A DNA stretch of 60,920 nt from Macrostomum lignano (lineage: Eukaryota): the NCBI GenBank assembly GCA_002269645.1, contig NIVC01000499.1:1-60920 (forward strand). The letters run 5' to 3'. The position numbers and the translations under genes are program-made. Under the pieces are notes generated by a model that saw nothing but the letters and a program-made list of their open reading frames with translations, did no database searches and was not told the DNA's origin. Shown here in pieces: positions 1 through 60,920 of the stretch (position 1 is the stretch's first letter; each line of letters begins with the position of its first letter).

Positions 1-1179
1 CTCCTTTCGCCCTCTCCTCCGCCTCTCTTACCGCCCTCTCATTCAATATACCTATACGACTTTTTGCGCTGCTCAAAATACTCATAGATTTAGACTTTAC
101 GCTTTCTCTATCCTGTCTCTCTGTTTTCCACCTTCTCCTACCCTCTCTCCTTTAATTTTCCTTTATGACCTTCCCGCGCTGCTCAGAAAAAACTTAGGGA
201 GTTAAATAGAAAAAATCAAAGTCATTCACCGTCTCATCTCATTCAGAGGCGTCAATTGCATCTTCGTCGGCGGCTGCGGTGGCAAAAATCACTACGTGTA
301 CAATGTTGGACTCACACTGATGCCCAAACTTCAAGCCGCCGTGAGCTGGTACTGGCATGCGGGACAGAGCTCGAGCTGCAGGCGTGGAAACACTGCTAGG
401 CGATGCGCAGCTCGCATTTAGGACGCGTTTTGAAAGATACTAAGGTTATAGTGGGAGCATATGCATCAATAGATTAATTTCACTAGTATAGGAAGTAACT
501 AGTATACGACTGAAGAGTCAGGAGGGGAAGAATTAATCAGGGCTCGAGAATATGATCATTTTTATTCTTTCTCCCAACCGACAGACGTGATTTCTACGAT
601 TTATGGCGACAACTAAAGGCCTACGCGAGATGAGGTAAAGAACACGGTTGTCGACCAACTTAAGCGTGGCGGCAACAGACTCGTTCGTCAGGTCCATCGG
701 CGAAGGACAGAAAGTGGCGCCGAAGGTAACAATGCAGCAGCTGCACTGACGGCTAGCCCGAGACCTCCCTCAGCCACTGCACCGACAAAACCACAGCTGC
801 TTCTGCGACGTCAGTGCGCCGGCAGTACAGCACCTGCTGCGGCGCAGCTTACAACGCCCTAGGGTAGCGGACGACCTGCTACAGCCACTCAACTGACAGC
901 GCCGTCACGCAGCGCTGGACGACAAATACCAGGTGGGCGGCCGCCGCAGGCGCAGTCAGTCTTGATGTGGGCAGACAGCGAGTCTGCCGAGTAAGATTCG
1001 ACTTCTAACTCTGACTCCGACTGGCATCCGCCCAGGGTTCTTTTAACTAAAGCACCAGGTGCCATGAAAGGGTCTCTAGAAAACAGTGACATTGACAGTG
1101 AATTATAGTTAAATTATTTAAGGCAAGAAAGTGCTGGATGGCGGTTAAAACCACTTCAAGCATGTGCATTCACTCTGAG

Positions 1180-1452
1180 GAAACCCGTTGGCTGCAGAAC
1201 AGTCATAGACATCTGCATCTGCCCACAAGCAGCCACAGCATTCACCCTTTGAAAACCCGCTGGCTGCAGAGTAGCCATAGACTTACTAGTGAGCTGTGTA
1301 AAAATGAGTGCTATTTCTTTGATGGCTGCTCTGCAGCCACAGTGAGTTTTCTCAGAGTGAGTTGCAGGGTGCCGCTGGTCCTGGCCACAGACAGCTGTGG
1401 CGGCGGGCATTCCGAGGATGGCAGATGGCTGCAGAGCAGCCAGCGGGTTTGG
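1180..1452. repeat. Cluster of short self-complementary motifs TGGCTGC-AGA-GCAGCCA in both orientations
   Basis: Variants at ~1188, ~1261, ~1324 (reverse orientation) and ~1425. AAACCCGCTGGCTG (~1252) is mirrored by CAGCCAGCGGGTTT (~1437). Confidence 0.55.
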
Positions 1453-4400
1453 GGGTGTTAAAATACCTTTTCAAATTTTTAGACTGATCTTAGAATGCAC
1501 GATTGGATCTCTCAGAATCGATAATGGAATTTTAAAGTTGGTAGTGTGATCTTACAATTAGTAGTGGGATTTTAAAATCGGTAGTGATATCCTAAAAATT
1601 CCAGCATAATGCACTTATAATACTACTAAGAGTAGAATCAGGAAAGTTGCGCTGCCGAAAACTTTTAATTTTTTTCCTGTCTCCAGTCAGCAGCTTCACT
1701 ATCCTCTTGACTCTCTTTTCTCCAATTCTATTACTCGTTCTACATTATGTTTTATGTACTGTTAATAATCATATATTATATTTTAAGGTACTCTTTACGT
1801 GTTATTTGTATTCTTTCTTTTAATCGCTTTAGTACCTAGTAAGTGTAAAAGTGCTTATTATTGTCATTTATTTGTATCATATAAGAATTTTCATTATAAA
1901 TAAACCGAATGGAAAAAAGATAATAATTGTTCTTATTTCCTTTCTTCCTGAAAATGAGTTGATGATAGGGGATTATCAGTTAAAAGTGCACAATAATTGG
2001 TCATTATACTGTGTAGGTGCAACTACGCTCACAAAAACGAGCTGTGCAACTGTGCTTTAGGGTGGGTCTGCTTAAGCATAATGTGTTCATCATACTGCTA
2101 AGAGTAGAATCAGTGAATTCGCGCAGCCTAAAAATGCTAACTGTACACTCAGCGCCGGGCGCGGCGCCGACTTGGCGAGATAAATGTAGTACTTCGGGCG
2201 CACTGTTGTCCCAAATTGAGCGCCGCCGTCTGCGTACACTTCAGCGCACTAAAAATCTCCACTGGGTTTGACACAATTGTTAAGTTGTATACGTGGCACA
2301 GTCAATAGTAGAAATTTGGTAGCTGGCATGGTTGCTGGGAACCGGTAAGTTCATCCTTCATTAACCTGCAATTTTGCATTTTTAAATTCAAAATAGTTCA
2401 CTTTTCAGAATGAAATTTGTCATCATTTTCAAGTATGATTTTTTGGTTGTATAGATTTCCCCAGAAAGTATACCTCTCCCTAGCGAACTGCAAGAGCGCA
2501 GTAGGCAGGAGTGGCTTGAACTGCGAAATTCAAACATTGATTCCCATAAGTACTTGTAAGCCAAAATAGAAATAAAAATCTTAATTCTGCTCTATACAGG
2601 AACAGATCGCTGGTCATAGTACGCTCGTATGACTACCTACCGACGGGACATTCTGATGTGAGAAGTGGACGCCACTGTGGTTCAATCACGGCAGAGAAGG
2701 TTGCTTGGTGGTTTGGTCACTGCGTCAGATATCTGCCACAGTGCTTGGCTTTTCAGCCCATCAATGGTTAATTTGAATTTGAGAGAATTGCTAATTAGAT
2801 TTACGTGTGAAATTCAAAATTAGACCTGAACATTTCCTGTTTCTAGTTAATTATTTTTTTCTTTTTGTCTACAGTTAAAGTACCACAAAGCTTTGGTATG
2901 GTAACTTGCAACAGGTAGCTTTGGCACAGAAAGGAGATTCTGATCGTACACTGCTCAAATAAAAACTGTACAAATTTGGTACAATTTTGACCACAAGAGA
3001 GCATTTTCTTGAGGTTAGAATTGACCTTCACTTTCAGTTGTTGATAATACGAGTAAAAGGGACTTTGTATGAATTAGATGTCATTTTAGAGATGCTGTCT
3101 ACATCATTAGAGATGATGTTTGCTAGAGCAAACATTCCATGAACATGTACTGATTTCCCGACAGATATTCAGACAGACAATTCAAATAAACAAGTGTTCT
3201 GTTTAACAAAGATGCTCAATGCAAACTGTATTTTAGCCATCTTTTTACGCATTTGTGAGTTTTCTTTTGATTTAAAAGTTTTTGAAAGAAACTTTGAAAC
3301 TTTGAAAGAAGCATGAAAGAAAAAATGTAAAAAACTACGGCTTAGCAACACAAGAAGTTTGCAGTGTTACTACTCTGCTTTTTATGTTTGAAGGGAATTT
3401 TCCAAATTTTATAATGATCGTTTTGAATAGAAAGTAATTTCTACACCTTTACGCCATCTCGGCGACAACAATACGTGTCACACATAATATTGTGTTTCCT
3501 CTAAGGAGATTTTTTTCGTTTAAAGCATGATTGTATACTTCTTGCTCAGCTTTAAGTTAAGAATAGACTCATGCCTCTGCTAAAAATATTTGTTTGTCGT
3601 CAGTTAAATTTCAATGTAAAGCTTACGTATACCTCTGCTTTTAATTGACATTGCGAGCGCTCTTAATCAATCTTTAATTCGAAAAATATTTCAAACACAA
3701 AAGTCTGTCTGCAATAGAATTTTAAAGATCTCAAAATAAATCATGGATTTTTTGTTGCAATATGATGCTGCATATTTTTGTCTTTGAGTCCTAAATATCA
3801 GTTACAATTTTTACGCATGTGTCAATGTGTCAGCGTGTGACTGAAAGTTTGGCTGATACTTAAAAGTAAACTATGTCAACCTGACTATATAGCTGAATTG
3901 AATGTAAAGTTGCATTTACGTATCCCAGAAAGTGTTGACTAAATTATCACTGAATCACATCTTGCAGATTGATAACACAGTTTCACAGGCTCTATTTTCA
4001 TTCCTATTGCCCACAGATTATCGCTATCCGAAACCCATTTTTATTTGTTGCTGATGAACTCAGGCTTTAAAATACATTAAACAATCGAATGGAATTTTTA
4101 ACTTGCGCACCAAAGGTAGTACTTGAGACAATCAGTGATGATGCGTATGAGGAGTCGCAACAAAAAAGTAGTGATCCACAGTCTCCACTGAATGGACTCT
4201 TGTTTGACTCCGAGAATGCATTTAATAATATCGTCACTGGAATGGTCACCTTGAAGCAGTCGGAAATAGAGAAAGTACAACTGAGAGAACATAAAAATGG
4301 ATCACAGTTCTTGTTCAGTAAGGCTGCTCTTAATGAGGCATTATATTTATCCTTGCACAAGCTGTCATCCTGCTACCTACGAATTAGGGGCTAAAATCAC

Positions 4401-4755
4401 AAAATGTCACCATTGTCAACAAAATGTAATAGTAATTTCTGGACTGTTGAGGCATCCTATAAAAACGAGGGTTCTGGTAGAAACCTATAGTTTCATCATG
4501 AAAATTCCAACTCAGAGAATTCATTTATATAAGTGGGATGTAAAAGGAGAGGGACTATTTTGCCACAAAATTGCCAAATTGCCATCATTCTGACAAATAA
4601 CAGTGGCAGAAGAGAATCGCTTCAGATACCTAGTCTCTCATCATGGATTAGGCAGTGCTCACCCAAAACTGATATTTGATGAGGCATTGAAGGGAATATT
4701 AAAACTAATATTTGATTATTAAGTTATCCCCAGACCCAGAATGCCTAACACAAAT

Positions 4756-5283
4756 TGGTGGCAACAGTAAAGGGTCAGAATCTGGTGAAATGCGCAATCA
4801 AACCCAGGCTTTAAATCCCCATCCCTATCTCCAAAGTACAATGGCCGCAGCAGGAATTAATGATGCCCTAGGACTCCTAGCCAAAGAGCTCCGTAACCGT
4901 TTAGAATTAGTCCCCCTTAGACATATGAAGATCCAGAAGATCCAGATGTCCCCAGCCAAGATATTAGAGTCTAGCTCACCACAATTGATCAGCGATTCAA
5001 GAATGAAGGCATTGCTGAAGACCACCGAAAGCAAGAATTGCTCACCAATCTAGACCTAACCACTGTGTTTGCGGCAGTTCGATGCCTTAATCTCCCAGAA
5101 GATCTCTCCTACGAAGAGTTTAAGGAAAGACTAGTAGAAAGTTTTGGAAGAGCAGGAAGTTCCGCTGAATTTCGAGAAGAATTCCGAAACCAAATGCAAG
5201 GTAAAAACAAGTCCACTGATAGCTTTGCTGATGCCCTCATAGAATTATCCTCCCGAGCATTCCCTAATATGGATGCTGACTGA
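4756..5283 (+). pseudogene. gag: Degenerate Ty3/Gypsy relic: PBS-like site plus gag fragment
   Basis: TGGTGGCA at 4756 (complement of a tRNA-Leu-type 3' end TGCCACCA); ATG at 4841. Translation PSQDIRV*LTTIDQRF...KQELLTNLDLTTVFAAVRCLNLP...YEEFKERLVESFGRAG...QQ/MQGKNKSTDSFADALIELSSRAFP aligns by eye with the intact Gag at 24613-25782 (PSQDIHVWLAAFEQRC...KQHLVASLDLATAYPALLSMHLP...YEEVRQRLIERFARHG...QQGKNESAEEYADALRTLGERAYP). Premature stops and a frameshift are present. Confidence 0.75.
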
Positions 5284-6544
5284 GGCTATTACACTGAGGC
5301 CACAATCGCAATGTGCGATTCAGATGTGGATTCTGAGCCACCTTCAGTTAAGACTTTTTATCAAATTTCTTCTGCCTGGCTTTGCTTCGGACATAGACGG
5401 TTTTTTATTGGTAGAGCTTCTTAGCTTGTCTAATCACGTGTATTTAAAGGCTCATAATCCGACTTAACATTCTGTCATGAGCAGGGAACTGGGAGCAGCT
5501 TTCCTCCTGAAATCCATATTTGAACCCACAGCGCCCTTTAAGCATAACCTGGCGTCCCAAAAAGTCCCCCAGAGTTAAAATGGCACTTTTCTGGCGCCAA
5601 CCAAATGACTTGTTTCTTTGCTGGTGGCCCCCCTCGAAGACCCAGAGCAAGAACCTTTGATCGGCCACTGGGCACTAACCTTCCAGAAAACAAAAAATTC
5701 CAAAGACTCTGCCTACTTTTATTACGAGACTAGAATTTTAGCAAAGATATTTCCCCTGAGAGCTGTCCGCCGCTGGGACTCGTGGGTCATTGAGTGCACT
5801 CCTACTTTATTTATGTAATTGACTCACTCGTACGTATATATTGAGCCTAAAGACAGCTTCAAACAGCCTTAAAGACTGCCGTACACTTTTTCGGGCAATG
5901 ATATTCGTATAAGAGTAAGCAAATCTTAAATACGAGCTAGATGTTTACTCTACCTAATTCAACAGGTTCGTTCTGTCCTGTCGAGTCTATCTCAGCTGCG
6001 GCGGCGGCTGCAATTTCTTCTTTCATTATACCTGTGAACAGAAAGAGGAAGGCAGCAGAGGAGGCCTCAAGTTCGAAAAGAGGTAAATCGACTTGCCAGG
6101 ACCTGCCGGACTAAAACCTCACAAGCCTGTCAACGCTGTCCTATTTCCGAAACAAGGCCAACAACCGGCGAGCACTGGCTGATGCCAAGAAGATGCGTGT
6201 AGCAAAACGTCAGCTCAACGCGCAGAAAAAAATACCAAATGGGCAACCCAGCAGAAAAAAATAGCTGAGCGAATGAAAGCCAGTGAATCTGCAAAGGTCT
6301 CTCAAATGTGTTTTATAATGTAATAAATTGGTGAAGATAGAACCAAATAAAAGTAAAGAAATGCTTATTTCGTCTCATTCAGCTATTGCTAGCCTTAAAT
6401 TAACAGTTCCAATTAAGTAAGTTTATGAGCAGAATCTCTTTTGAAAAGGGATTGTTTCGTAGATATCGAGTTAAATTCAGTGCACAGAAAGGAAAGTTGG
6501 GCCCATATATCAGTACTATCATTTATCAGGCGGGGAGGAGAGGG

Positions 6545-6626
6545 GAGACAAGGGGCAGGAGAGAGGAGACAAGGGGCAGGAGAGGAGACAAGGGTCAGGA
6601 GAGGAGACAAGGGGCAGGAGAGGGGG
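6545..6626. repeat. 19-bp minisatellite (GAGACAAGGGGCAGGAGAG), about 4.5 copies
   Basis: GAGACA recurs at 6545, 6564 and onward at the same spacing. Confidence 0.85.
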
Positions 6627-6700
6627 GAACAGTTTTGAAGGATGAAATTTAATTAAAAATTTTAGTGGTCGTACGAAACAAAAAACATGAAGATATCTAA

Positions 6701-6890
6701 GAGCGCCAAAATAAGCCGCAGTGCGCCAAAAAGAGTCGCAGGGCGCCAAAAAGAGCCGCAGGGCGCCAAAAAAGAGCCACAGGGCGCCAAAAAGAGCTGC
6801 AGTGTGCCAAAAAGAACCACCGGGCGCCAAAAAGAGCCGCAGGGCGCTAAAAAGAGCCACAGGGCGCCAAAAAAGCCGCAGGGCGTCAAA
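6701..6890. repeat. 20/21-bp minisatellite (CAGGGCGCCAAAAAGAGCCG), about 9 copies
   Basis: GCGCC recurs at 6703, 6723, 6743, 6763 and onward. Confidence 0.85.
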
Positions 6891-7699
6891 ATGAGTACTA
6901 TAGGGCGGCAGGCGCCTCTATGGCGCTCCTATGAAGTTCCTTCTATGGCGCTCGCGTACAAGGCGCCTCCCAAAGTGGGCCCCAAAAGGGTCCCCCCAAA
7001 ATGGCGCCTCTTTGTGGCGCCCCCCCCCCCAATTATTAGCCCCATTCTTCCCGAAGCAAATGTCTGGATCCGCCACTGGACAGGACATGTAATCGTACAA
7101 ACAAAATTTTAATTCTGCATGCTAAACTCTGCAATGCGCAGTCCCCAATCGAGAAGCTTGCTTTAATTGCATACCGTAATCTATAGCCCTACCGCCCCTA
7201 CCCCCTGCTGAGTTTCTAGAAGCTGGAATGGGCGAATGGCTCAGTGCCATCTCAGCGGGATATACTCGTAATTGACCAAATCGCTGCCCTCTTTGCATGC
7301 TTGCGAAAACGGCTGATTTTCCTGGTGTGAATTAAAGCTCAACCTCAAGTTGAATGAATATCTTGCGGAGGCCTAACTGAATTCAAAGCTAGATCAAGAT
7401 AATATGATAGATAGATCAATAAGCTATATCAAAGGTTTAAAGGATAGGCTAGCCTAGCCGGTAATTATTCAACAAACCTGCTGACGGAAAAAAACTAAAA
7501 CTCCTCGAAATTTCCCCACTGTAAACACTGCAGTGGTCCGCATGGCACGGGACCCCCAAAAGTTAAGCTTCTGTATATTCGGACATGACTAGGTCTATTT
7601 TTTGCATGTTTGCAATACTCTGCTAGACTATATTATACACCTTTATGCTATTCCTCCTATTTAGAAACATAGGCCCAATCACTAGCCAGCTAAAAAAAC

Positions 7700-8490
7700 A
7701 GTGTCTTCTCCATCTCTTCTCCCCATCTCCTCTACGCTGTCTCCTCTTGCTGTCTCTTCCCGTCTTCTCTCCACTCATCTCATTTCCTCTCCTCTCCCCC
7801 ATCTCCTCTCCACCCATCTCCTCTCCGCCGGTCTCCTCTTTCTCTGCCCGTCTCCTCTCCGTCGGTCTCCTCTCCGCTGGTCTCCTCTTCGCCGGTCTCC
7901 TTTCCCCGTCTCCTCTCCGCCGGTCTCCTTTCCCCATCTCCTCTCTGCTTGTCTCCTCTCCGCCGGTCTCCTTTCTCTCCACCCGTCTCCTCTCCCCCGT
8001 CTCCTCTCCTCCGTCTCCTCTCCCCCGTCTCCTCTCCCCCGTCTACTCTCCGCCGGTATCCTCTCCCCCGTCTCCTCTCCGCCTGACTCCTCTCCGCCCG
8101 TCTCCTTTCCCCGGTCTCCTCTCTCTCCACCCGTCTCCTCTCTGTCCGTCTCCTCTCCGTCGGCCTCCTCTCTCTCCGCCCGTCTCCTCTCCACCCGTCT
8201 CCTCTCTTTCCACCTGTCTCCTCTCCGCTGGTCTCCTCTCTGCCCGTCTCTTCTCCGTCGGTCTCCTCTCCTTGTCTCCTCTCCGCCGGTCTCCTCTCCC
8301 TCGTCTCCTTTCCCTAGTTCCTCTCCACCTGTCTCCTCTCCCCCAACTCCTCTCCACCCGTCTCCCCTCCGCCCGTCTCCTCTTCGCCCATCTCCTCTTC
8401 GCCCATTTCCTCTCTGCCCATCTTCTCTCCGCCCGTCTCCTCTCCGCCAGTCTCCTTTCTCTCCCTGACTTCTCTCCGCCCGTCTCAGTG
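7700..8490. repeat. Polypyrimidine/polypurine degenerate tandem repeat (CGTCTCCTCTCC core)
   Basis: About 800 bp made almost only of C/T with recurring GTCTCCTCTC. All long ORFs here are low-complexity artefacts. Confidence 0.9.
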
Positions 8491-9269
8491 AGGTGGCCAG
8501 TAGGTGAAGGTCGGATGGGGAGGCTGGGTCCTGGGCACCGCTAAGAATGCTGTTTTACTATTTACTCTCATATGTACTTCACTTGATCTTACTAGGGCTA
8601 ACAAATTTTAAGTAGGGCCGTTCTCGCTATTTGTGATGATATCTTAAAATTAATCAGCAAATTTTATATGCTAAGTAGACTACTTTTTACAGTTAGTAGT
8701 AGCATATAGAGTTGTACGCACTAATAGAAAATGTTTTTATTTTTTTCCCGATATTTTATACTATGAAAGTCATATTTTTGAAATTTTTAACAACAGAAGG
8801 AAACCAGATGGGCTTGTTGCCACTCTTAGGAAGTAACGCTATATAAGAACATTTTTGTAAGTTATAAGCAAAAAAATACTTACAATAAAAATGCTGCAAC
8901 ATGTTAAACAGTAGACATACAATGGAGGGATATAGATTCATAGATTAACTGTACCTCCCATTACAAAACCAAGGCAAAAATTTTGTTTAAAACCAATAAT
9001 GCAGAGGTACATGTAACATTTATAATGTTTACTTCCCTGTAGCCTGATTTAGCATGCTTATTTGGCTAAAAGCACAGTTTATCTTATGCAATAGAAAAAA
9101 ACAAACTTTGGACAAAATTTTGGGTTGGTAACCTACTTTGAAGAACTAAAATAGGCTCTTCTTCTAAGTCAAATTAGATGAAACAGCACACAAATATAGT
9201 GTAGTAATTTATCTTTCCAGTAATATAAGTTGTAAGCATTATATCTCAAAATAGAAGCTACTAGTATTA

Positions 9270-10500
9270 CACCATTTTACCTCCTATTTTGAACAAAGTC
9301 TTGTTCAAAAGAAACAAGCTGAACTTCAATTCAAACACTTAAAGAAATATCAGCACTTGCGGAACTTCAATTCAAAAAATATCCCTTTCTATTAAAACAG
9401 AAGAACTTTAATTCAGACTGTCTATGGCCAAAATTGTCCCCGAATGATGCGCATGTGCAGATTTGAAATTCAAAAGAAACAAAGTCACATTCTATTTCGA
9501 CAAAGGGATAAAACACAACATATTGACAAACATAAGAGTAAAATGAAAAACAGGAACAAGACAGTGTCAGTTGGCCAACTTGAGACACCTAACCATCAAT
9601 TGCCTGTCCACCAAGGCAGCGAGGGACATATGTAAACACATGGTTGAACCACTCAGTGCACTTGTCCACAGAGATGCAGCCAATGGTTCTGTCCACCATG
9701 CTGTACAGAATTTCTTGCTGATAGGCCGCCATTGACTGATTCCCGTGCTGCTCAGCTGTCGGAGCAATGAAATTTTGCTGGTCTGCTATCAGTTCTCTCT
9801 TCAGAGTGGCTATCCAAGAGGAGATTGAATTCTCCACAGGACTTAAAAATGGACTGTATGGTGGAAGCCGCTTGACCTGAATGGTGTCCAGAATCTTTTA
9901 GGCTGCTTTTCTGCTCTCCCTGACCTCACAATTGTGTATGCTGTTGATCTCTTGACTGCAAGTTGGCGCGCCAGTTCCACAAAGTGATCTTCACAATCAG
10001 CAGCCCTAATGTTATAGTCTCTATCACTGTTGCTTACAATTGTGTATTGCCAAAGCTGCTGTTCCATGATATCTTCATCGAATTCTGCTTCAAATTCACT
10101 GATTCCACCTTCTTCCAGCAATTCATCATCTTATTCAATCTGATCTTCAGCATTCATATCATTTCTTATTGCACAATGATTGTATAGTTATGCAGTATAG
10201 GACAAACAAAAAATTAGATTAATGTACTGAAAATGTATTCATATATGAATGTATTGGCAAAAATCTCTGTCAAAATAGAATGTGACTTTGTTTCTTTTGA
10301 ATTTCAAATCTGTACATGCACGTCATTCGAGGACAATTTTGGCCACAGACAGTCTGAATTGAATTTCTTCTGTTTCAATAGAAAGGGGCTTTGTTTAAAT
10401 TGAAGTTCCGCAAGCACTGATATTTCTTAAAGTGTTTGAATTGAAGTTTGGCTTGTTTCTTTTGAACAAGACTTTGTTCAAAATAGGAGATAAAATGGTA
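9270..10500 (-). mobile_element. Internally deleted IS630/Tc1/mariner-type DNA transposon with ~235-bp TIRs
   Basis: 9270-~9505 is the imperfect reverse complement of ~10265-10500. TA flanks both ends (9268-9269, 10501-10502), with a mismatch at the terminal base. Transposase remnants lie inside. Confidence 0.8.
9589..10121 (-). pseudogene. Tc1/IS630-type transposase remnant (N-terminal HTH fused to C-terminal third-acidic-residue region)
   Basis: HTH-like FVELARQLAVKRSTAYTIVRSGR is followed, in another frame, by QVKRLPPYSPFLSPVENSISSW (LPPYSPxLNPIE motif of DDE_3 transposases) and KCTEWFNHVFTYVPRCL. The central catalytic region is missing (junction ~9890-9900). Confidence 0.75.
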
Positions 10501-11860
10501 TAGTACAATTTAAAACTTTAAAACTAGACATCAAATGCACTATCCAGTTTGAAGATATACTTACATCATTGTCTGGTTTTGGATGAAAAATGGCAATAAT
10601 TTTTTTCTAAACCAAAATACTTGAGTCAACACTTTTCTTAAAGCTGAGAAAGTTTTCTACAACTTTGTTTTTCTTTGGCTGCTATATCTGCAAAATATAA
10701 TTTATAGATTGTTTTATTTTATAAAACATAACTTTCTTGTCTGGCTGATGATGTTTTATCCTAGGAATTTAAAGTAGCCCTACAACATATGCCTTGTTGA
10801 TACCAAATAGCTACTAGGTAGATATTACCTAACAATTGGGGCAAATTAAGATTTTCTATTAGATGGTAAATAGTAGAATTTTTTAAGACTGACTATTACT
10901 AAATGTGGCCAAAAAATGGTCAAGTGTTGGCTAGTTATAAATGGCTAATAAGGGGCCAAAAGTGTTTTGTATTGATCAGCCACTTAAAATTGGCCAATAA
11001 ATGGCTACATAAAGTGGCCAAAAAGGTCAGACTAATAATGGTTAGAATATTCCAAGTCAGACAAATTTCTAGAGGTACGAAGATCATTGTGGATCCCTTG
11101 TGTGTGCCATGATTGTGCACCAAGTTACATCTTGTACTTTTATGTGCAGCAGAATTTTCCGTGGCAACGATTCTGATTGCCAATTTCAATATTTTCGAAT
11201 CCCAAACACTTCTAATCCTGGGATTTAGCAGGCCTAATCGAAATCTTGGGATTGTGTTCTGTTCCCTAGTCACGTGATCCTCGTCCCTCACTAAGTTCCT
11301 TAACTATGAGTATATGAATCTATGATATATTTAAAAAAATTGCAATCCATTCCTGCTTATGATATGCGAAACGAGGTCATTTCTTCTAAATTGAATGAAT
11401 CAGTGAGAAGATACTAAATGCCAAATGGTACAGTACGTTCGATTCAAATTAAACTCGGAAGTTTACCTGAATCCTTTTAAAAATAAAGTGGGAAATTTTA
11501 CTTACCGAAGATTCATCCAGTAAAGAAGGAAGTACAGAAGTATTCAGCCATGGCGGGGCGCCTTAGGACCTTTGTGACGACTCTATGCAGCGGGGCCCCT
11601 AATATGAGGTTGAAAAGGCTGTGGGGCCCACAGGCCCACCCTCAAACCTCAACCCCAGCCCCACCACCCCAATTCCTGTCCAATTCCAAACCCTGGCTGT
11701 GAGGGGGGGGGGGGGGGTTCTGGGGTCAATCGATATTCCGCTGACCGCTGGCCACACTCAGGGACTCCTAAAAATAGCATCACTGGACGGGAAGTTCCAC
11801 ACGCATTTACCTAAGTGTTGCAGCCATTCCAAGCTATTGTGTTGTGTGAGTAACTAACTT

Positions 11861-11963
11861 AACTAGGTTTATCAAGTAGTATGAAGACGTACACGTCTTT
11901 TTGCCACCAGTGAACGGGCTTCTTTTTAGACGTGGGTCTTCATACTACTTGATAAACCTAGTT
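11861..11963. repeat. 103-bp hairpin/MITE-like element with perfect 28-bp inverted repeats
   Basis: AACTAGGTTTATCAAGTAGTATGAAGAC (11861-11888) and its exact reverse complement (11936-11963), plus an inner ACGTCT/AGACGT pair. No clear TSD. Confidence 0.8.
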
Positions 11964-12748
11964 TTGTACCGATGAAAAAGAACTTTGAGAAGCTCAAGAA
12001 AAATGTAAATCTCTACTTCTCCCATTTTCTCTCCTGTCTGTTCTGTTTCCCTCCTCTCTAATCTCTCTCTCTAGTCTCCCCCTCTCCTCTCGCTTCTAGC
12101 TCTCGTCTTATCTCTTATCTCCTCTTAGTCTTATCTCTTCTCTCTCTATTCTCTTTCATTTTCTCTCATCTGATCTGACCCGCAGCCATGAGCTGGAATC
12201 GAATCTTCTATAATAGGCCCTCGAACTTCTCGAAGGCCTCGATCTAAAAAAATTGTCTAATGACTCTAAACTAAAGTATCCAGAGCGTAGCAGGGTTATA
12301 CCACCTCATTAAGCTGGTTGTTTCGGCGCATGATCCTCTTAGCATCAGCTTAAGTGCTTGGAAATGGAAAGTCAGGCCAGTTTTGTGGAACATAAACCTC
12401 GTACTCTCAATCAGATAGTACACTTAAGAATAATAAGATACCCTAAGCCTCTTCTCCATTAACGGAGTTGCAAAGAAAGCTATAAATAGTCTTTCCAAAA
12501 CACTGTACATAGCATAGCTACTTCAGAAGCCGTATCGCTTGACCTTTTAGTCAGGGGGAGGATTGTACACGTAGTGACTTGGAGCTTCCCCCCGCCAAAC
12601 TTTGTACTGGGCTTGCAATTCAAACGTGCAGTTAAAGAGCTAAATTTAATACGAAATTCTAATCACGTGACGCCCGTTTATCGATCTAATTTTCCTTGGT
12701 CTGTGCGCGAAGCAAATGAAGCTCTATTGACGCCTCTCCGGTCCAAGC

Positions 12749-13124
12749 CATAGATAAAGTATACCATAGATTCCACCCCTACCCCCGCGGAGTGTCTAAA
12801 TTGTGACCATCACTTTATTCACTGCGCTCCTATTGGCTGGGCCACGCTATGCACATTGAGTCCACGTGTGTACATTCCCCCAACTCCGCTTTTCTATTAT
12901 CTCCGCTTTAACTGTTGAAACTGGTAAGACATCCTTTCGTTCCGCGCATTAAAGTTATAAAGCTTTCTTGTGTGGAAGGGGTGAGGGAATGAAATCGAAG
13001 GTGTTGAAAGGAAGGCTTTCGCGCCAGCCAATGAGAGCACGGTGAGTTTTATGGTGGTCAAAGTTTGGACACGAGCGTGTGTACATTCTGGGCAGGGGTG
13101 GAATCTATGTATACTTTATCTATG
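12749..13124. mobile_element. 376-bp non-autonomous DNA transposon, P-element-like termini
   Basis: Ends CATAGATAAAGTATA...TATACTTTATCTATG. Degenerate inverted arms of ~90-100 bp include ATTGGCTGG/CCAGCCAAT. Exact 8-bp TSD GTCCAAGC at 12741-12748 and 13125-13132. Confidence 0.85.
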
Positions 13125-14523
13125 GTCCAAGCCCACACGCCACAACCCCAGTTAAAAGGGACGGGAGTGTACATTGTATGTACGATTATTCCTTCCTTCC
13201 TTTCCTTTCTAACCAGCCTAACTCAGCCCAACGCCAAAGCCATGCAATGCAAGCAATCGCATGCAAATGCAAATTATGCAAAGCGGTATGCAGCTTAATG
13301 TGATGAATTTCGATGCAAAAAAGGCATTTTTTACATGAAAAAAACATCGAATGGTTATGAAATTTAAGAAATTTGTTAAATTAACTATATGGAACACTGT
13401 GCATTAGTTTCATTGCAAAATTCCTACCATTTCCAGTTTAAATAGCCCCGGAACTAACATAAAAGTAAAAAGTCAAGTTTTCAGTTTTTTATCGATAATT
13501 TTTTACCCAATGAACCGAATCTCTAGAAATTGCACACAAATATGCGTCGTTTTGTGGGAAATCAGCCGTCATAAAAATAATGCCGTCCTATTGCGTTTTT
13601 TGCCTGATTTCAAGCAAAATATAAAGAAATCACTACTCTGATCGATTTCCAATCACTTTTGACACATGAGCATTTGGTGCAGACACTCAAAAACTTGGTA
13701 AATTTTAGCCAGACATTAGTACAACTCGTTGCAGTATCCGCATTTGATCTACCATTCTTTTAAAAATTTAATCACCCATTTTTCTGGCACCCAATCAGCC
13801 AAAAATCACAAATTATCGATTTCTGATCGATTTTTCAACCCGAAAGCAGCGAAATCAGACGGCGGCAATTTAAACCAATATAGTACAGCAACTATGCTAT
13901 AGAAATTCGAAATCGGCTTATTCGCACCATGTTCTCAAAATTATAATGAGCAATAATGCGAAAGTCATGTGATTTTTTGAAAAATCGATTTTTGTCGATT
14001 TTCTCAGCACTGCAGAATTGTAAAAAAACAAAACTTTAGACACTTGTAGATTTTTGCATTGCGCATCCAACTGCACTGCTTTGAAGCCCAAACTAAAAAA
14101 CCTTTGTAGGAAAAAGTGGCAAAATAATAAAATGAGGGTGACTTTTTTACCCAAAAAACCCACCAAAACTGCATAAAGATGGCGAAATAAATCAAAGCGC
14201 CATATACCATTTTGTAGGAAATTTAGTTTTACAACTTTGATCCTCAGATGTCGAAGCCGTATCTCGTAAGGTGTACCAGAATTTTGAGATCTCCCAGAAG
14301 CACTTTTGAAAAAATCGTCTCTCGAGTTATTTTACGGCTTAGTAATAAAATTTCTGCACTTAAAAGTATATTCATTCGATAGATTTAAAAGTTTTCTATC
14401 GATCGACACCTCACTCAACTTAATCGATGCAATGGTTGCAAAACAGGAGCATTTTTTAGCGAAAAAACGTGAAATTTCAAAATGCATGGGAGTCTAACTT
14501 ATTTACTCGTAAATACTTTCTAG

Positions 14524-14640
14524 CCCATGTCGGCCTTCGGCCGCCATGGGTAGAAATTATTTACTCGCCCTCGGCCCCTGGCGGGGCCTCGGGTTCTCTC
14601 GCTCTCGCCCGACGCCGCCTTCGGCGGCGCCGGGCTCGGC
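14524..14640. other. Three GC-rich hairpins in AT-rich context
   Basis: CCCATG-T-CGGCC-TTC-GGCCG-C-CATGGG (14524-14550); GGCCCC-TGGC-GGGGCC (~14573-14588); CGCCGCC-TTC-GGCGGCG (14613-14629). Confidence 0.7.
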
Positions 14641-14830
14641 TCGTTCACTGGTGGAACAAGGGGAATTTTATCTCTCAGAGAGCTGTTTCGAGATGGAGAC
14701 TCGAGAGTATTGAACACCAACAGCATACAAAAAAGCTATGATTTTTTGGACATTGCTGCTATAATAGAGCAAAATACATGTATTGATTTAGAGCCAGGCT
14801 CTGAACAAATTTGTTTAAAAATAATTACAA

Positions 14831-15464
14831 TTACAAGAGCCGGAGAAGGAGGGAGATGGAAGACTCCTCGGCTGTGAAAGTTTTCGACGTTTTTAAAGTT
14901 GTGCTCGGATCGAATAGCAGGAAGACAGCTGGTTTGTCTGATGCCTCATCCGTGAATGATGATGGCACCAATTCAATCTCACTTGCGATGTAGATCTCTT
15001 CAATGACCAGGGTCACGACCTTCTTCATCTATGACAGCTTTGAAACTCTCGGCGCATGGTAGTCTTGGCTGTCAAGGCGCGCCACTTGAAGATCCAACTC
15101 TTGCAATTATGAACCTCGGCGTGCGATCAAATATGATGGGAGGCAGATGACGTCCTGCTCAAGCACGGTCTTGTATCCTGATGGATTATATCAAGTAGGA
15201 GAACACAAAGAGATCCTTGGAGTCCTGGTGCCTGATGAATTCCTGCTCTGCAGCTTCAGCTAGGGCAAAGCTCACAGTCCGATTGTCCGTCAGCCCTTCT
15301 GCTTCCTCCAAGAGGTCTTGGACCGCATCCAGCAGACTGGCGACCTTGGTCTCAGACGACGACGGCCTTGCAGGAATCTTCGTAAAATTATTGATTCTCG
15401 ACATGAGTTTCACAAGCTGGCTAAAAGTCAAAGCCTTTCCTCCAGTCAGTAGGTGGCTGAACAT
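14831..15464 (-). pseudogene. Degenerate P-element/THAP9-type transposase fragment
   Basis: Across stops and frameshifts: ...EQEFIRHQDSKDLFVFSYLI / YNPSGYKTVLEQDVICLPS / VVTLVIEEIYIASEIEL. This resembles the SPxAYxxLR...LP and LxxDE[IV]Y motifs of P-superfamily transposases (recognised by eye). Confidence 0.5.
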
Positions 15465-15624
15465 ATACTCAGCAACATTGAAAAGTCGCCACTCTATGCG
15501 CCAGTGAGCAGTTTCTCATCGACTATTCTGAAAATAAAAGATACGAGAAAACTGATTGGGGTAGCTTTAGTCCGTCCAACCTTCGCACACCACTTCATTC
15601 CTCAACTCAAGTCTGCCGCTATAT

Positions 15625-16093
15625 ATATGCAGCCTCCTTCACAACGCCTAAATTTCATATCGCCTAAATTTCACAACGCCTAAAACCGAAAATGCAGCAT
15701 CCTTCACATCGCCTAAATTTCACAACGCCTAAAATCTTTGCTTCTCTCCTTCACATTCAGTTTTAGGTGTTGTGAAATTTAGGCGATTGAAGTTTAGGCG
15801 ATATGAAAGAGCATGCAAATTTTTAGGCGTTGTGAAATTTAGGCGATATGAAATTTAGGCGATATGAAGTAGGATGCATTTTCGGTTTTGGGCGTTATGA
15901 AATTTAGGCGATATGAAATTTAGGCGATGTGAAGGAGCGTGCAGAAATTTTAGGCCTTGTGAAATTTAGGCGATGTGAAATTTAGACGTTGTGAAGGAGG
16001 CTGCATTTAGATTTTAGGAGTTGTGAAGTTTAGGCGTTATGAAATTTAGGTGATGTGAAGTCATGTGCTTTAGGCGTTGTGAAATTTAGGTTT
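15625..16093. repeat. Small foldback-like structure: 15-bp unit (TGAAATTTAGGCGAT) arrays in opposite orientations
   Basis: ACAACGCCTAAATTTC copies at ~15640-15735; reverse-oriented copies at ~15770-16093. Spacer motifs are also mirrored (GCAGCCTCCTTCAC vs GTGAAGGAGGCTGC). Confidence 0.8.
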
Positions 16094-16852
16094 TATGAAG
16101 CGCCCCCACCGCTATCACAGCCGCCGGCTCCGACAAGAAACCGCGTGCCGTCTGGTCGGTCGTCAATCAGCTGACAGGCAGCAAGTGTTGTGCAATCGTG
16201 TTTTTTTTCGCCCTCCTGCCCCGCCCCAACCCTTCCAGTCTGCCCCACCCCTCCAATCAATAATCAATGCGTACGCCGGTCACGCCACCTCGCACCACCT
16301 CCCCCTACCGTGCCGTATATCCATATACTAAAAAACCCAAGTAATACAGTAGTAGAAGGCAGAAGCTCGACTCATCTGTGACTGTACACTATGGCTGTGA
16401 CCCATTTTCTCTGGGTGAAAAGGCGGACGACCCAATCTACCTAATCCCACCCAGTAGCTATAGGAATGTTGACCCCGGTGAGCTTGTCGGGGAATGCTCC
16501 CCACGTCCCAGGGAATTGGATTGGGACCCCGGGGAGAAAGAACATAAAAAATGAATTCGTAACTTCATTTCTGCCATTAAAATAATAAAATTATTCATAG
16601 TAAGCTGATTGAAACTGTTTTTGTTTTTTTACTACATAACTGCTTATTTTACTTTCATTATTTCAACCAATGAAATTTGAATGGTTTTTCACTAGGAGTC
16701 TTTCAACTTTAAAGCAAGCAAATTGCGCATAGAAATATCCAATTACAACAGCTACAGTTCTGCGCTTCTGCTGTGTGTGCACAACTGCAAATTTGTACTC
16801 GTAATATATGTTGAGCGCTGCTGCACGTTGTACCACTTTCAACGAATGAATT

Positions 16853-17985
16853 TGAAGTACAGGTGTCTTGCCTGTGGTTGTCTAGAGGCCTTCAATAGGA
16901 ACGCTGCCCCGGTGAAGTACAGTTGCTTGAGCTCCTCTGGGAAGTCTCCGGGTTGATCTAGTAGCGTTGGTAGTGCTGCCACCAGCTTCGCAGAGTCGCA
17001 GCCTTCGGTGAGGTGCTGAGCTCGTAGAAGCAAATAACTAAGACGAGAGAAAGAGACTCGCACTTCGTGCAGATTTAGCAGTTCTCGCGCAGAGGTGCCC
17101 ACCGTCAGCAGTCCCTGCCGGGCTGGTGCGGGGTGAGAGCGAAAGTGCTAGCTTCGGGCGATCTGAGCTGGCCTGCTAGCTGATAGCAGGAACAATCAGA
17201 GCCAGAGGCAGTCACGCGCAAAGTCGGGAGTCTTGGAGTTCAACTTAAGCGTCAACTTGGCACACAACTTAGAGTTCGCTAGAAACGAAACGGAAGGAAC
17301 GCTAGGAAAGCTTGGAAAGCTAGGAACGCGAGGAACGGTAGGAACGCTGAAAACGCAGAAACGAGAGGCTGAAACGGAAGGGCCGGTTAACGGAAGGAAA
17401 GAAAGGCTTGTCTGAGCCAAGCCAGGAGAGGGGCTGCATTTATAGGGAGGATCGATTGCACCATAGCACGAAAGGCCCCCGCTGAGAGTCATAAGTGACT
17501 CTGTTGCTATTTTTAGCAACAAACAAGCGGGCCCTGCCTCAGAGGAGGCAAGGGGGGGTCCGGGCGCACGTGATCTCCCCATAAACACGAGCCCAGCGTA
17601 CAATGATGAAATCATTGCACTTTGGACTAAAGAAGGAAGAGGGCCTTGTCATGTGACTGACTCACATGACAAGGGGAAAAGGCCCACAAGTGAAGGCACT
17701 CGTGACCGTGGGACCGGAAAACAGGAAGGCACTCCAAATTTGGAGATGCCTGACAGAGAACGAAACAGAGGCAGGCCAGACCAAGCTGTCTGGGCACTGC
17801 AAAAAGGGAAAGCGAGACAAAAGGGGCAAACGAGGACAAACAGACAGACAGACAAACGGGCAGAGGACAGGCCAGGGACAGGCGGGAGGGACAGGCAACT
17901 GCCCAGCGGCAGACAGAAACCTGGGGAGAAGGCGAGGGCAACAGCTGACTAGTGCGGCGCCTAACTAAACTAGCGACTCACTACA
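16853..17985 (-). repeat. 3' LTR
   Basis: No difference from 25917-27049 seen by eye; the ORF-track translations of both copies are identical at a fixed offset. Confidence 0.95.
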
Positions 17986-17997
17986 CTCTCCCCGTTC
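17986..17997 (-). promoter_or_regulatory. Polypurine tract
   Basis: Minus strand GAACGGGGAGAG directly abuts TGTAG of the 3' LTR. Confidence 0.85.
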
Positions 17998-18387
17998 AAA
18001 TAAAGAGGCGGAGTGAAGCGGCGCGCGCTTTATTTAAAACAAAGTAAACGTGAATTTACTGACAAAAGAAAACACACAAAATTTCAAATGCGCTCGTGAA
18101 ATTGCGCGACTGGCCAGGTCGTAAAGATAGTGGCCTGATACCGCGGGGGCGCCAACCCGCTAATAGCCTGCGCCTAACTATTCCTCGTGCTCCAGCCCGC
18201 AAAATTAGTGCTCGAATTTGGTGTGGGGGCGCCGGCCCACCCTAGAAATGGCGCCTAAATATTGCGCGGGCGATACCTGAATACACAAGCCAACCGGCTT
18301 AAAATTCCTGCATAAGGGCGCTTAACTAGCGCGGCAAACGGGGCAACTTCATTGTCAACAGGGCGTACATCAGCGTACGGCCGCCAA

Positions 18388-19092
18388 TCAGTCAAAATAG
18401 CACAGACGCGGAGTCATCAAGAGCATCGGCAGGTCTTCTTCCCCGCCGCCCATGAATCGGGCAACGCGGACGGCCGCCAGGTGGAGAGCGTACGGCCGGT
18501 TCGGCCGCTCCAGGTCGGGGCCGGCCAGGCCGACCGCCTCCGCGAATAACCGGCTCCTCTCCTCGGCCGTGGTTTGACGGAGCTCCGCCCAGATCGGGCC
18601 ACCGAGGTCAACGATTTCTCCGCCTTGCCGAGCCGCTCTGACGAGTACAGCGCTTATCAGGTTGGCGCCGGCAGCGATGACGGTAGCTCGGTATTCCGGT
18701 ATTGGCGACTCCGTTTGAGTGCCGGTATCGAGCGTTTCCGCCGGACGTTCGGGCGATGGTGGCGGGGCCCTGGGCAGGGTGCGGCGCAGCGACGCGGCCA
18801 GGTCGGTCCAAACAGCTGAGGAGCATGCGGCCGCTCCCTGAGTGTCATCGGTCCAAGACATCGGAGACGGGGCCGCGTCGGGATGCCTGGCGTCGTCGAG
18901 ATCCCCTCCGCGTTCATCTGTTCCGCCGGGCCTGCCGTGGTGCTCCGACCCGACTCGCTCACGGGCCGCCGGCCGAGCCCCGTCGATGTCTGGAAGGGAA
19001 TTGCGGACTTGGAGGCGGATGTCCGCCAAGCCCCGCATCACCTGCTGTTCCAGCTGCACGTAAGCCAAAGCGGCCGCGATCCGGTCGACCAT
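18388..19092 (-). CDS. Extra 3' ORF of unknown function (234 aa from ATG; frame open from 19296)
   Basis: Sense-strand ORF between integrase and PPT. It has helical amphipathic N- and C-terminal segments and no signal peptide or transmembrane segment, so it is not env-like. Confidence 0.55.
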   Translation of the reverse strand: MVDRIAAALAYVQLEQQVMRGLADIRLQVRNSLPDIDGARPAARERVGSEHHGRPGGTDERGGDLDDARHPDAAPSPMSWTDDTQGAAACSSAVWTDLAASLRRTLPRAPPPSPERPAETLDTGTQTESPIPEYRATVIAAGANLISAVLVRAARQGGEIVDLGGPIWAELRQTTAEERSRLFAEAVGLAGPDLERPNRPYALHLAAVRVARFMGGGEEDLPMLLMTPRLCYFD

Positions 19093-21101
19093 GAGTGTCC
19101 GCGCAGTCGCGTCTGGCGATGGCGAGTCGCGCGTGAGGTCGATGACTTCGGGCGAGTGTCGTTGACCCGAGCGGGGTGTTGAGCTGCATGGCTCTCCAGA
19201 ACGGGCGAAGGGCTTCGCCTGGGTGCCGATGTTCGGAGTGGCCTCCCATTCCGCCTCTGGGGCTCGGGAGACGGCGTGCGACGGTGAGGGCGCCGATCAA
19301 CCTGGCGCGTCGGCCTCGCCGAGCCGTTGCCTTCAGCCCTGAGTCTCCGGTTAATTGTCTCCAGCGGGCGCCGCGGGATCCCCATGGTCTCTGGCGAGAC
19401 CGGGGTACCAGGTCGGCGCCGGCTACGGCTAGGCCGCCCTTGCTCCGCATCGGACGAGGAGCTTGAGCTCACGTGGAGCGGACGCTTGTGCATTTCTGCG
19501 CTGCAAGGTTTTAATTTGTGCACACGCATGCGGGCGGTGCGACTAACGTACGTTTTGGCCCTAGGATCGCTAATCAGAAGCCTCTCCGGCGGCCTCCGAT
19601 CCCTAACTGGCCTACCTACCACTACTGGTATGGGAGACGCTTCCACCTGAGTGGTGCAAGGAGGTGGCGCAGGAGACTGCACCGCCGAAAAAGGTTCGGG
19701 AAGGGGGGACGCATGGACAGGTGAAAAAGAAGCAGCAGGTGCAGACGCATTCAAACCAGGCACACCATCATGGCGATCACCATACGGCAGTGGCTCACGC
19801 CGAAATGCACTTGCCTGGTTCGCTGGTGTCGTGACCGGTCCACCTCCTGGCTGCACATCCGGGATCGCCAACGGCCGGAAGCGCCACCGGAAGGCCGGCC
19901 ATGCGTCATCATCATCATCGTCCTCGTCCGGATCGTCCTCCGGAATCGGTGTCAGAGTCGCGGGTCCTGCACCGTCCGGGGCATCAGTCAACCTGCAGCG
20001 CTTCTTGGCCTGGTCGACTTCTGGATCCGAAGTCAGCTGGTAGTCGGCATCAGGGACGAGTAGCAGATTCCGGCGATGGACTACTAGCTCGTCGCGCCTG
20101 GCCCGCGGGTTTGGCACTCTACGGCGAATCTTGTAGACGACCTCGCCCTTGGGTTCGACTACCTCGTACAGCGCTTTGCGAGGTCGATGGAACTTCGCCG
20201 CTTCATCCGGTTCGAGCACCGGGTTGTTGAGGAAAACCAGGTCACCAGGTTGGAGCTTCTTGGCAGCGGGCAGGTTCGAATAGTGCTCGTCGCGCAGTTG
20301 CTGATGCAGATGCAGGCGTTCTTTGGCTAGCTCAGTCGCTTCGTCCAAACGGCGCTGGAAGTCCTTGACATAGTCAGGCAGATTGGCATACTCCGGCAGC
20401 TTCTTGATCGCGTTGTCGATTGGTAGTCGAAAGTCTCGACCAAACACCAGGTAGTGAGGCGTGAAACCTGTCACCGGGTGTACACTAGAGCGGAGCGCCA
20501 TCAAGCAGGCTGGGAGGAAGGTGTCCCAGTCGTTATGGTTGCGCTCGAGGAGGCAGGTGAGGACACTCTTCAGCTGCTTGTTGAGGTTCTCGACTTGCCC
20601 ATTAGAAGCTGGGTTGTACGGTGTTGTCGTCGTATGCCGGATGCCAAACAGGTCGCAGAACTTCTTGAAAGCTGAGCCAGTGAAATTGGTTCCTTGATCA
20701 GTGTGTATCCAGCATGGTACACCAAAGTCAGGGATCAAGCGCTCCTGCAGGATCTTGATGACCGTCTTGGCTTTCTGGTTCCTCATCGGATAGGCGAACG
20801 GGTACTTCGACGTCGCGTCGCATAGCGTCAAGATGTAGCGGTTCCCGCTCTTGCTCTTCTGGGCAATTGGGCCTACTACGTCGCAATGTACTCTTCCCAG
20901 AACTTCGCACACAGGGAAGCTCTGTACAGGTACTCGGTCTCGTCTTCGGGATTTACTTTCAAGACAGGCGCGGCACTTACTGATAAAGTTCTCGGTGACA
21001 CGGGCTAATCCGGGCCTCCAGAATCGTTCACGTAGCCGCTTCAACGTCTTCGTCTGGCCGAGGTGTCCACACAGTGGCGAACTGTGGAGCTCCTGGAGCA
21101 C
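19038..21101 (-). CDS. pol: Pol part 2: integrase (HHCC, DDE, GPY/F-like region) with a long low-complexity tail
   Basis: LH...GHLG...CRAC; CDVVGP; HTDQG; GQVENLN; GRPVRDRRPPERL. It joins part 1 as MPQVLQELH if one C is restored in the CCC run at 21104-21106. Confidence 0.92.
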   Translation of the reverse strand: MLQELHSSPLCGHLGQTKTLKRLRERFWRPGLARVTENFISKCRACLESKSRRRDRVPVQSFPVCEVLGRVHCDVVGPIAQKSKSGNRYILTLCDATSKYPFAYPMRNQKAKTVIKILQERLIPDFGVPCWIHTDQGTNFTGSAFKKFCDLFGIRHTTTTPYNPASNGQVENLNKQLKSVLTCLLERNHNDWDTFLPACLMALRSSVHPVTGFTPHYLVFGRDFRLPIDNAIKKLPEYANLPDYVKDFQRRLDEATELAKERLHLHQQLRDEHYSNLPAAKKLQPGDLVFLNNPVLEPDEAAKFHRPRKALYEVVEPKGEVVYKIRRRVPNPRARRDELVVHRRNLLLVPDADYQLTSDPEVDQAKKRCRLTDAPDGAGPATLTPIPEDDPDEDDDDDDAWPAFRWRFRPLAIPDVQPGGGPVTTPANQASAFRREPLPYGDRHDGVPGLNASAPAASFSPVHASPLPEPFSAVQSPAPPPCTTQVEASPIPVVVGRPVRDRRPPERLLISDPRAKTYVSRTARMRVHKLKPCSAEMHKRPLHVSSSSSSDAEQGRPSRSRRRPGTPVSPETMGIPRRPLETINRRLRAEGNGSARPTRQVDRRPHRRTPSPEPQRRNGRPLRTSAPRRSPSPVLESHAAQHPARVNDTRPKSSTSRATRHRQTRLRGHSWSTGSRPLWLTCSWNSR

Positions 21102-24100
21102 CTGGGCATCAAGAGCTCAGGCAGGACAACCTTCGGGGACTGCTGGCCATCAGTCAGATCGATCATCAGCAGGCCGTTGTCCTCTCGCAGATTATCATAA
21201 TATCCGAGCAGATTCCGCTGCTCCTTCGTCAGTCGCAACCGGGCGTCGAACTCAGGCTTCAGGGCTTTGTTCTCGACCAAGTTGAGCACGTAGCTGATTG
21301 CTCGGTCGGCGCGCTGCGCGTCGACAAACTGTTGCCGCGTCATCGGCATCCTCATAAAATCAGTGAGCACGGCGCGGCATGGCTGAGGGTTCCGGATTTC
21401 CTCAGTCTCCGCTTCTGTGGCTCGCAGTTGATCACGCGACTCCGTCTTGTCGGCGTCAGGATTAGGTCGCTCCGAGGGACTTTGTCTCACAACGTCGGCG
21501 TACGATCGCTGATCTCGTTTCGAAGTTCTCATCGTCGCTCTCTTGACAGGAATTTCCGCAGCTGGAGCAGTGCACTTGCCTCCACTGCACAGCCCAGGCG
21601 ACTCTTGGCTGTAGGGCGAGACGCAACACGTGAAGCACGCCTCGTCGCAGGCAGCCGTAGCCGTCGGCTCGATCATCGTCGTCATTGGGTGAGTCTTCTC
21701 CAGCACTGGGCGGTGTCGCAAAGGGGGACTCGACTTTCCGCACAGGCGATGAGCAGCTGTCTGTCGGCTCGGGGGACAGAGCGTTGACCTTGCAGCCGTC
21801 GCGAGAGTCTGGCCTCTGTCAACACGGCGAGAACTCTCAGCGCAAAACTCCGGGGAGTTGAACTTACATTGCTGGTCTGGATTCGCGTTGTGGGCTGTCA
21901 TCAGAAGGGCTGCTTGTTCAGTGGCCTCTGAGTCGTGGTCCATGGGCGTCTCCAGATTCCGAGACCCGCAGTCTTGGACATCATCAAGGAGGTCTACGTC
22001 AGCAGTGGCCTCCGAGGGTTTGTCCGGGCGAATCTCCAAGTAACGGCAGTCGGCGTGGGCGTCGCTGCGGAGGGCTGAGGTGTCAGTGGCCTCCGGGTTG
22101 GTGTCCAAACCGGTCTCCAGGCGTTGACTGCAGCGATGGTCGTCGTGCTGAAGGACTGCTGGCGCAGTGGCCTCCAGGTCTTCGGCCAGGGCAGTTTCGG
22201 CCTCCTTGTTGCGAGTGTGGACCTTCTTCGTGCGGGCTGCTCTCGCAGTGGCCTCACGTGTGGTGTCCAATTCCGGCTCCAGGCTGGTGTCATCACCGGG
22301 TCGGGCTGCAGAACCGGGGTGCTCCAGCAGTCGGCCATGTTCGAAGTCAACCGGTGGTGTCTCCGGGCGTCTTGACAGGGCGTCAGCGTTGGCGTGGTCC
22401 TTGCCTTTGCGATGGTGAAGCTGGAAGCGGAACTCGCTTAATCGCTCAATCCAACGGCCCAAGATGCCTGTGACCTGCGTCTGGTTCAGCAGCCACAGCA
22501 AGGCCCGATGGTCAGAACGAACTTCAAACTTCTTGCCGATTAAATAATGACGGAAATGTCGCATCGCGTCCACGATTGCAAGCAGCTCTTTCTTCGTGAC
22601 CGTGTAGCGCTTCTCAGGATCACGAAGCTTCCGGCTAAAGAATGCAATTGGGCGCTCGACGCCGTCGGATTGCCGTTGTCCAAGACAAGCGCCTATGCGA
22701 ATGTCTGAGGCATCCGTGTCTAGGACAAACTTCACATTAGGATCTGAGTTAAACTCAGGCAGAGCGAGAACTTCAGTCGAACACAACTTCTTCTTCAACG
22801 TGTCGAACGCTACCTGGTGCTCATCAGTCCAATGCTGCCGCAGGCTGCCGATGTCCTTTCGAGTCAGGGCATGTAGCGGCGCAGCAAATCCAGCGTAGCC
22901 GTTGACAAACTTGTGGTAGTAATTGGCGAGGCCTAGGAATTGTCTCAGTTGAGTAACGGACTGTGGCACGGGCCAATCACGGATCTGCGCAATCTTGTCC
23001 TCACAGGTCTTCAGGCCGTCGGGAGTCACGACGTGGCCTAGATAATGCAGCTCCTTGAGGAACAAATGGCACTTCTTCGGCTTGACCTTGAGGTTGGCTG
23101 CGATAATCCGCTGGAGTACAGTCCGCAGGTTGTCCAGCTGCTCCTCGAAGGTCACAGAGTGCACCACGATGTCATCCATGTAGCCAAGCGCAGTCTTTGG
23201 CGTCAGGCCGTCCAGGAGCTTATTGATGCAACGCTGAAAGCTGCCTGGACTATCGTGGAGACCCATCGGTAGAACATTGAAACAGAATTGTCCGCGGTCA
23301 ATCACAGAGAACGCCGTCAGGTGCTGATCGCAGTCGCGCAGCGGGATCTGCCAGAATCCTTGAGCGAGATCCAAGCTAGAGTACCACTGGGCACCACGCA
23401 GCTTCGCGAAGGTCTCCTGAATGTGCGGCAGCGGGTACGGGTGGTACACACACTTGTCGTTGAGAGCTCTGAAGTCATGCACCAGCCTGATGTTGCCGTC
23501 CTTCTTGGGCACTATCAGCATTGGCGAGTTGTAGCTAGAATAAGCCGGGCGAATGATGTGCTTCGCCAGCATCTCGTCTAGCAGGGCGTCTAGCTTGTCC
23601 TTCAGATGAGGCGGGATCCTGCGCGGTGGTAGCGCAACTGGTGTCCGATCCTTCAGGATGATCTCGTGGGTCACCAGGTGTGTCAGGCCAGCGTCTAGCA
23701 GATGCTTCGAGAAGGCTGCTTGACACTCAACTAGTAGATCTCGCACTCTCTGTCGTTGATCTTCGGACAGCTCGCTGTTGATCTCGACTTCCTCTAGCCA
23801 AGCTGTGCTGGACTCTTCAGGGCTCCTTGGCAAATGTCGCACTTCAGGTTCCGGCGTCTCTTCCAGGTACATCAGGTCGGCAGTTCTAAGTGGTGTCGCA
23901 ACACCAACGCGGATGCCCGACTGCAGGAACACCTCGCAGTCAGCAGTGTTGACGACCTCGATGTAGCCTCGACCTTCAGGCATCGTCATCAGAGCTGGAG
24001 CTGCTTCCAGAGTGTTGCAGCTGGGGTGCAGTCTCGACTTCACCAGCTCGACGATTGATGGCGATCCTCGGTTCTCGGGGTGGCCGACATCCAACTGGAC

Positions 24101-24781
24101 GGCCAACAGCGCTGAACTTCTCGGCGGCAGAGTGCACTTCTCGGAGGTGTACACCCGGCATGATTGAAGCTCACGGCGCGAATAGCGAACGGGAATGCAC
24201 GCGCCATTGTTGAACTTTAACATTCCTTGAGCAAAGTCCAAGTTCTGGCAGTGTTCACGCATGAAATTAATACCAAGCAAATTTTCACAATCGGTGACCG
24301 TGACCAGGAATTCGGTGTCCGCGACGACATCACCGAACTCCACCGGGATGATCACCTTACACGCAAGGGGTAGCTGCGTACCGTCGTACATGGTCACGCA
24401 ATCCGGGATAGCATGCGATATGATACAACGAGGCATCCGACGTCTAACATTGGCCCAGGTCGACGCTCCAAGAAAGTTTTTCCGACTGCCGCTGTCTAGT
24501 AGGAAAGGGACTTCTCGGCCCGCCAATCGGCCGGTGACGTACGGATCAGCCTCACGCGCATGGATTTTTTGATCATCGGAGGTGTCCACGAAACCTCCGC
24601 ACTCAGCCTCACTTACTGATGAGCGACTGTCGGACTGGGCATTGGCGTCTGCGCAGCCGACATCCTCTTCTTCTGGTGAGCGTTCGGAGTCTGCCAAGTA
24701 GCCGGGGCTTGGGCTCTGCGGAGGGCGTTGCCGTGGGCGCTCTCCGTCTCGCCGTTTCCCTGGTTCTGGCGTAACGGGCAC
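21041..24781 (-). CDS. pol: Pol part 1: aspartic protease, reverse transcriptase, RNase H, long tether insert
   Basis: FLLDSGS (protease); LPMGLHDSPGSFQR and YMDD (RT); DASD, KKELLA, SDH, NADALSR (RNase H). The frame shifts at ~21105 into the integrase ORF. Confidence 0.95.
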   Translation of the reverse strand: MPVTPEPGKRRDGERPRQRPPQSPSPGYLADSERSPEEEDVGCADANAQSDSRSSVSEAECGGFVDTSDDQKIHAREADPYVTGRLAGREVPFLLDSGSRKNFLGASTWANVRRRMPRCIISHAIPDCVTMYDGTQLPLACKVIIPVEFGDVVADTEFLVTVTDCENLLGINFMREHCQNLDFAQGMLKFNNGACIPVRYSRRELQSCRVYTSEKCTLPPRSSALLAVQLDVGHPENRGSPSIVELVKSRLHPSCNTLEAAPALMTMPEGRGYIEVVNTADCEVFLQSGIRVGVATPLRTADLMYLEETPEPEVRHLPRSPEESSTAWLEEVEINSELSEDQRQRVRDLLVECQAAFSKHLLDAGLTHLVTHEIILKDRTPVALPPRRIPPHLKDKLDALLDEMLAKHIIRPAYSSYNSPMLIVPKKDGNIRLVHDFRALNDKCVYHPYPLPHIQETFAKLRGAQWYSSLDLAQGFWQIPLRDCDQHLTAFSVIDRGQFCFNVLPMGLHDSPGSFQRCINKLLDGLTPKTALGYMDDIVVHSVTFEEQLDNLRTVLQRIIAANLKVKPKKCHLFLKELHYLGHVVTPDGLKTCEDKIAQIRDWPVPQSVTQLRQFLGLANYYHKFVNGYAGFAAPLHALTRKDIGSLRQHWTDEHQVAFDTLKKKLCSTEVLALPEFNSDPNVKFVLDTDASDIRIGACLGQRQSDGVERPIAFFSRKLRDPEKRYTVTKKELLAIVDAMRHFRHYLIGKKFEVRSDHRALLWLLNQTQVTGILGRWIERLSEFRFQLHHRKGKDHANADALSRRPETPPVDFEHGRLLEHPGSAARPGDDTSLEPELDTTREATARAARTKKVHTRNKEAETALAEDLEATAPAVLQHDDHRCSQRLETGLDTNPEATDTSALRSDAHADCRYLEIRPDKPSEATADVDLLDDVQDCGSRNLETPMDHDSEATEQAALLMTAHNANPDQQCKFNSPEFCAESSRRVDRGQTLATAARSTLCPPSRQTAAHRLCGKSSPPLRHRPVLEKTHPMTTMIEPTATAACDEACFTCCVSPYSQESPGLCSGGKCTAPAAEIPVKRATMRTSKRDQRSYADVVRQSPSERPNPDADKTESRDQLRATEAETEEIRNPQPCRAVLTDFMRMPMTRQQFVDAQRADRAISYVLNLVENKALKPEFDARLRLTKEQRNLLGYYDNLREDNGLLMIDLTDGQQSPKVVLPELLMPRCSRSSTVRHCVDTSARRRR

Positions 24782-25782
24782 TGTGCATTGCGATGACCAG
24801 GCTGACCGCAGCCATAGCAGATCATGGCTTTCGAAGGCGGACTCGTCTTCTGCTGCTGGTCACGCTGCACCAGGTTGTCTAGCAGTCGCTGCTGTTTCTC
24901 TAGCAGATCAGTCAGAGCCAGGAGAGCTTGAGCGGTGGCGTCGGGCGTCGGGTCACCGTCGCGCTCCCCGTTCAGCATGCGAACCGGGGGTTGAGCAGAG
25001 CGCTGCGCCAGTTCCTTGGCGCCTTCCAGACGATGGAGTTCTCGAATAGCGGCCAGCAGATTGTTCGGGCGGACCCAATAGAGCCGCTCGCGCAGATCTG
25101 GTGTCGTCCTGATGCCAGCTAGGAACTGATCAGCCAGCTCCCGCTCTCGATCCTCAGGGTGCATTCGAGGGTACGCTCGCTCTCCCAAGGTGCGCAGGGC
25201 ATCAGCGTACTCTTCTGCTGACTCATTCTTGCCTTGCTGACGGCGCCTCAGCAGCTCTCGATATTCATCCGCGCCACCGTGGCGGGCGAATCTCTCGATC
25301 AGTCGCTGCCTGACCTCCTCGTAGCCAGCATAGCGTGGGAGGTGCATACTGAGCAGAGCCGGGTAAGCAGTAGCCAGATCTAGACTCGCAACGAGGTGCT
25401 GCTTCATCTCGATCGGGTCTTCGATACGCTCCATCTCGCAGCGTTGCTCGAACGCGGCGAGCCAGACATGGATGTCCTGGCTGGGCGTGTACTTTACAAT
25501 CTTAACAGATTTGCTTACCGGCCGCTCCATCTGCTGCTGCAGAGCTGCCATCATCGTTCTCACATCCTGGGGCCTGATGTTCTGGCCGAGGTCGTCCAAA
25601 CCTGGCAGAAGCTCGTCTGGCGGGTCTTCGGACACTTCGCTTCTCGCACTTCGCCGCGGCATCTGCTGACCAAGGTCGTTGACCGCTGCTGCTGCGGCAG
25701 CCGATGCTGCTGCAGGTCTCGAACTGCTGATGTGCTGATCCAGCCGGCTGCTGCACCGGCTCTCTTCTCTCTCGTTAAACAT
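24613..25782 (-). CDS. gag: Gag (389 aa) with a single CCHC zinc knuckle
   Basis: Position after the PBS; CYGCGQPGHRNAQC knuckle; retrotransposon capsid-like region. Confidence 0.92.
   Translation of the reverse strand: MFNEREESRCSSRLDQHISSSRPAAASAAAAAAVNDLGQQMPRRSARSEVSEDPPDELLPGLDDLGQNIRPQDVRTMMAALQQQMERPVSKSVKIVKYTPSQDIHVWLAAFEQRCEMERIEDPIEMKQHLVASLDLATAYPALLSMHLPRYAGYEEVRQRLIERFARHGGADEYRELLRRRQQGKNESAEEYADALRTLGERAYPRMHPEDRERELADQFLAGIRTTPDLRERLYWVRPNNLLAAIRELHRLEGAKELAQRSAQPPVRMLNGERDGDPTPDATAQALLALTDLLEKQQRLLDNLVQRDQQQKTSPPSKAMICYGCGQPGHRNAQCPLRQNQGNGETESAHGNALRRAQAPATWQTPNAHQKKRMSAAQTPMPSPTVAHQ
24754..24760 (-). promoter_or_regulatory. -1 ribosomal frameshift slippery heptamer G GGA AAC
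   Basis: In gag frame CAG GGA AAC; a -1 slip gives GKRRDGERP, the start of the pol ORF. A stem CGGAG-A-GCG...CGC-C-CTCCG begins ~7 nt downstream. Confidence 0.8.
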
Positions 25783-25891
25783 TTCAAATTAGTAGAATAG
25801 CCGAATTCTTACTCGAAAGAGCGGTTGTCTTGGGTGTAGTAGTAGTCGAATCTTGACTTGTCGGATCCCAGATAGTCGTGTCGTTGACTCG

Positions 25892-25915
25892 TCGAATCCC
25901 ACCGCTGAGTCACCA
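25892..25915 (-). promoter_or_regulatory. Primer binding site, tRNA-Leu-like with an internal bulge
   Basis: Minus strand TGGTGACTCAGCGGTGGGATTCGA starts 1 nt after the LTR. The plus strand TCGAATCCCACCGCTG-AGT-CACCA resembles the animal tRNA-Leu 3' end TCGAATCCCACCGCTG-C-CACCA. Confidence 0.7.
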
Positions 25916-25916
25916 G

Positions 25917-27049
25917 TGAAGTACAGGTGTCTTGCCTGTGGTTGTCTAGAGGCCTTCAATAGGAACGCTGCCCCGGTGAAGTACAGTTGCTTGAGCTCCT
26001 CTGGGAAGTCTCCGGGTTGATCTAGTAGCGTTGGTAGTGCTGCCACCAGCTTCGCAGAGTCGCAGCCTTCGGTGAGGTGCTGAGCTCGTAGAAGCAAATA
26101 ACTAAGACGAGAGAAAGAGACTCGCACTTCGTGCAGATTTAGCAGTTCTCGCGCAGAGGTGCCCACCGTCAGCAGTCCCTGCCGGGCTGGTGCGGGGTGA
26201 GAGCGAAAGTGCTAGCTTCGGGCGATCTGAGCTGGCCTGCTAGCTGATAGCAGGAACAATCAGAGCCAGAGGCAGTCACGCGCAAAGTCGGGAGTCTTGG
26301 AGTTCAACTTAAGCGTCAACTTGGCACACAACTTAGAGTTCGCTAGAAACGAAACGGAAGGAACGCTAGGAAAGCTTGGAAAGCTAGGAACGCGAGGAAC
26401 GGTAGGAACGCTGAAAACGCAGAAACGAGAGGCTGAAACGGAAGGGCCGGTTAACGGAAGGAAAGAAAGGCTTGTCTGAGCCAAGCCAGGAGAGGGGCTG
26501 CATTTATAGGGAGGATCGATTGCACCATAGCACGAAAGGCCCCCGCTGAGAGTCATAAGTGACTCTGTTGCTATTTTTAGCAACAAACAAGCGGGCCCTG
26601 CCTCAGAGGAGGCAAGGGGGGGTCCGGGCGCACGTGATCTCCCCATAAACACGAGCCCAGCGTACAATGATGAAATCATTGCACTTTGGACTAAAGAAGG
26701 AAGAGGGCCTTGTCATGTGACTGACTCACATGACAAGGGGAAAAGGCCCACAAGTGAAGGCACTCGTGACCGTGGGACCGGAAAACAGGAAGGCACTCCA
26801 AATTTGGAGATGCCTGACAGAGAACGAAACAGAGGCAGGCCAGACCAAGCTGTCTGGGCACTGCAAAAAGGGAAAGCGAGACAAAAGGGGCAAACGAGGA
26901 CAAACAGACAGACAGACAAACGGGCAGAGGACAGGCCAGGGACAGGCGGGAGGGACAGGCAACTGCCCAGCGGCAGACAGAAACCTGGGGAGAAGGCGAG
27001 GGCAACAGCTGACTAGTGCGGCGCCTAACTAAACTAGCGACTCACTACA
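25917..27049 (-). repeat. 5' LTR (candidate TATA box TATAAAT on minus strand near 26505-26511)
   Basis: Direct repeat of the 3' LTR, immediately followed on the minus strand by the PBS. Confidence 0.95.
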
Positions 27050-27289
27050 AATTTATGAGGTAATCACATGATGGCATGAAAAATATTTTAAAACTAACTA
27101 TTCTTTTAGATCTTTGATTTCTATCTAGTGTGCCCAACAGCAGGAAGCAGACATCAGCAGACAGTACCATGGCAGCAGACTGCAGCAAAAAAGCTGAAGG
27201 CGCAGGAAGCAGATAACTATCGAAGCCAGAATAGATAAATAGATAGCACCAGGAAGCATGCAGGCAGTAGCTGACAGCAGCTATCTGTA

Positions 27290-27630
27290 ACAGACAGCAT
27301 CAGGCTGCAGCATCAGGCTGTAACAGACAGCATCAGGCTGTAACAGACAGCATCAGGCTGTAACAGACAGCATCAGGCTATAACAGACAGCATCAGGCTG
27401 TAACAGACAGCATCAGGCTGTAACAGACAGCATCAGGCTGCAGCATCAGGCTGTAACAGACAGCATCAGGCTGTAACAGACAGCATCAGGCTGTAACAGA
27501 CAGCATCAGGCTGTAACAGACAGCATCAGGCTATAACAGACAGCATCAGGCTGTAACAGACAGCATCAGGCTGTAACAGACAGCATCAGGCTGTAACAGA
27601 CAGCATCAGGCTGTAACAGACAGCATCAGG
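27290..27630. repeat. 20-bp minisatellite (ACAGACAGCATCAGGCTGTA), about 16 copies
   Basis: Direct inspection. Confidence 0.92.
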
Positions 27631-27639
27631 CTTGTTTCT

Positions 27640-28025
27640 CTTGTTTCAGAGACAGGGAGATGGAGGGCGAGACAGGGAGATGGAGGGAGAGACAGCGACA
27701 TGGAGGGAGAGACAGTGAGATGGAGGGAGAGACAATGAGATGGAGGGAGAGACAGTGAGATGGAGGGAGAGACAGTGAGATGGAGTTAGAGACAGTGAGA
27801 TGGAGGAAGAAACAGACAGATTGAGGGAGAAACAGAGAGATGTAGGGAGAGACAGGAAGATGGGGGGGAAATAGTGAGATGTAGGGAGAGACAGTGAGAT
27901 GGAGGGAGACAGGGAGATGGAGGGGGAGATAGTGAGATGGAAGAAGAGACAGTGAGATGGAAGAAGAGACATGGAGATGGAAGGAGAGGCAGGAAGATGG
28001 AGATAGAGAAGAGAGATGCAGGGAG
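27640..28025. repeat. 20-bp purine-rich minisatellite (GAGACAGTGAGATGGAGGGA)
   Basis: Period 20 is visible at 27721-27780; the array decays toward 28025. Confidence 0.88.
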
Positions 28026-28619
28026 AAGAGGTGTGATGAAGGCACAGACATTCTAATGAAGTGAGTTGGATCCGAGGAAGGAATATGACATATGCCTTCT
28101 CCATCATACATATAGGCATATATGCCTGTAGGCATTGTCTCTCTGTCGATGCATTAACTCTGAAAGAACCAGGCCGGTAGTGTTGGCTCCACCATCCGGT
28201 TGAAAATGCTGGTATTTGCCGAGCTCTGGAGGTTTGTTTAGCTACTGAGCCAACCAGCTGGCAGTTGCGAATGTCACTTTCACAGCAGCTACAGCTGATT
28301 GTGAATTGGCTTTTGAAGTCAGTGCGAGTGTGAGTCATTAGCCCTGGCTTAATTTTCTACTCGGTCTCTCAATATAGGATTCCGCAAGGAGCCTTGCCCT
28401 TGGACTTTTGTATTGTTTGTTTCACACTGCTCATGAGTGCCGGTAATTGAGAGAGGATTGAAGCGTTTAATTTCTATTGAAATCTTTGAGTTAGCTTGTG
28501 TATAACTTATTGCTAATGCATGAGATCGTGATTCACTGGCAACACAGCACTGTCACTTTATCCGGTCTTGACAACTTATATACTCGTATTTCTTGACCTT
28601 CTATCTTCTCAATTTCTGC

Positions 28620-29158
28620 ATGGGCGCCACCTTTGTAGCAGTTTCGGCGCCATCTTTGTAGCAGCTTCGGCACCACCTTTGTAGCAGCTTCGGCACCACC
28701 TTTGTAGCAGCTTCGGCACCATCTTTGTAGCAGCTTCGGCACCACCTTTGTAGCAGCTTCGGCACCACCTTTGTAGCAGCTTCGGCACCATCTTTGTAGC
28801 AGCTTCGGCACCACCTTTGTAGCAGCTTCGGCACCATCTTTGTAGCAGCTTCGGCACCACCTTTGTAGCAGCTTCGGCACCATCTTTGTAGCAGCTTCGG
28901 CACCACCTTTGTAGCAGCTTCGGCACCACCTTTGTAGCAGCTTCGGCACCATCTTTGTAGCAGCTTCGGCACCACCTTTGTAGCAGCTTCGGCACCATCT
29001 TTGTAGCAGCTTCGGCACCACCTTTGTAGCAGCTTCGGCACCACCTTTGTAGCAGCTTCGGCACCATCTTTGTAGCAGCTTCGGCACCACCTTTGTAGCA
29101 GCTTCGGCACCACCTTTGTAGCAGCTTCGGCGCCACCTTTTGTAGCAGCTTCGGCGCC
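28620..29158. repeat. 23-bp minisatellite (CTTTGTAGCAGCTTCGGCACCA[C/T]), about 23 copies
   Basis: The 23-aa periodic translation in all three minus frames equals 3 x 23 bp. Confidence 0.93.
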
Positions 29159-30875
29159 TGAGTACAGGAATTTTCAAGTACGAGTACATTTCACGCCATG
29201 CATCTCATAACAGGCACGAGGTTACAGAATCGATTACACTGTCGTAAGTTCTGAGTTTGGTCAGATCGCTTTTAAAAAAAGGCGCGCGCGTCTGAGTCGC
29301 CCACTGCGCATATTTAAATGGATAAATTGACCAATTAATATCCTAATCCGCTAATCATCAGGGTACCAACCCCAACAACTATAAATCGATCGACTCAACG
29401 TGTCACTGATCGCCAATGAGGGAAGGGGTTAGAGTGCTAGAGATTTCTCATCGGTGGATGTGTACACGAGGGCACAGCTAGGGAAGCCTCTATGGTCGCT
29501 GCGCTCCCCAGGAAGGGACACTAGTTCAGGCAGCATACAAGTTTAGGGGTAAAAACCCAATAGAAAAGCAGTGAATGAATAGGAAAATGCAACGTTTTTT
29601 TCATTTCTATGATTGATAACTTTTTAACTAAAAGTCATAGAAAGATGCGGTTTGCACTATTCAACGCAAAACACTCAGAACTTTAGGTCTCCAAGGTTAA
29701 GTTGTATTATTCAAAAAACTTCCGTTTTGTTAGTGCGAAAAAATACTTTACGACCCTTCAGGCCATGCAAACATATGAAATAAAAATGAAATGGTTACCT
29801 TTAGGTGATAATTAAGCAAAAGAGAGTGAAATTAGCTTACCTACAGAGCAGAAATTGCTGGGTCAAGCTGTATAAAAATAGCACTTTGTATGACTCTAAA
29901 AAACAAAAACAGTCTACTACGAGTATACATCAGAGCTATAGCTCATTTCTCAGATAGTTTTGACTTCAAAATGTTTCTGCCTCATCCTCGCAGCGACGCA
30001 TGGCACTCTCTCGCCGAGTCTGAGCAGATGTCATTGTGGTAGGTCGCTTCTCAGGAACAGTTTCGATGAAGTAGGATGGCGCGTTTGGAAAGATGCTGGG
30101 TACGGCATCAGAAGTCAACCACCGTCGATTTTCAGCTTCTTTGCTTGTCCAACTGCATATGCAAATGCGGAGCGCTTACGGATGGAGTTGGAGTACTGAG
30201 AGTTTGTTACAAAGAACCTTTCCGAAAAATGCAGCGAGCAGATCCGGTAGTTTGTGCTTTGGATCGCAGCGCAACTTCTGCAACTCTGCTGCTGTCCACT
30301 TTCGGGGAATTGCAGAGATCCATTTTTTCCAGAAGCTCCAGCTGTGTATATATTCTTTTTCCAGTTAGCAAGCTATGAAATACGAGAGGTGTTACAAAAG
30401 GTCGCGTACAAACTGCTCTAGCGACAAATCGATAAGCAGCAGCATTTCATATTCTATGCCATTCCCCTAAACTTTCCAATTCATACGTTTCAAATCAAAC
30501 AGGAATTTGTACTGTAAAATCATATTCTTAAAGTTATAATAATCATTATAATGATAAAAGGTACTCGATACTTGCAGGGAGTCGTTACTTATCTTGAGCA
30601 ATGAATACGGTTTGAATCATGATGTCAAAATAACAAAAATTGCCAATTTCGCACATTCAAAACCATATATATATTATATCATGCATTAGCGGGCAAAGTT
30701 ACATCATTCCAGTGCGTGTGTAAAGTCAACAAGTCATTACTAAACACAAATTTTGAAAGAAAAAAATTGGCGCGAATATCAGCATTGTGCGAAAGTGTGA
30801 TAGCTAATGCCAAAATTTTGGATTTATGGCGAAAACAACTTTAAAACTGTTTTTATTCGAGAGTAAAAGATTTTT

Positions 30876-31109
30876 CACTGTTTCAAAACTTCTGTTCTAA
30901 TAGTGAGTAGATAAAAAAGAGTTCTAAGAACGCTATTGTTGAAATAAACCAGTTAACTGATTAAAAACAGGCCTCTCTATCCGCCATAATTTGTCAGTTT
31001 CAAAATTTCTATTCTGATAGTGAGTGGATGAAAAATAATTCTAAGAACGCTATTGTTGAAATAAACCAGTTAAATGATTAAAAACAGGCCTATCTATCCG
31101 CCATAATTT
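30876..31109. repeat. 117-bp tandem duplication (2 copies)
   Basis: TTTCAAAA at 30881 and 30998; CCGCCATAATTT at 30981 and 31098. Confidence 0.85.
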
Positions 31110-31502
31110 TCCTTCTAAGGTTGATAAAAAATTTAACCTTGCGAATGACGGCTCCCTCATACTACCTTAGGGTAATTGAGATACTGATCGATTTATTGCC
31201 ATTCAATGCCTTACAATACATTTCACTGTGCTTTTCGGCGGTGCGAACGAGTCTCGGGGAAGGCAATATAATATGGGACACGAGGACAGTTGATTCCTTT
31301 GTACATTGATCGTGCGATCTGATGGCTCATTTGATTGCAGTATGAATCTGCCTTTAGCTACTCGTAGGGTTGGGCTCGTATGACAAGCTAAATACAAGGC
31401 TCATTCAAACTTCACTATCACATAACCAATGTACAAAAAGAATGAAATCTGATGTACAAGTCGTATGATCAAACGAAATGTTAGGTTTTAAGTTTAGCCA
31501 AT

Positions 31503-33186
31503 TCAAACTACATCGCTTCGGTGGGTCGGCTCGATCCATCTGAAGCTAAATGCGTAGCTGGTCCGACGCGCCATCGGGTCCTTCGGTACTCGGTGAATGT
31601 ACAAGTCTTCGATGGCACCCTCGGTGACGACAAGATCGCCGTGAGCTGAACGTAGTCGCACATAGCGATCTTCTCGACCTTTGCGTGAGAACTCAAGGTA
31701 ACGAGCTTGACCTAGAGACACAGCGGCAATGTAGGGATGCTCACCTAGCGGCTTCTCTTTCTCACAGTGCCAGCCAAGACTGTCGCGTCCATTGCGATAC
31801 ATATAGCACATGCACGCATTGAACTGACGACCAACTGCTTTCTCAACTATTTCTTTGAGATCCTGTAGTTTTGGGTTCCAATCATTGCAGTTTTTTAACG
31901 AATTTCCATAATACTCAAAGTCTGGCCCAACATAACAGGTCAGTCTCGGCTCCTGCCTCTCCTTACCATCTTTAGTAGTATAAGTAAGCTGTTTCCAGGC
32001 CAAATCCTGCTTCAGAGACTCCATAAAATTTTGGCCAACAGTTCGATTCAAAAATGACGGCATAAACGAGATGCAAGCATGAACGCCGTCCTTGGTCCGA
32101 TCGAGTTGATAAGAGCCAGGTAAGTTAATCTCAACTGGTCCATGCGCCATGTACATCAATTGGAGTAAGTTAATCTGAGGCAAACCGGCGGTACTAGACT
32201 TGCATCTCGCAGCAGATTTTTCAGCATCCTTCCGTAAACAGTCAAGCTCATTAGAATCAACTTGACAGGCTGCTTCCTGCGCTTCTGCCGCTCTGGCAAT
32301 CAGAGCGGTTGATACGGCTTCCGACACGGCTTGGGATAGACTCGAATTCAGCGCCACAGTCAGCGCGTCTGATAAAGCAGTGAACGAAATCTTGGGAACA
32401 GAGGAAGCGCCTTCGGAATTCGCCGCACCATTGTCAGCATGTTCGGACTCAGTCTCAGCCTTAGGAGAACATTCTATCAGTCCTTCGGCTTCGGAAACAT
32501 CAACTGGCTGCAGCACTTCCGATTCTCTGCGATGGTGACAGCACATGAAACAGGCCACGAGAGCTGTCTTGGCGCTACCGACACCGCCCGACTCAAGCCT
32601 CTGCTGCCAGCTATTATCAAAGCAATAGCCGCCGTCCATCAGACAGAGATCGCCCGATTGCAGCGTAATTTCACTTTTACTTTTGCTATTAGAACGACGA
32701 AGCCGCAGTTTACGTTCTCCATCGCCAAGAAACAGCATAGCAACGGTAGTACCGGGCAAAGGTCTATCATTTGAAACGGTGCAATCAGACCAAGCAAACC
32801 AATCCACAGCGTGCTGCTGGCGCAAGCACCATAGTATCGCCGAATTGAACAGTCTGCCAGTAACTTGCTCGATCAGCAATTTCAACAGCGTCGCCTCCTC
32901 CGGATGCCAGGCCGCAACAGTTGCAGTCAGATGAAGCGTCAAGAAAGCCGCCTGAACAGCTGCCAGACGCTTGGAACTGCTGGCCGAGCGACGCTGTTCG
33001 GCTGGAAGTCCTGCCGGCGGAGGCTGCGGCCACTCGGCGTTGCTTAGGATGCGCTCTCGAGACAGTCGGACTCGCTCTGGACCAAGGAAGCGGCGCACAA
33101 GCGTCAAACGAATTGGCAAATTGTGAGATTGCAAAGAAACTTGATCGGGCAGATTGTAGGCACCGGACTTTTCGATCTTGTAAATT
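31503..33186 (-). CDS. Exon 2 of C2H2-ZnF / tandem ALKBH3-like gene: two AlkB (2OG-Fe(II)) folds
   Basis: Acceptor TTTTTTCACCACAG at 33187. Domain 1: IEKSGAYNL...LIEQVTGRLFNSAIL...WFAWSD...AMLFLGDGERKL...LQSGDLCLM...WQQ. Domain 2: INLPGSYQL...QEPRLTCYVG...FNACMCYMYRNGRDSLGWHCEKE...IAAVSLG...HGDLVVTEG...IHRVPK...FSFR. Confidence 0.85.
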
Positions 33187-33369
33187 CTGTGGTGAAAAAA
33201 AATACAAGACTAACGGCTTAGTTAAAAGAAAAGGACAGAAGAGAAAAAATCTCACTAACTATTCAATTAAAATGTAAAGCTTAATTTATTGTCATAGTTT
33301 GGCAACAATAACAAACAATATCTAGTGAGCTAGTGTAATTATATAATTCATAAAACATTAGCCACTTAC

Positions 33370-33444
33370 GAACTCTCCTGTTCAGGCAGCTCAATCGAAC
33401 ATGCCAGCAGCTCAGAGAAAGTGCACCTCAACCTTGGCGCCAGC
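33370..33444 (-). CDS. 3' remnant of exon 1 of the ZnF-AlkB gene
   Basis: Reads (L)APRLRCTFSELLACSIELPEQES then a GTAAGT donor at 33369. The phase-2 donor matches the exon-2 acceptor; the intron is 183 bp. Confidence 0.75.
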
Positions 33445-35285
33445 TTCTTCTTCTTCTTCTTCGGGCGTGCTCGGGCCAGGGCCCATGGCACCGGGCGTCA
33501 GATGGCGCCCGCCTTCCCGAGGAAGTTCAACACCGCGACGCAGTTCTCGAAAACTGCCGCGGGCTCCGGGCTTGGCCCCCAGAGGCGGCAGCGGTGTGAT
33601 GTCAGGGCGGGGCAGGAGATCAGCAGATGGGCCGCCGTCTCCTCTCCATCGCCACAGAAGCGGCAGGTGGGGCCACGTCAACGCCGATGGCGGCCTGGAA
33701 GCCCCGCAGGGCCGGGCAGCGGTCGGCGCGCAGCTGGCAGATCAGCCGCTCCTGCCGCCGCGTGAGGTCGCTTGTCGGCTGAGGCGGCAGGCGGCCCGCC
33801 GTGCAGGCAAGGTGCCAGGCAAGCGAGCTCGTGCTCGCCGCCTCGGTGGCCGCCGCGTTGTAGATCTGGTGCCAGCGGGCGAGGCAGTAGCGGCGGACGG
33901 CAGCCTGCGCGGCAGCTAGCGGTACGGGCGCGGTGCCTTGCGCCAGCGTGGTGCCTTGCTTGGCGATCTCGTCCACGGCCTCGTTGCCTGGGATTCCCGC
34001 GTGGCCAGGCACCCACTGCAGGTGGACCGAGGTTCCCCGGGCCGCGAGGTCGGCGAGGCTGCCCCAGACGGCGTCGATCATGGTGGCGCCCGTCGACCCG
34101 GGGCCGGACGCGAGCGCGCTAAGCGCGCTCAGGGAGTCGGAGCAGATGCGGACCGGCGACAGCTCTGCCGGGTCCGGGGCCGCGAGCACCCACCGAAGGG
34201 CCTCAGCGATGGCCACTAACTCGGCGTGGAAGCTGGACGTCACATGGCCAGCAGCGACGCACAGCGTCGTGTTGGGCTCGACCAGGACGCCACTGCCGCC
34301 GTCCAGGATGCCGTCCTTCGCCGCTCCGTCGGTCCAGATCACGGTGCTGGCGGGCGGCAGGGCGGCAAGTGTCTGCTGCGCCGCGGCTCTCCGGGCCTCC
34401 GGCAGGTCCCCCGCGAGGTTGGGGAGGCCAACTGCAGCCCGAGGGTGACAGAGTCCAGAACAGCCCAGGGAGGTGTCGTCGGGATAGCGTGGACGGGCTC
34501 TCGCGGGAAGCCGCTCAGGCCCGCAGCGCTGCATACACTGGCCGCCGTCTCGCGCCAGCCGCGGGCGCTTTGGAGGCGGCGGCGCGGGCCGACGCTGGCC
34601 GCGCAGGCGCGCAGCGGGTTGTCATGCGGCAGCCGGAGGGCGCGCTCGTGGAGGAGGCCAGCGTGCATCTCCGCGCGGACTGCCATCGGCGGCAATCCAG
34701 CCTCGCGCTCCAGCACCTCCGACCTGGTGTTCCGTGGACACCCGGTGATGATGCGCGCGCCCAGGCGCTGGGCCCGGTCCAGGTGGTCGATAGCTGTCCT
34801 GCAGGCCGTCGGCATCCAGGCGCCGGCAGCGTACTCCAGCACCGGCCGCACATAGGCCGTGTAGAGCTGGCGCACGTCGCTCTGCTTGGCGCCCCAGTTG
34901 CTGCCAGACAGCGCCGCCAGAACACCGCAGCGGGCGCGGGCGCGGCCGGCGACGTTGGCGGCGTGCGCCGTGAAGCTGAGCAGCCGGTCCAGGATGACGC
35001 CGAGGAAGCGCGGCTGGCGGTCCGTCGAGAGCGGGGCGTCGTTCAGCCGCAGACGCAGCTCACGGCTGGCCTCTCCGGCGGTGGTGGTGAACAGGGAAGC
35101 GGCGCACTTGTTCGGCGCCAGCTCCATCCGCCACTCGTTCGCCCAGTCGGAGACCGCGTCGATCGCAGCCTGCGCCTTCGTCTCGGCCTCTTCCACGGTC
35201 AGGCCTTGCACTGCGATGGCCAGGTCGTCGGCGTAGAGGAACGGCGTGCAGTCGGACGGCAGTTGGCTGTCTGTCGCTGTCGCAA
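33445..35285 (-). mobile_element. 5'-truncated non-LTR retrotransposon (I-group type: RT end, RNase H, CCHC), (GAA)n tail
   Basis: YADD at the 5' junction; WTDG...FHAELVAI...CSDSLSAL...WVPGHAGIPGNEAVD (RNase H); CRFCGDGEETAAHLLISC; (GAA)6 tail; GCT shared at both junctions; very GC-rich relative to its flanks. Confidence 0.9.
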
Positions 35286-35632
35286 AGCATAGCATTCACA
35301 ATGCTGCTTGGACAGCTTGGTAGGTCATTGTGACCACTACCAATAAGCTGGGGATTAGTTAATATTTCGTGAACAATGCCATAGTCCACATTGCCAGCAT
35401 GCCAGAGCTTAGAATGCTGTTCTAACAAAGAAAGCGAATTTGTACTCATGCTGCAGGCTTTGCATTCTAAGATTTGGAGTAAAACACATTTATTAAAATG
35501 AGTTTGCTTGACATGTTCTTCTAGCCAATCAAATCGCAGGCCAAGGTAATTACATTCTGGACATTGGTAAGCAATTGTATTGAGATGGTCACTGCATTTT
35601 AAATTTATTGCCAATATCTCTTTTGCATCCAT
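35286..35632 (-). CDS. 5' part of exon 1 of the ZnF-AlkB gene: two C2H2 zinc fingers
   Basis: ATG at 35632 with an in-frame stop upstream. Fingers: CPECNYLGLRFDWLEEHVKQTH and CKACSMSTNSLSLLEQHSKLWH. Confidence 0.8.
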
Positions 35633-35769
35633 TAGATGAGATCATGAAATCAAACAAAATAATGGCTTAGATTGGTCAAAGCATTTTGAAAAAGTACAAA
35701 TATTTGTTATAAAAAATAAAGCTTTAAATAAAAAATGTTTTTATAACTGATTTAATATATTTGTTGTTG

Positions 35770-38280
35770 TTGTTAGATGGGGATGGGAAGGTGGCAACCT
35801 GCAGATCAGCCCTGAAAGGGGCTCTGCCACTGAGGGGGGCATATCTACCAGGGGCATATAGCCTGAGCAGCCCAGATTGGACCCTGGCATTAAGGTCAGG
35901 GAAAGCTACTAACCCAAACCTATGGACTAAGACACTGATGACCAACAGTGGAATCAGGGAGGGTGCTAAGACTGAGTCCATCCAAGCAACCACCCAGTAG
36001 ACAAATCCTGGGAATATGCAAAAAAGATAGGAAAATTTTAGAAATACTACTGAAAGCAATCCAAGAGCAGGGAGACCTCGAAGTCTATGGAAATGTCTTA
36101 ATTTTGGAGTGAGTCTGGGCAGCTTAATTACCAAGGGCAAGGCTCCTGCCAGATGGGCACCAAGCAAACCTCTTATTCTGCAGGGCTGCAAGCCTCAAGG
36201 CTTTCACTACCTAGCTCTATTTTGGGGCCCAGGCCAAGGGGGGAAGGGGCACAAGGAGCAAGAGGAACCTGGACTCAGCTGGTATCCCCAATTCAGGACA
36301 AACTTCTACCCTAGGACTCCAATCCACTGTCAGAGATAAGAGCCTGGGAGACAACCAAAGGAGCCAGCAGATAGACCCAGGCCAAGCAAGATAGACTAGG
36401 CAGGGAGGGCAGAGCTCATAACTCTAGAATATTGGAAGGCTTCAAGGCCAGGGATAAAACACAAAGTTAAAACATAAAGGGATAAAAACAAAATGGGAAG
36501 AGCACCTGAACCCTAAACCTGGAGCTCAGCCTCAGGGCTGGCATCAACTGGGCTCTACTATACACTTTTGTGAATGGTTGTCTTTCTTGCAGGGCAGGTG
36601 CAACTGGGGGCTCAAGTCCTATTCTAGCTATACTGCAGTCTAGAATTCCAACTCACTCCAGGTACACCCCCTAACCAAAGCCAAGGGTCAAAATAGTTAG
36701 AAAGAAAAAATAGGGTTATTTTTAGATGAGTATATCACCTCTGTTGAGGACTCTAATTGGATTGGGCTAGCAAGTATTAGGCTAATTGGATTGTGCACAA
36801 CCTGAGAAATGCCACCAGAGGTAGCCAGGGTAAAAACAGTCAGAGACCATCTATACTCTTTACGGTCAATTTAATATATTTACCTTACTTATGCCTATAG
36901 CTACAATTTTTATAAAGCTACATAAAATAACCATATCATAATTAAAAAAATTGATTTTCTTGGCACAAAGAAAAAATATTTTGCTAAGCTATTTTCAATA
37001 TAAATGTAGTAAAAAATATGCTTATAAACTAGCAATCTAAGCCCCCCCCATTAGGAAAGCAACAAAGAAATAAATTAGTATTGGAATAAACTATACTAGG
37101 TTATAAATTCATATAGTTAGTATTGTTAACTTAGTCCATTATTTCTAAGGGAAAATAGTTTATGAATAAAATATCTGCTTTGCAAGCTAATTATTGAGTT
37201 AAAAAAATATTAGATCCTTTATAAGAATAAGTAATAATAACAACAATAACAAAAAAACTTTATCTGCCAGCCACTCAATGACTAGAAAGGGGGGAGAAAT
37301 CAGAGCATTTTGGGCTATCCCATAACCTTCAAAAAGTCATACTCCTAGCTTGGTCTGGGATACTAGCATCAGTCAAAAGCTTTTTAAGATATCTTGCCAT
37401 TTGCCCTTGCAAATGTGTGGTCCCTATAGGTTGAGTAGCAATATTTTATATAGTGGTTTAAGGTAGCAGGCCTCTGACCAAATGATATGGCTAGCTATTC
37501 AAAGTTGTTACCTATGCAATGCAATAGGTCAGAAAGTTACATTAGATATACATAGAATGCAGCATTGGTCTTGCTACCTAGATTGCTATATACTCTAAGA
37601 ACTATATATAGCATGGCTTCATACATTGTGTAGGACCAAGACCGCCACATTCCTCACTTAGGAGCTAAGAGAGGAATTTGGCTCAATGTGTTATTAAATG
37701 GTGCAAGAGAGAAGATAAGTAGGTAGGAGAGCCAGCAGGACAAGCCTGCAAGAAAGGAACCTATGACTAGGCTTATGAGAGGAATAGCAATGATAAAAGA
37801 TTGGTAGCTCTCCCTTAATACCAGTAGCCAGTAATAGCTGTGGTGGTCTTGGTGTGTGGTAGTCTTAGTCATGCCCCTCATACTAGCATTTAGCATATCT
37901 TTTATAAGCTTTGGCTTAAAGCATCAAAGCAACTTCCTTTAAGTCAAACATTTCAATAATTCTCTTTTCTATAAGCCTTGATAGCTTGATATCTTAGCAA
38001 TTCTTATATAAGCCTTGACATTTTATCAAATTCTTATATAAAACCTTGATTCTTTAGCAATGCTTTCCTTAAGTCCTAATATCTTAATAATCCTTGGCTT
38101 AATCCCAAAACTCATTCTAATTAGTTAAAATCCTAAATCCTAAGACTATATACTATAAAAACTAATATTTAAATTTAAGAGCTGTAAGATACATATCACA
38201 TATGGATTGGATACAGGAAAAAATACACATTTATTTTTTAATTTTATATGTAGTGTCTGGTGTGAGAATGAGAAAAAATA
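35770..38280. other. CpG-depleted segment
   Basis: Only 3 CG dinucleotides counted by eye (36079, 36863, 37643) in 2.5 kb, although the first ~900 bp are roughly 50% GC. TA/TAG/CTA appear enriched. Confidence 0.85.
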
Positions 38281-39190
38281 ATTAATCGAATATCTTTTAC
38301 TACTTTTAGTTAGTTTAAGTAAAAAATCTCAAAAAATTGAAGCTTGCAAAAGTAGAGAAAATTATTAGTTTATAAAATTATGTAAATGATAACAAAGTAG
38401 ATGCTTAGCTTACTAGCTACTGCTTACTGCTCAATGTAAATAACAAGAATTTTTTGTTGCGAGCTGGCCCGGCCAGCTGGACTGATCGAAAATCAAAAAT
38501 ACCAATTTTCGTGCCCTTTTTTCAAATGTGTACAAAGATTCGAAGATGTTCGTTGATATATTAAAATATAACAAAGTAGATTATCTCTTGTACAAGTTAT
38601 GAATGAAAATCTAGATTTAAAGTCATTTATTTCTTTAACAACTAAATATACAGTATAATTTAGTTCGATTGTTTGTAACTTGCTCTCATGTTTGCATCAT
38701 TTTTTCAAGGACGACTTAAGTAGAAGGACGGGAAACCTCGTTTCTTAGAAAATTTTTGAAGGCACTTTTTCCCGAAAAAATACACTGCGGAGATACCTCT
38801 ATACTCCCAGTACCAGAACCAGTACCAGAACCAGTACCAAAAAATAAAATACAAAATACAAGTAAAAAACGAAAAATAACCTAGAAAAATGTCTAAAATA
38901 GTAAAAAATCAACTCTAGCAATTATTACAAGTGTTACCATGCAACGTTCAACATATTTCGTTTCAGCAAATTACATTACAGCATAACTTAATGCCTATTA
39001 AAATGCCTATTTAAAAACTAAAAGTAAAACACGGAAATTGAACATTCTAGCTAAAAAAACCTTAAAACAAATATATATATAACTAAAAAACCTATCAACA
39101 ATTGTTGGTGATGCCATAGATACAATATAAATATACCAAAAAACTGTACATGTAATATGTTCAATTCTTGTAAATTTTTACACAAAAATT

Positions 39191-42100
39191 ACTTTAGTGT
39201 ACTTCGGCAGGAACCATTGTGAGTACGAAGCTGAAAACTGAGATCTGGAAGGAAACATTATCAATCTAGAAGCCTACAAGACGCCAAGGCTCCATCTGTT
39301 CCCTACTCGAACTTACAGACTCCCAAGTCCCCCCTGCTCAGTACATTAATATGCAGAAAGTACTTTAGTGTACTTCGGCAGGACCATTGTGAGTACGAAG
39401 CTGAAAACTGAGATCTGGAAGTAAACATTATCAATCTAGAAGCCTACAAGACGCCAAGGCTCCATCTGTTCCCTACTCGAACTTACAGACTCCCAAGTCC
39501 CCCCTGCTCAGTACACTCAGCTGCATAAAGTACTTTAGTGTACTTCGGCAGGAACCATTGTGAGTACGAAGCTGAAAACTGAGATCTGGAAGTAAACATT
39601 ATCAATCTAGAAGCCTACAAGACGCCAAGGCTCCATCTGTTCCCTACTCGAACTTACAGACTCCCAAGTCCCCCCTGCTCAGTACATTAATATGCATAAA
39701 GTACTTTAGTGTACTTCGGCAGGAACCATTGTGAGTACGAAGCTGAAAACTGAGATCTGGAAGGAAACATTATCAATCTAGAAGCCTACAAGACGCCAAG
39801 GCTCCATCTGTTCCCTACTCGAACTTACAGACTCCCAAGTCCCCCCTGCTCAGTACATTAATATGCAGAAAGTACTTTAGTGTACTTCGGCAGGACCATT
39901 GTGAGTACGAAGCTGAAAACTGAGATCTGGAAGGAAACATTATCAATCTAGAAGCCTACAAGACGCCAAGGCTCCATCTGTTCCCTACTCGAACTTACAG
40001 ACTCCCAAGTCCCCCCTGCTCAGTACATTAATATGCAGAAAGTACTTTAGTGTACTTCGGCAGGACCATTGTGAGTACGAAGCTGAAAACTGAGATCTGG
40101 AAGAAACATTATCAATCTAGAAGCCTACAAGACGCCAAGGCTCCATCTGTTCCCTACTCGAACTTACAGACTCCCAAGTCCCCCCTGCTCAGTACATTAA
40201 TATGCAGAAAGTACTTTAGTGTACTTCGGCAGGAACCATTGTGAGTACGAAGCTGAAAACTGAGATCTGGAAGGAAACATTATCAATCTAGAAGCCTACA
40301 AGACGCCAAGGCTCCATCTGTTCCCTACTCGAACTTACAGACTCCCAAGTCCCCCCTGCTCAGTACACTCAGCTGCAGAAAGTACTTTAGTGTACTTCGG
40401 CAGGAACCATTGTGAGTACGAAGCTGAAAACTGAGATCTGGAAGGAAACATTATCAATCTAAAGCCTACAAGACGCCAAGGCTCCATCTGTTCCCTACTC
40501 GAACTTACAGACTCCCAAGTCCCCCCTGCTCAGTACATTAATATGCAGAAAGTACTTTAGTGTACTTCGCAGGAACCATTGTGAGTACGAAGCTGAAAAC
40601 TGAGATCTGGAAGAAACATTATCAATCTAGAAGCCTACAAGACGCCAAGGCTCCATCTGTTCCCTACTCGAACTTACAGACTCCCAAGTCCCCCCTGCTC
40701 AGTACACTCAGCTGCAGAAAGTACTTTAGTGTACTTCGGCAGGAACCATTGTGAGTACGAAGCTGAAAACTGAGATCTGGAAGGAAACATTATCAATCTA
40801 GAAGCCTACAAGACGCCAAGGCTCCATCTGTTCCCTACTCGAACTTACAGACTCCCAAGTCCCCCCTGCTCAGTACATTAATATGCAGAAAGTACTTTAG
40901 TGTACTTCGGCAGGAACCATTGTGAGTACGAAGCTGAAAACTGAGATCTGGAAGGAAACATTATCAATCTAGAAGCCTACAAGACGCCAAGGCTCCATCT
41001 GTTCCCTACTCGAACTTACAGACTCCCAAGTCCCCCCTGCTCAGTACATTAATATGCAGAAAGTACTTTAGTGTACTTCGGCAGGAACCATTGTGAGTAC
41101 GAAGCTGAAAACTGAGATCTGGAAGGAAACATTATCAATCTAGAAGCCTACAAGACGCCAAGGCTCCATCTGTTCCCTACTCGAACTTACAGACTCCCAA
41201 GTCCCCCCTGCTCAGTACACTCAGCTGCAGAAAGTACTTTAGTGTACTTCGGCAGGAACCATTGTGAGTACGAAGCTGAAAACTGAGATCTGGAAGGAAA
41301 CATTATCAATCTAGAAGCCTACAAGACGCCAAGGCTCCATCTGTTCCCTACTCGAACTTACAGACTCCCAAGTCCCCCCTGCTCAGTACACTCAGCTGCA
41401 TAAAGTACTTTAGTGTACTTCGGCAGGAACCATTGTGAGTACGAAGCTGAAAACTGAGATCTGGAAGGAAACATTATCAATCTAGAAGCCTACAAGACGC
41501 CAAGGCTCCATCTGTTCCCTACTCGAACTTACAGACTCCCAAGTCCCCCCTGCTCAGTACATTAATATGCAGAAAGTACTTTAGTGTACTTCGGCAGGAC
41601 CATTGTGAGTACGAAGCTGAAAACTGAGATCTGGAAGGAAACATTATCAATCTAGAAGCCTACAAGACGCCAAGGCTCCATCTGTTCCCTACTCGAACTT
41701 ACAGACTCCCAAGTCCCCCCTGCTCAGTACATTAATATGCAGAAAGTACTTTAGTGTACTTCGGCAGGAACCATTGTGAGTACGAAGCTGAAAACTGAGA
41801 TCTGGAAGGAAACATTATCAATCTAGAAGCCTACAAGACGCCAAGGCTCCATCTGTTCCCTACTCGAACTTACAGACTCCCAAGTCCCCCTGCTCAGTAC
41901 ACTCAGCTGCAGAAAGTACTTTAGTGTACTTCGGCAGGAACCATTGTGAGTACGAAGCTGAAAACTGAGATCTGGAAGGAAACATTATCAATCTAGAAGC
42001 CTACAAGACGCCAAGGCTCCATCTGTTCCCTACTCGAACTTACAGACTCCCAAGTCCCCCCTGCTCAGTACATTAATATGCAGAAAGTACTTTAGTGTAC

Positions 42101-45100
42101 TTCGGCAGGACCATTGTGAGTACGAAGCTGAAAACTGAGATCTGGAAGGAAACATTATCAATCTAGAAGCCTACAAGACGCCAAGGCTCCATCTGTTCCC
42201 TACTCGAACTTACAGACTCCCAAGTCCCCCTGCTCAGTACATTAATATGCAGAAAGTACTTTAGTGTACTTCGGCAGGAACCATTGTGAGTACGAAGCTG
42301 AAAACTGAGATCTGGAAGGAAACATTATCAATCTAGAAGCCTACAAGACGCCAAGGCTCCATCTGTTCCCTACTCGAACTTACAGACTCCCAAGTCCCCC
42401 CTGCTCAGTACACTCAGCTGCAGAAAGTACTTTAGTGTACTTCGGCAGGAACCATTGTGAGTACGAAGCTGAAAACTGAGATCTGGAAGGAAACATTATC
42501 AATCTAGAAGCCTACAAGACGCCAAGGCTCCATCTGTTCCCTACTCGAACTTACAGACTCCCAAGTCCCCCCTGCTCAGTACATTAATATGCAGAAAGTA
42601 CTTTAGTGTACTTCGGCAGGAACCATTGTGAGTACGAAGCTGAAAACTGAGATCTGGAAGGAAACATTATCAATCTAGAAGCCTACAAGACGCCAAGGCT
42701 CCATCTGTTCCCTACTCGAACTTACAGACTCCCAAGTCCCCCCTGCTCAGTACATTAATATGCAGAAAGTACTTTAGTGTACTTCGGCAGGACCATTGTG
42801 AGTACGAAGCTGAAAACTGAGATCTGGAAGGAAACATTATCAATCTAGAAGCCTACAAGACGCCAAGGCTCCATCTGTTCCCTACTCGAACTTACAGACT
42901 CCCAAGTCCCCCTGCTCAGTACATTAATATGCAGAAAGTACTTTAGTGTACTTCGGCAGGAACCATTGTGAGTACGAAGCTGAAAACTGAGATCTGGAAG
43001 GAAACATTATCAATCTAGAAGCCTACAAGACGCCAAGGCTCCATCTGTTCCCTACTCGAACTTACAGACTCCCAAGTCCCCCCTGCTCAGTACATTAATA
43101 TGCAGAAAGTACTTTAGTGTACTTCGGCAGGAACCATTGTGAGTACGAAGCTGAAAACTGAGATCTGGAAGGAAACATTATCAATCTAGAAGCCTACAAG
43201 ACGCCAAGGCTCCATCTGTTCCCTACTCGAACTTACAGACTCCCAAGTCCCCCCTGCTCAGTACATTAATATGCAGAAAGTACTTTAGTGTACTTCGGCA
43301 GGAACCATTGTGAGTACGAAGCTGAAAACTGAGATCTGGAAGGAAACATTATCAATCTAGAAGCCTACAAGACGCCAAGGCTCCATCTGTTCCCTACTCG
43401 AACTTACAGACTCCCAAGTCCCCCCTGCTCAGTACACTGCAGAAAGTACTTTAGTGTACTTCGGCAGGAACCATTGTGAGTACGAAGCTGAAAACTGAGA
43501 TCTGGAAGGAAACATTATCAATCTAGAAGCCTACAAGACGCCAAGGCTCCATCTGTTCCCTACTCGAACTTACAGACTCCCAAGTCCCCCCTGCTCAGTA
43601 CATTAATATGCAGAAAGTACTTTAGTGTACTTCGGCAGGACCATTGTGAGTACGAAGCTGAAAACTGAGATCTGGAAGGAAACATTATCAATCTAGAAGC
43701 CTACAAGACGCCAAGGCTCCATCTGTTCCCTACTCGAACTTACAGACTCCCAAGTCCCCCTGCTCAGTACATTAATATGCAGAAAGTACTTTAGTGTACT
43801 TCGGCAGGAACCATTGTGAGTACGAAGCTGAAAACTGAGATCTGGAAGGAAACATTATCAATCTAAAGCCTACAAGACGCCAAGGCTCCATCTGTTCCCT
43901 ACTCGAACTTACAGACTCCCAAGTCCCCCCTGCTCAGTACATTAATATGCAGAAAGTACTTTAGTGTACTTCGGCAGGAACCATTGTGAGTACGAAGCTG
44001 AAAACTGAGATCTGGAAGTAAACATTATCAATCTAGAAGCCTACAAGACGCCAAGGCTCCATCTGTTCCCTACTCGAACTTACAGACTCCCAAGTCCCCC
44101 CTGCTCAGTACATTAATATGCAGAAAGTACTTTAGTGTACTTCGGCAGGACCATTGTGAGTACGAAGCTGAAAACTGAGATCTGGAAGTAAACATTATCA
44201 ATCTAGAAGCCTACAAGACGCCAAGGCTCCATCTGTTCCCTACTCGAACTTACAGACTCCCAAGTCCCCCCTGCTCAGTACATTAATATGCAGAAAGTAC
44301 TTTAGTGTACTTCGGCAGGAACCATTGTGAGTACGAAGCTGAAAACTGAGATCTGGAAGGAAACATTATCAATCTAGAAGCCTACAAGACGCCAAGGCTC
44401 CATCTGTTCCCTACTCGAACTTACAGACTCCCAAGTCCCCCCTGCTCAGTACATTAATATGCAGAAAGTACTTTAGTGTACTTCGCAGGACCATTGTGAG
44501 TACGAAGCTGAAAACTGAGATCTGGAAGGAAACATTATCAATCTAGAAGCCTACAAGACGCCAAGGCTCCATCTGTTCCCTACTCGAACTTACAGACTCC
44601 CAAGTCCCCCCTGCTCAGTACATTAATATGCAGAAAGTACTTTAGTGTACTTCGGCAGGACCCATTGTGAGTACGAAGCTGAAAACTGAGATCTGGAAGG
44701 AAACATTATCGATCTAGAAGCCTACAAGACGCCAAGGCTCCATCTGTTCCCTACTCGAACTTACAGACTCCCAAGTCCCCCCTGCTCTGTACATTAATAT
44801 GCAGAAAGTACTTTAGTGTACTTCGGAAGGAACCATTGTGAGTACGAAGCTGAAAACTGAGATCTGGAAGGAAACATTATCAATCTAGAAGCCTACAAGA
44901 CGCCAAGGCTCCATCTGTTCCCTACTCGAACTTACAGACTCCCAAGTCCCCCCTGCTCAGTACATTAATATGCAGAAAGTACTTTAGTGTACTTCGGCAG
45001 GACCATTGTGAGTACGAAGCTGAAAACTGAGATCTGGAAGGAAACATTATCAATCTAGAAGCCTACAAGACGCCAAGGCTCCATCTGTTCCCTACTCGAA

Positions 45101-45140
45101 CTTACAGACTCCCAAGTCCCCCTGCTCAGTACATTAATAT
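39191..45140 (+). repeat. 171-bp tandem satellite, about 35 units (left arm)
   Basis: Unit spacing 170-171 bp (e.g. 39531, 39702, 39873). Two main variants: GTACATTAATATGCA and GTACACTCAGCTGCA. Confidence 0.97.
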
Positions 45141-45233
45141 TCTAGCCCATTCCGCTAGTCCCTGAACGGCCGACGCGTCGCTATGGACGGAGGGTTGGCG
45201 CCGCCCAGGGAGGTCCCCCAGTGTCGCCAGCAG

Positions 45234-48200
45234 CTATGGTGCTCTCTGGAAAGGAGAGTTCAGCCCTGCGGTTGCCCGAAGGTAGCGCATGAGCTGATTA
45301 AAGTTTTCGGGTTTGCACGCTTCAGTAATAGATGTGTGTGGCCCGAGGTAAGTGAGTCTGGCCCGCGTGAAGGAGGGACAGATGCTGACGAAATGCTCAG
45401 CGGTTTCGTCACCTGAGTTGCAGAAGCTACAGGTGGCGTTGGTGGCGTTGCCCTGCAGGTACTGGTGCCTGGAGAAGCAGCCGTGACCAGAGAGGGTCAT
45501 GGTGGCAGCCCGGATGTCTCTGCGCGAGAGGCGCAAGAGGAGCTTCCGGAGCTGGTGAGAGGGCTGAGGGACAGCGCCTCTGGATTGCCTGCAGTTCGTG
45601 CGGTTCGCCCAAGTCGAGCGGTGCTGAGTCCTGATCCACGCTTTGATGCGCGAGTCGATGACACAGCCAGGAATCGGGACAAGAGGTTCGGGGCCGAGAG
45701 AGGAGCCGGAGGCACCAACTTTTGCAAGGGTGTCAGCCAACTCATTTCCTCGGATCCCCACATGCCCCGGAACCCTCTTAAGGGTAATTTTGTTGGCGGA
45801 ACCCAACATGTTGAGGAGTTTGATACAGTCGAGGACTGTAGCAGAGTTGGTGCTGCAGCCACTGATGGCGTGCAAGGCAGCTTGGCTGTCCGAATGGAAA
45901 ATGATGTTCTTACCAGTAACGCCAGTGGCGAGAAGCTCTGCAGTGCAGGAGCTGATGGCCAGAACTTCATTTTGGAAAACACTGGAGTTGACCCCAGTGT
46001 ATTGAGCGTGGGTAGCGATGACCCTCCCGTTCAGAAAGATTCCAACACCAAAGCCGGTGTTGGCTGACTGCTTAGAACCGTCGGTGTAGCAATGAAGCTC
46101 ACCAGGGTTCCATTGGTCATTGATGTTATCGCGCGAGTCGATAGCTACGGAGTAGCGCTGTCTCAGGTTGAGCGTTGAGGCAATGCCATCGGTGAAGACG
46201 CGATTGGCCTGACACTCGTTGAGAAAGTTGAGGCACAGATCGCTATGGGACAAGGTTCCGCTTAGCAGGTGCTCTCATGTAAATGAATTTGACGCCGGCA
46301 TCAATTAGACGCCGCGTCGTTCTAGCCGCCTCACCCCTGATGAAGAGGTCAAGAGGCGGAAGATTAAGGAAGGCCCCCATGCCAGCAAAGGGCGTGGACC
46401 TGGTGGCGTTGCAGATGAGCCTACACGCTCTGCCTTGGATCGTGTTGAGCAGGTCTGCATGGCTTTTGACCTGGGTAGCGCTAACCCAGACAACAGAGGC
46501 GTACGTAATGGCAGGTCTAACTACGGAAGTATAGATCCACCAAGCCGCTTTGGGGATAGACCCCAAGAAGTGCCAAGTGCTCGTCGGAGCTGGGCCAGGA
46601 TGGCTGAGGCACGCTTGGCTTTTGCTTTCACGTGGGAGGACCAGTTGAGCCGGTGGTCAAGTATGACCCCGAGACATCTGGTCTGGTGCGCGAAGGCAAT
46701 ATCTCTGCCGTAGAGCTGCAGAGGACGTATGTTCCAGCGTAGTCTGCTGGTAAACATAATGGCAACGGTTTTGGGCTCAGAGAGTTCCAGACCATTGTCA
46801 TTGGCCCAGGATTCTGCTTTGCGGATAAAGCTCTGCATCAGATCCCTGAGCGTGCTGGGAGACGGTCCTGCCACAATGGCCGTGACGTCATCAGCATACC
46901 CGACTTTGAAGACGGGTCGGGTCGGGAGTCACTCAAAGAGCGTCCATGACCAGGTTCCAGAGCGTCGGGGTGAGGACTCCGCCTTGGGGTCCACCCTTAC
47001 AGACTCTGGTGGAGGCAGTTTGCCCAAGAAGTTGGGCAGTGACCGTACGGTTGGAGATCATGTACATGATCCACCGTATGAGGGTAGCATGAGCTTTGCG
47101 ATTTTGAAGGGCCCTCTGAAACGCTTCAAAGATAACGTTGTCGAAGGCGCCAACAATGTCAAGAAAGAGAGCCAGAGCGTAACCGTCACCCAGTACCGCC
47201 CTTTCAATCTTCTCGACAATCGCATGCAGGCGCTGTCAGTCGACCTCCCGGTACGGAAGGCGTGCTGATTATTGCTGAGGGGCATCGCTGTCAGCTCGCA
47301 GGACAGCAGCCGCCAGAGAATAAGCCTCTCAGTGAGCTTAAGCATTGCTGACGTTAAGCTAATAGGCCGGAAGGCCTTGACGCTTTGGTAGTCACCCTTC
47401 CCAGGTTTGGGAATAAAGACTACCCGAGCTTCAGTCCAGCATTTGGGAACGTATCCCAGCTGGATAGAGGCCCACATAAGATTGCGGGTGAGTCTCAGGA
47501 ACGAGGGTATCTTGGCTGCTTCACGAAGGAGAACAGGGTAGATACCATCAGGTCCAGGAGATTTGAAGGGTTTGAAGGTTCTGACCGCACGAGCGATTAG
47601 GTCTTCAGTGACAATGCCCGCCGCTAGGGTGGCTCCATCCATCGAATGGTTGGGCTCCGGTCTAGCAGTAGGTACCCTAGGGAAGAATGTGCTAAGCATA
47701 TGCTGAAGCACTTCTTCAGGGTCTTTAGTAAGAGAGCCATCATCTTTTTTGATCATGGCTAATTTGGACATTTTGTCCATTGTAAGGGCCTTGACAAGCC
47801 TAGAAGTAGGTCTGTCTTGATCCAATTCATTGCAGAATTGGCGCCACTTACATTCCTTGGCCTTGCGCACTTCAGATTTGAAATTGCGGGAGGCTTGCCG
47901 GAAAAGCTCCATGTCCTCCGGGTTTCCGGTCTTCATGGCACGGCGATGAAGGCTTTTGGCCTTCCGCCTGAGTTTCCCCAGCTCCGGGTTCCACCACGGC
48001 GCCGAGGTCTTGCCTTTGTAGGCGCGAGCAGGACAAGCCGCTTCGTAGGCTTCAATAATGCAACCTATCAGCGTCTCAGCCATATGATCCACATCCTCGC
48101 AGGTCTCAATCGGACGTAAGTCCGTGAGTTCCTGCAGGTGCAGATCAAGGGCAGCCTTGTAGGCCGCCCAATCAGTGTTGCGGATATTGCGTCTCCAAGT

Positions 48201-48913
48201 GATCGGAGACTGGGTTTTATTGTCCGCGATGTTAAAGGCGATAAAGCAGTGGTCAGACAGGGAGGGCTCCTCAGACCAGACTCTCCACTCCTCAACTCTG
48301 TCAAAGAGTCTTGGGGTAACGAGTGTGGCGTCGAGGACCTCAGTCCATCTGCCATTATTAAAGGTAGGAGTGCTGCCGCGGTTGCAGAGCATGAGGTTTG
48401 TGTTAGAGATGAGGGCCAGAAGCTCCTCTCCTCTAGTGTTGGTATCTTTGCTGCCCCAGTGCTTGTGGTGCGCGTTGAGGTCCCCCCTAAGCACAGCTCA
48501 GCGTTCTGGGACTCGCAGTACTGCGCGAGGCGCAGTAAACTCTCAGGAGCAGGGTCTCTGTCGCCTGGGATATAAACCGAGGCAACAAGACACGTACGCG
48601 GAGAGAAATGATTAGATTGGATGACGCAAAGGTCTCCATCAGAGAGATCAGTCCTCAGCCAAGCCTGGAGATGGCTAGCAGCGAGGATAGCCGCTCTAGG
48701 GCGACTGTTCCCCGGGCCACACACATAAAAATCAGAGTAGCCAGAGGGAATGTTGGGCAACTTACCGTTGCGCATCCAGGGTTCCTGGATCAGGATGAGG
48801 CCTGGCCTGTACAGCTCAGCAATCTTCATCAGATTTACTGACGCAGATACGCAATGCTGTAAATTAATTTGCAGACAGAATGTCGCTCCTTTGGCAGCGT
48901 GGAGCTTAGTCAT
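45234..48913 (-). CDS. LINE ORF2: AP endonuclease, RT, RNase H, C-terminal CCHC; broken by several 1-bp homopolymer losses
   Basis: LQINLQH, IQEPW, GDLNAHH, SDH (APE); KSPGPDGI, RPISL, GPQGGVL, YADD (RT); YTDGS, EVLAI, SDSQAAL, RVPGHVGIRGNELAD (RNase H); CSFC...EHFVSIC. Confidence 0.9.
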
Positions 48914-48952
48914 ACTGTATTAAATGCAATTTCTGGCTAGAGCCCAGGGCCA

Positions 48953-50515
48953 TCAAGGAGACTTGGACAACAGATCGTCCTCGTCCCAGGCCGCTGGGGC
49001 TTGACTGGGAGATGGGAGTTGGTCGACGTCCATGGCCTCCTCACCCCCACCGGCCCCCCCAGCAGAGTCCTCAGGCTCCGATGACAGGATGGAGGAAGCT
49101 TCCTCACCTGCATCTTTACCTTCAGACCCCACCAGGGTGGCCGAGGAGAGCTCGGATTCCGAAGACCCGGCCTCGTCCTCAACTCCTTCTCCGACTGGCA
49201 GGTTTGGTTCCCGGGGCTCGGCCGGAGCCGTTACCGCGGTCGCCGAACTGCTGCTAGCAGAGGGGCGAGACGCAGCTTTGGCTTTGGGATCGGCTTGCGC
49301 CTTTCCTTGGGCCTTAGACTGCGCCCCGCTCTTGCCGGAGATGCCGGGGTTGGCAGAAGCCTTCCCTTTGGCAGACTTTCCTCGGCGCATCTTGAGCTTG
49401 AGGGCACCCAACTGGAAAGAGGATCCATTAGGGTACCGACTCGCCCAAGTGCTGGAAAGGCCGAGGACAATTGAGTTGCCCGTCTCCCCCCTGCGGACTT
49501 TGCGGTGATACACCAGTCCATTAGCAGGGAGGTCGGGGTTCAGACGCAGTAGGACCCGGCGAATAACGTCTGGTCCAGCTGCGGTGCTCTTAGCAGGGAC
49601 GAAAACCACATAGGGTATCGTCTTTGGACGCTGGCCCTCGCGAAGAAAAAGAGCTCCGCCAAGGTCAGCATCCAAGGAGACCGTTGGTAGCCGCTGGAGC
49701 AGCTGCCGAGCGTCCTCCTCGCTGCTAGGAGCAATAAGAACGAATGTGCTTCGCAGCACCATCCGCTCAATGCCGATGGAGATTCCCTCCTCGACAGTCA
49801 GCTCAATCAGATAGGAGTCAACAGCACTCCACACTTTTTGAAGCTGATCAGTGGTCCAGTCCTGGTCGCGACCTTGGATGATCACTCCCGGGATTTTGGC
49901 CTTGGCCTTCGCCGCAAAGGTAGCTCCCGAAGGAACCTCCTTGTTGGCAGTGGCCATTTGTTGCGCCGTGGTTTCGGCCTCAGCAGCCGCAGCAGCATCT
50001 CCAGGGAGCGCCGCCGCTGAACTTCCGGAGCTTCCACCGGCCGGCCCGTCTGGTTGCCTTGGGACGCCAGTCGCTTCAGCATCCATGGTGGACGCCGCCG
50101 CTTTGGCCCCCGCAGCTCCCTTCTTGGTCTGCCTTTTGGCGCGTTGTTTAGCGCGTTTGCGCTCAAGCCGAGCCCGCTGAGCTTCGTCGGATCTGCCAGA
50201 TTTGGCCGGTCCTTTAGGCTCAGAGCTCGCGGTTCCCTTAGATCCACCAGCGGAGCTGGCAGGTCTTTGGGTATTTTGAGTTTGGTAGCTCTGGTCGGAT
50301 CTGCATGCAGAGCCAGCCGGTCCTTCCTTTGCCACAGTTGAATCAGTCGGTTGGGATCTGCCAGCAGGGCCGGCCGGTCCTTCGGACTGAGGTTGGGGTT
50401 TAGAAGGGTCCCCGTCCCTAGAAATAGCTTGTTTATCCATAGACGGCTCGAAGGCCATGATAGAAGGTTGGTGGGCTACCCTCAAAGGGGCGCGGTACCC
50501 ACCCGGCCGCTCCAC
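48953..50515 (-). CDS. LINE ORF1 (520 aa; gag-like, low-complexity termini)
   Basis: Position upstream of ORF2; a central folded-looking region (TIPYVVFVP...LLRLNPDL...SIVLGL...SFQLG) as in LOA-type ORF1 (recognised by eye). Confidence 0.75.
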   Translation of the reverse strand: MERPGGYRAPLRVAHQPSIMAFEPSMDKQAISRDGDPSKPQPQSEGPAGPAGRSQPTDSTVAKEGPAGSACRSDQSYQTQNTQRPASSAGGSKGTASSEPKGPAKSGRSDEAQRARLERKRAKQRAKRQTKKGAAGAKAAASTMDAEATGVPRQPDGPAGGSSGSSAAALPGDAAAAAEAETTAQQMATANKEVPSGATFAAKAKAKIPGVIIQGRDQDWTTDQLQKVWSAVDSYLIELTVEEGISIGIERMVLRSTFVLIAPSSEEDARQLLQRLPTVSLDADLGGALFLREGQRPKTIPYVVFVPAKSTAAGPDVIRRVLLRLNPDLPANGLVYHRKVRRGETGNSIVLGLSSTWASRYPNGSSFQLGALKLKMRRGKSAKGKASANPGISGKSGAQSKAQGKAQADPKAKAASRPSASSSSATAVTAPAEPREPNLPVGEGVEDEAGSSESELSSATLVGSEGKDAGEEASSILSSEPEDSAGGAGGGEEAMDVDQLPSPSQAPAAWDEDDLLSKSP

Positions 50516-50926
50516 CTGACCGGGCAGTAGGCCAATAGCACCCTCAAGGCTGGCCCGACACCAGGAGGGGGACCGCTTGCGACCGGACTACTCCCCGGCC
50601 TTCCAGCCCATCGGCACGGTCAACACCTTAGGCATTAGAGAGTACGTTGAGCAGTACCACGGCCTGCAGGTTGGCGAGCCAGACCCGCATACCCAAATTC
50701 GGCCGAAGCCACTGGATAGGGTCGCCAGCGCCGGAGCCCAGTCTGTCCAGCAGCCCTAGGGACTGCCTTGAACACACGCGGGGACGAGTACCCTGGGTCG
50801 ACTTGCGAGACAGCGTGGGGGGGTCTGCGGCTGCCAGAGGCAAATAGAGGGTGCAGACCTCCCACCAGCCTTGACCTGCTGAAGATAGGGGCAGGCGTGA
50901 AGCATCGCAGACCTTAGCCCATGGGC

Positions 50927-51991
50927 CTAGTCTGTCTCATACTTCACTGGCATGCTGAATACGCCTTCGCGTGCAGCACCAGCAGCACTCCTCCCAGCAA
51001 CAGAAGCAGCACCCCTCAAAGCAACACCAGCAACACCAGCAACACCAGCAGCACTCCTCCCAGCAACACCAGCAGCACCCCTCAAAGCAACACCAGCAGC
51101 ACCAGCAGCACTCCTCCCAGCAACAGAAGCAGAACCCCTCAAAGCAACACCAGCAACACCAGCAACATTCCTCCCAGCAACACCAGCAGCACCCCTCAAA
51201 GCAACACCAGCAGCACCAGCAGCACTCCTCCCAGCAACACCAGCAGCACTCCTCCCAGCAACACCGGCAGCACTCCTCCCAGCAACAGAAGCAGCACTCC
51301 TCCCAGCAACACCGGCAGCACTCCTCCCAGCAACAGAAACAGCACCCCTCAAAGCAACACCAGCAACACCAGCAACACCAGCAACACCAGCAACACCAGC
51401 AGCACTCCTCCCAGCAACAGAAACAGCACCCCTCAAAGCAACACCAGCAGCACCAGCAGCACTCCTCCCAGCAACAGAAACAGCACCCCTCAAAGCAACA
51501 CCAGCAGCACCAGCAGCATTCCTCCCAGCAACAGAAACAGCACCCCTCAAAGCAACACCAGCAGCACCAGCAGCATTCCTCCCAGCAACAGAAGCAGCAC
51601 CCCTCAAAGCAACACCAGCAGCACCCCTCAAAGCAACACCAGCAGCACCAGCAGCACTCCTACCAGCAACAAAAGAAGGTTTCCTCCTATCATTTGGAAT
51701 AGAAAATTTGTTACTAGATTTATTCGGTGTAGTTGACTTACCTCCAACGATCTTCCTTTGGTAGAATAGCCATACAATTCGACGATTTTCTAAACTATTT
51801 TTTGCTGAGATTTTTGCAAGTATTTGCCCGCAAGCACCATCTGGGCAGCGAAAGGACTTTCTAAGACTTTCGTCACTGTACTCTTGAAACAAATTTTTGG
51901 ACAAATCCAGAAACGATATGCGCCGATTGTGCGTTCCGTCACAAAGCAACACAAGAGCAGCCAGTAGGCAAATGCGAATGAAGAGACTCAT
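50927..51991 (-). CDS. Putative cargo ORF (354 aa): signal-peptide-like N-terminus, ~105 unique aa, then Ala/Gly/Val-rich repeats
   Basis: MSLFIRICLLAALVLLCDG-; the non-repetitive AT-rich part stays open for ~107 codons. The repeat region 50975-51670 is open in several frames, so coding status is uncertain. Confidence 0.4.
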   Translation of the reverse strand: MSLFIRICLLAALVLLCDGTHNRRISFLDLSKNLFQEYSDESLRKSFRCPDGACGQILAKISAKNSLENRRIVWLFYQRKIVGGKSTTPNKSSNKFSIPNDRRKPSFVAGRSAAGAAGVALRGAAGVALRGAASVAGRNAAGAAGVALRGAVSVAGRNAAGAAGVALRGAVSVAGRSAAGAAGVALRGAVSVAGRSAAGVAGVAGVAGVAGVALRGAVSVAGRSAAGVAGRSAASVAGRSAAGVAGRSAAGVAGRSAAGAAGVALRGAAGVAGRNVAGVAGVALRGSASVAGRSAAGAAGVALRGAAGVAGRSAAGVAGVAGVALRGAASVAGRSAAGAAREGVFSMPVKYETD

Positions 51992-52511
51992 GATTTGAAA
52001 GACAAGACAGAAAGCTATGATGGCGAGTTTAAGTTGGACAACAATGAAAGTAGCTGCATATATGGAGTGAGCAATGGGGAATCGTCGTCCATGGAATTAA
52101 GCAGAAGCATCCTTATTGGACGATCCATTCAATCGGGCAGATCTAAGCGTAAAGCTCTTTCATACCATGAGACTAACCACATAAGAATTGGGGGCTTACA
52201 GACGGGGTTTAGTGCGGCGAACAGGGACTAAGAGGGAATAAAAACAGACAGAAGACGGAACAGAGGACATTGACAGCATCGGACGAAAGATAAAAGTATT
52301 ACAATAAAAGACGCCGAAAACGTCTGACAAAAGGCACATCAAACAAAATAAACAAAAGCGACAACTTCGTACAAAGACCTTATTATCTATTTGTACCACA
52401 AGTAATTTCAAGCATTTAACAATTGAAGTCGCAAATGGCAGTGCCGCAACAGAAGCAACACACAGCGCCCTGCCGTCTGAAAGGGGATAATGGACTGAGA
52501 GGGGCATTCAA

Positions 52512-53668
52512 GAGTCTGTAAGTTCGAGTAGGGAACAGATGGAGCCTTGGCGTCTTGTAGGCTTCTAGATTGATAATGTTTCCTTCCAGATCTCAGTTTT
52601 CAGCTTCGTACTCACAATGGTTCCTGCCGAAGTACACTAAAGTACTTTATGCAGCTGAGTGTACTGAGCAGGGGGGACTTGGGAGTCTGTAAGTTCGAGT
52701 AGGGAACAGATGGAGCCTTGGCGTCTTGTAGGCTTCTAGATTGATAATGTTTCCTTCCAGATCTCAGTTTTCAGCTTCGTACTCACAATGGTTCCTGCCG
52801 AAGTACACTAAAGTACTTTATGCAGCTGAGTGTACTGAGCAGGGGGACTTGGGAGTCTGTAAGTTCGAGTAGGGAACAGATGGAGCCTTGGCGTCTTGTA
52901 GGCTTCTAGATTGATAATGTTTCCTTCCAGATCTCAGTTTTCAGCTTCGTACTCACAATGGTTCCTGCCGAAGTACACTAAAGTACTTTATGCAGCTGAG
53001 TGTACTGAGCAGGGGGGACTTGGGAGTCTGTAAGTTCGAGTAGGGAACAGATGGAGCCTTGGCGTCTTGTAGGCTTCTAGATTGATAATGTTTCCTTCCA
53101 GATCTCAGTTTTCAGCTTCGTACTCACAATGGTTCCTTCCGAAGTACACTAAAGTACTTTTTGCATATTAATGTACAGAGCAGGGGGGACTTTGGAGTCT
53201 GTAAGTTCGAGTAGGGAACAGATGGAGCCTTGGAGTCTTGTAGGCTTTTAGATTGATAATGTTTCCTTCCAGATCTCAGTTTTCAGCTTCGTACTCACAA
53301 TGGTTCCTGCCGAAGTACACTAAAGTACTTTATGCAGCTGAGTGTACTGAGCAGGGGGGACTTGGGAGTCTGTAAGTTCGAGTAGGGAACAGATGGAGCC
53401 TTGGCGTCTTGTAGGCTTCTAGATTGATAATGTTTCCTTCCAGATCTCAGTTTTCAGCTTCGTACTCACAATGGGTCCTGCCGAAGTACACTAAAGTACT
53501 TTCTGCAGCTGAGTGTACTGAGCAGGGGGGACTTGGGAGTCTGTAAGTTCGAGTAGGGAACAGATGGAGCCTTGGCGTCTTGTAGGCTTCTAGATTGATA
53601 ATGTTTCCTTCCAGATCTCAGTTTTCAGCTTCGTACTCACAATGGTTCCTGCCGAAGTACACTAAAGT
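52512..53668 (-). repeat. Same 171-bp satellite inverted, about 7 units (right arm)
   Basis: Reverse complement of the left-arm unit. Confidence 0.97.
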
Positions 53669-55884
53669 AATTTTTGTGTAAAAATTTACAAGAATTGAAC
53701 ATATTACATGTACAGTTTTTTGGTATATTTATATTGTATCTATGGCATCACCAACAATTGTTGATAGGTTTTTTAGTTATATATATATTTGTTTTAAGGT
53801 TTTTTTAGCTAGAATGTTCAATTTCCGTGTTTTACTTTTAGTTTTTAAATAGGCATTTTAATAGGCATTAAGTTATGCTGTAATGTAATTTGCTGAAACG
53901 AAATATGTTGAACGTTGCATGGTAACACTTGTAATAATTGCTAGAGTTGATTTTTTACTATTTTAGACATTTTTCTAGGTTATTTTTCGTTTTTTACTTG
54001 TATTTTGTATTTTATTTTTTGGTACTGGTTCTGGTACTGGTTCTGGTACTGGGAGTATAGACGTGCGGAGATAGGAAATTTTCATTTTTTCAGCACAAAA
54101 ATTGCTATAACTTTTGATAGGAGGCAGATCCAGTGTTGATCTTTTGATATGTTGTGCCTTTTTTATTGCTATATCGATATTTATAAAGCTTTTCGTTCAG
54201 AAAATTAGGATTCTATGTTAATTTTTTATTCTACGTATATTTTTATGTGTCTTGTGCTTGAAATACATTAGAATGCCACGGCTTGGCTCTTTGATTTTAT
54301 GAGTCTATTTTATCCTTCTTACCTGACTGTATAGCAAATAGTCGTAACATAGATGATAAAATAGATTCATAAAACCAAATATTAGAGCTGTGTCATGCAT
54401 TTTTGTGATTTTTAGAAACAGGAAATATACGCAGAATAAAAAATTAACATAGAATCCTAATTTTCTGAACGAAAAGCTTTATAAATATCGATAGAGCAAT
54501 AAAAAAGGCACAACATATCAAAAGATCAACACTGGATCTGCCTCCTATCAAAAGTTATAGCAATTTTTGTGCTGAAAAAATGAAAATTTCCTATCTCCGC
54601 AGTGTATTTTTTCGGGAAAAAGTGCCTTCAAAAATTTTCTAAGAAACGAGGTTTCCCGTTCTTCTACTTAAGTCGTCCTTGCATTTTTTACTTTTAACAC
54701 TACCCAATAATCGATATTAAAACATTCACAGTTCCCCCACACTCTATTTTTGTTTGCTGTTCGGAAAAAAATTCAGAACTAAATCACTTTTTCGAATATT
54801 GCAAGCTAATTTATGAATGCTTTTTTCAACTTGTCGACATTCGAAGTCAATGATTGGTTCTCTAACCTGTTTCTGATATTCTGGGTGATACTATACTATA
54901 TAATATATATAGGCCTAACCTATAACCTGCCTGACTAACCACTAACCAGTATATCCTGCATAGCCATAGCCCATAGCATAGGTGTGAGTTTGCTATAAGG
55001 GTAAAGCTATAGATAGCGAATAGGAATCATAAAATTGCCAGCTAGCATTATAGACTTAGTAAAAAATTTTTATAGGCAAGAACCAGCTATGTAATAAAGT
55101 GGTTATATACATTTGTTTGTTTCTTGTTTATATAATATAATACTTTTATTTAAAGCTTTGATAAAATAATTGATAGGTAGTTTTTTCAGGTGCTCTTGTA
55201 GTAATTATTTTTTTTCATTAAAAGTAAGCTGGCTCAAACATTGACAAATTAAATATTTCAGAATTAAAAAAGTTACCTTGTTGTGTATAATATACTATAG
55301 AATCGTTACTCTGATAGCATTAGGCCCTAATTAGTTCCGAATCATTTATGGATAGGATATGATAAAATAGATTATTATTTAACCTTATATCTAGAAATAA
55401 TCTGGGCCTTGTGACCCTTTAGTTAAATATATAATTATGCCTAAATACCAACACTTTTCTATAGAGGTTGATATAAAATTTAGGCAGTATGAGAAAATGC
55501 TAAATTTGTTGTAAGTAACATTGGCATTGAAAGCACAAAACTTGATTGCCAATTTTAAAATCTATGATGTATTAATATTTAGCAACTTTAGATAAAAGTG
55601 AAAGACCAATTTCATTGTTTATTAAAGTTTATTATAGCTTATTCTGCACTTAATGCATGTATATCTAAATCTTAATTTTTTATTATATTTTATAGTTATA
55701 GAGAAACATTATGGTCTTAGTGCAATGAAAACATTGCAAAATTTTATGCAGCATCTGTAACTTTGGTTTTCAAACTATCAAAATTTGAATCTAATTCTTA
55801 TATCTTGAGTGTAGATACTTTTTTAGATATTTGCTTTTTTCTATTTGTTTTACTATCTACTCTACTTTCAGCAGTGTGCTACGA

Positions 55885-57030
55885 ATGTCAGCAGCTTCTA
55901 GACGCCCTGCAACGGTGGGCTTTGGCCCATCTGGCCAAGCTGCTGGCCCATCGACTGTCTCTCAAGGTACAGCTCCTCCATTACAGCAGCACCCGCTGCC
56001 CTGGCCTTCAACCCCATCATCGCAGCAGTCTTTCTCCGCTGTTGCTGAGGAATGCGCCGACCATTTTCACTGCCTGGTCTGCGGCCTTGTGGCCGTGGTC
56101 CAGTGCGCACTGCTCAATTACTACTTAGTGACGGGTCTGAGCGTTGCCTGGCTTTGGTTCCTTGTCGCTGACATTGTCGTGATCGGAGCCTTAGTCTATG
56201 GCTTTGTCAACACCTACCTTTACAGGCGGGGCCAGTACACGAGGTTCCTTGAAGCGAAACAGCCCGGCGAAATTCCATTTGCCTGGGCCCTGTGGCTGCT
56301 GAACCAGGCCTGCGTGGTTGCTCGCCTAATCGTTATATACTACTCGTTTGGTACAACAGTAGGCGCATGGGGGAATGTCGGCTCGAATCTGCTGCGCACA
56401 ACCGGAGCACTGAGCTGCGTGACAGGATTCCTATTGATGAAATCCCTGCTGCTGGGACCGCCGTTCATACTGAAGAATCATTTGTTCATCTTCCGCATCG
56501 GAGCGGAAACTGCCATCGATGTGCTGGACGCTGTCGACTTTCTCGACGTGCTGTTAGTGAATAATTCGCGTCAACGCCTGCCAGCGGGTCTGACTGAGTG
56601 CATTCTGACTTTTGCCGCGGCCACACTGCTGGCTCCAGCCTGCCTGATGTCTGTGTACTCGTTCAGCCGGTTCGGCTACCTGACCACGGCCAAGAGTCGA
56701 TTAGTTCGATCGCTGCACCTGCTGTTCTCTGTGCTGCTGTGCAACCTGCCTCTGTTCATTATCCGGCTCTACCTGTGGTACAGCCTGTCACTGACTCTTG
56801 TGTCAGCTTTTGTGGTGAAAAATATTCTGTTCATCTATTTGAACTTCACCGACTTGATGCGCCAGATTCTGCCTGAGATGGCTGGCCAGTCGGCTTTGCC
56901 TGGAACTGCTGCCGCTGCGGCTGCTTCTGTTGGTGCTTCTAGAAGCCAACAACAAGCTGATGTCGGGTCTCTTGAGCAGCCGCTCGAGAGTCTGTCGGGA
57001 TCCAGGGCTGGGCTCATTACGTCGCCATAA
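55885..57030 (+). CDS. TMEM121/CECR6-family multi-pass membrane protein (381 aa from ATG 55885)
   Basis: Several hydrophobic helices; motifs IDVLDAVDFLDVLL, CNLPLFIIRLYLW and SAFVVKNILFI typical of the family (by eye). A possible 5'-UTR acceptor TTTCAGCAG lies just upstream. Confidence 0.75.
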   Translation: MSAASRRPATVGFGPSGQAAGPSTVSQGTAPPLQQHPLPWPSTPSSQQSFSAVAEECADHFHCLVCGLVAVVQCALLNYYLVTGLSVAWLWFLVADIVVIGALVYGFVNTYLYRRGQYTRFLEAKQPGEIPFAWALWLLNQACVVARLIVIYYSFGTTVGAWGNVGSNLLRTTGALSCVTGFLLMKSLLLGPPFILKNHLFIFRIGAETAIDVLDAVDFLDVLLVNNSRQRLPAGLTECILTFAAATLLAPACLMSVYSFSRFGYLTTAKSRLVRSLHLLFSVLLCNLPLFIIRLYLWYSLSLTLVSAFVVKNILFIYLNFTDLMRQILPEMAGQSALPGTAAAAAASVGASRSQQQADVGSLEQPLESLSGSRAGLITSP

Positions 57031-57109
57031 AATTTTAGTTAGTGACCATTTTGAGTCGTTCTGAGACTGTAATTCTACCATGACTAGAGAACATTCATTG
57101 ATTGTGCCA

Positions 57110-57590
57110 AAAACTGGCCCTAGACTGTGCAAATAACTGGCCCTAGACTGTGCAAATAACTGGCCCTAGACTGTGCAAATAGCTGGCCCTAGACTGTGCA
57201 AATAACTGGCCCTAGACTGTGCAAATAACTGGCCCTAGACTGTGCAAAAAACTGGCCTTAGACTGTGCAAATAACTGGCCCTAGACTGTGCAAATAACTG
57301 GCCCTAGACTGTGCAAATAACTGGCCCTAGACTGTGCAAAAAACTGGCCCTAGACTGTGCAAATAACTGGCCCTAGACTGTGCAAATAGCTGGCCCTAGA
57401 CTGTGCAAATAGCTGGCCCTAGACTGTGCAAATAACTGGCCCTAGACTGTGCAAATAACTGGCCCTAGACTGTGCAAATAACTGGCCCTAGACTGTGCAA
57501 ATAACTGGCCCTAGACTGTGCAAATAACTGACCCTAGACTCTGCAAATAACTGGCCCTAGACTGTGCAAATAACTGGCCCCAGATTTTGC
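57110..57590. repeat. 23-bp minisatellite (ACTGGCCCTAGACTGTGCAAATA), about 21 copies
   Basis: TAG recurs at 57121, 57144 and onward. Confidence 0.93.
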
Positions 57591-59259
57591 CAATAAGTGG
57601 GCTTAGACTGTAACAACAAATAGCCAATTGGTTGAAGTCGCTGGTCAATTTCGTCAATGTGTACCAACAATTTGCTGTATATCCTAACCAGGAATTATTC
57701 TAAAAGTGTTTTGGTTAAACGCTGCTAGCAACTTTGCGATTGACCTTTTGTACATGTACTTCTTGCAAACGACGACCCTAACAGATCAGTGTTAGTCAGC
57801 TACCGATAGATATCGAAGTTTGATAATCTTTTGTAAACCTTTTAAACAATGAAGAAGTAGCGTTTTCTGTCTACTTGATGCCTCATTTCTCACGTAGGAT
57901 CAGGCAACCGAAATCAAATTAAAATTAAAGTTTTGCTTGTTTTGCACGTTTACTATTTTTTTGTACTTTTGTACTTTTGTACTTTTGTACTTTTTGTAAA
58001 CCACTTTTATCACTTTTCTAATATTCCTAATGATGTACTTACTCTGTTTTCATTACTGTAAATAACTTAGACAATTTGCATACTGGTGCCTAGGAAAGTT
58101 TTATTTCTCCAGCTGTTGAATTCAGCCATATTCTTCAAATCATTCCATCAAAATTTCTCAAATTTTTCTAAATAGCTTACTGTTAGTAGGCTAATTAAAA
58201 TATTTTGCTGGTGATCTGTTATGCTCGAATTGTAATAATTCCTATTTTTTCCAGAGCTTGCAAAATTGAATTAATTTCGGTTTTTACAGATCATATTCCT
58301 TGAGAATGACAACTTAGTGTTGGTTTTGATTTTGATGCTATTTTCAAGTCTTAATATTTTTCTCAAACGAAATGACATGTATTTTGCATATTTAACTATA
58401 AAATTTGGATGTTCTAAAATTATTACTGCAAAGATGATAGCCTGTTTGATACAGAGCACCTGCGCAACTAGTCAAAACTTATATTTGTAACTAGCAAACC
58501 TCTTGATCAAACATTGATATTTTAAACTTTATATATTAATTACTAAACGCAAATAAAATATTGAATTGCCAAAAGACTCGCGCTGCTTCTTTGCTTTGAA
58601 AATAATTTTCGGGTTTTATTTCACTTTAAATGCTGTTGTCATTTTTGACAGTCATTTCTTCAATTTTCTTTTCAATTTCAAATTGCGCAGTTTTCTAATA
58701 ATCAACTGAATGAAAGTGTCTGGGCACCGCTATGCAGAGAGATCAATATAAACACATTTGCACCAATCCAAAGACCTTGGGGTCCCACCCAAGGAACCTG
58801 AGACCTAACCGATCTAGAGACACTGTCACCCAAATGTACATGTAGACACTGCTGACACTGCTGCTCGTTTAGAGAAGCTATCACACAGAGTCATCTAATA
58901 TCTATAGACCCTGAAACACATCTAGAGATTCTGACACCATCTATAAATCCTAGGACGCATCTATAGACCCTGACATGCATCTATAGATCCTGACATCCAT
59001 ATACTTTTTATTGGAGACAAGGCGTGCAGTGTGCACCCTTTACACGACATTGTCACACAGCCGGCGAGAGGCATTACTGCCCATTCCGCCGACTCCCCTG
59101 AGCAGGCACACAAGCGCGCGGATGCGTACGCAGTCATACGCACAGGCACACACTCACACAGGAGTGTACAGCGGCCCTAACTTTATTTTATCGTTAGGCA
59201 TGTACACTTCACTGTGCCTAAAATTCATCTATAGACCCTGAAAATCGCCTATCAACAAA

Positions 59260-60002
59260 AATAACATCTATCTATAGACCCTAAAATTTATCTGTAGACT
59301 CTGGCATCCATCTATAGTTCCTGACATCCATCTATAGACCCTGACATCCATATATACACCCTGACATCCATTTATAGACCCTGACTTCCATCTATAGTTC
59401 CTGACATCCATCTATATACCCAGACATCCATATATAGACCCTGACATCCATTTATAGACCCTGACTTCCATCTATAGTTCCTGACATCCATCTATATACC
59501 CTGACATCCATTTATAGACCATGACATCCATCTATAGACCCTGATATCCATCTATAGACCCTTACATCCATCTATAGACCCTGACATCCATTTATAGACC
59601 CTGAAATCCATCTATAGACCCTTACATCCATCTATAGACCCTTACATCCATCTATAGACCCTGAAATCCATCTATAGACCCTGACATCCATCTATAGATC
59701 CTGAAATCCATCTATAGACCCTGACATCCATTTATAGACCCTGACATCCATATATAGACCCTGACATCCATCTATAGACCCTGAAATCCATCTATAGACC
59801 CTGACATCCATCTATAGACCCTGACATCCATGTATAGACCCTGACATCCATTTATAGACCCTGACATCCATTTATAGACCCTGACATCCATATATAGACC
59901 CTGAAATCCATTTATAGACCCTGACATCCATCTATAGACCCGGAAATCCATCTATAGACCCTGACATCCATCTATAGACCCTGACATCCATCTATAGACC
60001 CC
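59260..60002. repeat. 20-bp minisatellite (CTATAGACCCTGACATCCAT), about 36 copies; decayed copies at ~58880-59000
   Basis: Period 20 is visible at 59521-59580. Confidence 0.93.
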
Positions 60003-60524
60003 AGCACATGCCTGGAAATCCTGCAACCTCTTTAAAAAAGCCCTGTCCAACTCTTTCTTAGAAAATCGACCCTCTTTAACTTGGCACTTGTGGCAGTAAT
60101 TCTGTCAGTAATTTTTCCATTTCCCAACCCAGTTGCAGGACAGCAAGAAACGCTTGCTAATTCGACAGTACAGAGAATTCCGAATTCTCTTGTCTGCAGC
60201 ACAGAATTGCAGTTTATTAAGGCTACAATTAATCGCGCCGCACCCTCAGCCATGCGCGGAGGCTGTCCCGGGCCCCATCTCCATAACTATGCAATATGAC
60301 GTAGTTGTGTTGTTTCCTTCTTGAACCTTCCTTGTCAACAGTAACCTGCATACAGAGAACTTGTTTTCAGTAGAAAACTTCTCTGCTAACTGCCGAAACA
60401 ACGTGCATGCGATACAATATAACTAGCCCTCAGGGACTTCTGAATAGGTTCCTGGACTGGAGGCCAGAATTCCATTTCAAATCTTCTATATTAAAGGGGT
60501 ACAGACACTGGTGTAGCCATTGAG

Positions 60525-60920
60525 GAGTGCCATTTCATTTGAGGAAGTGCCATTTCTTTTGAGGGAGTGCCATTTCATTTGAAGGAGTGCCATTTCATTC
60601 GAGGGAGTGCCATTTCATTCGAGGAAGTGCCATTTCATTCGAGGGAAGTGCCATTTCATTTGAGGGGTGCCATTTCGTTCGAGGTAGTGCCATTTCATTC
60701 GAGGGAGTGCCATTTCATTCGAGGGAGTGCCATTTCATTCGAGGGAGTGCCATTTCATTCGAGGGAGTGCCATTTCATTTGAGGTGCCATGTTCGAAGGT
60801 AGTGCCATTTCATTCGAAGGGAGTGCATTTCATTCGAGGAGTGCCATTTCATTCGAGGGAGTGCCATTTCATTCGAGGGAGTGCCATTTCATTTAAGGGA
60901 GTGCCATTTCATTTGAGGAG
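60525..60920. repeat. 20-bp minisatellite (GAGGGAGTGCCATTTCATTC), runs off the window end
   Basis: Period 20 is visible at 60721-60780. Confidence 0.93.

Follow-up and report, generated by a model that had tools for sequence, protein, structure and literature searches.

Mlig021122 of Macrostomum lignano is a real 705-aa gene whose product carries two C2H2 zinc fingers, followed first by an AlkB-like domain that is catalytically dead and then by an ALKBH3-like one. The window analysed here is a whole 60,920-bp M. lignano contig, and it carries a copy of this gene broken by a LINE. The broken copy corresponds to GenBank PAA82062.1 (BOX15_Mlig021122g3, "hypothetical protein"), and its intact twin g2 (PAA82071.1) lies on another contig, NIVC01000497.1. 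An N-terminal fragment is present in UniProt as A0A1I8J7G8 ("C2H2-type domain-containing protein"). The gene, which the initial annotation had called hidden, was already deposited from transcript evidence. A literature search found no published description of its architecture. On balance, we lean towards the interpretation that Mlig021122 is a lineage-specific ZnF-ALKBH3 member with an inserted dead AlkB-like unit, that its C-terminal domain is the candidate catalyst, and that g3 has been inactivated.

The initial annotation had joined minus-strand segments of 347, 72 and 1684 nt into a single open frame of 2103 nt (700 codons and a stop), which we could reproduce. However, comparison with the uninterrupted paralogue and the exact match to PAA82062.1 gave a length of 705 aa instead of 700, and five residues (CDSEL) were absent from the shorter model. 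The corrected minus-strand CDS is 35632-35274 + 33444-33370 + 33186-31503. Its translation equals PAA82062.1 exactly, less three 5' residues downstream of an in-frame TGA; this TGA lies 9 nt upstream of the start ATG (35632-35630). The part of coding exon 1 upstream of the LINE (35274-35632), whose end point was set by comparison with the uninterrupted paralogue (L001), contains codons 1-119 and two bases of codon 120, and its translation agrees exactly with PAA82062.1. Downstream of the element, the second part (33370-33444) begins with the third base of codon 120 and ends with the second base of codon 145. A 183-nt intron (33187-33369, GTAAGT...CACAG) splits codon 145, and coding exon 2 (31503-33186) contains codons 145-705 and the TGA at 31503-31505. 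The intron had been proposed from the letters alone and held up well: its GT-AG ends are canonical, the frame is kept, it shows 0 differences from the paralogous locus, and it is also found in the transcript-derived GenBank CDS. Its position coincides exactly with the beginning of the middle AlkB-like unit.

The LINE is a 5'-truncated non-LTR retrotransposon of 1829 nt, inserted inside codon 120 in the same orientation as the gene (minus strand). Because the empty site in the paralogue shows the native junction GACAGCGA/GCTGGCG, the element could be delimited to 33445-35273, and the earlier end point at 35285 had to be moved. Compared with the paralogue, the native sequence was neither doubled nor deleted (ambiguity of at most 1 nt) and no target-site duplication was found, so that the GCT copy taken for a duplication is a coincidence. 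The element contains, in order, the C-terminal part of a reverse transcriptase (YADD), an RNase H in another frame, and a (GAA)6 tail that directly adjoins the exon. PF00078 matched with 31.6 bits over the last 60 profile positions only, and PF00075 matched completely with 53.4 bits. The GC content of the element is 59-73%, compared with about 43-51% in its flanks. It is absent from the paralogous locus, and no second copy was found in the window or in L001 and L002.

An uninterrupted copy linking the zinc-finger and AlkB exons was found at positions 10001-12310 of L001 (g2), with a 2127-nt CDS and the 183-nt intron as its only one. The CDSs of g3 and g2 differ at 3 of 2127 nt, and the SNPs specific to g3 lie in codons 147, 550 and 626. 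The GenBank models of M. lignano are transcript-derived, from de novo transcripts mapped with BLAT and from StringTie/TACO (PMC5730564). Therefore, RNA joining the zinc-finger and AlkB exons exists for the Mlig021122 gene cluster. Searches of expression sources and the literature found no expression record specific to Mlig021122. Polycistronic, trans-spliced units in M. lignano can merge neighbouring genes in assemblies (PMC5730564), and the two exons could in principle belong to different genes that a gene model fused artificially. We consider this highly improbable in view of the canonical intron ends and the preserved frame. Moreover, the ZnF-ZnF-AlkB order occurs in one uninterrupted exon in the paralogue Mlig024840 (L002, 6016-7065 and 9483-10532) and within one ORF or transcript in the further sequences P0006, P0009 and L003.

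Profile matches and finger patterns confirmed the proposed domain order of two zinc fingers, an AlkB-like domain, a linker and an ALKBH3-like domain. Finger 1 (35498-35563, minus strand; aa 24-45, CPECNYLGLRFDWLEEHVKQTH) has the spacing C-x2-C-x12-H-x4-H, and finger 2 (35399-35464, minus strand; aa 57-78, CKACSMSTNSLSLLEQHSKLWH) was likewise identified by pattern match, both conforming to C-x2-4-C-x12-H-x3-5-H. No Pfam zinc-finger model matched above its gathering score. The best match was that of finger 2 to zf-C2H2_7th_ZNF462 (E 9.5e-5, 22.5 bits vs a gathering score of 27); zf-C2H2 (PF00096) reached 13.9 bits vs 25.2, and finger 1 gave weak matches to zf_C2H2_ZHX and zf-H2C2_5. A search of the PDB revealed similarity to the BCL11A fingers (E 1e-4). 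All eight ligands are invariant and in register among Mlig021122, Mlig024840, Mlig015948 and L003, at about 30% overall identity. These two atypical, widely spaced fingers would bring Mlig021122 to a nucleic acid or to a partner protein.

Between the fingers and the catalytic domain, about 350 aa appear to have been inserted, comprising a complete, catalytically dead AlkB-like unit and an Ala/Ser/Glu-rich linker. The degenerate middle domain (32538-33185, minus strand; aa 146-361) has a profile-matched core at aa 167-342. In hmmsearch, a custom profile built from 150 ALKBH3-like domains matched it with 36.9 bits (E 1.4e-13 at Z=1) over profile positions 12-179 of 200, compared with a maximum of 5.0 bits in 2000 shuffles. 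Using hhalign, its similarity to ALKBH3-type domains had a probability of 97.2% (E 3.5e-11). Of 158 family proteins compared with the middle domain, 155 were matched at E<10, the best with 33 bits, and the top matches among PDB sequences were ALKBH3 (E 0.03). PF13532 gave no match at E<=1. Judged by these profile comparisons, the middle domain is homologous to ALKBH3-type domains. However, its Fe(II) triad is lost, with Phe275 at the first His (Ser in the BLAST alignment), Trp at the Asp and Gln340 at the second His, while Ser takes the place of the EPR Arg and Leu that of the 2OG Tyr. The label "ALKBH3-like" given by the initial annotation is thus correct for its ancestry but not for its function, as all metal and substrate ligands are replaced and PF13532 does not see it. 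Two AF2 models had pLDDT values of 33 and 39. The run on the middle domain with a 4-sequence MSA gave pLDDT 39 and pTM 0.42, and since the real C-terminal domain was likewise unfolded in the same set-up, these models had little power to reveal a double-stranded beta-helix (jelly-roll). A Foldseek search using this low-confidence model revealed nothing at E<=1e-3, and the top weak matches were ALKBH2 and other 2OG oxygenases with a TM of about 0.2.

The linker (32193-32537, minus strand; aa 362-476) had no family match in Pfam or the PDB. It had been described as helical, and DSSP does assign helices to aa 413-450 and 456-471 (416-453 and 459-474 in the numbering of P0001), but only in low-confidence AF2 models with pLDDT below 50. 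The middle domain and the linker form 334 stop-free codons, for which the probability from base composition alone is about 6e-7, and the identity of the middle domain falls to 15-27%. Such a long stop-free region combined with deep divergence argues that the reading frame is maintained. The dead AlkB-like domain would serve the live one as a scaffold or binding partner without a catalytic role.

The C-terminal ALKBH3-like 2OG/Fe(II) dioxygenase domain (31518-32147, minus strand; aa 492-701) was matched by PF13532 with 63.8 bits, against a cut-off of 31.2, in agreement with the initial annotation. Human ALKBH3 structures (PDB IDs 2iuw, 8jnr and 9ncz) aligned across the whole catalytic domain with E 1e-28 (aa 487-696 of the 700-aa model). 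Human ALKBH3 is a single-domain 1mA/3mC dealkylase of ssDNA and RNA. The two proteins have in common EPRLT, the FN..L..Y.R strand, WH, the second His in HRVPK and the terminal FR, whereas Mlig021122 has about 490 additional N-terminal residues that form the two fingers, the dead AlkB-like domain and the linker. The Fe(II) triad is kept as His618-x-Glu620...His676, as are the distal Arg694, Tyr608, the EPR Arg and the base-pocket aromatics. The ALKBH3 motif is H-x-D/E...H, with His191, Asp193 and His257 (PMC10816986). However, relative to human ALKBH3, Asp193 is changed to Glu, and the 2OG-binding set is incomplete, with Asn179 changed to Tyr (Tyr606), Arg269 to Ser (Ser688) and Asn271 to Ala (Ala690). 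These four positions are 89-97% conserved in 150 homologues, the Glu620 site being Asp in 97% of them, which makes 2OG binding of the canonical type doubtful. In AlkB and ALKBH structures, 2OG is bound by Asn-x-Tyr on one strand and by Arg-x-Asn-x-Thr-x-Arg on the last one, and AlkB-family enzymes require the first Arg of the latter strand (RxNxTxR; R204 in AlkB, R316 in FTO) to bind 2OG. With Ser in place of this first anchoring Arg and Glu in place of the Asp, the domain may catalyse weakly or in an altered way. The C-terminal domain would be the only candidate catalytic module of the intact protein, and like ALKBH3 it would oxidatively dealkylate bases such as 1mA/3mC in single-stranded DNA or RNA, although the derived active site suggests that demethylase activity is not assured. 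Compared with the paralogue Mlig024840, the domain is under strong purifying selection (pN 0.09; pS 0.85, saturated).

The derived active site makes it conceivable, though doubtful in our view, that both AlkB-like domains are pseudoenzymes and that the protein is a zinc-finger-tethered nucleic-acid reader or binder, possibly of methylated bases. The loss of Arg269, Asn271, Asn179 and Asp193 in the C-terminal domain fits this possibility, as does the occurrence of the same derived residue set in Mlig024840 under strong purifying selection. Because these residues are retained there under selection, they represent a stable state and not decay. On the other hand, both His and the carboxylate of the metal site are kept in a form that the accepted motif allows (PMC10816986), Arg694, Tyr608, the EPR Arg and the base-pocket aromatics are retained, and two Arg located 2-3 positions before Ser688 might replace the missing Arg. 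It is considerably less likely that Mlig021122 is a functionless chimeric duplicate in decay, with the LINE insertion in g3 as one more step. Every catalytic residue is gone from the middle domain, a search for orthologues with the middle region in 1.84 billion representative proteins and in JGI metagenomes gave none, and of the two copies known, one has already been broken, all of which would fit a decaying gene. However, g2 retains 705 open codons, the deeply divergent middle region is stop-free against the composition-based probability given above, the C-terminal domain shows low pN vs saturated pS against an old paralogue, and the annotation of Mlig021122 is transcript-based.

Within the lineage, Mlig021122 belongs to a small ZnF-ALKBH3 fusion family that consists of three M. 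lignano gene groups and two ENA sequences. The ZnF-ZnF-AlkB arrangement is common to Mlig021122, Mlig024840/Mlig002470, Mlig015948/016819/021096 and the two ENA sequences, and the inserted dead domain is found only in Mlig021122. The general statement that ALKBH2/3 enzymes are without C2H2 fingers therefore fails in this lineage. The initial annotation did not recognise the architecture as a described family, and no paper on it was found; its ZnF-ZnF-AlkB part is shared with other M. lignano genes. The paralogues Mlig024840/Mlig002470 are ZnF-ZnF-AlkB proteins of about 353 aa encoded by intronless, tandemly duplicated genes. They share with Mlig021122 the homologous two fingers and spacer, and their AlkB domain has 88-89% protein identity and the same derived active-site residues. 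However, they are without the middle AlkB-like domain, the linker and the intron, their finger region is only about 31% identical, and their GC3 is 0.77 vs 0.50 in Mlig021122. Mlig024840.g4 is listed as "Neoblast, stringent" and trans-spliced (PMC5816591 supplement). This places expression of at least one member of the family in proliferating stem cells. Mlig015948/016819/021096 and the ENA sequences P0005 (L003) and P0006 also have 1-3 C2H2 fingers N-terminal to an ALKBH3-type domain. Unlike in Mlig021122, their active site is canonical (HSDDE or HSDNE, and R-I/V-N-x-T-F-R), and their spacer is Q-rich or carries a third finger, without a second AlkB-like unit.

A possible relative of the middle domain was found in Mlig033276, where a canonical ALKBH3-like domain comes first and the C-terminal half comprises about 200 aa. 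This half has 26% identity with the middle domain over 202 aa (Smith-Waterman z 6.1; 0 of 1000 shuffles) and likewise has no HxD and His motifs; its score on the AlkB profile, 2.7 bits, is not significant alone. Here the live unit precedes the dead one, the reverse of Mlig021122, and zinc fingers are absent. By sequence resemblance, Mlig033276 may represent a second live/dead AlkB pairing in the same genome.

In the window copy, read-through from exon 1 enters the LINE and stops after 190 aa, and g3 is probably null. It would be a recently inactivated duplicate or haplotype, and read-through would yield a protein of 190 aa with the zinc fingers as its only domains and a tail encoded by the LINE. 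The M. lignano genome is partly duplicated. We think it improbable that g3 is still functional through splicing that treats the LINE as a new intron in the pre-mRNA; the GenBank CDS implies such splicing by joining the exons across the element. In-frame cryptic GT...AG pairs are present, e.g., the donor at 35299 (ATT/GTGAAT) with acceptors inside the (GAA)n tail, which would give 696-701 aa. However, these acceptors are purine-rich and have no polypyrimidine tract. The annotated junction, GA/CAGACA...GAAGAA/GCT, is neither GT-AG nor another standard pair, and it is what would be expected if a g2-derived transcript was mapped by BLAT onto a 99.9%-identical copy; the annotation pipeline took near-best BLAT matches at >=80% identity (PMC5730564). 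The near-identity of the g3 and g2 CDSs would also favour a functional g3, but it is explained equally well by a very recent insertion. The GenBank CDS of g3 masks the LINE insertion as a non-canonical "intron", which calls for caution when functional copies are counted.

Targeting of AlkB-family oxygenases normally relies on partner proteins or on RNA-binding domains fused to the enzyme. ALKBH8, in which an RRM, an AlkB domain and a methyltransferase are combined, is an AlkB-type oxygenase targeted by an appended nucleic-acid-binding module. Mlig021122 would follow the same targeting principle, whereas its appended domains and AlkB subfamily are different and ALKBH8 has no tandem AlkB unit. 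As a speculative extension, to which we give little credence, the protein may be a zinc-finger-tethered live/dead AlkB pair that evolved in Macrostomum. Its dead unit, akin to the second half of Mlig033276, would either hold on to the nucleic acid or control the live unit of ALKBH3 type. The remodelled co-substrate site of the live unit (H-x-E, Arg to Ser) would make its co-substrate or substrate non-canonical, and the family would be a targeted base-methylation eraser or reader in flatworm stem cells. A family of such enzymes that contain C2H2 fingers of their own would offer a natural experiment in the targeting of repair or demethylation enzymes and in the origin of pseudoenzyme domains, and its member Mlig021122 combines an internal dead copy of the catalytic domain with a remodelled 2OG site under strong purifying selection. 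The neoblast-listed close paralogue ties the family to stem-cell biology in a regeneration model open to transgenesis.

The reconstructed gene turned out not to be hidden. Searched against proteins, the reconstruction matched a single cluster represented by GenBank PAA82062.1, 'hypothetical protein BOX15_Mlig021122g3, partial [Macrostomum lignano]', which is 708 aa long and annotated on the window itself. Further members of the cluster are PAA82071.1 (g2, on NIVC01000497.1) and a UniProt fragment of 263 aa listed as 'C2H2-type domain-containing protein'. Therefore, Mlig021122, presented as a hidden gene in the initial annotation, is already in GenBank, annotated but uncharacterised. The g2 locus (L001) provides the uninterrupted copy that had been sought, spanning 2310 nt with a 2127-nt coding sequence (CDS) and one 183-nt intron. 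The coding sequences of g2 and of g3, the window copy, differ at 3 of 2127 nt, with g3-specific bases in codons 147 (AGT), 550 (TAT) and 626 (AAG); the gene is intact in g2 and broken in the window. L001 and the window are collinear (98.4-99.4% identity) except for three blocks found only in the window, i.e., the LINE (33445-35273), a 10-kb block (16854-27049) and a 15-kb block (38796-54056). An adjoining plus-strand gene at 55831-57030 encodes a CECR6/TMEM121-family protein (PF14997, 73.6 bits) and is also found beside the g2 copy (L001 3870-5018), so the window and L001 loci are syntenic duplicates.

The coding model originally proposed on the minus strand, 35632-35286 + 33441-33370 + 33186-31503 (347+72+1684 = 2103 nt, in which the only stop is the terminal one), was reproduced. 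As had been stated, open reading frames show the gene only as disconnected pieces: the mechanical list contains just two, both on the minus strand, at 35060-35632 (190 aa, entering GC-rich foreign sequence) and 31503-33134 (543 aa). The 183-bp GT-AG intron at 33187-33369 (GTAAGT...CACAG) has no base difference from that of g2. However, the boundaries of the LINE had to be corrected. The empty site in the g2 locus reads ...TGCGACAGCGA directly joined to GCTGGCGCC..., which places the insert at 33445-35273 (1829 nt) instead of 33445-35285, splitting codon 120 of g3, and reveals no target-site duplication. The GCT copy taken for such a duplication is coincidental, and both it and the 35285 boundary were rejected because the empty site contradicts them. 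The corrected CDS, 35632-35274 + 33444-33370 + 33186-31503 on the minus strand, encodes 705 aa rather than 700, restoring five residues (CDSEL), and its translation equals PAA82062.1 minus the three spurious 5' residues of the latter. The GenBank CDS is flagged 5'-partial (window 35642-35644) and begins three codons (SHL) before the ATG; since these codons directly follow an in-frame TGA, the flag looks like an annotation artefact.

The LINE lies in the same orientation as the gene. It codes for the end of a reverse transcriptase, matching positions 146-205 of the PF00078 profile, and, in a different frame, a complete RNase H (PF00075), and it ends in (GAA)6 directly abutting the exon. Its GC content reaches 0.73, compared with roughly 0.43-0.51 in the surrounding gene, and no second copy was found in the window or the fetched loci. 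Read straight through, g3 yields the two fingers and 70 LINE-derived residues before a stop, 190 aa in total. The GenBank CDS skips the LINE at GA/CAGACA...GAAGAA/GCT, which is no splice-site pair. The M. lignano annotation mapped de novo transcripts by BLAT, accepting near-best matches of at least 80% identity, and also used StringTie/TACO (PMC5730564). Considering the non-splice junction and this acceptance of near-best matches, the likeliest explanation of this CDS is the placement of a g2-type transcript on g3. Cryptic GT...AG pairs that keep the frame are present, with acceptors in the purine-rich tail lacking a pyrimidine tract. The g3 gene is probably a recently inactivated copy.

The window contains several other repeats. 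A minus-strand Ty3/Gypsy-type LTR retrotransposon lies within 16854-27049, with reverse transcriptase, RNase H and integrase ORFs at 19038-25782. A 171-bp satellite occupies 39186-45140 (35 copies, 98% matches) and recurs inverted at 52512-53673 (6.8 copies), the two arrays flanking a second LINE at 45234-50515 with endonuclease, reverse transcriptase and RNase H ORFs; the RNase H of this LINE is just 30% identical to that of the LINE in g3. Minisatellites with 15-23-bp units were found at 27308-29155, 57103-57611, 59264-60918, 6703-6895 and 7788-8486, most of them common to the paralogous locus with a different copy number.

Both zinc fingers of the protein (aa 24-45 and 57-78) match C-x2-C-x12-H-x4-H, and none of the eight ligands changes or shifts register among four family members of about 30% identity. 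Pfam C2H2-type models matched both fingers with every score under the gathering threshold, the best being the seventh finger of ZNF462 (22.5 bits against a gathering score of 27); in the PDB, the BCL11A fingers matched at E 1e-4.

The middle domain (aa 146-361) was not detected in whole-protein Pfam and PDB searches, and BLASTP aligned it with the C-terminal domain of the same protein at just E 2e-4 over 96 aa. An ALKBH3-family profile matched it at positions 12-179 of 200 with 36.9 bits, where 2000 shuffles reached at most 5.0 bits, and hhalign gave 97.2% probability with E 3.5e-11. A PDB sequence search with this domain alone placed ALKBH3 chains on top (E 0.03). In the MAFFT alignment, the unit aligns from aa 146, the first residue past the intron, and shares an 'NLP' motif with the N-terminal extension of the C-terminal domain. 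No catalytic position keeps its residue: Phe or Ser stands in place of His1, Trp of Asp, Gln of His2, Ser of the EPR arginine and Leu of the 2OG tyrosine. The proposed order of two fingers, AlkB, linker and AlkB is thus genuine, but one of the two domains described as ALKBH3-like is predicted from these substitutions to be a dead AlkB-like domain. The middle domain and linker (aa 362-476) together span 334 stop-free codons (P about 6e-7 from composition), which despite the divergence argues that the reading frame has been maintained. AlphaFold2 gave pLDDT 33 for the full-length protein (3-sequence MSA) and 39 for the middle domain (4-sequence MSA). Because the bona fide ALKBH3 domain also failed to fold in the full-length model, these models speak neither for nor against a jelly roll. 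Foldseek with the low-confidence middle-domain model found no PDB match at E<=1e-3, its weak top matches being ALKBH2 and other 2OG oxygenases. It is profile evidence, not structure, that carries the putative AlkB-like assignment.

No relative of the middle domain was found in a JGI metagenome scan. With the middle domain (236 aa) as query, a word-index protein search gave no match at E<=10, missing even the database entry that contains it, so this negative has no weight; the same search with the full protein returned only the self cluster, which we take as low sensitivity rather than absence. Smith-Waterman comparisons of the middle domain with its own C-terminal domain (z 6.5) and with Mlig033276 (z 6.1) are too close to tell its source. 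The similarity to Mlig033276 lies in the C-terminal half of that protein (26% across 202 aa, with none of 1000 shuffles reaching the score). In Mlig033276 (P0157/P0014), this half (aa about 335-522) follows a canonical ALKBH3-like domain and also lacks the metal ligands. This hints at Mlig033276 as a possible second AlkB tandem of a live and a dead domain in the M. lignano genome.

The C-terminal domain (aa 492-701) scored 63.8 bits with PF13532, and human ALKBH3 structures aligned with it across the entire catalytic domain (E 1e-28). Against a profile built from 150 ALKBH3-like domains, it keeps the EPR arginine, the FN motif, Tyr608, His618, His676 and Arg694. The metal-binding Asp, found in 97% of the family, is replaced by Glu620; the accepted motif is H-x-D/E...H (PMC10816986). 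The sites of Asn179, Arg269 and Asn271 are occupied by Tyr606, Ser688 and Ala690, respectively. The first 2OG-anchoring arginine, whose role is known from AlkB R204 and FTO R316, is lost, making canonical co-substrate binding doubtful. The main rival reading, that the remodelled 2OG site leaves the whole protein a non-catalytic binder, draws on this loss and seems to us rather unlikely. Under the catalytic reading, which we consider the most likely, the C-terminal unit would be the only possible catalytic module, performing ALKBH3-type oxidative dealkylation of single-stranded nucleic acid, the fingers would recruit the protein and the dead unit would bind or scaffold.

A scan of 1.84 billion representative proteins gave 4044 AlkB-type matches; among the matches listed, the best match lay within aa 468-708 in 150 of 150. 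Fingers also occur in the closest matches: of the 159 proteins retrieved, the only ones with a C2H2 pattern N-terminal to the AlkB domain were Mlig021122, Mlig024840/Mlig002470 (two fingers and AlkB, about 353 aa), Mlig015948/016819/021096 (two fingers joined by a Q-rich linker to a canonical AlkB domain) and two ENA sequences with canonical AlkB domains, P0006 (one finger, on a 1.6-kb contig) and P0005 (three fingers and two introns, rebuilt on its locus L003). This suggests that the ZnF-ALKBH3 fusion defines a small, apparently flatworm-restricted family. Mlig024840 is intronless and encodes 353 aa in a tandem pair (6016-7065 and 9483-10532 of its locus L002 on NIVC01000625.1; dS 0.046). The 292-aa 'partial' GenBank model g2 of this gene, PAA79604.1, seems to combine the two copies into a chimera whose end is frameshifted. 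Between Mlig021122 and Mlig024840, the AlkB domains show 88-89% protein identity but 77% DNA identity (pN 0.09, pS 0.85), which marks the duplication as old and the derived active site (H-x-E, Ser, Tyr) as conserved by selection. Recent gene conversion of the C-terminal domain from Mlig024840 was rejected, given the 77% nucleotide identity and saturated synonymous sites. The pS (window 31518-32147 against L002 9786-10532) exceeds the random expectation of 0.75, and GC3 is 0.50 in Mlig021122 and 0.77 in Mlig024840, meaning that these old paralogues of one genome differ strongly in codon composition.

The PMC5816591 supplement classes Mlig024840.g4 as 'Neoblast, stringent' and as trans-spliced; no Mlig021122-specific record was found in the literature or the searched paper supplements. 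On Macrostomum or flatworm AlkB and the AlkB-C2H2 architecture, the literature held nothing relevant beyond one review, which reports that ALKB2 is retained in M. lignano. With its boundaries corrected, the initial annotation was largely right in observation and partly right in interpretation. The architecture, which it did not recognise as a described family, is indeed undescribed in the searchable literature, but Mlig021122 belongs to the lineage-specific ZnF-ALKBH3 family. What sets it apart there, as read from its sequence, is an insertion of roughly 350 aa comprising the putatively dead unit and the linker.
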